Position numbers and translations under genes: made by a program. DNA of 32,000 bases, from assembly GCF_021054785.1 (NCBI RefSeq), contig NZ_CP088239.1, positions 510,001 to 542,000 on the forward strand, given 5' to 3'. Within the stretch, counting starts at the first letter, position 1, and the number at the start of each line of letters is the position of its first letter. The stretch comes from Tannockella kyphosi. GTDB lineage: Bacteria; Bacillota_I; Bacilli_A; Erysipelotrichales; Coprobacillaceae. Under the pieces are notes generated by a model, which was not told the origin of the DNA, searched no databases, and saw only the letters and a program-made list of their open reading frames with translations. Of this stretch, positions 1 to 32,000 are shown in pieces.

Positions 1-458
1 CACCAAACCATCATTATGTTATTGGGGATATAGTTTTACTAATTTCTATGAACCGACAAGGTGAAGTAGTATCAATTAATAAAAAAGGTATTTTAACAAT
101 TGATATTGGTGGTTTAAAAGTAAATCTAAAACCTAGTGAAGTTCAATTTCTAAAAAGAAAAGAAAAAACAAAACTAGCAAAAAGTAATGCACGTTCACTA
201 AAGAAAACAACCAACCAAAGTTATGAATTAAATATCATTGGCCAAAGATATGAAGAAGCAATGATTCATTTAGATAAGTTTTTAGATGATGCGATTGTTC
301 ATAACTATAGCTCTGTACGTATTGTTCATGGAATAGGATCAGGAGTATTGCGTAAAGGTGTACGTAAAATGTTAGATAAAAACAAAAATATTGTTTCTTA
401 TCGTGATGGAGGAGCTAATGAAGGTGGTTTAGGTGCCACATTAGCATACTTTGAATAA
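1..458 (+). CDS. mutS2: MutS2 C-terminal fragment (Smr domain); 5' end lies outside the window
   Basis: The frame of ORF 48..458 stays open back to nt 3 (PNHHYVIGDIVLLIS...), so the gene enters from the left edge. LNIIGQRYEEAM...VRIVHGIGSGVLRKGVRKML...YRDGGANEGGLGAT matches the Smr domain as I recall it. Its stop overlaps the uvrC start as TAATG at 456-460. Confidence 0.85.
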   Translation, partial: PNHHYVIGDIVLLISMNRQGEVVSINKKGILTIDIGGLKVNLKPSEVQFLKRKEKTKLAKSNARSLKKTTNQSYELNIIGQRYEEAMIHLDKFLDDAIVHNYSSVRIVHGIGSGVLRKGVRKMLDKNKNIVSYRDGGANEGGLGATLAYFE

Positions 459-2218
459 TGGCAACAAAACAACTAAAAGATAAATTATCATTATTACCAA
501 TAAGTAGTGGTTGTTATTTAATGAAAGACAATACTGGTGAGGTTATTTATGTAGGTAAGGCAAAAAAGCTAAAGAATCGTGTAACTAGTTATTTTACAGG
601 TAGCCATAATTATAAGACAACAAAGTTGGTTAGTGAGATTGTTGATTTTGATTATATTGTAACTGATTCTGAAAAAGAGGCTTTGTTATTAGAAATTAAT
701 TTAATTAAAGATTATAGTCCAAAATATAATATATCCTTTATGGATAATAAATATTATCCATATATTCAATTAACAAAAGAAACCCATCCAACATTAAAAA
801 TTGTTCGTAATGCGAGTGATAAAAAACATAAATACTTTGGACCTTTCCCTGATGGGACTGCAGCAAGAGAAACATTTAAATTATTAAATCGTTTATATCC
901 TTTAAGAAAATGTGCACATATTCCTAAAAAAACATGTCTTTACTATTCTTTACAACAATGTGTAGGTTGTTGTATCCAACCTGTAGATCAAGAAGTATAT
1001 AAAGAAATAACAACAAATATTACTAAATTTATTCAAGGTGATACCAAAGAATTAATGGAAGATTTAGAAGCAAAAATGTATCAAGCTAGTGAATTACAAA
1101 ACTATGAACTAGCAATGGAGTATCGTAACTTAATCCAACATATTAAACATGTTACTAGTAAGCAACATGTTCAATTTAATGATTTAATAGATCGTGATGT
1201 AGTAGGATATTATTGTGAAAATGGTTATATTAGTATTCAGTTATTCTTTATGAGACAAGGAAAGTTACTAGCAAGAGACTTTAATTTAGTACCTTTACAA
1301 AATGATATTGAGGATCATTTGTTTACTTTTTTAATGCAATTTTATCAAGAAAACACATATCCTACAGAGTTATTGTTACCTAGTGATTTAGATGTTTCTT
1401 TATTAGAGGATATTGTCGAATGTAAAATATTGCAACCTCAAAAAGGTAAGAAACATGACTTAGTTACAATGGCAAATAATAATGCTAAAGAATCATTAGA
1501 ACATAAGTTTCAATTAATTATAAAAAATGAAGCATCTACTATTGGAGCAATGCAACAATTAGCTACTTTATTAAATAAAGATGTTCTACATCGGGTGGAA
1601 TTATTCGATAATTCCAATATTCAAGGTGCTCATGCAGTAGCCGGAATGGTTTGTTTTATTGATGGAGTTCCTGCAAAAAAAGAATATCGAAAATATAAAA
1701 TAAAGACAGTAGAAGGTCCTAATGATTATGCAAGTATGGAAGAAGTTATTTATCGACGTTATTTTCGTGTCTTAATGGATAAACTAGAAAGACCTGATTT
1801 AATAATTGTAGATGGTGGTAAAGGACAAATTAAAGTAGCTGTACAAGTGATTGAAAAACTAGGGTTAGATATCCTAGTATGTGGTTTGGCTAAGGATGAT
1901 CAACACAATACTGCCCTGTTATTGGACAAGGATGGTAATGAGATATCTATTAGTCGTAAAAGTGAATTATTTTTCTTGTTAACAAGAATGCAAGATGAAG
2001 TACATCGTTATGCTATTTCTTTCCATAAACAAGTTCGTTCAAAATCTCTATTTCAATCTATATTAGATGATATTGATGGTATTGGACCTAAACGTAAAAA
2101 AGAATTAATGAAAGCTTTTGGAAGTGTTAAAAAAATGAAAGAAGCAAGTAAAGAAGAATTAGAAGAAATTGTTCCTAGTGCTGTGGCTCAAAAATTATAT
2201 AATGTATTAAATAAATAG
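458..2218 (+). CDS. uvrC: Excinuclease ABC subunit C
   Basis: 586 aa. N-terminal GIY-YIG motif (GCYLMKDNTGEVIYVGKAKKLKNRVTSYF). UVR-like helix (ELQNYELAMEYRNLIQHI). C-terminal endonuclease region and HhH (GIGPKRKKELMKAFGSVKKM). Confidence 0.95.
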   Translation: MATKQLKDKLSLLPISSGCYLMKDNTGEVIYVGKAKKLKNRVTSYFTGSHNYKTTKLVSEIVDFDYIVTDSEKEALLLEINLIKDYSPKYNISFMDNKYYPYIQLTKETHPTLKIVRNASDKKHKYFGPFPDGTAARETFKLLNRLYPLRKCAHIPKKTCLYYSLQQCVGCCIQPVDQEVYKEITTNITKFIQGDTKELMEDLEAKMYQASELQNYELAMEYRNLIQHIKHVTSKQHVQFNDLIDRDVVGYYCENGYISIQLFFMRQGKLLARDFNLVPLQNDIEDHLFTFLMQFYQENTYPTELLLPSDLDVSLLEDIVECKILQPQKGKKHDLVTMANNNAKESLEHKFQLIIKNEASTIGAMQQLATLLNKDVLHRVELFDNSNIQGAHAVAGMVCFIDGVPAKKEYRKYKIKTVEGPNDYASMEEVIYRRYFRVLMDKLERPDLIIVDGGKGQIKVAVQVIEKLGLDILVCGLAKDDQHNTALLLDKDGNEISISRKSELFFLLTRMQDEVHRYAISFHKQVRSKSLFQSILDDIDGIGPKRKKELMKAFGSVKKMKEASKEELEEIVPSAVAQKLYNVLNK

Positions 2219-2265
2219 CACTGATTTACTCTTTGTTCATATGATAGAATAAAGGGGATACTTTA

Positions 2266-2472
2266 ATGAATATAATTTTAACACCAAGAGAAAGAGAAAT
2301 ATTTACTTTACTTATTGAAAATTATGCTACAAAAGATATTGCTAGTAAATTAACAATAAGTGAAAAAACAGTTCGTAATCATATTTCTAATGTGATTCAA
2401 AAACTAGGTGTTGAATCTAGGATACAGGCTGTTTTTGAGTTAATAAGATTAGGAGAATTGGAGTTATCTTAG
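2266..2472 (+). CDS. gerE: GerE-type LuxR-family HTH transcription regulator (stand-alone DNA-binding domain)
   Basis: 68 aa. LTPREREIFTLLIENYATKDIASKLTISEKTVRNHISNVIQKLGVESRIQAVFELIRLGELEL is near-colinear with B. subtilis GerE as I remember it (LTKREREVFELL...ISEKTVRNHISNAMQKLGV...ELLRMGELEL). RBS AAGGGGA lies upstream. Confidence 0.85.
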   Translation: MNIILTPREREIFTLLIENYATKDIASKLTISEKTVRNHISNVIQKLGVESRIQAVFELIRLGELELS

Positions 2473-2492
2473 GGGTAACTCTTTTTTTTTTT
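2461..2492 (+). terminator. Possible Rho-independent terminator after gerE
   Basis: GAGTTA (2461-2466) pairs with TAACTC (2476-2481) and is followed by an 11-12 nt T-run. The stem is short and the loop is 9 nt. Confidence 0.5.
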
Positions 2493-2526
2493 AGTTATTT
2501 AGTATATAATTGGGAAAGGTGATGAT

Positions 2527-3669
2527 ATGAAAATAAAAAGAAGATACTTATATGTAGTAGCAATAGTTTGTTTTATTGTTTGCTTTATAGGGCTAAATAA
2601 AAAATATGATCCTTATTATCGAGTAAATGGTATTAATAATGAAAATCGTGTTTTAATTGACCTATACTTGGATGAGGAAGAAAAACAATATTTAATAGAC
2701 TATGCTATTTCTATGGATTTGTTTGTACAATATATTCATATAGATGGTTTTTATTTACCAAATTATGAATATTATATTTCTATTGATAAAGCAAAATGTT
2801 TTTCTTCATTAGAAGAAATGGTTAGTGCAACGAATGAAATTGTTAGTCGTTTAGAGGAATCAGAAATAAAACAAGTTTCTAGTACACTAGATACGTTAAT
2901 ATCTAATAATTTAGTTTTAGTATATTATGAATCACTTGAGTTTGATTGTGATAACATTAATTATTATCAAATTGTACGTTCTTTATATGATGATTATGAA
3001 TATAGTTATGTCGGATATACGAATACTTATGTTGATATATTAACTAGTTATGGCTATGGTGTTTCAGCTGATAAATTAGATGATTGTTTTGTTACGCTTT
3101 GTAATAATTATCAAGCAGACAGTCTTTATTTATTGTTAACTACAACATTGGAAGAAGGACAAGAGATTCTTATCAATCCTTCCTCTTTAGGAGAAACAAT
3201 AGATGAAACTACTTATATTGCTAGTTACTCTCCTAGTGATTTAGATATTGTTACAGGAATACCTAGACTCGTGTATACTACGTATTTGCAAAGTGATACT
3301 TATAGTGCTTTACAATTAATGTATGAAGCTATTTTAGTGGATTTAGGGGATGTTTTCTTGTTAACAGAAGGGTATCAAGACTATGAGACTATTTTATTAG
3401 AGGATAGTGAATTGGCTGGGTTTAGTGTATATCAAACTGGAACATGCATTGATATCCAGGAATCTGGGACAACGGCAGATGAATTTGCTAGTACGGAATT
3501 ATATGAATGGATGCAAGATAATGCGCATTTATATGGATTTATTCAAGAAGAACAGGGAAGTAATACATATCGTTATGTTGGGGTAGATAGTGCTACTGAA
3601 ATATATGATTTATGGGTTGTTGAACAAGCTTATTTAGCTAGTTTAGAAGAAGTTGAAGAGATAGAGTAG
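2527..3669 (+). CDS. Membrane-anchored protein with a degenerate VanY/M15B D,D-carboxypeptidase-like C-terminal domain
   Basis: N-terminal TM helix (YLYVVAIVCFIVCFIGL). The C-terminus FSVYQTGTCIDIQ...LYEWMQDNAHLYGFIQ...NTYRYVGVDSA parallels the M15B pattern SxHxxGxAxD ... YGFI ... EPWHxRYVG. Tyr occupies both His positions. RBS AAAGGTGA. Confidence 0.55.
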   Translation: MKIKRRYLYVVAIVCFIVCFIGLNKKYDPYYRVNGINNENRVLIDLYLDEEEKQYLIDYAISMDLFVQYIHIDGFYLPNYEYYISIDKAKCFSSLEEMVSATNEIVSRLEESEIKQVSSTLDTLISNNLVLVYYESLEFDCDNINYYQIVRSLYDDYEYSYVGYTNTYVDILTSYGYGVSADKLDDCFVTLCNNYQADSLYLLLTTTLEEGQEILINPSSLGETIDETTYIASYSPSDLDIVTGIPRLVYTTYLQSDTYSALQLMYEAILVDLGDVFLLTEGYQDYETILLEDSELAGFSVYQTGTCIDIQESGTTADEFASTELYEWMQDNAHLYGFIQEEQGSNTYRYVGVDSATEIYDLWVVEQAYLASLEEVEEIE

Positions 3670-3689
3670 AAAGTATGGTGGTGTAGTGC

Positions 3690-4478
3690 ATGGAACGAGC
3701 AATAGGTTTATTTGATTCAGGTGTTGGTGGTTTAACAGTATTAAATACGATTCAAGCACTTTTGCCAAATGAAAATATTATTTATGTGGGGGATAATAAA
3801 AATTGTCCTTATGGAAATAAAACAAAAGAACAATTATTTCAATATGCAAGTAGAATTATTGAATATTTTATTTCTTGTGATGTCAAATTAGTAGTATTAG
3901 CTTGTAATACAACAAGTGCGAATGTCTTAGAAGAACTACAATTAAATTATCCTAATATAAAATTGATTGGTGTAATTGATGCCACTTGTAAAGATGCTAT
4001 TGAAAAACAAGTGCAAAAACCACTTGTTATTGCAACACAAGCAACTATTTCATCTAATAAGTATGCTATTTTATTAAAAGAATTAGATAATCAAGTAGAT
4101 GTTCAATCACTAGCAACACCATTATTGGTGCCATTAGTTGAATCTGGGATGTATAAAGAAGGTATTTATGAAACTTTACATAGTTATTTAGATGTCTATA
4201 GTAAAGAGATAGATGGTATTATTTTAGGGTGTACACACTACCCAATATTGAAACAACAAATTAAAGTAGTTCTACCAAATATTACCATTATTTCTTCTAG
4301 TGAAGCTATTGGTAAACAAATACACCACTATTTAACAACACATCAAATGTTAAATACAGACTCTAGAAAATATGTATCTATTTATACAACAGGTGATACA
4401 GAAGAATTTGTATATAGTTCATCAGGATTCTTTGATTATACAGGATTACAAGTAAAATATTTAAATCTAGGTGATTAA
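3690..4478 (+). CDS. murI: Glutamate racemase
   Basis: 262 aa. IGLFDSGVGGLTVL, catalytic-Cys motifs VLACNTTS and ILGCTHYP. Confidence 0.93.
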   Translation: MERAIGLFDSGVGGLTVLNTIQALLPNENIIYVGDNKNCPYGNKTKEQLFQYASRIIEYFISCDVKLVVLACNTTSANVLEELQLNYPNIKLIGVIDATCKDAIEKQVQKPLVIATQATISSNKYAILLKELDNQVDVQSLATPLLVPLVESGMYKEGIYETLHSYLDVYSKEIDGIILGCTHYPILKQQIKVVLPNITIISSSEAIGKQIHHYLTTHQMLNTDSRKYVSIYTTGDTEEFVYSSSGFFDYTGLQVKYLNLGD

Positions 4479-4490
4479 TCACCTTTTTTA
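4469..4490 (+). terminator. Rho-independent terminator overlapping the murI stop
   Basis: AGGTGA TTAA TCACCT followed by TTTTTT. Confidence 0.7.
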
Positions 4491-4534
4491 GTCTAAAAAA
4501 ATAAATCTCTTATATAATAAATAGAGGTGATAAA

Positions 4535-5425
4535 ATGAAATTACTAAAAAATATAAGTATTTTTAGTGTATGTATAGCTGTATTAATGAATCATTATCTT
4601 ACGAATGAACAAGGTGTAAAAGAAATTGCTTCCTATCAAATTGCAGTCTTTAAAGATGTTTATAACACCCTTATACCTATTGAAATACCAGTGTATAGTA
4701 GTGATGAGGAGTCCATTATTTTAGAAGTGATACAAACAATGAAAAGTGAGACATTTCTATCTGATGGATTATATCCTGTTTTAGATTCAAATTTAGAAGT
4801 AGAAGATGTTTTTATAGAAGATAATGTTTTATACTTACAATTAAATGATTCATTCTTAGCTTTAGATAATCAAGATGGTTTAGATATAGCAGAAGCATTA
4901 TCCTATAGTTTATGTAATGGTGGAATCGAAGAAATTATTATTTCTATTGAAGATACGCTTTTAACCTATATTCCAAACAGTACGATACCAATCAGTGCAT
5001 TAACCAAGAGTTTGGGTATTAATAACTTTGAAACAGATACAAATGCACTATTTCGTACTATTCCAGTAGTAGTTTATAATGAACAAATAATAGAAGATCA
5101 AACATATTATGTTCCAACAACATTACGCATAACATGTGATCAAGAAGACCTTGATATACAGGTACAAACTATTTTATCAAAATTGGATTATCCTGATATT
5201 GTTTTAAGTTCTCCAGTTTATTTACATGATGGTCTATTGGATGTTAGTATTGATGCCAATGTATTGTTAGATAATGAAACAATAGATGAAACATTGTATT
5301 GTCAAATTATTCAATCTTTGATGAGTATTGATGGAGTAGAGGCTGTTTCTATCTATATTGATGGACAATTGCAAGAAGTAACACAAAATGTTTCTACTTC
5401 TATTAATAATAGAGTAGAGATTTAA
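4535..5425 (+). CDS. GerM-like protein (two GerMN-type repeats, N-terminal signal/anchor)
   Basis: Hydrophobic N-terminus (ISIFSVCIAVLM). Two similar halves end in ...DNVLYLQLNDSF and ...DGLLDVSIDANVL, resembling GerMN domains. Adjacency to the glutamate racemase gene mirrors the gerM/racE neighbourhood of B. subtilis. The assignment is by recall only. Confidence 0.45.
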   Translation: MKLLKNISIFSVCIAVLMNHYLTNEQGVKEIASYQIAVFKDVYNTLIPIEIPVYSSDEESIILEVIQTMKSETFLSDGLYPVLDSNLEVEDVFIEDNVLYLQLNDSFLALDNQDGLDIAEALSYSLCNGGIEEIIISIEDTLLTYIPNSTIPISALTKSLGINNFETDTNALFRTIPVVVYNEQIIEDQTYYVPTTLRITCDQEDLDIQVQTILSKLDYPDIVLSSPVYLHDGLLDVSIDANVLLDNETIDETLYCQIIQSLMSIDGVEAVSIYIDGQLQEVTQNVSTSINNRVEI

Positions 5426-5474
5426 TAAATTTGTGGTAGAATAGAAGTATCTTATTAGAAAAGAGGTTTTCATA

Positions 5475-5690
5475 ATGGAAAGCAAAGTAAAAATCTATAT
5501 GACAAATGGAAGTATTATTATGGTTGATAATGCCTCAGTAGAAGATATTCAAGAAGCAATCAAGTCTTCTATGAATCCTTTTATTGTTTTGGAAGGAAGA
5601 AAACGTGGTAGCCAAAAATTGAAATCATATACACTGATGTTAAATGCGATTAGTCATTTTAGAAACTATAACACTTGGGAAGAAAGCTAA
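5475..5690 (+). CDS. Hypothetical small protein (71 aa)
   Basis: Good RBS (AAAGAGG, 7 nt before the ATG). A strong terminator follows directly. No recognisable motif. Confidence 0.5.
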   Translation: MESKVKIYMTNGSIIMVDNASVEDIQEAIKSSMNPFIVLEGRKRGSQKLKSYTLMLNAISHFRNYNTWEES

Positions 5691-5703
5691 AAACTATTAA
5701 TAA

Positions 5704-5738
5704 GAAAGACTTTAGTACAAAGTCTTTCTATTTTATTA
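5704..5738 (+). terminator. Rho-independent terminator
   Basis: AGAAAGACTTT (5704-5714) / AAAGTCTTTCT (5720-5730), an 11-bp perfect stem with a 5-nt loop and a T-rich tail. Confidence 0.8.
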
Positions 5739-5872
5739 GACAATTATAGTTTATATTAAATTCTGATTTTTTTGATATGTTGATAAAACATTGATAAAAT
5801 CAAAGTAATTTTTATCAACTTTTAGAGACTAAAAATATCATATTTTTTTATCTAAAAAAAGTAAAAAAATAC

Positions 5873-5901
5873 TTGATTTAGATATATGCCTATGGTATTA
5901 T
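5873..5901 (+). promoter_or_regulatory. Sigma-A type promoter for tRNA-Arg
   Basis: TTGATT (5873-5878), a 17-nt spacer, then TGgTATTAT with -10 TATTAT at 5896-5901 and an extended TG at 5893-5894. It lies about 20 nt upstream of the tRNA 5' end. Confidence 0.6.
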
Positions 5902-5922
5902 AAATGGGCAGTTGAAAACCGA

Positions 5923-5999
5923 GTCTACGTAGCTCAGCCGGATAGAGCACACGCCTTCTAAGCGTGCGGTCAGGGGTTCGAATCCCTTCGTGGACGCCA
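5923..5999 (+). tRNA. tRNA-Arg (anticodon TCT), CCA encoded
   Basis: Folded by hand. Acceptor GTCTACG/CGTGGAC with one G-U. D arm GCTC...GAGC. Anticodon stem CACGC/GCGTG with loop CTTCTAA. T arm AGGGG TTCGAAT CCCTT. Discriminator G, then CCA. Total 77 nt. Confidence 0.93.
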
Positions 6000-6009
6000 T
6001 TAGAAAAAT

Positions 6010-6036
6010 ACCCTTATTTTATAAGGGTTTTTATTT
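6010..6036 (+). terminator. tRNA-Arg terminator hairpin; also the start of direct-repeat copy A
   Basis: ACCCTTAT TTT ATAAGGGT followed by TTTTATTTT. Confidence 0.7.
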
Positions 6037-6047
6037 TGTCTTTTTTA

Positions 6048-6067
6048 TTTTGGACGCTTTTGGACGC
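6048..6067. repeat. Perfect tandem duplication 2 x TTTTGGACGC
   Basis: TTTTGGACGC occurs at 6048-6057 and 6058-6067. The TGGACGC core is identical to the tRNA-Arg acceptor 3' strand (5991-5997). The insert is absent from repeat copy B. Confidence 0.9.
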
Positions 6068-6084
6068 TTTTTTTTGTAAAAAAA

Positions 6085-7167
6085 TTAACCAAGAAGCTTT
6101 TTCATTTTATTCCTTTTTTCTGGAAACATGTGTGAATATGTCTTTTCGACCATTTCTTTTGAATGTCCTAAACGTTCGGATATATCCCATGCATCTGCAC
6201 CATTATTAGCTAAATATGAGACGTGGGAGTGTCTAAAGTCATGCAGACGTATTTTAGGTATAGAATCCTCATGCATGTTGTTATAAGCTACTATATAGCG
6301 ATTTTTCGCATTTTCAACCGTTTTATGTGGAATAGGTTTATTTGTGCCAAAGATGTAAAAGTTATTGTTGAATCCAGCAACAGTATCGCATTCCTTGTAT
6401 AATGCTTGTAAATCATCAAGTATTTTACTAGGAACATATATGATCCTATTTTCACCATTTTTTGTAGAGTTAGTAATAACTCTATTTTTATTATCAAAAT
6501 TGCTATGGATGCGTAGATCCCTAGTACGAAAATTCAAATCATTCCAAGTTCTAGCTTGGAGTTCACTAATTCGCATTCCAGTCCAATACATAGTTTGGAA
6601 GAGCAGCAGATGAAGATCATTCGTAATAACACTGCAGAATTTTTCAAAATCTTCTGGAGTGTAGAATAACATTTCTTTTTTTACTTCGTTGTGATTTTTC
6701 ACGTAGTCTACATAATCAAAAGGGTTTTTATCTATCATTAATTTCCTTACTGAGAAACGCAGAGTAGACTTCAATACAGTTTGTATTTTTTCACTATAGG
6801 CGTTTGAATAGCCTTGTTTTAATACTTCCTTTTGAAAAGCTTCAATAATTGGGATTGTTATCTTATCAACATACATCTTGCCCAAGAGAGGGGATATCTG
6901 TTTATTGTAAAGCATTTGATAATTATATATTGTACGAGGCTTTGTCCTATCTTTTTTGTACTCCAGGTACATTTTAAAAAGATCATCCAGTATGACCGAT
7001 TGTCTTTTAACTTGTTGTATTTCCAATAAGGCTATACGCTCATATTCTTGTGCGAGTTTTTTTGTTTGAAAACCTCTTTTTTTTGTAGTGACATATTTAC
7101 CAAAAGCATCAGAATATGATATACTGGCAAACCATGTGCCACGTTTTGTATCTTTGTAGGCTGGCAT
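6085..7167 (-). CDS. Tyrosine recombinase / phage-type integrase
   Basis: 360 aa. N-terminal SAM-like/arm region, then the catalytic domain with ...TGMRISEL..., LHDFRHSHVSYL, GHSKEMVEKTYSHMF (R..HxxR..Y signature). It is adjacent to and convergent on tRNA-Arg. RBS AGAGGG. Confidence 0.92.
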   Translation of the reverse strand: MPAYKDTKRGTWFASISYSDAFGKYVTTKKRGFQTKKLAQEYERIALLEIQQVKRQSVILDDLFKMYLEYKKDRTKPRTIYNYQMLYNKQISPLLGKMYVDKITIPIIEAFQKEVLKQGYSNAYSEKIQTVLKSTLRFSVRKLMIDKNPFDYVDYVKNHNEVKKEMLFYTPEDFEKFCSVITNDLHLLLFQTMYWTGMRISELQARTWNDLNFRTRDLRIHSNFDNKNRVITNSTKNGENRIIYVPSKILDDLQALYKECDTVAGFNNNFYIFGTNKPIPHKTVENAKNRYIVAYNNMHEDSIPKIRLHDFRHSHVSYLANNGADAWDISERLGHSKEMVEKTYSHMFPEKRNKMKKLLG

Positions 7168-7168
7168 A

Positions 7169-7702
7169 ATTTATACCCTCTTTCTTTTTGTTGTTTAGAA
7201 GTCCATTTACAGATGCTGTTCCCAAAATATTTTCTATATCTAAATTATTTTTCATAAATTGTTTAAGATATTCTAATTACTGATCACTTAAAGAAAGCAT
7301 ATCTAACATAAAAAATGGTTTTAGGTCCATAATGTTTGGTTGTTCTAAATCAGTGTAAAATTTGTAAATAACACCATTTGTTAAAATAGCGAATTTAGAT
7401 TTTGTAGTACCAAAATATCTAAATAATTGTGAATCATGTTTTTCCAAGTTGTCACTGTATGGTTTTGCTTCAATGAGTATGAAAGGTACATTATCTTGTA
7501 AGATTGCATAATCTACTTTTTCATGTTTTTTAATACCTACATCGCCAGTAAACTCAGGTATAAATTCTAACGGATTAAAAACATCATAACCCAAGTTCGA
7601 AAAGAACGGTAAAATAAAGGACTGCTTTGTCGCTTCTTCTGTTGCTATTCTTTCCTTAAGATTCTTAATACGGTCACTTAATGCATACATTTTTTCTTCC
7701 AT
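7169..7702 (-). pseudogene. HsdR_N-type PD-(D/E)xK nuclease-domain gene, interrupted by an in-frame TAA and 3'-truncated at the integrase gene
   Basis: ORF 7277..7702 (141 aa) has strong RBS AAGGAGGA and the motif VDYAILQDNVPFILIEAKP typical of type I restriction enzyme R N-terminal-domain proteins. After the TAA at 7277-7279 the same frame stays open for about 36 more codons (LEYLKQFMKNNLDIENILGTASVNGLLNNKKKEGIN) until it runs into the integrase start. Confidence 0.65.
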
Positions 7703-8180
7703 ACTTTTATCCTCCTTAAATAAAATGTATTTATATGAACACGGCTGTGTTTATAATGGTACTACTGTATCGTTTTGTTGAGTTTCAAAAGCTTGAAGCG
7801 GAGGCACATCTAATGAGCTGTAGCCCTAGGCAAATCATGCAGTTTCATAAAAAAGAATTATTTTTCTCTTAAAAAAGAGTAATAAAGTGAGATGGTTGCG
7901 TATATATAAGTGTAGGTATAACATCCCTACGTTTACGTGTGTGAATAAGACCGATTTTATTTAGGAAAAATAGTAATTTTATATCAAAAATCGCACTATT
8001 TTGCTAGTAAAATCCTAAAAAAAGATACTTTTTTGAACTTTTGTATTATTATAAAGGTATATTTGTTGTTGTTTTTATAGCTAAAAAGCAAAAAAAGTGA
8101 AGAAAAAGCTATAAAAAACTAAAGAAAACTAAAGAGAAAACTTAAAAAGTTAAAAAGAAAAACAGTTAGGAGGTAATATT

Positions 8181-8348
8181 ATGGCAACGAAAAGTTTTGA
8201 TAGTAAATTTCAAGTAAATAATAATTCTTTTGATTGTTTTCAAAAAGTACTTTCTAGCGATAAGATAACAATTTTAAATTGCACTAAAAAGGTTAGACCC
8301 TTGAATAAAGTGGAAGTTTTAGAGCGCATGAAAAATGCAAAAAAATAG
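8181..8348 (+). CDS. Small protein (55 aa), putative partner or antitoxin of the downstream GNAT-like gene
   Basis: It is absent from the ORF track because it is under 60 aa. ATG 8181 is preceded by TTAGGAGGT at ideal spacing. It ends at TAG 8346-8348 and overlaps the next ORF by 14 nt. No recognisable fold (not DUF1778/RHH-like by eye). Confidence 0.5.
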   Translation: MATKSFDSKFQVNNNSFDCFQKVLSSDKITILNCTKKVRPLNKVEVLERMKNAKK

Positions 8349-8982
8349 TGATATCGATTTTGTTAATACGAACATACCGGATTTGATTGAACTTTATGGA
8401 GAGAGTGTCGTAAATGATATTCTCTCCGATTTTTCTTGTCCTAAGAATAAAGACGTAGCTTATTTTTTGAAAAATAAAGCTTTAACAATGGAGAAGGCTG
8501 ATTATCGTGGGTCTAGAACATATTTGATAGGGTTCTTAAATGATGAGGGTGGATTCAACTTATGCGCATACTACACGTTAGCTAATAAGCCTTTTGAATT
8601 AAATCCCGACTTGAGCAATAGTAGGAAAAAAGAGCTAAGAGGCAAATACAGCACCACACCAAATGCTGTTTCGGCTGTGTTGATTGGCCAATTGAGTAAA
8701 AATTTCAACCATGGCTATGAGTATTTATTATCTGGAAGGGATCTGATCACTTTAGCCATAAACAGTATGAAACCCACATATGATTCTGTGGGGCTTGAAA
8801 TAGTTTTTTTAGAGTGTGAAGACACTCCAAAATTAAGAAGATTTTATGAGGATACTGGTTTTGAACTTTATGTCGATAAGGACGGTAAACCTATTAGATC
8901 GTTACATGGCGGTAATAACGAATCGGAGTTATTGATATATTTTGCAAAATATAAAACCTTAAAAGTGAATTTACCTTTATAA
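8335..8982 (+). CDS. GNAT-fold N-acetyltransferase-like protein, TacT/KacT-like pattern
   Basis: 215 aa. DFSCPKNKDVAYFLKNKALTMEK...SRTYLIGF...LCAYYTLANKPFEL...VSAVLIGQLSKN...LSGRDLITLA...KLRRFYEDTGFE follows the layout I recall for TacT-type toxins (F.cG..LD.FLk..A...aRTfV...GfYsLa...rLAvd...G.G..LL..A...FY...GF). It has no RBS of its own and is coupled to the upstream ORF. Confidence 0.55.
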   Translation: MQKNSDIDFVNTNIPDLIELYGESVVNDILSDFSCPKNKDVAYFLKNKALTMEKADYRGSRTYLIGFLNDEGGFNLCAYYTLANKPFELNPDLSNSRKKELRGKYSTTPNAVSAVLIGQLSKNFNHGYEYLLSGRDLITLAINSMKPTYDSVGLEIVFLECEDTPKLRRFYEDTGFELYVDKDGKPIRSLHGGNNESELLIYFAKYKTLKVNLPL

Positions 8983-9129
8983 AATTATGTAGACACCTTT
9001 GTAGGTGTCTTCGAGTGTCGATAAAGTCAGAAAAGGCTTGTCGGCACTTTTTTGCATTCACATCTTTTTGTGACTTCCTCTATATTCGATACTTTCCTCT
9101 CTTGTTTTGGCATAATTAAGGGGTTCATT

Positions 9130-9886
9130 ATGATGACGAAAAAGGATTCAAAGCAATAAGAAATGGTAGTAGTAATATTAGAAGACTTAGTTCCTCAAGA
9201 TCATATCCTTAGAAAGATTGATAAAGCAATTGATTTATCTTTTGTGTATGATCGTGTACAACACTTATATAGTGACATAGGAAGACCAAGTATTGATCCT
9301 GCTGTTTTAATTAAATTAGCTATTGTAGATAAGTTGTTTGGTTATCATAGTATGAGAAGAACTCTAAATGAAGCAGAAGTTAATTTAGCTATTCGTTGGT
9401 ACTTTCTTTACGGCATAGAAGAAAAGCTTCCTCATTTTTCTGGATTTTCAAAAACATATAGTTGCAAGTTCTCTCAATTAATTGATATTACAAATAAAAA
9501 AGGAGAAGTAGTTTGTCAAGATACTATCTTTGCGGTAATATTTGATGAAGTATTATCAGTGACGATGGATAAGAACTTCTTATATCTAGAACATATTTAT
9601 ATGAACTCTACTTATATCAAGGCAAACTCAAATAAAAAGAAATTATCAAGATGAATTGGATGTAGAGATTGATAGTCTTTGTTCCAAGAATGACTACAGA
9701 GCCCCAAAACCTTTAGAAATAAAGGGAAATAAAAATAATGAAGATAAAGCAACAAAAATGGGAAAGAAAGATTTTCAGTATGATGAATATAAAGAAAATA
9801 GCGTTTTGGAGCCAGTGGGCGTAGAGAAATCTATGTCATTTTTTATATATGAGAACAAATGCGATAAAAAAGACCATCAACTATAA
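9130..9886 (+). mobile_element. Decayed IS1182-family (DUF772 N-terminal) transposase gene: nonsense codon, frameshift and a large internal deletion
   Basis: MMTKKDSKQ, then TAA (9157-9159), then in frame EMVVVILEDLVPQDHILRKIDKAIDLSFV...GRPSIDPAVLIKLAIVDKLFGYHSMRRT...AIRWYF, which is the characteristic transposase N-terminal domain. The ORF breaks at 9654 and a second 76-aa piece lies in another frame. The total is far shorter than an intact DDE transposase, and no terminal inverted repeats were identified. Confidence 0.7.
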
Positions 9887-9926
9887 CCTCTCTCTAAAAA
9901 AGAGGGGGGTATTGTCAACTGTCTGA

Positions 9927-10030
9927 TACCCTTATTTTATAAGGGCTTTTATTTTGCTTTTTTTATTTTTGCATGAATTATTTTAAAAAAATTAATCAAG
10001 TAGTTTTTCCATCGTATTCCTTTTTTTAGA
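9927..10030. repeat. Direct repeat copy B, containing the 3'-terminal remnant of a second integrase gene (minus strand)
   Basis: Hairpin ACCCTTAT TTT ATAAGGGC. The reverse complement of 9992-10030 reads ...FSKKRNTMEKLLD*, compared with ...FPEKRNKMKKLLG* at the end of the intact integrase. Similarity stops near 10030. Confidence 0.8.
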
Positions 10031-10130
10031 GAATACGTTAGCTTGATTTTATAAATTACTAGAAAGTGATATAGTAATAATAAATAAGGGATTTATCCTC
10101 TTAGCAACATTTATGAATATGCTTGTTAAT

Positions 10131-10165
10131 AAAACCTGTTTCATCAAGAAATAGGTTTTATTGTA
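10131..10165. terminator. Strong, potentially bidirectional hairpin upstream of the AAA+ gene
   Basis: AAAACCTGTTTC (10131-10142) / GAAATAGGTTTT (10148-10159), a 12-bp stem with one G-U, flanked by an A-run and a T-run. Confidence 0.6.
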
Positions 10166-10259
10166 TTGGAAGGTTTGGTTCAAATTATGAAATCATCACA
10201 AAGTAAACTGCTTTTATGATATGATATTTATATTAATTGATGGTAAGAAAGAGGATATT

Positions 10260-11774
10260 ATGATAGATACTAGATATGCAACAAATGAAATAAAACTAAC
10301 TGATCAAATACGTATCTTACGTAAAAATGGAGAAAAAGTTAAGTTAGGTAGTTTAATATTGGGAACTACTTATACGTATCAAAAAGGGTATGGTAGAGCG
10401 TTAGAATGTATATGTATATTTGGTACTAGAGAAGTGGTAGTAAGAGATGATTTATATTGCATTCAAGATGGTGAAAATTTTACATATGCATATAAAGATC
10501 CTAAAGGAAATATATCTCTTTATGCAACAGATCCTTTTAGTAAAGATGTTTTTCAATTGTTGTTTTTATGTGCTAGTGAGTTAAGCTGTAATAAAACAAT
10601 AAATGATATTGTGTCTAAGTTATATATTCATTCTCTATCAATAGGGTGGAATGATGTTTGGGATGCTTTTCACCAAGAAGATGCTATTGAATTAGCAGCT
10701 CTATATGTAGAGTATATAGAAGAAATGATACAAGATGGACGCTTTTATTGGATAAAAAAACACGAATTGTTTAGTAAAGATTTTAAAACAGGAAAAACAA
10801 AACAAGCACCTGATACTTCAGGTATTCTATTTCAAGAAAGAGAAGATTTATCACATCTAGCTATTTCTTATACAAAAGAAGACTTGAATCAAATGCCAAC
10901 TTATTTAATTGATTCTATTCAAGATAATATTCAATTTTACCAAGCAAATAAAGATACACTTGATAAAAATGCAATCCAAGTTATTAAAGCTTTTGCTGGG
11001 GACTATGTATGGGCTGCAGGCTATTATGGACCTTCTGGAACAGGAAAAACAACGACAGCAAAATTAATTGCTGGAGCATTATGTTTACCAATTATCAAAG
11101 TAACGGGAAGTAGAAATATTGATGAAGCTTATTTGTTTGGAAAATATATTTTAAAAAATGGGGATACTGAATTTAGTTATGGACCTTTATCTTTAGCAAT
11201 GAAGCATGGTGCGCTCTTTTTGTTTGATGAAATTAATATGATAGAAGGTGATGTTTTATCTTCTTTAAATGATGTTTTAGAAATGAAAAACGGTAAAAAA
11301 ATACTAGAAAATGGAGAACAAATTACTGCCCATCGGGCATTCCGTTTTATTGAAACAATGAATATTGGATATGCAGGTACAAATGATATAAACTTATCTC
11401 ACAAATCACGTATTCAATTAAAAGTAAAAATATCGAAACTAAGCATGGAACAAAATATACAAATCGTCTTAAATAATTCATCAATCAATAGAACAACTGC
11501 TAAAAAAATGATTCCTTTTATTGAAAAAGTAAATGATATGATTAATGAAAGTGGAAATGAATTTGCACAAAGAATTGATATTCGTAACATTATTAACTGG
11601 GCTAATTTAAGTGTGGCATTAGATAATGACTATATTCATGCAGCTATTCCAACTATCGTTGCAGGCTTACTAGAAGAAGATATCACAATAGATAATAGTG
11701 AATTAGAAGACATCTTATTATCAGACTCATTAGCTAGTAATGTTATGTCACAAATTATCGATACAATGAAATAG
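10260..11774 (+). CDS. AAA+ ATPase (AAA_5 / MoxR-CobS-NorQ-like module) with an unassigned ~256-aa N-terminal domain
   Basis: The preferred start is ATG 10260 (RBS AAAGAGGA 6 nt upstream); the track start 10221 has no RBS. Walker A GPSGTGKTT (11028-11054). Walker B LFLFDE (11214-11231). AHRAFRFIETMNIGYAGTNDIN matches the CobS/MoxR-type sensor region. Confidence 0.8.
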   Translation: MIDTRYATNEIKLTDQIRILRKNGEKVKLGSLILGTTYTYQKGYGRALECICIFGTREVVVRDDLYCIQDGENFTYAYKDPKGNISLYATDPFSKDVFQLLFLCASELSCNKTINDIVSKLYIHSLSIGWNDVWDAFHQEDAIELAALYVEYIEEMIQDGRFYWIKKHELFSKDFKTGKTKQAPDTSGILFQEREDLSHLAISYTKEDLNQMPTYLIDSIQDNIQFYQANKDTLDKNAIQVIKAFAGDYVWAAGYYGPSGTGKTTTAKLIAGALCLPIIKVTGSRNIDEAYLFGKYILKNGDTEFSYGPLSLAMKHGALFLFDEINMIEGDVLSSLNDVLEMKNGKKILENGEQITAHRAFRFIETMNIGYAGTNDINLSHKSRIQLKVKISKLSMEQNIQIVLNNSSINRTTAKKMIPFIEKVNDMINESGNEFAQRIDIRNIINWANLSVALDNDYIHAAIPTIVAGLLEEDITIDNSELEDILLSDSLASNVMSQIIDTMK

Positions 11775-11785
11775 GAGGGGATATA

Positions 11786-13552
11786 ATGGGTTCACTTTTT
11801 CTTACAAAACAAGATCTTGAAAAATATCAAAGAATCATGAACAAATATGCTCCCTATCCTACAACATTAGAATTCCTAGATGATTATAAAACAACAAATT
11901 TCTCATTTGTAGATAACAATCAAGCAAAAGTTGTAATATCAACATTTGTATCTGAACCTTATTCTTTTCATGATAATGAAAACGGGAGAGAATTGTTTCA
12001 TGATGGGATTGTTTTTCATGAATTGGCACATCTTTGTTATACTGATTTTGCAGCTATCATAACTTATCACATGCAAGAAAAGTTATTGCTTGAAAAACTA
12101 CAAGAAAAACATGATGCTTACTGGCAAGATGAATCTATGAAACCATCTTATCAAAAAGCTTTTATAGAACATTATTATTTTTTAAAAGAATTACAAATAT
12201 TTAATAGTTTAGAAGATGGAGCAATAGAACATTCTTTTTACTTACAGTTTCCAATTTTTAGTAATCGTATTATTTATGCTAGAAAAAAGCTAGTAGAATA
12301 TGAAATACTTGAAAACATTTATACAAAACAAAAAGGATTACCCGTACTCCTAGAAGCAATTCATCATTACTGTACCTGTTTTTATAAACAAAAACAGGCT
12401 CCTAATGAATTAGAAGGGCATCCTAGTCATCAAGAAATAAAGTCTAAAATCATAGAAGCTAGATTATATACTAAAAACACAAAACAAAGAATCTCGTTAG
12501 CAAAAGAAATTGCACTTCTCATAAAAGAAGAAATTGAAACAGAAGCAACTATTTTCTTTGAAAAGAATTATAATCATCGTTATGGTGAAATGGAAAAATT
12601 AACAGGTAAAAATAATGAATCCTTACCCGGAAACCGACCAGAAGAAATGAAAAACAAAAAAGAAATAGATCCAACAAAAATCAAAGAAGTAGAAGAAATG
12701 CAAGAAACAAAACAACAAGAAGAATATATCGATTTAGAAGAGGAATATACCGATACTTCAAAGATGCAAAATATTGTTAGGGTAACAGTTAGTGAGGAAA
12801 GATTATCTAGAGAACTACCGATATTTACTCTAAACAGAAAAGAAGAACTGTTAGTAGAAGCAAAACAAAATGCCTACTTAGTCCAAAAAAGAATTGTTCA
12901 TAAAAAGAGAACCTATTTTAAAAAGAAACTGGATTATGGAAGCAGATTAGATACAAAACAACTATATCGAGGTAAAATAGATGGTAAGATCTATCAAATA
13001 TCTAAAAAATCAAAACAAACAAATGTAGTTGTATCGATTTTAATTGATTCATCCTTCTCTATGCAAGGAAAAAGACAAAAAGAAGCAATAGAAACAGCAT
13101 ATAAATTAGGTGTTATGTTTCAAGATTTACGGATTCCTTTTTGTATTAATGGTCATAGTGTAGGAGATGATGATATCACAGACTTTGTACAATATGTTGC
13201 TTATGATCAATGTCGCCAATCAGGAATATTAAATGAATTATTTTATTTAAACACAAAAGGATTCACACATGAGTATATTGCTTTAAAACATAGCTTAGAA
13301 AATTTATCAAAACACAAAAGAGGAACACAAAAAGGTTTGGTTATTGTAATTAGTGATGCTGAAACAGAAAGTAAGCTGGAAATACAGACACTTTGTCAAC
13401 GCTATAAACGTTTAGAAAATATTGATGTGTTGGCTATTGCAGTAGGGAAGCTGGGAGAAGTAGCACAAACTTATGAGAATTATTTATATTTACCAACAAC
13501 CAAACATTTCTTTTTGGAATTGGTTAAAGAATTTGAAAGATTATCTATTTAA
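11786..13552 (+). CDS. vWA-domain protein with an N-terminal HExxH region and an acidic/basic linker (CobT/NorD/CbbO-like architecture)
   Basis: 588 aa. RBS AGGAGGGG overlaps the stop of the AAA+ gene. HELAH at 12017-12031, with SLEDGAIEH about 60 aa later. Low-complexity K/E linker. C-terminal vWA with MIDAS DSSFS (13046-13060), and later KGFTHE and VISDAE. Confidence 0.75.
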   Translation: MGSLFLTKQDLEKYQRIMNKYAPYPTTLEFLDDYKTTNFSFVDNNQAKVVISTFVSEPYSFHDNENGRELFHDGIVFHELAHLCYTDFAAIITYHMQEKLLLEKLQEKHDAYWQDESMKPSYQKAFIEHYYFLKELQIFNSLEDGAIEHSFYLQFPIFSNRIIYARKKLVEYEILENIYTKQKGLPVLLEAIHHYCTCFYKQKQAPNELEGHPSHQEIKSKIIEARLYTKNTKQRISLAKEIALLIKEEIETEATIFFEKNYNHRYGEMEKLTGKNNESLPGNRPEEMKNKKEIDPTKIKEVEEMQETKQQEEYIDLEEEYTDTSKMQNIVRVTVSEERLSRELPIFTLNRKEELLVEAKQNAYLVQKRIVHKKRTYFKKKLDYGSRLDTKQLYRGKIDGKIYQISKKSKQTNVVVSILIDSSFSMQGKRQKEAIETAYKLGVMFQDLRIPFCINGHSVGDDDITDFVQYVAYDQCRQSGILNELFYLNTKGFTHEYIALKHSLENLSKHKRGTQKGLVIVISDAETESKLEIQTLCQRYKRLENIDVLAIAVGKLGEVAQTYENYLYLPTTKHFFLELVKEFERLSI

Positions 13553-13628
13553 CACATTAACTTAATATAAAATTGATAGAAATGTTACTTTTAAAAGAGT
13601 AAACTTATTTTGTTTGAAAAAGGAGATA

Positions 13629-14858
13629 ATGATGGAAAAAAATTTTAAACTTACTAAGTTGGAAAAAAGTTGGATTTTATATGATGTAGGGAACTCTGCT
13701 TTTACGTTATTGATTTCAACGATTTTCCCAATTTATTTTGATGTTTTGGCTTCAAGTGCGGGAATAACTTCAGAACAGTATTTAACATATTGGGGTTACG
13801 CTATTTCGTTCGTAACGATTATTGTGGCATGTAGTGGACCGATTTTAGGAGCTTTGTCAGATCGAGGTCCTTTTAAAAAAAGATTCTTGTTGTCGGCAGT
13901 TGTTATTGGTTGTATATCAACCATTGCTTTAGCAATCACTTCTTCATGGGTGGTGTTTTTACTTGTTTTTATGGTTGCAAAAGTAGCATATTCATTGAGT
14001 TTGATTTTTTATGATTCAATGTTGGTTGATGTTACGGATGAGTATAGGATGGATAAAGTATCTTCATTTGGATATGCTTTTGGTTATATTGGAAGTGTTC
14101 TACCTTTTGCAGTAAGTATTATTTTTGTTTTATTTTATGAATCTATGGGACTATCTTTCCAAATGGCTATTTTCATAGCTTTTTGTATTAATGCGTTATG
14201 GTGGTTTGTTATGACTTTGCCTATTGTTAAACAATATAAACAAAAATATGTTGTTCAAGAAAATCATGCGAGCTTTATTAAAGTGTGGCAAACATTGAAA
14301 GAAATAAGTGAAAATAAAAAAGTATTCTTTTTCTTGATTGCCTTCTTTTTCTATATTGATGGAGTATATACGATTATTGATATGGCGACAGCCTATGGAA
14401 CTGCATTAGGGTTAGATAGTACAGGATTATTATTAGCTTTATTAGTTACTCAATTAGTCGCTTTTCCTTTTGCTATATTATTTGGTCGTTTATCTCAAAA
14501 ATATGATAGTGAGAAACTTATTTCTATTTGTATATTAAGTTATACAGGAATTGGTTTTTATGCAATTTTCTTAAACTCACAATTTCAATTTTGGACACTT
14601 GCTATTTTAGTGGGAATGTTCCAAGGTGGAATTCAAGCTTTATCACGATCTCATTTTGGTAAAATTATTCCTGAAGAAAAGTCAGGTGAATATTTTGGTA
14701 TTTTAGATATATGTGGTAAAGGTGCTTCTTTTATTGGCACAATGTTAGTTAGTTTTGGTACCCAAATTTCTGGTAATATGTCCGTAGGTGTTAGTGTTAT
14801 AACACCATTGATTTTTATAGGATTCTTATTCTTTAGAAAATCTACCAAAGTAATATAA
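13629..14858 (+). CDS. MFS transporter (UMF1/Atg22-like family)
   Basis: About 12 predicted TM segments and MFS-like loops (GALSDRGPFKKRF, GRLSQKYDSEK). The start is ATG 13629 or 13632, after AGGAG at 13621-13625; the track TTG at 13614 is less likely. Confidence 0.8.
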   Translation: MMEKNFKLTKLEKSWILYDVGNSAFTLLISTIFPIYFDVLASSAGITSEQYLTYWGYAISFVTIIVACSGPILGALSDRGPFKKRFLLSAVVIGCISTIALAITSSWVVFLLVFMVAKVAYSLSLIFYDSMLVDVTDEYRMDKVSSFGYAFGYIGSVLPFAVSIIFVLFYESMGLSFQMAIFIAFCINALWWFVMTLPIVKQYKQKYVVQENHASFIKVWQTLKEISENKKVFFFLIAFFFYIDGVYTIIDMATAYGTALGLDSTGLLLALLVTQLVAFPFAILFGRLSQKYDSEKLISICILSYTGIGFYAIFLNSQFQFWTLAILVGMFQGGIQALSRSHFGKIIPEEKSGEYFGILDICGKGASFIGTMLVSFGTQISGNMSVGVSVITPLIFIGFLFFRKSTKVI

Positions 14859-15625
14859 TGCCAGCTAATTATTCGCATTATCAATTTGGGCAAGAAGTGT
14901 ATCACTTATTAGAAAACGAAACTATAAAATCGATAATAAATAATCATTATGATCTTTACTTAATCGGATTACATGGACCAGATATATTATTCTATCATCA
15001 ACCACTAAAGAAGAATAAAATAAAAACAAAAGGATATAAAATGCATGATCAAGAAGCTTTTGATTTCTTTACAAAGGTAGTCTTGAATACTGATGCAACA
15101 AGAGCATATATGTTTGGCTTTTTATGTCACTTTGTTTTGGATAGTACATGTCATGGTTATATTAACGAATGTGTTGAAAAAACTGGACGATCACATTATC
15201 AAGTAGAGGCTGCTTTTGAAAAGTATTTAATGATATTAAAACATGTTGAATATTTAAATTTAAATACAGCCAAACATATTGTGCCAAACAATGAGAATTA
15301 TCAAATAATTGCTAGTGTATTAGAAGTGGAAGAAATAGCTATTGAAAAAGCACTAAATTCAATGATTTATTATCATAAACTATTGGTTCCAGGTAGGTAT
15401 AAAGATAAAATCATTCGTTTTGCTCTCACTATTTCTAGACATGGAGAATTAAAGGGGTTAATGTTAGGCCAAAAAACAATGGCTGTAGATCAAAAGAATA
15501 ATATAGATATTTATGAGCTTTATAACCAAGCAAAGCCAATTGCTATTAGGTTGATACAAAATTATGATGATTTCTATCATGGTGTTGCATTATTGGATGA
15601 TTACTTTCATAAAAATTATGGATAA
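14858..15625 (+). CDS. Zinc-dependent phospholipase C-like family protein (function unknown)
   Basis: MPANYSHYQFGQEVY...LIGLHGPDILFYHQPLKKN...KMHDQ...FLCHFVLDSTCH resembles the clostridial proteins annotated with that family name, by recall only. The start overlaps the MFS stop as TAATG. Confidence 0.5.
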   Translation: MPANYSHYQFGQEVYHLLENETIKSIINNHYDLYLIGLHGPDILFYHQPLKKNKIKTKGYKMHDQEAFDFFTKVVLNTDATRAYMFGFLCHFVLDSTCHGYINECVEKTGRSHYQVEAAFEKYLMILKHVEYLNLNTAKHIVPNNENYQIIASVLEVEEIAIEKALNSMIYYHKLLVPGRYKDKIIRFALTISRHGELKGLMLGQKTMAVDQKNNIDIYELYNQAKPIAIRLIQNYDDFYHGVALLDDYFHKNYG

Positions 15626-15646
15626 AGGAGTGTAAACTCCTTTTTA
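15626..15646 (+). terminator. Rho-independent terminator
   Basis: AGGAGT GTAA ACTCCT followed by TTTTTATTT, directly after the stop codon. Confidence 0.65.
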
Positions 15647-15683
15647 TTTGTGTATAATAATAAAAAGAAATGGGGGAATACAA

Positions 15684-16874
15684 ATGAAGTATCGTTATTC
15701 AAATCGAATTGAAAAAGCAAAAGCATCTGCAATTCGAGAAATATTAAAAATGATGAATGATCCAGAAATGATAAGTTTTGGTGGTGGAAATCCAGCAGTT
15801 GAAACATTTCCGATTGAATCATTAAAAAATATCTCAAGTCGTCTTTTTGAAGAAAGTCCGACAAAAGTATTAGAATATGGTATTACGGAAGGTGATATTG
15901 ATTTAAGACAAGAGGCTTTACAATTCTTTTCTAATAAGGAAGATATTAAAAAAGAATATGATCAAGTTTTAATTACATCTGGTTCACAACAAATTATGGA
16001 TTTTATTGCCAAGGTATTGTGTAATGAGGATGATAAAGTAATCTGTGAGAATCCTAGTTTTTTAGGTGCTTTGAATGCTTTTAAAAGTAATGGAGCAACA
16101 CTGGTAGGATGTGATATTGAAGCAGATGGTATTAATTTGGAACAAGTAGAAAAAGCTTTACAAAGTGATGTAAAGCCAGCATTTATATATACGATTCCTA
16201 ATTTTCAAAATCCAACAGGGATTACTATGTCTTATGAAAAAAGAAAAAAATTATATGAACTAGCATGTAAATATGAAGTACCTATTTTAGAAGATAATCC
16301 TTATGGTGATTTAAGATTTGAAGGACAAGCAATCCCATCAATCAAATCAATGGATGAAGAAGGAATTGTTATTTATGCAGCTAGTTTATCTAAAATAATA
16401 GCTCCTGGTATGCGTGTAGCGATGTTGTTAGCGCATCAAGATATTGTTGGTAAAGTAACAGTTGCTAAACAATCCAATGACGTTCATTCAAATGCATGGT
16501 CACAAAAAGTAATGGCTAATTTTTTACATGAAACAGATATGGCAGAACATTTAAAAAAATTACAAGCAGTTTACAGTCGTAAATGTGCATTGATGTTATC
16601 AAAAATGGAAGAATGTTTTGATGAAGCAGTTTCATGGACAATCCCTGAAGGTGGGATGTTTATATGGGTAACTTTACCAGATACAATTTCAATGTTAGAA
16701 TTTGTACAAGAAGCAATCAAAAACAAAGTAGCGGTAGTTCCGGGTAATGCGTTTTATAGTGATGATTCTATTCCTTGTCAATCATTTAGAATGAATTTTT
16801 CAATGCCTAGTGATGAAAACATCATCAAGGGTGTAGAAATATTAGGGACTCTTAGCAAACAAATGAACAAATAA
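15684..16874 (+). CDS. PLP-dependent aminotransferase, class I/II (2-aminoadipate/aromatic aminotransferase-like)
   Basis: The start is ATG 15684 (RBS GGGGGA); the track start 15648 has no RBS. AKASAIREILK, GGGNP, IPNFQNPTG and the lysine motif SLSKIIAPGMR are present. Confidence 0.85.
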   Translation: MKYRYSNRIEKAKASAIREILKMMNDPEMISFGGGNPAVETFPIESLKNISSRLFEESPTKVLEYGITEGDIDLRQEALQFFSNKEDIKKEYDQVLITSGSQQIMDFIAKVLCNEDDKVICENPSFLGALNAFKSNGATLVGCDIEADGINLEQVEKALQSDVKPAFIYTIPNFQNPTGITMSYEKRKKLYELACKYEVPILEDNPYGDLRFEGQAIPSIKSMDEEGIVIYAASLSKIIAPGMRVAMLLAHQDIVGKVTVAKQSNDVHSNAWSQKVMANFLHETDMAEHLKKLQAVYSRKCALMLSKMEECFDEAVSWTIPEGGMFIWVTLPDTISMLEFVQEAIKNKVAVVPGNAFYSDDSIPCQSFRMNFSMPSDENIIKGVEILGTLSKQMNK

Positions 16875-16899
16875 AAAAGTACCCACATGGGGTACTTTT
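16875..16899. terminator. Bidirectional terminator between the aminotransferase (+) and csp (-) genes
   Basis: AAAAGTACCC ACAT GGGGTACTTTT, with an A-run and a T-run on either side. Confidence 0.75.
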
Positions 16900-16910
16900 C
16901 ATTTTAGAAA

Positions 16911-17114
16911 TTATTGAGCAGCAACGTTTTGTGCTTGTGGTCCACGATCAGATTCAACAACGTCGAATTCAACTGCTTGACCTTCTTCTAAAGTTTTGAA
17001 TCCTTCAGCTTTAATTGCAGAGAAGTGAACAAAGATATCTTTGTTATCTTCATCAGCAGTGATGAATCCGAATCCTTTTTCTTGGTTAAACCATTTTACT
17101 TTACCTGTAGCCAT
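16911..17114 (-). CDS. Cold-shock protein (CspA family)
   Basis: 67 aa. [18 protein letters not shown] (RNP1) and DIFVHFSAI (RNP2). Confidence 0.95.
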
Positions 17115-17355
17115 TTTGGTACCTCCTATAATTTACGCAAAAAGAGATACACTTTATGTTTTTAATATCACAGTATTGGATTATTACATAAAGCGCAAAT
17201 ACAACTCTCGAATACTTGTGATAATTGAAAATTATATTGAAACTTTTGCATCCCTATTGTATCATAGTAGTAGATATAAAGCAAATTAATTATGTAAAAA
17301 TTAAGTATTGTGTGTTTCTTGTTATGTTAATAATTTAAAACCAGAGGAGGTTACT

Positions 17356-17697
17356 ATGCCAGTAATTAGACTATCAGTCAATCGAAAACTTACTTTTCAA
17401 CAACAAATTTCCATTAAAAGAGAGTTAGGAAAAATCATTGAAATTTTGCCAAACAAAACAGAAGAAAAATTAATGCTTCATTTTGAAGAGAACCAAGTTA
17501 TGTACTACAAGGGGGATGAAGAACCTTGTTCTATGACAGAAATCACTTTATTCCAACAATCACCATTAAAGGAAAAGAAAGAGTTTATCGAAGCTTATTC
17601 TAATATGCTGACAACGATCACGAGAATCCCAGCGGATCGACAATATGCTTGTTTTCATGAACATGAGAACTTTGCGAAAGGACCAATGTTCTTATAA
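17356..17697 (+). CDS. MIF/tautomerase-superfamily-like protein
   Basis: The start is ATG 17356 after GAGGAGG. The mature N-terminus is MPVIRLSVN (Pro-1). Its length of about 113 aa and the C-terminal pattern RQYACFHE...FAKGPMF resemble MIF-like tautomerases. By recall only. Confidence 0.45.
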   Translation: MPVIRLSVNRKLTFQQQISIKRELGKIIEILPNKTEEKLMLHFEENQVMYYKGDEEPCSMTEITLFQQSPLKEKKEFIEAYSNMLTTITRIPADRQYACFHEHENFAKGPMFL

Positions 17698-17778
17698 CAA
17701 TCTTGTAAAAAAGATTGTTTTTTTATTTGTATAGTTTTTTTGGTATGGTATAATTAATTGTCATGGAGGGAAAGAAAT

Positions 17779-20700
17779 ATGCTAATTTTAGATAAAGAAA
17801 TAGATAGAATTATTTCAAATAATAGAACGAGATTTATTGCTTCTAGAATCGCTCACAGTGAAGAAATTGCTGAAATATATGTTACTCATGATTTATCAAG
17901 AGATGTATATATTATTCGTTCTAAAGTAGTTGAGCGTGATCAACATATTTGTTATATCGAAATTGATGCTCAAAATAAAGTGATTTATTATGATTGTCAA
18001 TGCTATTTTTGTGACTCATTTAGTGCATGTGCTCATGTTGGAGCAACGTTATATTTACTGCAAGAATTATCACCAAATAGCTTTCCTTTTCATTATAAAA
18101 ATGATGTGATAGAACGTCAGGAAGCAAGAAGACAAGCCTGGTTAGAACATCAAAAAAAGATGGAGTTAGAAAGAAGGCGTGAACTTGCAATTTCAAGACA
18201 AAGTGAATCAAGAGAATTCATTCATTCTTTTTTTCCTAGTATTGAAATACCTAAAAATATAAATAATATGGAATTATTTATCTCTGGTGATTTCAATCGA
18301 CCTATCCCTGCCTTGAAGTTTCAAGTAGGAGATAAAAAGAAATATATTATAAAAGATTATCGTTCTTTTTTATTAAATATAGAAATGAAAAAAGAAGTGG
18401 CTTATGGTAAAAAATTAAGTTTTATACATGATTATGAATGTTTTGAACCTGAGTCACAAAAAATAATTGATTTTTTAAGAGAAATTAGTGTTTTTCCAGT
18501 TGATCAATATGCATATGAACGCGACAAACTAGTGTACTTTACAGAAGATACTGTCGATTTGATATTTGATTTTTTAGTTGATTTAGAGGATAGTTATTTT
18601 GATTTTGGTATATTAGAACAAACTTTAAAACCAACCATTCATTTTGATAAGGAAAGTGAATTCTATAATATATATAGTAGTATGGGTGAAGAAAATAGTG
18701 AAATGATTATTGGAAATAAATACTGCTATATAGTTGATAATTATACGATGAAAAGAATTATTTTTGGTCATCATGAAAAAACATTTAGGCTATTTAAGAA
18801 GTTATATTTTGAATCAATTTATTTATTAGAAGAAGATAAAGAATCTTTTAACCAGTTTGTATTATCAGATATCTTGGATTCAGTAATTGTTAGTGGTATG
18901 GAGATAACTCCATCGAATGACTTTGAATGGAATAGAGAGTTATATGGTGATATGGATGAGAATGGTGATATTTCTATGCTGTTAAAAACACACTTACCAG
19001 ATGGGACAATCATAGAAGGCTATGATGTTCCAATGGAAAAACGCTCTGCAACATTACAAACTGTTATGAATCATTTAGACAGCTATAGTGATTATAAACA
19101 AAAGGGAATTTATTATTTTGATTCTAATAAAGAAAAAGGATACGAATTTGTACATGCTCATTTACCAATGTTAGCACCTTATGTAGATATATATGTAAGT
19201 GATGCTATTGATTCATTGAAACAAGCAAAAAAAGTTTCTTTCCAAGTAGGTGTAACAATTAAGAATGATTTATTAGAAATTGATGTTGATTCAATAGATA
19301 TTCCAAAAGATGAATTAGAGGCAGTTCTAGATACTTATAAACGAAAAAGAAAATATCATAAATTAAAAAACGGACAAGTTATTACCATGGATTCAACAGG
19401 ATTTAATAATTTAGAAGAAATGTTCACAAAATATGATGTAAATATGAAAGATTTTCATGATGGAAAAACAAATATTCCTATGTACCGTGCATTTTCTTTA
19501 GAAGATGCAAATAATTCAAAATATTTGCAATATAATCGTAGTGAAACCTTTAAAGAAGTTATGAAAAACTTAACAGAAACCAAAAAAGAAGAACTAACTA
19601 TTAAAGATCAATATATAAATGTACTTAGAGAATATCAAACAGCAGGAGTGCAATGGTTATATACGTTACAAAATTATCATTTTAATGGTATTTTAGCAGA
19701 TGATATGGGATTAGGAAAAACATTACAGGCTATTGCATTATTAGATAGTCATCATACAGGGACCTCTTTGGTAATTGCACCAGCTTCATTGTTATTAAAT
19801 TGGCAGGATGAGGTTCAAAAATTTGCACCAGATTTACATATTGAAGTTATCCATGGATCCAAACAAGCTCGTAAACATATCATTTTGCAATCTATGAATT
19901 ATGATATCCTTATTACTTCTTATGATTATATTCGTCGAGATGTTGATTTATATCAAGATATTCAGTTTGAATATGTTATTTTAGATGAAGCCCAATATAT
20001 AAAAAATCCAAAAACAAAGAATGCTCAGTCTGTTAAAAAACTAACTTCAAAACATCGACTTGTTTTAACAGGTACACCAATTGAAAACTCTTTAGCAGAA
20101 TTGTGGTCTATTTTTGATTTCTTAATGAAAGGTTATCTATATTCTTATAGTCATTTTCAAAAGAACTTTGAAATACCAATAGTGAAAGAAAAAAATCTAA
20201 AAGTACAAGAAGAATTGAAAAAATTAATTACTCCTTTTGTATTACGTAGAACTAAAAAAGAAGTTTTAACAGAATTACCAGATAAAATAGAAAAAACAAT
20301 TACAATTGAATTCAATGATGCACAACATAAACTATATCTTGCTAATTTAATGCAGGTTAATGAAAATTTACAAACACAACTTAAGGTTGATAATGTAAAT
20401 AAAATACAGATTCTTTCGATGCTAACAAGATTACGACAAATATGTTGTGATCCAAGATTAGTTTATGAAAATATGGATTATACATCTAGCAAAATGGATG
20501 CTTGTTTAGAATTGATCGATACATTAAGGCAAAACAATAAGAAAATCTTATTATTTTCCTCTTTTACTTCATTATTGGACTTACTTCAAATAGAACTTGA
20601 TAAAAGAAATATCTCTTATTGTGTATTAACTGGTAGTGTTGATAAAGTAAAAAGAAGAGAATTGGTAAATAAATTCCAAGAAGATGATACAACTATTTTC

Positions 20701-20997
20701 CTTATTTCTTTAAAAGCAGGGGGAACAGGATTGAATCTTACGGCTGCGGAAGCTGTTATTCATTTTGATCCTTGGTGGAATGTTTCTGCCCAAAATCAAG
20801 CAACAGATCGTGCTCATCGAATTGGTCAAAATAATGTAGTAGAAGTGTTTAAGCTAATAATGGATGGTTCTATCGAACAAAAAATAGCAGCCCTCCAAGC
20901 TCAAAAGAAAGATTTAGCAGATGCATTTGTAGAAGGGAATGAAGGCTCTATTAGTGCAATGACTTCTCAAGATATTATTGATTTATTTCAACCCTAG
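17779..20997 (+). CDS. SNF2-family helicase/ATPase with an N-terminal SWIM zinc finger
   Basis: The start is ATG 17779 (RBS GGAGGGA). SWIM CQCYFCDSFSACAHV. Helicase motif I LADDMGLGKT, motif II ILDEAQYIKN, TGTPIEN, and C-terminal LKAGGTGLNLTAAEAVIHFDPWWN...QATDRAHRIGQ. Confidence 0.92.
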   Translation: MLILDKEIDRIISNNRTRFIASRIAHSEEIAEIYVTHDLSRDVYIIRSKVVERDQHICYIEIDAQNKVIYYDCQCYFCDSFSACAHVGATLYLLQELSPNSFPFHYKNDVIERQEARRQAWLEHQKKMELERRRELAISRQSESREFIHSFFPSIEIPKNINNMELFISGDFNRPIPALKFQVGDKKKYIIKDYRSFLLNIEMKKEVAYGKKLSFIHDYECFEPESQKIIDFLREISVFPVDQYAYERDKLVYFTEDTVDLIFDFLVDLEDSYFDFGILEQTLKPTIHFDKESEFYNIYSSMGEENSEMIIGNKYCYIVDNYTMKRIIFGHHEKTFRLFKKLYFESIYLLEEDKESFNQFVLSDILDSVIVSGMEITPSNDFEWNRELYGDMDENGDISMLLKTHLPDGTIIEGYDVPMEKRSATLQTVMNHLDSYSDYKQKGIYYFDSNKEKGYEFVHAHLPMLAPYVDIYVSDAIDSLKQAKKVSFQVGVTIKNDLLEIDVDSIDIPKDELEAVLDTYKRKRKYHKLKNGQVITMDSTGFNNLEEMFTKYDVNMKDFHDGKTNIPMYRAFSLEDANNSKYLQYNRSETFKEVMKNLTETKKEELTIKDQYINVLREYQTAGVQWLYTLQNYHFNGILADDMGLGKTLQAIALLDSHHTGTSLVIAPASLLLNWQDEVQKFAPDLHIEVIHGSKQARKHIILQSMNYDILITSYDYIRRDVDLYQDIQFEYVILDEAQYIKNPKTKNAQSVKKLTSKHRLVLTGTPIENSLAELWSIFDFLMKGYLYSYSHFQKNFEIPIVKEKNLKVQEELKKLITPFVLRRTKKEVLTELPDKIEKTITIEFNDAQHKLYLANLMQVNENLQTQLKVDNVNKIQILSMLTRLRQICCDPRLVYENMDYTSSKMDACLELIDTLRQNNKKILLFSSFTSLLDLLQIELDKRNISYCVLTGSVDKVKRRELVNKFQEDDTTIFLISLKAGGTGLNLTAAEAVIHFDPWWNVSAQNQATDRAHRIGQNNVVEVFKLIMDGSIEQKIAALQAQKKDLADAFVEGNEGSISAMTSQDIIDLFQP

Positions 20998-21025
20998 AAC
21001 TGGTTTATTACTGGTTCTTTTTTTC
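20996..21025 (+). terminator. Terminator after the SNF2 gene
   Basis: AGAACTGGT (20996-21004) / ACTGGTTCT (21010-21018) with two G-U pairs, followed by a T-run. Confidence 0.55.
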
Positions 21026-21094
21026 TTTCTTTTTTTTAAAAAAGTTCTTTACAAAGTGTTGTGATTACTATATACTAAATCTTGCAGTAACGAT

Positions 21095-21171
21095 GGCGGT
21101 TGTGGTGAAGTGGTTAACACATCAGATTGTGGCTCTGACATTCGTGGGTTCGATTCCCATCAGTCGCCCCA
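21095..21171 (+). tRNA. tRNA-His (anticodon GTG) with the extra 5' G(-1), CCA encoded
   Basis: GGCGGTTGTGGTGAAGTGGTTAACACATCAGATTGTGGCTCTGACATTCGTGGGTTCGATTCCCATCAGTCGCCCCA. The anticodon loop is TTGTGGC. It is near-identical in layout to Bacillus tRNA-His as I recall it. Confidence 0.93.
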
Positions 21172-21184
21172 TTTTAAAATGACG

Positions 21185-21216
21185 AACAGTAGATGAATAA
21201 ATCTACTGTTTTTATT
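21185..21216 (+). terminator. tRNA-His terminator hairpin, abutting the recombinase gene stop
   Basis: AACAGTAGAT (21185-21194) / ATCTACTGTT (21201-21210), a 10-bp perfect stem, then TTTTATTTT. Confidence 0.75.
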
Positions 21217-22537
21217 TTGTTTTTATGCGAATTTCCGTGAGGTTGTTTGGTGGAATCGTTATAAATGCGATTACCTTGTCTATATAATCTTTTCGATTGT
21301 TTTTTGCAATCTGTCCTATTGTTAAAACCCGTCCTGCAGCTAGTAGGGCTTTTTTTTGTTGTAGGATCTTTTTTTGTTCATTGTAGAGTGGAGTAGTGAG
21401 AATAATGTATTGTTCGGGATTATATGCTCCTAGGACGTATTTTTTTTTTATCTTTGATAGTTTCATAGTATAGTTTTTATATTCTCTTTCTAAAGCAATT
21501 AAAGTATTATCAAAATTTGTGATTTCTAGTTCCCGACTATCGATTTGTATTATTATCTTATTTTCGCTAATAATTGATTTACAGGGCTTACACTGATAAT
21601 AGTGATATTTGTTGCCTAGATGGTTTGTTCCATGCGTACAGGTCATTATATTGCCACAAGAGCAATATATCTTCCCTGCAAATAAATAATTAGATTTCTT
21701 ACGTATTTTTTTGTTAAGTATTTTTTGTGCTGCATCATATTCTTCTTTTGTAATGATGGCTGGTACTATGGCTTTATATACTTCTTTTTTGTACGTTAAT
21801 TTTCCTGTGTAGCGTTCATTTGTCAGAATACGTCTTATAAATGTTGTCGTAAATTTCGACTTGTTATGAGTGATATTGAGCATTTTACTGATGTCTTCTA
21901 GCTTTGTGTGGTTGATAAATTGGTGATAGATTGATTGAATCACTTCCTTTTCTTTTGTAACGATTACTAGTGTATTATCTTGGCTTCTTCGATAACCATA
22001 CATCATTTTGCCACCATAAGGATACTTTCCAGATCTAGCAACTTGAACTAATCCATCATTTGTTCGTTCAATTATTTTTTCTCTCTCATATTGATTTACA
22101 GCCATTTTGATATTCGTACTAAACCTTCCTGATGCGGATAGTATCGATATATCGTCATGAATACATTAAATAGATATATTATTTTCCTGCAGTAAATTCA
22201 AAAACTGTATACCATCACTAATATTTCTTGATATTCTTGAAAAATCATATGCAACTAGGTAATCAATTTGTTGTTCATTGATTTGTTGCATGACCTGTGT
22301 TATTCCTGGTCTTGATAGAGATGATCCGCTATAACCATCATCTATAAAAAATTGAATTTCTTTAGATGATTTTATTAATTGATTGACTTTGCAGTAGCGA
22401 AGTATCTGATCTTTTTGCATTTCGATAGAAACACCTTCCTCTGCTTGTTTTACTGTACTCACTCGTACATAACCGATAATATTCATTGTTCCACTAACAT
22501 AGATTATTCTATGCCCTCTCTTTTTGTTTTCATGCAT
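21212..22537 (-). pseudogene. Large serine recombinase interrupted by a single in-frame TAA
   Basis: The N-terminal piece is MNIIGYVRVSTVKQ...IDDGYSGSS...DYLVAYDFSRISRN (resolvase catalytic domain, nucleophile Ser in RVST). The TAA is at 22166-22168. The same frame continues as CIHDDISILSASGRFSTNIKMAVNQYEREKIIERTNDG (E-helix) into the recombinase and zinc-ribbon region (CSCG...CTHG...YYQCKPC). The two track ORFs differ by 432 nt, a multiple of 3. Confidence 0.85.
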
Positions 22538-22544
22538 TATACAA

Positions 22545-22570
22545 TAAAAAAAAGACTGATTAACAGTCTT
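22545..22570 (-). terminator. Terminator copy 1 of the AAGACTG/CAGTCTT family (after Fic-1)
   Basis: On the minus strand AAGACTG TTAAT CAGTCTT is followed by TTTTTTTT. The stem spans 22552-22558 / 22564-22570 and overlaps the Fic stop codon. Confidence 0.75.
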
Positions 22571-23664
22571 TATGAGCGGATAATATCTAATAAGTCACTA
22601 AAGTAATAGCGTTTATTACGTTTTTGTTGGGAAGGGAAGATAATCTCTAATTCAGTAAGTGTTTGAATATAGGTACGGATAGTTGTTTCTTTAATACCTG
22701 TTTCTTTTGAAAGTGTCTTACAAGTGAATATTGGTATTTGAAAAATAGCATCTATAATTTTATCCGTATTTAAACTATTTATTTCTGCTTTTAATTTTTT
22801 ATCAACTACACTTCTTAATGATTCTAGCTGATCTATAAATTGAATGTCTCGTTGACATTGTTTAGAAATACTGTCTAGGAAAAACTTAATCCATTTGCTG
22901 TAACCCACAGATGTGTTTGCTCTTGTACCTTGAAGGTAATTATAATATTTTTGTTTATTTCTTTCTAACTCTTGGCTTAAAAAGAAGCATGGAACCTGGA
23001 TTTCATGTTCTTTAAAAAGATATAGAGGGATTAACACTCTGCCTACACGACCATTTCCATCTGGAAAAGGGTGGATTGTTTCAAACTGAGCATGGATTAG
23101 GGCTACCTTGATAATAGCGGGTAAATTTAGTTTGTCGAACTCCTCTTCATTCATATATCTTTCTAAGTTTCCCATTAGATCAGGAACATCAATTGCTTTT
23201 GGTGGTGTGTGTTCTCCAACTTTGTTTTGCTGATGACGAAACTCACCGGCTTGAAAATTTGAATTTTTACGAATATCTCCACTTAGTAATGTATGATGCA
23301 GCTGCTTAATATCCTTGTTTGTAATAAGCTTTGTTGCAGTTACAAAGCGAATACCCTGGTCTAAAGCTTCTTTATATCGTTGTACTTCTTGTACATCTGA
23401 TGAACTTTTTGTGGTAGTTGTATCAATGTCAGATTCATACACTTCATCAATAGTAGTGTGTGTTCCCTCAATTTTGGTAGAATAGAAAGATTCTGTTTGA
23501 ATTAGATGTTTAAATGAATACATAGCACTAACTTTATTGCTAGATAGTTTTGTATCTAATTTTGCTAAAGCTCTAGCTGCTTCGCCATATTCGTTGAAAA
23601 AACTAGCTGTATCAATTAACTCTTTATTAAAAGGGAATTTTATTGCATCAAATGGAATTGTCAT
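22570..23664 (-). CDS. Fic-family protein (class II, N-terminal inhibitory helix; C-terminal winged-HTH-like region)
   Basis: 364 aa. Inhibitory motif STKIEG (S/TxxxE[G/N]). Fic motif HPFPDGNGRVGR. The C-terminal ~70 aa (KTLSKETGIKETTIRTYIQTLTELEII) looks like a wHTH. RBS AAGGAGGA. Confidence 0.9.
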   Translation of the reverse strand: MTIPFDAIKFPFNKELIDTASFFNEYGEAARALAKLDTKLSSNKVSAMYSFKHLIQTESFYSTKIEGTHTTIDEVYESDIDTTTTKSSSDVQEVQRYKEALDQGIRFVTATKLITNKDIKQLHHTLLSGDIRKNSNFQAGEFRHQQNKVGEHTPPKAIDVPDLMGNLERYMNEEEFDKLNLPAIIKVALIHAQFETIHPFPDGNGRVGRVLIPLYLFKEHEIQVPCFFLSQELERNKQKYYNYLQGTRANTSVGYSKWIKFFLDSISKQCQRDIQFIDQLESLRSVVDKKLKAEINSLNTDKIIDAIFQIPIFTCKTLSKETGIKETTIRTYIQTLTELEIIFPSQQKRNKRYYFSDLLDIIRS

Positions 23665-23766
23665 TGTTAATTCCTCCTTACTTTAGCATAGTATAACACG
23701 TCTTTTTATCTCTTACAACATATTATTGTATGTTTTTTGTAGTATAAATATCATTTTACATGTATA

Positions 23767-23807
23767 TTATACTCGATATAGTAAAAAATATACTATACCG
23801 AGTATAA
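23767..23807. promoter_or_regulatory. Long inverted repeat upstream of Fic-1 (candidate operator overlapping a -10-like TATAAT)
   Basis: TTATACTCGATATAGT (23767-23782) and ACTATACCGAGTATAA (23792-23807). The arms match at 15 of 16 positions with a 9-nt spacer. The minus-strand reading contains CGAGTATAAT. Confidence 0.5.
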
Positions 23808-23831
23808 TAAAAAAGACTGCAAAACAGTCTT
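23806..23831 (-). terminator. Terminator copy 2 of the AAGACTG/CAGTCTT family (after the 149-aa ORF)
   Basis: Stem 23813-23819 / 23825-23831, loop CAAAA, with an A-run on the plus strand (a T-run on the minus strand). Confidence 0.75.
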
Positions 23832-23839
23832 TGGATAAA

Positions 23840-24274
23840 TTATTTATTTTTACTATCATCATTATCTTTTTTTGGACTCTGATCATGTAGTATTGCAACT
23901 TGTACTTTTGGTACATTAGGTTGTGCTTCTGGATTATTATAATACGATCTTTTCTTTTTTAGTTTATTTTCAGTGTAAATCTTTTTTCTATGAAGATATG
24001 CATACCAGATATTCATACAGTTAGCAGCACGATCATCTACATCTTTACAATCGATACGAGAAAAGCAAACACCAGATACATTCACAGTAAGAGGATTGTC
24101 TTCGACTATTTCTTCTACACGACCTAATGATATATTTGCTCCACCTTTGTTTTCTACTAAAAAATATTCACCAATTTGGATGTCTCGAAAAGGGCATAAA
24201 AACAGATATTCTTTTTGTCCTGGTCTAATAGGTAGACGAATGTTTCTTTTATATTTTATTTTTACTAATGGCAT
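23840..24274 (-). CDS. Hypothetical protein (~144 aa): beta-rich N-terminal part and a basic, disordered-looking tail
   Basis: The preferred start is MPLVKIKYK (ATG at 24272-24274) after GGGAGGA. It has its own terminator. No motif was recognised. The C-terminus KKKRSYYNNPEAQPNVPK...SPKKDNDDSKNK is low complexity. Confidence 0.55.
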   Translation of the reverse strand: MPLVKIKYKRNIRLPIRPGQKEYLFLCPFRDIQIGEYFLVENKGGANISLGRVEEIVEDNPLTVNVSGVCFSRIDCKDVDDRAANCMNIWYAYLHRKKIYTENKLKKKRSYYNNPEAQPNVPKVQVAILHDQSPKKDNDDSKNK

Positions 24275-24353
24275 AATTATTCCTCCCAATAAATATATTC
24301 TACCATGAATTTTAAAACCGGTATACTAAGATTCCAGAAGTTTAGTTTTACAT

Positions 24354-24379
24354 AATAAAAAAGACTGTTTAACAGTCTT
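24354..24379 (-). terminator. Terminator copy 3 of the AAGACTG/CAGTCTT family (after yafQ)
   Basis: Stem 24361-24367 / 24373-24379, loop TTTAA, overlapping the yafQ stop. Confidence 0.75.
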
Positions 24380-24656
24380 AAAACAAATCGCTATGTGTAC
24401 CTGTTCTAGTTAAATATAGAATCACTTCCTCGTTTGAAATTTCATAAACAAGCAACCAATCAGGGGTAATGTGACATTCTCTACACCCAACATAGTTACC
24501 GATTAAAATATGATCTTTGTATTTTTCGGGTAAAGATTGACCACTTGCAAGTAAATCAACCACCTCTGCTAAAAGAGATATGTTATATCCTCTTTTTTTT
24601 GCTAGTTTCAAATCTTTTTTGAACTTTGTTGTTTGAACAAGGTTGTATTTACTCAT
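24378..24656 (-). CDS. yafQ: Type II toxin, YafQ/RelE family mRNA interferase
   Basis: 92 aa. TTKFKKDLKLAKKRGYNISLL...LPEKYKDHILIGNYVGCRECHITPDWLLVYEI...LYLTRTGTHSDLF is the YafQ pattern. It overlaps the upstream antitoxin gene by 8 nt. Confidence 0.88.
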   Translation of the reverse strand: MSKYNLVQTTKFKKDLKLAKKRGYNISLLAEVVDLLASGQSLPEKYKDHILIGNYVGCRECHITPDWLLVYEISNEEVILYLTRTGTHSDLF

Positions 24657-24909
24657 CTTCTAATTCCTCTAGTATCTCGTTGAATGAAGAATATAATTTT
24701 TTATTCGGATTTTTTTTCAACTGCTCTACTTCTTCGATTGCTTGAATAGTGTCAATATTTGGAGTTCCTAGTTTAATAACGTTTTGCATATAACGCACCA
24801 TATTCCCTTTCACATTTTCGCCATTCGCTGATACGATACTCTTATAAGCATTATAAACAGCACGATCCATTGTAAATGAACAAGTGATTGAATTATTATT
24901 CTTTTCCAT
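24649..24909 (-). CDS. dinJ: Type II antitoxin, RelB/DinJ family
   Basis: 86 aa. N-terminal RHH-like SFTMDRAVYNAYKSIVSANGENVKGNMVRYMQNVI. Position and overlap with yafQ support the call. RBS AAGGAGGGGA. Confidence 0.8.
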   Translation of the reverse strand: MEKNNNSITCSFTMDRAVYNAYKSIVSANGENVKGNMVRYMQNVIKLGTPNIDTIQAIEEVEQLKKNPNKKLYSSFNEILEELEDE

Positions 24910-24932
24910 AATTTCCCCTCCTTAACGTACTT

Positions 24933-24949
24933 AGTTTACTTAGTAAACT
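24933..24949. promoter_or_regulatory. Palindrome upstream of dinJ-yafQ (candidate autoregulatory operator)
   Basis: AGTTTACT T AGTAAACT with 8-bp perfect arms, embedded in the direct repeats ACTTAGT..ACTTAGT, about 25 nt upstream of the dinJ start on the minus strand. Confidence 0.5.
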
Positions 24950-25159
24950 ATGTTATATACTCAGTATATTCTTTTTTGACTTTTTTGTCAATGATTTGCA
25001 GAGTGATACAAAGATAAAGGCATTGCTATTTGGAGACTTTTGTAAAACTAAAACATTAGCACAAACTGGAAGTATACCCAGGACAGTTTCTAATACATTA
25101 TCAACTTCGTTTATATGAAAATGTGAAGGGAGATATGGTATAATCTATTTTGAAAGGAC

Positions 25160-25924
25160 GTGTTATATGTGGATGTAACAGTAATTAGAGATGAATTAGT
25201 AGAACAGATGGAATCAAGGTTTAAAGGAAATATTTATCATTGGTCACAAGTTGTCTTTTCTTATAATTCTAATAAGATGGAAGGGAGTAGGCTAACTGAA
25301 GATCAAGTAGAAATGATTTTTAATCAGGGTTCTGTGATAACAAAGGAAATGGAAGTCTTAAAATTGGATGATCTTACAGAAGCTAGAAACCATTTTCAAT
25401 TAGTTGATTTTATGCTACAGCATATTGATGATCCTATTTCAAAAGAAATGATGATAGAAATGAATGTCATTTTAAAAAGAAATACTTCAGATGAGTTAAA
25501 TCCAAGATACAATGTAGGTGGCTTTAAGGTGATGGAAAATATAATTAGTATGTTCAATGTGATTGAAACTACTGCACCTGCAAAAGTAGATGAAGAAATA
25601 GCAAAATTGATTGATAGTTACAATACGATAGATAGTCCAGGAATAGAGGATATTATTCATTTTCATGTTATGTTTGAAAGAATACATCCGTTTGGAGATG
25701 GGAATGGTCGTGTAGGAAGAATGATTATGTTTAAAGAGTGCTTAAAACACGAAATAGTACCTTTTATTATTTCAGACCAAAATAAGGAATTTTATATTCG
25801 TGGATTACAAGAATATGATAATGAAAAAGGATTTTTATTAGATACGTGTTTACATAGTCAAGATATCTATGAAACTATGGCAGAAAAATTTTTACCAGAT
25901 AAACAACAAGATTTAATCAGATAA
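25160..25924 (+). CDS. Fic-family protein (class II, short form)
   Basis: Inhibitory motif SNKMEG and Fic motif HPFGDGNGRVGR. The start is uncertain: GTG 25160 (track) or in-frame GTG 25169, which has better spacing from GAAAGGA at 25152-25158. An extended -10 TGgTATAAT lies at 25136-25144. Confidence 0.85.
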   Translation: MLYVDVTVIRDELVEQMESRFKGNIYHWSQVVFSYNSNKMEGSRLTEDQVEMIFNQGSVITKEMEVLKLDDLTEARNHFQLVDFMLQHIDDPISKEMMIEMNVILKRNTSDELNPRYNVGGFKVMENIISMFNVIETTAPAKVDEEIAKLIDSYNTIDSPGIEDIIHFHVMFERIHPFGDGNGRVGRMIMFKECLKHEIVPFIISDQNKEFYIRGLQEYDNEKGFLLDTCLHSQDIYETMAEKFLPDKQQDLIR

Positions 25925-25928
25925 ATGA

Positions 25929-25957
25929 AGTCTATGCTGCACGCATAGACTTTTTTT
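25929..25957 (+). terminator. Rho-independent terminator after Fic-2
   Basis: AGTCTATGC TGCAC GCATAGACT followed by TTTTTTT. Confidence 0.8.
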
Positions 25958-26006
25958 AATGGATCAGAAAAAAATTAATGCCGACTTTTTAAATTTAAAA
26001 AATCGC

Positions 26007-26297
26007 AACTTGCACCCTTTCTATTTGGTTTTGATGGGTGCAAGTTTTTAAAGTCAAAGGCTACGATACAATTTCATTGTCTCCTTTTTTAGCTTTTCTC
26101 AGTTCCTTCTTAAAGCGAGTTCTTTTTTTGGGTATGTGTAAAGGGGTAGTCCACGCTTTATTTTTAGCGACTTTTTCTTCCGTTCGCAAGGGTAAACGTT
26201 GCGTACCGCCCTTGCGAACTACATAAAAAGACATTCCACAGGCTACACTCTTTTTCCACAACTTTTTACGGGTAGTCTTGACTGAAAGTCAAGACTA
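26007..26297. other. ORF-poor, locally GC-richer structured segment with three perfect 11-bp-arm hairpins (function unknown)
   Basis: Hairpin A is AACTTGCACCC (26007-26017) / GGGTGCAAGTT (26036-26046). Hairpin B is GTTCGCAAGGG (26182-26192) / CCCTTGCGAAC (26209-26219). Hairpin C is TAGTCTTGACT (26273-26283) / AGTCAAGACTA (26287-26297). The two track ORFs here lie on opposite strands, overlap each other and lack an RBS. Confidence 0.5.
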
Positions 26298-26322
26298 TAA
26301 ATGATTAGTAATGAGTATACGT

Positions 26323-26751
26323 ATGAGTCATTTGCATAAATCTAAAAACATTTATACTTTAATGAATAAGGATATAGAGGTCTTAAAATTAGTCTGTGAT
26401 ATAGAGTTGCAAGGTGCTACAGAAATTATTGAAAAATTTTTCCTGAATTTGCCCCAGTAGGAATAATCAATTATAAATTTGGTCTTTCTAAAACATTATT
26501 TAATGAATGTTAGAAAATAGGGTGATACCTAGTTCTAGGGATCATATTCAGCCTTAAGAAAAGAAAATAATTATGTTCGTTATTTAGGTATTTATACTGA
26601 TTTAGATGTTCCATATGCACAGATTCAGATTGATAAAATGACTGTACTTGATTATCTTCTAGAAAATTATGATAGACATTGGAGAAACTTTGGTTTCATA
26701 CGAGATGTTAATTCGTTGGAACAGATAAAGAAGAATGTATTAAAAAAATAA
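26323..26751 (+). pseudogene. HipA-like kinase gene, shattered by frameshifts and stops and truncated
   Basis: The fragments read, in three frames, MSHLHKSKNIYTLMNKDIEVLKLV...PEFAPVGIINYKFGLSKTLFNEC, ...VIPSSRDHIQP and ...LDYLLENYDRHWRNFGFIRD. The last is the N.DRH..N.GF catalytic-loop pattern of HipA_C-type proteins. Confidence 0.6.
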
Positions 26752-26786
26752 AAATCTTCAGCATATCATATGCTAAAGATTTTTTG
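26751..26786 (+). terminator. Hairpin-terminator repeat, copy 1
   Basis: AAAATCTTCAGCATA (26751-26765) TCA TATGCTAAAGATTTT (26769-26783) followed by a T-run. The stem contains one C/A mismatch. Confidence 0.75.
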
Positions 26787-26962
26787 TCTAGTTTTATAAG
26801 TAATTTATAGAGGAAATAGATTTATGATATACAGAGACTTACTTATAGGTAATTATCATTGCTTTTCGCTATTTTATGTGATATTATGGTAATCCGTTGG
26901 CATTCTATGTGAATAAGGTATAATTTGCTAAATATTTACGGTAACAGAAAGGAAAATTTAAA

Positions 26963-27256
26963 ATGAAACTTTATATAAAAACAATCAATGCTTTTTTAAT
27001 TTTTGTAATGATGATTTCATGTTTATCAGCTATTCAAGCTAGTGCTAGTGAACTTGATCAAAATGCATTTGGGCCATTGCTCCAAGAAGAAATAGAAATC
27101 GTAAATGAACTTTATGAAATTGATCCAAATTTCACTTATGAGGGAGAACTTGTTAGTGTCTCAAAAACAACTGAAATTTTGGAAACTCAAAAAGAATATA
27201 TTCAGAACTTCGATGGAGTTTTGACAAGAGAGGCTAAAGTATGTTTGAATCTATAA
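26963..27256 (+). CDS. Small secreted protein (97 aa, signal peptide)
   Basis: MKLYIKTINAFLIFVMMISCLSAIQASA|SE looks like a Sec signal with AxA cleavage. RBS GAAAGGAAA. No family was recognised. Confidence 0.55.
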   Translation: MKLYIKTINAFLIFVMMISCLSAIQASASELDQNAFGPLLQEEIEIVNELYEIDPNFTYEGELVSVSKTTEILETQKEYIQNFDGVLTREAKVCLNL

Positions 27257-27417
27257 AAAAATTTGTTATTTCATGTATAATGATTTATATTGCTTTGTTT
27301 TGTATTTTGTTTTTTCTACTTTCATTCCCTGGATCTGATATGCTAGGAGGAACATTTACTTATTTTGGCTTTGTGATTTTATCTTCAGTTATACTACATA
27401 CATTCGATAAAAAATAA
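27241..27417 (+). CDS. Small two-TM membrane protein (58 aa), overlapping the end of the previous ORF by 16 nt
   Basis: It is not in the ORF track because it is under 60 aa. MFESIKKFVISCIMIYIALFCILFFLLSFPGSDMLGGTFTYFGFVILSSVILHTFDKK has two hydrophobic stretches. A terminator repeat lies downstream. Confidence 0.45.
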   Translation: MFESIKKFVISCIMIYIALFCILFFLLSFPGSDMLGGTFTYFGFVILSSVILHTFDKK

Positions 27418-27485
27418 AAATAATGATCTGCACGCATCTGTTAAGCTTGTAATTGCAGTAACCTTTTCAAAAGAGAGGACACTAG

Positions 27486-27521
27486 AAAACCTTCAGCATA
27501 TCGTATGCTAAAGGTTTTTTT
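27486..27521 (+). terminator. Hairpin-terminator repeat, copy 2
   Basis: AAAACCTTCAGCATA (27486-27500) TCG TATGCTAAAGGTTTT (27504-27518) followed by a T-run. It has the same C/A mismatch as copy 1, and the T-A pair of copy 1 is replaced by C-G (a compensatory change). Confidence 0.75.
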
Positions 27522-27767
27522 ATGGTCTATTAAAGACATTTTAAATAACTAGTCCCAATGTAAAGTATAAATCTAAAAAAGTTGGTTTCAAGCATGGTTT
27601 TGCCTATCTGTTTTTTTGATTATTTTTTATAATCCGTCGTATTTTCAAGGGTGCTTTGAAGTATGGGGTATGCTTTTGAGTCGGATTAATGTAATGCTTT
27701 TTGTAAAAAAATAAAAAGGGTATATAAAGCCTTTCATAATACATGTTATTGATATGGGTGTGTTGAT

Positions 27768-28318
27768 CGATTCATGTTAGTGCGGGAGGTTGTTCTAATC
27801 CTAATGTTTCTACTGAACCAATGTCTTATGAACAAGGATGGAAACGTAATTTAAGTAAAACAATTAAAGAAACTGGGGATATTCCTGTGATGGCTTGTTG
27901 GGTTATACAGCTACGAGAATATGCTGATTGTGGAAGATAATCTAGATTTCGTTGTATTAGGACACCCACACTTGGCAAATCCGATTGGGTAAATAAAGCA
28001 AAAGCGGGTGATTCATTAGCAATTAGACCATGTGTTTCATGTATGCACTGTGCAGAAAAACTAGGTGTAAAAACACAAATATCTACAGAGTTGATGGAAA
28101 TCACAAAAGATAAAATATTTGTAGATGGTGGTGTTGAAGATAAGGAAATAGCTCGTGATATGGTTGTCTTATTTTTAGGGGTTAGAACTGATTCAGTATT
28201 AATTGATAGTTTTAAAGAGGCGTGTGATAATGTTTTGGTAGTAGGAGGTGCAAATAAATCAGGTAGAGTTTCAAATGCAATATGTAGTGCATTTGAACAA
28301 ACATATTTCTTCAAATAG
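27768..28318 (+). pseudogene. Remnant of an OYE-type NADH:flavin oxidoreductase / enoate (2,4-dienoyl-CoA) reductase-like gene
   Basis: The frames read SIHVSAGGCSNPNVSTEPMSYEQGWKRNLSKTIKETGDIPVMA..., then (shifted) MLIVEDNLDFVVLGHPHLANP, then (shifted) DWVNKAKAGDSLAIRPCVSCMHC. The sequence then jumps straight to a C-terminal piece ...VVLFLGVRTDS...VLVVGGANKSGRVSNAI, so most of the FAD/NAD domain is deleted. The 179-aa minus-strand ORF here is a shadow ORF. Confidence 0.6.
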
Positions 28319-28585
28319 GAGGAGAAAGAAGATAAATTTTTCAGTAGGTACAAAATCAGGAACATTACTTACTAATGAAAAAGCAAAAGTAGCTAAATTA
28401 TCAGGTGAAATACCTGATGAAATTGTACAAGCAGTAGATGTAGATTTAAAAACATTATAATCTAAGCACCTATCTTTGAACCACACCAATCGTTAGCAGA
28501 TGTGGTTTTTACAAATAATGAAAAGGTGTTTTCAAGAGAGTGTATTATGTATATAATATTTTGTATAAGAAGGCGAGGATTAAAT

Positions 28586-29701
28586 ATGAAAAATAGAGAA
28601 TTTCCTAAATTGGGGGTACAACCATCAATGTTAGGATTTGGTTGTATGAGATTTCCAACTAACAAAGATGGAAGTATTGATGAGGCAGAATCGGAAAAAA
28701 TGATTGATAAAGCAATGAGTGAAGGAGTTACTTATATTGACACTGCATTTCCTTATCATGATGGCGATAGTGAGCCTTTTGTAGGAAGAGTTTTAAAAAA
28801 ATACAATAGGGAAGATTTCTTTTTGGCCACGAAATTACCTATTTGGCACATAAAAAGCAAAGAACAAGCAAGAGAAATATTTTTTGATCAATTAAAAAGA
28901 TTAGATGTAGAATATATTGATTTCTATTTATTACATGCATTAGATCAAGGAAAATGGGATACCATTTTAAAATGTGATATTCTTTCTCTTGTAGATGAAC
29001 TAAGAGAAGAAGGGAAAATTCGCTATATTGGATTTAGCTTCCATGATGAATATCCTGTTTTTGAAGAAATTTTAAATTATCGTGATTGGGATTTTTGTCA
29101 ATTACAATTAAATTATATGGATATGGATGTACAAGCTGGTATGAAGGGCTATGAACTTGCAGAAAAACGTGGAATACCAGTCGTTGTTATGGAACCAATC
29201 AAAGGAGGTTCTTTAGCAGAATTACCAGAAGATATTACGGAAATGTTTGCAAAAGCAAAACCTGATGCAACATTATCATCTTGGGCATTACGCTATGTAG
29301 GAACATTACCAAATGTTAAAGTGATTTTAAGCGGGATGTCTACCTATGAACATGTATTAGATAATCTAACGACTTTTAATAACTTTGAAATGTTAAACCA
29401 ACAAGAATTAGAATTAGTACAAGAAGTTGTAGGTATATTAAAATCGAGAACACAAAATGGATGTACCGGGTGTGGTTATTGTATGCCTTGTCCATTTGGG
29501 GTTGATATTCCAACTAATTTTAAATATTGGAACAATGCACATGTATATGGACAACATGAAAAATTTAAAGATAAATTAATTTCTATGACAGGTAAAACAG
29601 CAGATATTTGTAAAAGTTGTGGTGCTTGTGAAAAAATGTGTCCACAACAAATTAAGATTATTGATGATCTAAAGAAAGTAGTAGCCTATACTACAGCTTA
29701 A
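28586..29701 (+). CDS. Aldo/keto reductase with a C-terminal 4Fe-4S cluster-binding extension
   Basis: The start is ATG 28586 (MKNREFPKLGVQPSMLGFGCMRFP), after GAGGA. AKR motifs are present (IDTAFPYHDGDSE, YLLHALD, GFSFHD). The C-terminal Cys clusters are CTGCGYCMPCP and CKSCGACEKMCP. Confidence 0.85.
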   Translation: MKNREFPKLGVQPSMLGFGCMRFPTNKDGSIDEAESEKMIDKAMSEGVTYIDTAFPYHDGDSEPFVGRVLKKYNREDFFLATKLPIWHIKSKEQAREIFFDQLKRLDVEYIDFYLLHALDQGKWDTILKCDILSLVDELREEGKIRYIGFSFHDEYPVFEEILNYRDWDFCQLQLNYMDMDVQAGMKGYELAEKRGIPVVVMEPIKGGSLAELPEDITEMFAKAKPDATLSSWALRYVGTLPNVKVILSGMSTYEHVLDNLTTFNNFEMLNQQELELVQEVVGILKSRTQNGCTGCGYCMPCPFGVDIPTNFKYWNNAHVYGQHEKFKDKLISMTGKTADICKSCGACEKMCPQQIKIIDDLKKVVAYTTA

Positions 29702-29723
29702 AGCAACATTCGTTGCTTTTTTT
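29701..29723 (+). terminator. Rho-independent terminator
   Basis: AAGCAAC ATTC GTTGCTT followed by TTTTT. Confidence 0.75.
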
Positions 29724-29760
29724 ATATCCTAATAAAATCAAAATAAATTAATCTTTCTAT

Positions 29761-29789
29761 TTGACAAAATAGATTTCTTTGTATAAAAT
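29761..29789 (+). promoter_or_regulatory. Sigma-A promoter of the T-box leader
   Basis: TTGACA (29761-29766), a 17-nt spacer, then TAAAAT (29784-29789). An alternative reading is a 15-nt spacer and TATAAA. Confidence 0.65.
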
Positions 29790-29799
29790 AACGGTAATT

Positions 29800-30046
29800 A
29801 CAAAGAAAAGAAAATAGTACAATAAATTATTCTATTTAGAGAAGGCTTGGTTGGTGAAAAAGCTGATAGACATAATATTGGAATACATCTTGGAGTAGAG
29901 TGTTGAAACAATAGTAGGCACCTCCGGTTACAACCGTTATATTGTGCGAGTATGTAAGTACTCAGTGAGGTTTATATAGTGATATATAAGCGAATTAAGG
30001 TGGTACCGCGATAACTCGTCCTTATGATTAGGATGAGTTTTTTATA
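29800..30046 (+). promoter_or_regulatory. T-box riboswitch leader, Tyr specifier (UAC)
   Basis: Stem I was folded by hand. AGUA (29816-29819) is followed by CAAUA (29820-29824), which pairs with UAUUG (29876-29880). The AG bulge AGAGA lies at 29838-29842. The distal loop GGUUGGUGAAA lies at 29849-29859. The specifier loop is GAA-UAC-A (codon at 29884-29886). The F-box CCGTTA is at 29934-29939. The T-box sequence AATTAAGGTGGTACCGCG is at 29993-30010. The terminator is ACTCGTCCT / AGGATGAGT (30014-30037) plus a T-run. Confidence 0.85.
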
Positions 30047-30065
30047 TTTTAAGGGGGAAAGAAAA

Positions 30066-31079
30066 ATGATTATCGTAATGAAAAAAGAAGCAACAGAATT
30101 AGAAATCAAACAAATGGAACAAACAATTATAGACTTAGGTTGTAATGCTCATATTTCTAAAGGAGAAATTGTAACAATTATTGGAGTTGTTGGTGATACA
30201 ACAAAAGTAGATCCAAAACAAGTAGAAGTATTGCATTCAGTAGATAAGGTAATGCATGTTAGTGAACCTTATAAACTAGCAAATAGAGCAATGCACCCAG
30301 AGAATTCTATTATTGATGTAGCTGGTGTTAAAGTGGGAGGAGAGAACTTAGCTTTAATTGCAGGACCATGTTCAGTAGAGAGTGTAGAACAAGTGGTAGA
30401 AATAGCAAAAGCAGCAAAAGCTGCTGGAGCAAATATGTTACGTGGTGGAGCATTCAAACCAAGAACATCACCTTATGCATTCCAAGGGATGGGAAGTAAT
30501 GGATTGGATATTTTAGTAGAAGCAAAGAAAATCACAGGATTACCAATTGTATCAGAATTAATGGATGCCAGTTATATTGAAGAATTTGAAGAAAAAGTAG
30601 ACTTAATTCAAATTGGAGCAAGAAACATGCAAAACTTTGATTTATTAAAAAAATTAGGAAAAGTAAAAAAACCAATTTTATTAAAGAGAGGATTATGTGC
30701 AACATTTGAAGAATGGATTATGTCAGCAGAATATATTATGGCTCATGGGAATCCAAATGTTATCTTATGTGAAAGAGGGATTCGTACATTTGAAAGCTAT
30801 ACAAGAAACACATTAGATTTACAAGCAATCCCAGTAGTACAAAAACTAACACATTTACCAATTATTATTGATCCAAGTCATGCTGGAGGAAAATGGTGGT
30901 TAGTAGAACCAATGGCAAAAGCAGCAGTAGCAGCAGGGTGTGACGGATTAATGGTAGAAGTGCATAATAATCCAGAATGTGCAATGTGTGATGGACCACA
31001 ATCATTAAAACCAGAAAAGTATGCAAAATTAATAAAAGAAGTTGGAGCAATTGCAAAGGTTGTAGGAAAACAAATCTAA
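30066..31079 (+). CDS. aroF: 3-deoxy-7-phosphoheptulonate (DAHP) synthase, type I-beta with an N-terminal ferredoxin-like regulatory domain
   Basis: The start is ATG 30066 (MIIVMKKEATELEIKQMEQTI...) after AAGGGGGA. The catalytic core contains LIAGPCSVES, MLRGGAFKPRTSPY, QIGARNMQNF, KRG and IIDPSH. Confidence 0.88.
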   Translation: MIIVMKKEATELEIKQMEQTIIDLGCNAHISKGEIVTIIGVVGDTTKVDPKQVEVLHSVDKVMHVSEPYKLANRAMHPENSIIDVAGVKVGGENLALIAGPCSVESVEQVVEIAKAAKAAGANMLRGGAFKPRTSPYAFQGMGSNGLDILVEAKKITGLPIVSELMDASYIEEFEEKVDLIQIGARNMQNFDLLKKLGKVKKPILLKRGLCATFEEWIMSAEYIMAHGNPNVILCERGIRTFESYTRNTLDLQAIPVVQKLTHLPIIIDPSHAGGKWWLVEPMAKAAVAAGCDGLMVEVHNNPECAMCDGPQSLKPEKYAKLIKEVGAIAKVVGKQI

Positions 31080-31159
31080 TCTTTTTACAAAAGTCCTTGC
31101 TTTTATCTTTAACTTTCTTTATAATAGCAATTGTATGTTAGAACGAAAAGGGGGGAAAA

Positions 31160-31348
31160 ATGAATATGGCAAAAACTGTAGTTAGAGATAACGAGTCTTT
31201 AGATGACGCATTACGTAGATTTAAAAGACAAGTATCAAGAACAGGTACCCTTCAAGAAGCTCGTAAAAGAGAATTCTATGTTAAACCAGGTTTAAAAAGA
31301 AAATTAAAATCTGAAGCTGCAAGAAAAAACAATAAAAGCAAAAGATAA
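31160..31348 (+). CDS. rpsU: 30S ribosomal protein S21
   Basis: [54 protein letters not shown]. The start is ATG 31160 (best spacing from GGGGGG) or ATG 31166. Confidence 0.93.
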
Positions 31349-31356
31349 TAAAACTT

Positions 31357-31388
31357 GAATGATAGATATCTATCATTCTTTTTTTTTA
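31357..31388 (+). terminator. Rho-independent terminator after rpsU
   Basis: GAATGATAGA..TCTATCATTC palindrome followed by about 10 T. Confidence 0.8.
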
Positions 31389-31404
31389 TTTACATATACA
31401 TAGA

Positions 31405-31608
31405 ATGGTGATGAATATGTTAATAATACAAGAAAATCAAGTAGTAATTAAACATTATAAAAAGCTACTTATCCTAAATGAATATCAAATAGATATAGAA
31501 TTAAACCAATCCATTGTACATATTTACGGTACCAACTTAGAAATTAATTATTATTCTTTTGATGAATTGATTATTGTTGGAAAAATAAGGACGGTAAGTT
31601 TTTTATGA
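31405..31608 (+). CDS. yqfC: YabP/YqfC-family sporulation protein
   Basis: VVIKHYKKLLILNEYQIDIEL...IVHIYGTNLEINYYSFDELIIVGKIRTVSF follows the YqfC pattern (i.i.N...il......i.......i.G..L.i.....eei.i.GkI..v.f). The true start may be ATG 31417. The gene order rpsU...yqfC-yqfD matches Bacillus. Confidence 0.6.
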   Translation: MVMNMLIIQENQVVIKHYKKLLILNEYQIDIELNQSIVHIYGTNLEINYYSFDELIIVGKIRTVSFL

Positions 31609-32000
31609 TGGGATATGATTATTATGAAGCAAACATAAGCTCCATTATTGATTTTTTAGATTTTTGTAAGAAGAAAAAAATAATAATTCATAATCTTCAA
31701 AAAAACAAAAGAGGTCAATATCTGTTTTATGCATCTATTATTCATCGAATAACTTTTAGAAAAATAGCATTGCAACCTATTTATAGTGTTGGAATAATAC
31801 ATTATTGTATGTTACTTCTTTTTAGTTGGAAAAATTTAATAGGCATCTTTTGTTTTTGTTTTTCCTTTTATCTAAGCACGCATTATATTTTTAAAATCAA
31901 CATTATTGGGACTAATCTTGAAACAAACAGTCTAATTTCCGATACATTTGAACAAATGGGAATTGAAATAGGAAATACTATTCCTACAAATCAAGAATTA
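31605..32000 (+). CDS. yqfD: YqfD-like sporulation protein, N-terminal part (continues beyond the window)
   Basis: It is not in the track because it is open-ended. ATG 31605 overlaps the yqfC TGA (ATGA). The frame stays open to nt 32000. An N-terminal soluble part is followed by a TM segment (IGIFCFCFSFYL) and then FKINIIGTN, resembling YqfD. Confidence 0.55.
   Translation, partial: MMGYDYYEANISSIIDFLDFCKKKKIIIHNLQKNKRGQYLFYASIIHRITFRKIALQPIYSVGIIHYCMLLLFSWKNLIGIFCFCFSFYLSTHYIFKINIIGTNLETNSLISDTFEQMGIEIGNTIPTNQEL

Follow-up and report, generated by a model that had tools for sequence, protein, structure and literature searches.

Two adjacent genes on the chromosome of Tannockella kyphosi, one coding for an AAA+ ATPase (gene 1) and one for a protein with a von Willebrand factor A (vWA) domain (gene 2), raise the question of what such a pair does in the absence of any obvious metabolic partner. 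A reading of the sequence alone (below, the sequence-only reading) had proposed an undescribed conflict or defence module. From the analysis of the 32,000 nt stretch that holds the genes, here called the window, and of related loci, we suggest that the pair probably stands alone as a remodelling machine driven by ATP, of the MoxR class and akin to CobS/CobT, and that it is vertically inherited in T. kyphosi and other Erysipelotrichales chromosomes. The features are listed in Table 1.

Table 1. Features of the gene pair and its surroundings, in window positions.
Feature	Position	Strand	Remarks
Upstream region (probable promoter and leader)	10179..10259	+	Conserved with the closest relative L008 (blastn)
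Gene 1	10260..11774	+	504-aa ATPase: clade-specific N-terminal region and CobS/NorQ/CbbQ-like AAA_5 module with lid
Gene 1 N-terminal region, about residues 1-235 (about 210-240 aa)	10260..10964	+	Four-stranded beta-meander and helical bundle
Walker A GPSGTGKTT (residues 257-265)	11028..11054	+	Invariant in 44/44 homologues
Walker B LFLFDE (residues 319-324)	11214..11231	+	D323 and E324 invariant
Putative sensor-1 N368, arginine finger R384 (SHKSRIQ), sensor-2 R442 (RIDIR)	11361..11585	+	All three invariant
Gene 2 ribosome binding site AGGAGGGG	11773..11780	+	Overlaps the gene 1 stop codon; direct sequence reading
Gene 2	11786..13552	+	588-aa CobT-like adaptor: zincin-like N domain, disordered linker, shaft, vWA/MIDAS domain
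CobT_N-like (zincin/M48C-like) domain, residues 1-262	11786..12571	+	HELAH 12017-12031; LEDGAIE 12209-12229
Disordered K/E-rich linker, about residues 274-327	12605..12766	+	pLDDT below 50 over 274-296 and 311-327
Long helix and basic shaft/finger before the vWA sheet, about residues 346-412 (...KRTYFKKKLDYGSRLDTKQLYRGKIDGKIYQ...)	12821..13021	+	Highest conservation outside MIDAS
vWA domain, residues 414-588	13025..13549	+	MIDAS D421, S423, S425 (13046-13060), T494, D524
MFS (ATG22-like) and Zn-dependent-PLC-like genes, directly 3' of the pair	13614..15625	+	Pfam
tRNA-Arg island, outside the module	6008..10030		Roughly 4 kb; direct repeats 6008-6038 / 9926-9956
Integrase 3' remnant after the island repeat	9978-10030		9978-10026 matches 6071-6119 at 84%

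Gene structure and chromosomal setting

The open reading frame at 10221-11774 includes the ATG of gene 1, and the next frame, 11786-13552, is gene 2. Only 11 bp separate the TAG of gene 1 (11772-11774) from the ATG of gene 2, and the gene boundaries, the tight coupling and the ribosome binding site overlapping the stop codon were all confirmed from the reading frames and the sequence. The proposed start of gene 1 at 10260 is likewise supported, since five orthologues are 504-508 aa long with the N-terminus MI(D/G)TRY and an AGAGGA ribosome binding site 5' of the start is kept in the closest relative, L008. Upstream of gene 1 there is a weak -35/-10 match at 10237-10264. The strong hairpin reported earlier (10131-10159) is real and extends over 10127-10163, with a 16-bp stem, -17.5 kcal/mol and z -4.6.

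The pair had been regarded as cargo that survived from an older tRNA-Arg island. The repeat bounding the island is found in two copies only in the window, against 0 expected; on the island lie an integrase and fragments of HSDR_N and DUF772, and the integrase remnant that had been pointed out beyond the repeat is genuine. The L008 contig, however, begins inside the same tRNA-Arg and reads tRNA-Arg, RNase_T-like exonuclease, AAA, vWA, MFS and Zn-PLC-like gene, with no island and no integrase at the locus; it aligns with window positions 10179-15662, the blastn alignment of L008 748-6240 starting at 10179. As L008 agrees with the window on either side of the pair, towards the tRNA-Arg and towards the MFS/PLC genes, but has no island, we consider the island an insertion beside an older chromosomal pair, and the cargo interpretation is not supported.

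The MFS and Zn-PLC-like genes lie directly 3' of the pair in L008 as well. No terminator-like hairpin was found between gene 2 and the MFS gene (13545-13620, z +0.26), and the two genes may be co-transcribed with the pair. They are missing from every orthologous locus except L008, hence they are not a conserved partner.

In all 11 distinct loci the gene 1 homologue has a vWA gene behind it, with gaps of -8 to +40 bp, and such consistent pairing is not due to chance. The other orthologues all come from Erysipelotrichales gut bacteria and form two synteny groups, one of them (L002, L004, L012, L064 and L065) with PBP, ThiF and ATP_bind_3 genes; neighbours among the orthologues include ribosomal, enolase, ThiF, PBP, threonine-synthase and ABC-transporter genes. 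The description of the pair as core genes is based on about 10 contigs. No neighbouring gene that could encode a client is conserved across the loci, and no third conserved gene or effector occurs in any of the 11. The lack of cob, nor, cbb and chelatase-substrate genes, already noted for the window, extends to the ten related loci.

Domain architecture of the two proteins

Residues 257-384 of gene 1 match Pfam AAA_5 (E 2.9e-20), and the protein matches phrog_249 with E 6.1e-33, a family of phage CobS proteins that carries the label 'porphyrin biosynthesis'. Profile matches in the PDB are midasin, CbbQ, NorQ and CobS, and a Foldseek search with the AF2 model (pLDDT 81.2) gave NorQ/CbbQ at E about 4e-11. 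Walker A, Walker B and, beside them, AHRAFRFIETMN, which the sequence-only reading had picked out, are present and lie within the AAA_5 match. The putative roles of N368, R384 and R442 were assigned by spacing relative to N186, R210 and R271 of CobS (preprint 10.64898/2026.07.21.739949).

Residues 1 to ~235 gave no match in Pfam, NCBIfam, PADLOC or PHROGs, in agreement with the earlier failure to place the N-terminus in a family. The hhalign alignment with phage CobS covers residues 236-448 only, and the fold matches listed for gene 1 are mostly driven by the AAA module. The N-terminal region is nevertheless predicted to be folded (pLDDT about 85-90), and it is conserved across the clade, the phage-like P0007 included.

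For gene 2 the three-part layout expected of a CobS/CobT- or NorQ/NorD-like vWA partner was borne out by profile and fold matches, and the features it had been based on are all present, namely HELAH (residues 78-82), LEDGAIEH (142-149), the K/E-rich linker and an intact MIDAS DSSFS (421-425). The best solved match of the family profile is Brucella CobT (9uka_G, E 5.7e-39, over the C-terminal two-thirds of gene 2), while NorD gave E 1e-12 with a match that spans the NorD vWA region only. In BFVD the protein aligns over its full length with the folds of phage CobT-like proteins, down to E 3.8e-19.

In the model of the N domain, helix 1 is followed by a three-stranded sheet and further helices, which is the topology of the CobT_N crystal structure (preprint 10.64898/2026.07.21.739949). 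Pfam gave no direct PF06213 match, and CobT_C scored 15.2 against a cut-off of 21. An hhalign comparison of the N-domain profile with the N domain of the CobT of phage SSU5, itself a PF06213 member (E 2.1e-37), reached a probability of 97.3% and E 2e-11 with both motifs aligned; judged by these profiles, the N domains of gene 2 and of CobT (PF06213) are homologous, with phage CobT as the connecting link. The linker differs in length and sequence between orthologues; that of CobT, likewise disordered, is about 90 residues. The shaft is modelled as a hairpin with a short helix, the HMM alignment places it opposite the CobT segment around the shaft Q373-R413, and Foldseek aligned 280 columns with the NorD vWA plus finger. 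Pfam VWA is just under threshold (22.3 bits vs 23.8), but the CobT profile match, the AlphaFold model (pLDDT 86.8) and the Foldseek match to the NorD vWA together confirm a vWA fold with MIDAS, of which D421, S423, S425 and D524 are invariant in 67/67 members.

The HExxH site and the question of proteolysis

The pattern HExxH(x3)[ST]DF ... NxxEDxxIE, a gluzincin-like ligand set, is kept in 63/67 members of the wider family, and the HExxH is intact in the window protein and its closest relative. This would fit an ATP-regulated zinc metalloprotease, that is, a remodelling pair whose gene 2 N domain also cleaves the client captured at the MIDAS. A weak profile match of the HExxH helix to the minimal zincin MJ1213 (E 0.02) points the same way, and a virion-maturation protease role has been proposed for the MoxR/metallopeptidase-vWA pairs of jumbo phages (PMC7824862). 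However, FELAK or RYIGK replaces HExxH in orthologues of 37-52% identity and a sister chromosomal clade has HE(L/I)AS or HQIAS, the remaining protein being kept in both, and the preprint on CobT_N (10.64898/2026.07.21.739949) gives this homologous domain a docking role towards CobS and CobN and reports no catalysis. We therefore regard the metalloprotease as unlikely, though a proteolytic step is possible in the window orthologue, whose HExxH...E site is intact.

As the alignments read, HExxH is ancestral in the wider family and lost or degenerate in most chromosomal orthologues, hence peptidase activity is not the conserved function. Loss of the motif while the MIDAS, the shaft and the ATPase motifs stay fits an N domain that acts as an adaptor, as in CobT, and not as a catalyst. 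The conservation of HExxH, on which the sequence-only reading had staked its proposal, thus stands for the wider family and fails for most chromosomal orthologues, and the proposed protease effector is not supported.

Comparison with known systems and possible function

The closest known system is the aerobic cobaltochelatase CobSTN of Brucella melitensis (PDB 9UKA, 9UJV, 21VT and 21VU; preprint 10.64898/2026.07.21.739949). There too an AAA_5 ring ATPase is paired with an adaptor whose zincin/M48C-like N domain is followed by a charged, disordered linker, the shaft and a vWA domain that bears a MIDAS. Given that CobT is the best solved match for gene 2 and CobS the best NCBIfam match for gene 1, that phage homologues are annotated in this way as standard, and that a B12 hypothesis has been put forward for them (PMC8651126), the pair could be a genuine CobS/CobT, or a viral-style cobST co-opting a CobN/ChlH-type subunit encoded elsewhere to boost B12 synthesis. 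Gene 1, however, has about 200 aa at its N-terminus that CobS does not have, and it scores only 54.6 on the CobS equivalog, far under the cut-off of 558.55; gene 2 falls below the Pfam CobT cut-offs and, unlike CobT, has an HExxH...E site; and neither CobN nor any cob gene is nearby in the window or the about 10 related loci. The host is an anaerobic gut Bacillota, and anaerobic Bacillota typically use the ATP-independent CbiK/CbiX route. Altogether a role as cobaltochelatase appears very improbable. Within the released PDB, both proteins of the pair find their best fold matches in NorQ/NorD (PDB 9QH6 and 9QHD; PMC13036017) and CbbQ/CbbO, but no nor or cbb genes accompany the pair, and NorQ and CbbQ are proteins of about 270 residues without a counterpart of the gene 1 N-terminal region.

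The architecture as such has already been described, contrary to the earlier suggestion of an undescribed module: a MoxR ATPase with a metallopeptidase-vWA partner is reported from jumbo phages (PMC7824862), and a viral cobST cluster is reported to be widespread (PMC8651126). Like the pair in the window, these are orphan two-gene pairs, exemplified by Salmonella phage SSU5 gp049/050 and Vibrio phage ICP2 gp41/42 (PHROG 249), and SSU5 CobT carries the same HExxH(x3)TD... NxLEDxxIE signature as gene 2. The window pair differs in being chromosomal and partly syntenic, in a decaying HExxH within the chromosomal clade, in the gene 1 N-terminal region, which is not that of phage CobS, and in gene order, with the ATPase before the adaptor where ICP2 and SSU5 have the reverse; identity is about 26-30%, in the AAA and vWA cores only.

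In the phages ICP2 and SSU5 and on the phage-like contigs L005 and L062 the pair sits among DNA-replication genes, beside primase and helicase in ICP2, beside ligase and Pol III alpha in SSU5, with DnaN and dUTPase in L005, and in L062 with DnaN, RNase H, homing endonucleases and an ATPase resembling a clamp loader. The chromosomal copy could therefore be a domesticated phage replication accessory whose target is a protein of replication or repair. That L005 and L062 come from phages is deduced from gene content alone, however, and the chromosomal loci have no replication genes beside the pair, so we give this little credence.

Similarly improbable is an anti-phage or conflict module in which the gene 1 N-terminal region senses infection and the ring activates an HExxH-vWA protease-type effector. 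Kaur, Burroughs, Iyer, Aravind 2020 (PMC7159879) proposed conflict systems built on MoxR-vWA cores, and these share a MoxR-class ATPase and a vWA protein, sometimes with a fused peptidase domain; what defines them is a third component, VMAP, along with effector domains, whereas no VMAP-type or effector gene accompanies the window pair or its relatives, nor was a mobile or defence neighbourhood seen for it. The pair adjoins the integrase island, but the island was inserted beside and not around it; SoFic and PDC-S04 Fic genes lie in the same window (22570-25924), but on another island, at a tRNA-His, over 9 kb away; HELAH and E148 are intact in the window gene 2, but most chromosomal orthologues have no intact HExxH. 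Distant relatives of the pair occur on phage-like contigs, while the orthologues are found among housekeeping genes, partly syntenic. With PADLOC, gene 1 gave only P-loop-level matches and gene 2 gave none, which agrees with the earlier statement that the pair is no named anti-phage system and, together with the housekeeping contexts in two synteny groups, speaks against the defence inference.

For the remodelling machine that we favour, most likely a pair of chaperones for remodelling or for metal insertion, a mode of action can be borrowed from CobST(N) and NorQD, proteins at only 12-20% identity. The CobT shaft inserts in the CobS ring and CobT_N docks on the CobS small subdomain (preprint 10.64898/2026.07.21.739949), and the NorD finger sits in the NorQ pore, with linker remodelling leading to metal insertion (PMC13036017) and, for the NorQ/NorD and CbbQ/CbbO principle at large, to metal insertion or enzyme reactivation. 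By analogy gene 1 would form a hexameric ring, the zincin-like N domain of gene 2 would dock onto its small subdomains, and the basic shaft before the vWA domain would enter the pore. A client protein held at the MIDAS face might then be opened or re-shaped as ATP hydrolysis twists or pulls the adaptor, most plausibly for metal or cofactor insertion or for complex assembly. The hints of metal among the neighbours are thin: a Zn-PLC-like gene 3' of the pair in two loci, and in one locus znuABC upstream and a DtxR-like gene downstream. If the pair has a second surface that binds a client or a regulator, the clade-specific N-terminal region of gene 1 is where we would place it first.

The gene pair beside the tRNA-Arg island

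The sequence-only reading placed two tightly coupled open reading frames, an ATPase gene (gene 1) and a vWA gene (gene 2), to the right of an integrase remnant. Checked on the sequence, both ORFs, the way they are coupled and every motif quoted were confirmed at the positions it gave, and the integrase remnant is present as well. The gene 2 product is 100% identical to an NCBI protein of the source species, Tannockella kyphosi (Coprobacillaceae, Erysipelotrichales). For gene 1 the ATG at 10260 is the likely start, because the orthologues have 504-508 aa and the same beginning, and a conserved AGAGGA precedes it.

Positions of the gene pair, the neighbouring islands and features of homologous contigs
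Feature	Contig	Position	Strand	Remark
tRNA-Arg	window	5923-5999		
31-nt direct repeat bounding the tRNA-Arg island	window	6008-6038 and 9926-9956		only two copies in the window
Overlapping ORFs in the tRNA-Arg island	window	8181-8982		55 aa and 215 aa, 14-bp overlap
Integrase 3' remnant	window	9978-10030		right of the island repeat
16-bp hairpin	window	10127-10163		-17.5 kcal/mol, z -4.6
Gene 1	window	10260-11774	+	504 aa
Stop codon TAG, gene 1	window	11772-11774	+	from sequence
AGGAGGGG	window	11773-11780	+	from sequence
Start codon ATG, gene 2	window	11786	+	from sequence
Gene 2	window	11786-13552	+	588 aa
SNF2 helicase gene	window	17758-20997		1079 aa
tRNA-His	window	21096-21171		
tRNA-His island	window	21096-25924		
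Recombinase/Zn-ribbon ORF	window	21212-22105		part of split serine recombinase
Resolvase ORF	window	22166-22537		part of split serine recombinase
SoFic-type Fic protein	window	22570-23664		PADLOC E 3e-97
YafQ/ParE-type toxin	window	24378-24656		
Second Fic protein	window	25160-25924		candidate system PDC-S04, E 1.3e-95
Stretch differing from L002	L003	15693-16946		downstream of the PBP gene adjoining the pair
Gene with weak HNH-endonuclease match	L005	8999-9985	as ATPase gene	328 aa, 15 bp upstream of the ATPase gene
C-C_Bond_Lyase and PRTase_2/TRSP genes	L062	11386-13768		
Metal-uptake operon and pair	L010	5574-12234	same strand	also in L011

To the right of tRNA-Arg lie an integrase gene, an HSDR_N fragment, two ORFs without family and a DUF772 fragment. 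The pair had been taken for surviving cargo of this island, a view that the closest relative does not support. That contig (L008) encodes proteins 71% (gene 1) and 63% (gene 2) identical to those of the window and starts inside the same tRNA-Arg, its bases 1-66 corresponding to window 5972-6036 at 92%. An RNase_T-like gene on the minus strand follows, and from base 748 the contig matches window 10179-15662 colinearly with 73% identity, a stretch comprising the AAA, vWA, MFS and Zn-dependent-PLC-like genes. Since tRNA-Arg is followed there by the pair without any island, the pair is the original chromosomal sequence that flanks the integration site and not cargo, and the island, like its decayed predecessor, went in next to it. 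Caution is hence needed with any "guilt by association" from the island, as the pair flanks the integration site only.

The strong hairpin between the integrase remnant and gene 1 has no clear U-tract after it on the + strand. As it lies outside the stretch conserved with L008, its probable origin is the decayed inserted element or a gene since lost; being left of that stretch, it was not adopted as part of the operon. The two overlapping ORFs within the island have a toxin-antitoxin-like arrangement, and neither was matched in Pfam or PADLOC.

Domain architecture and the HExxH site

The resemblance to the CobS/CobT-type families noticed from the sequence was borne out for both proteins. In gene 1 an AAA_5 domain was found at residues 257-384 (Pfam, E 2.9e-20). 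The top NCBIfam match was the CobS equivalog TIGR01650, at 54.6 bits and thus far short of the cut-off of 558.55, and in PHROGs the protein was taken by phrog_249 (phage "porphyrin biosynthesis", CobS family; E 6.1e-33). Alignment with CobS of phage SSU5 by hhalign gave 97.9%, covering residues 236-448 only, and tblastn matched 397 phage records, every one below 60% identity. Against PDB the family profile matched midasin AAA modules, CbbQ, NorQ and CobS, and Foldseek matches of the AlphaFold model (pLDDT 81.2) were NorQ and CbbQ. Gene 1 carries the hallmarks of a MoxR-class AAA+ protein (helix-2-insert clade), namely Walker A and B, sensors, an arginine finger and the helix-2-insert and pre-sensor-1 beta-hairpins predicted at 294-307 and 346-356 in the model; the sensor 1, sensor 2 and arginine finger roles were assigned from spacing and not by superposition. 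Walker A, Walker B, N368, R384 and R442 are invariant among 44 homologues, and ATPase activity can be presumed. A fold of a beta-meander plus helices is predicted for residues 1 to about 235, which gave no match in Pfam, NCBIfam, PADLOC or PHROGs.

The number of gene 2 relatives found depended on the search. A word-indexed search returned only five orthologues and a broad protein search with the vWA alignment six close orthologues plus two weak matches, while searching 1.84 billion representatives exhaustively by profile gave 353 relatives, mostly of 600-900 aa. The MIDAS residues D421, S423, S425 and D524 are invariant in an alignment of 67 of these. On the ATPase side, a profile scan of genome contigs was dominated by the Walker A pattern and yielded one true relative (Massilimicrobiota).

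Gene 2 has the three-part architecture of CobT, with an M48C-like N domain, a disordered linker, and a shaft with vWA/MIDAS. Its family profile matched Brucella CobT across linker, shaft and vWA (E 5.7e-39) and NorD with E 1e-12, while in a direct Pfam search CobT_C stayed below threshold (15.2 vs 21) and PF06213 was unmatched. In the confident AlphaFold model (pLDDT 86.8) the N domain is built of a single helix, a sheet of three strands and a helical bundle bearing HELAH and LEDGAIE. Residues 274-327 are disordered, and a long helix with a hairpin "finger" (about 346-412) leads to the vWA fold. The same layout is given for CobT in the CobSTN preprint of 2026, where the M48C-like N domain docks both on CobN and on the small subdomain of CobS, the disordered linker after it is about 90 residues long, and the shaft Q373-R413 enters the CobS ring ahead of a vWA domain with MIDAS (10.64898/2026.07.21.739949). 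Foldseek against BFVD gave full-length alignments to CobT-like proteins of phages and haloarchaeal viruses (down to E 3.8e-19), and against the released PDB the top matches were the NorD vWA plus finger.

The N domain profile alone matched PDB only marginally, to the minimal zincin MJ1213 (E 0.02), and no CobT_N chain was among its matches. We link it to CobT_N because of its topology and a phage intermediate. The SSU5 "CobT" is a genuine PF06213 (E 2.1e-37) plus PF11775 (E 2.5e-112) protein, and hhalign of the N domain family profile against it gave 97.3% probability and E 2e-11 with both motifs in register, HELAH and LEDGAIE aligning with HEVAH and NALEDVFIE.

The HExxH of gene 2 had been suggested to make it a protease-type effector. 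The site is intact in the window, with H78, E79, H82 and E143/E148 in a predicted topology that fits a gluzincin-like zincin (HExxH and a downstream Glu on a helix after a small beta-sheet). In the wide family it is ancestral and well conserved, as the signature HExxH(x3)[ST]DF ... NxxEDxxIE occurs in 63 of the 67 aligned members, and the homologues on phage-like contigs have HEIGH (L005) and HETGH (L062). Of the chromosomal Erysipelotrichales proteins, those of the window and L008 alone retain the site, as HELAH. In the next orthologues it reads FELAK or RYIGK and in the sister clade HELAS, HEIAS or HQIAS, with MIDAS, shaft and ATPase motifs intact in all of these degenerate orthologues. Such loss with the other motifs kept argues that the conserved function of the pair does not require a catalytic zincin site, and that peptidase activity would be dispensable for it; the docking role of the homologous CobT_N fits this. 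The window's own gene 2 product might still carry out a proteolytic step.

Relation to viral cobST pairs and a proposed mechanism

Orphan cobS/cobT-like pairs are common in phages, e.g. T4-like cyanophages and SSU5-like phage-plasmids, and their routine annotation is "porphyrin/cobalamin biosynthesis". For the present pair, neither the 32-kb window nor any of about 10 related loci contains CobN or a cob gene, and because the curated CobS and CobT thresholds were missed and the CobN context is absent, the pair should not be called a cobaltochelatase.

The architecture is already described computationally. In jumbo phages a MoxR ATPase with a metallopeptidase-vWA partner has been proposed to act in virion assembly/maturation (PMC7824862), and the viral cobST cluster is reported to be widespread and proposed to boost B12 synthesis, its cyanophage cobT often being annotated as a peptidase (PMC8651126). 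We found no experimental test of phage cobST function; in both papers these roles are proposals. Like these systems, the present pair joins an AAA_5 ATPase of the phage CobS family to a neighbouring vWA protein whose N-terminal domain is zincin-like and bears HExxH. It differs from viral cobST in being chromosomal, in a context common to L008, whereas the latter is virus-encoded; in having the ATPase before the adaptor, the reverse of the order in phages ICP2 and SSU5; in a new N-terminal region on the motor; and in a zincin site that is decaying in the present clade. The IMG/VR scan and tblastn revealed no close relatives of the pair in phage isolates, IMG/VR or plasmids. The tblastn queries included gene 2, the protein P0113 and the L062 partner, none of which found a close relative among phage isolates and plasmids; the protein P0120 alone reached phage CobT, through the vWA domain only.

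The best-supported interpretation from the domains present is that the pair would be a CobST/NorQD-type machine. Gene 1 would form a hexameric motor and gene 2 the adaptor, with the N domain as anchor and the shaft inside the ring pore, while the MIDAS would hold a client. ATP-driven twisting could then remodel this client, the most plausible purposes being to insert a metal or cofactor or to assemble a complex. Both the assembly and the chaperone action are inferred from these domains. We consider it rather unlikely that the pair of the Erysipelotrichales derives from viral cobST by domestication, with a new motor N-terminal domain and a host client unrelated to cobalamin; it could then, for instance, load a metal into a specific enzyme or strip it, while orthologues keeping HExxH could instead cleave a target in an ATP-gated manner, possibly upon infection. 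If true, a culturable gut bacterium would offer the first experimental handle on the role of phage "cobST".

At the domain level the pair is a divergent member of a known machine type and not a new defence system, and it is of value chiefly because it may serve as a tractable model for orphan cobST machines. The clade is chromosomal and apparently vertically inherited in cultivable gut Erysipelotrichales, where the client of such a machine would be accessible to study, and it offers a clean two-gene structure, natural variants with and without HExxH and an extra motor domain.

Homologous loci and the defence reading

The surroundings of the homologous loci vary. We found ribosomal proteins, ThiF and threonine synthase in L009, znuABC, enolase and a DtxR-like repressor in L010 and L011, ABC transporters and LRR proteins in L001, and sugar hydrolases and MatE in L063. 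A more distant clade (L002, L004, L012, L064 and L065), which includes Massilimicrobiota, has a common PBP / ThiF / ATP_bind_3 synteny; a Faecalibacillus homologue is also known. None of these orthologous neighbourhoods contains cob, nor, cbb or known defence genes, and no neighbour gene is conserved across the 11 loci of the pair.

The proposal of a defence module is thus not supported, as PADLOC added nothing real either. In PADLOC-DB 2.0 gene 1 did not belong to any named anti-phage system and gene 2 had no match. Gene 1 matched IetA with E 3.2e-5 over residues 214-281 only, and we rejected IetA/IetS membership since only the P-loop matches. Nor is the pair a VMAP-type ternary system, because it is without a third component or effector: no third gene or effector domain is common to the 11 loci, judged from the absence of a conserved neighbour and not from a VMAP profile search.

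The IS3 copy in L002 and the Tn916-type integrase in L003 are local insertions. These two contigs are identical except downstream of the PBP gene, where one has the integrase with sigma factor and ABC-2 transporter genes and the other ThiF/ATP_bind_3; an element seems to have been inserted recently close to the pair but not to include it. The homologues in L005 and L062 are surrounded by genes for DnaN, clamp-loader-like ATPase, RNase H, homing endonucleases or dUTPase. The 328-aa gene of the L005-L007 lineage represents an inserted homing endonuclease or else a third gene particular to this lineage. The phage-like contig L062, with its distant homologous pair, encodes C-C_Bond_Lyase and PRTase_2/TRSP proteins, families tied to Ter-type stress or conflict systems, adjoining a replication module with HNH and GIY-YIG homing endonucleases.

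In one orthologous locus (L010, also L011) the pair comes immediately after an operon for metal uptake (znuA / ABC ATPase / ABC-3), with a DtxR/MntR-type repressor gene beyond it in opposite orientation. Taken with the Zn-dependent-PLC-like gene downstream in the window, this hints weakly at a link to zinc or manganese. There is no terminator-like structure between gene 2 and the MFS and Zn-PLC-like genes, which are linked to the pair only in the window and L008. As they accompany it in two of about ten contexts, we did not adopt a functional link.

In the rest of the window PADLOC detected SoFic and the PDC-S04 Fic in the separate tRNA-His island only, plus generic SNF2 matches. The latter come from a helicase with a bacterial SNF2_assoc domain just upstream of tRNA-His, whose matches to DpdE, ZorD and DrmD are strong but confined to the helicase core; no partner genes of these systems were seen near it. 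The tRNA-His island, the second in the window, has its serine recombinase split in two ORFs and carries a YafQ/ParE-type toxin gene between the two Fic genes.
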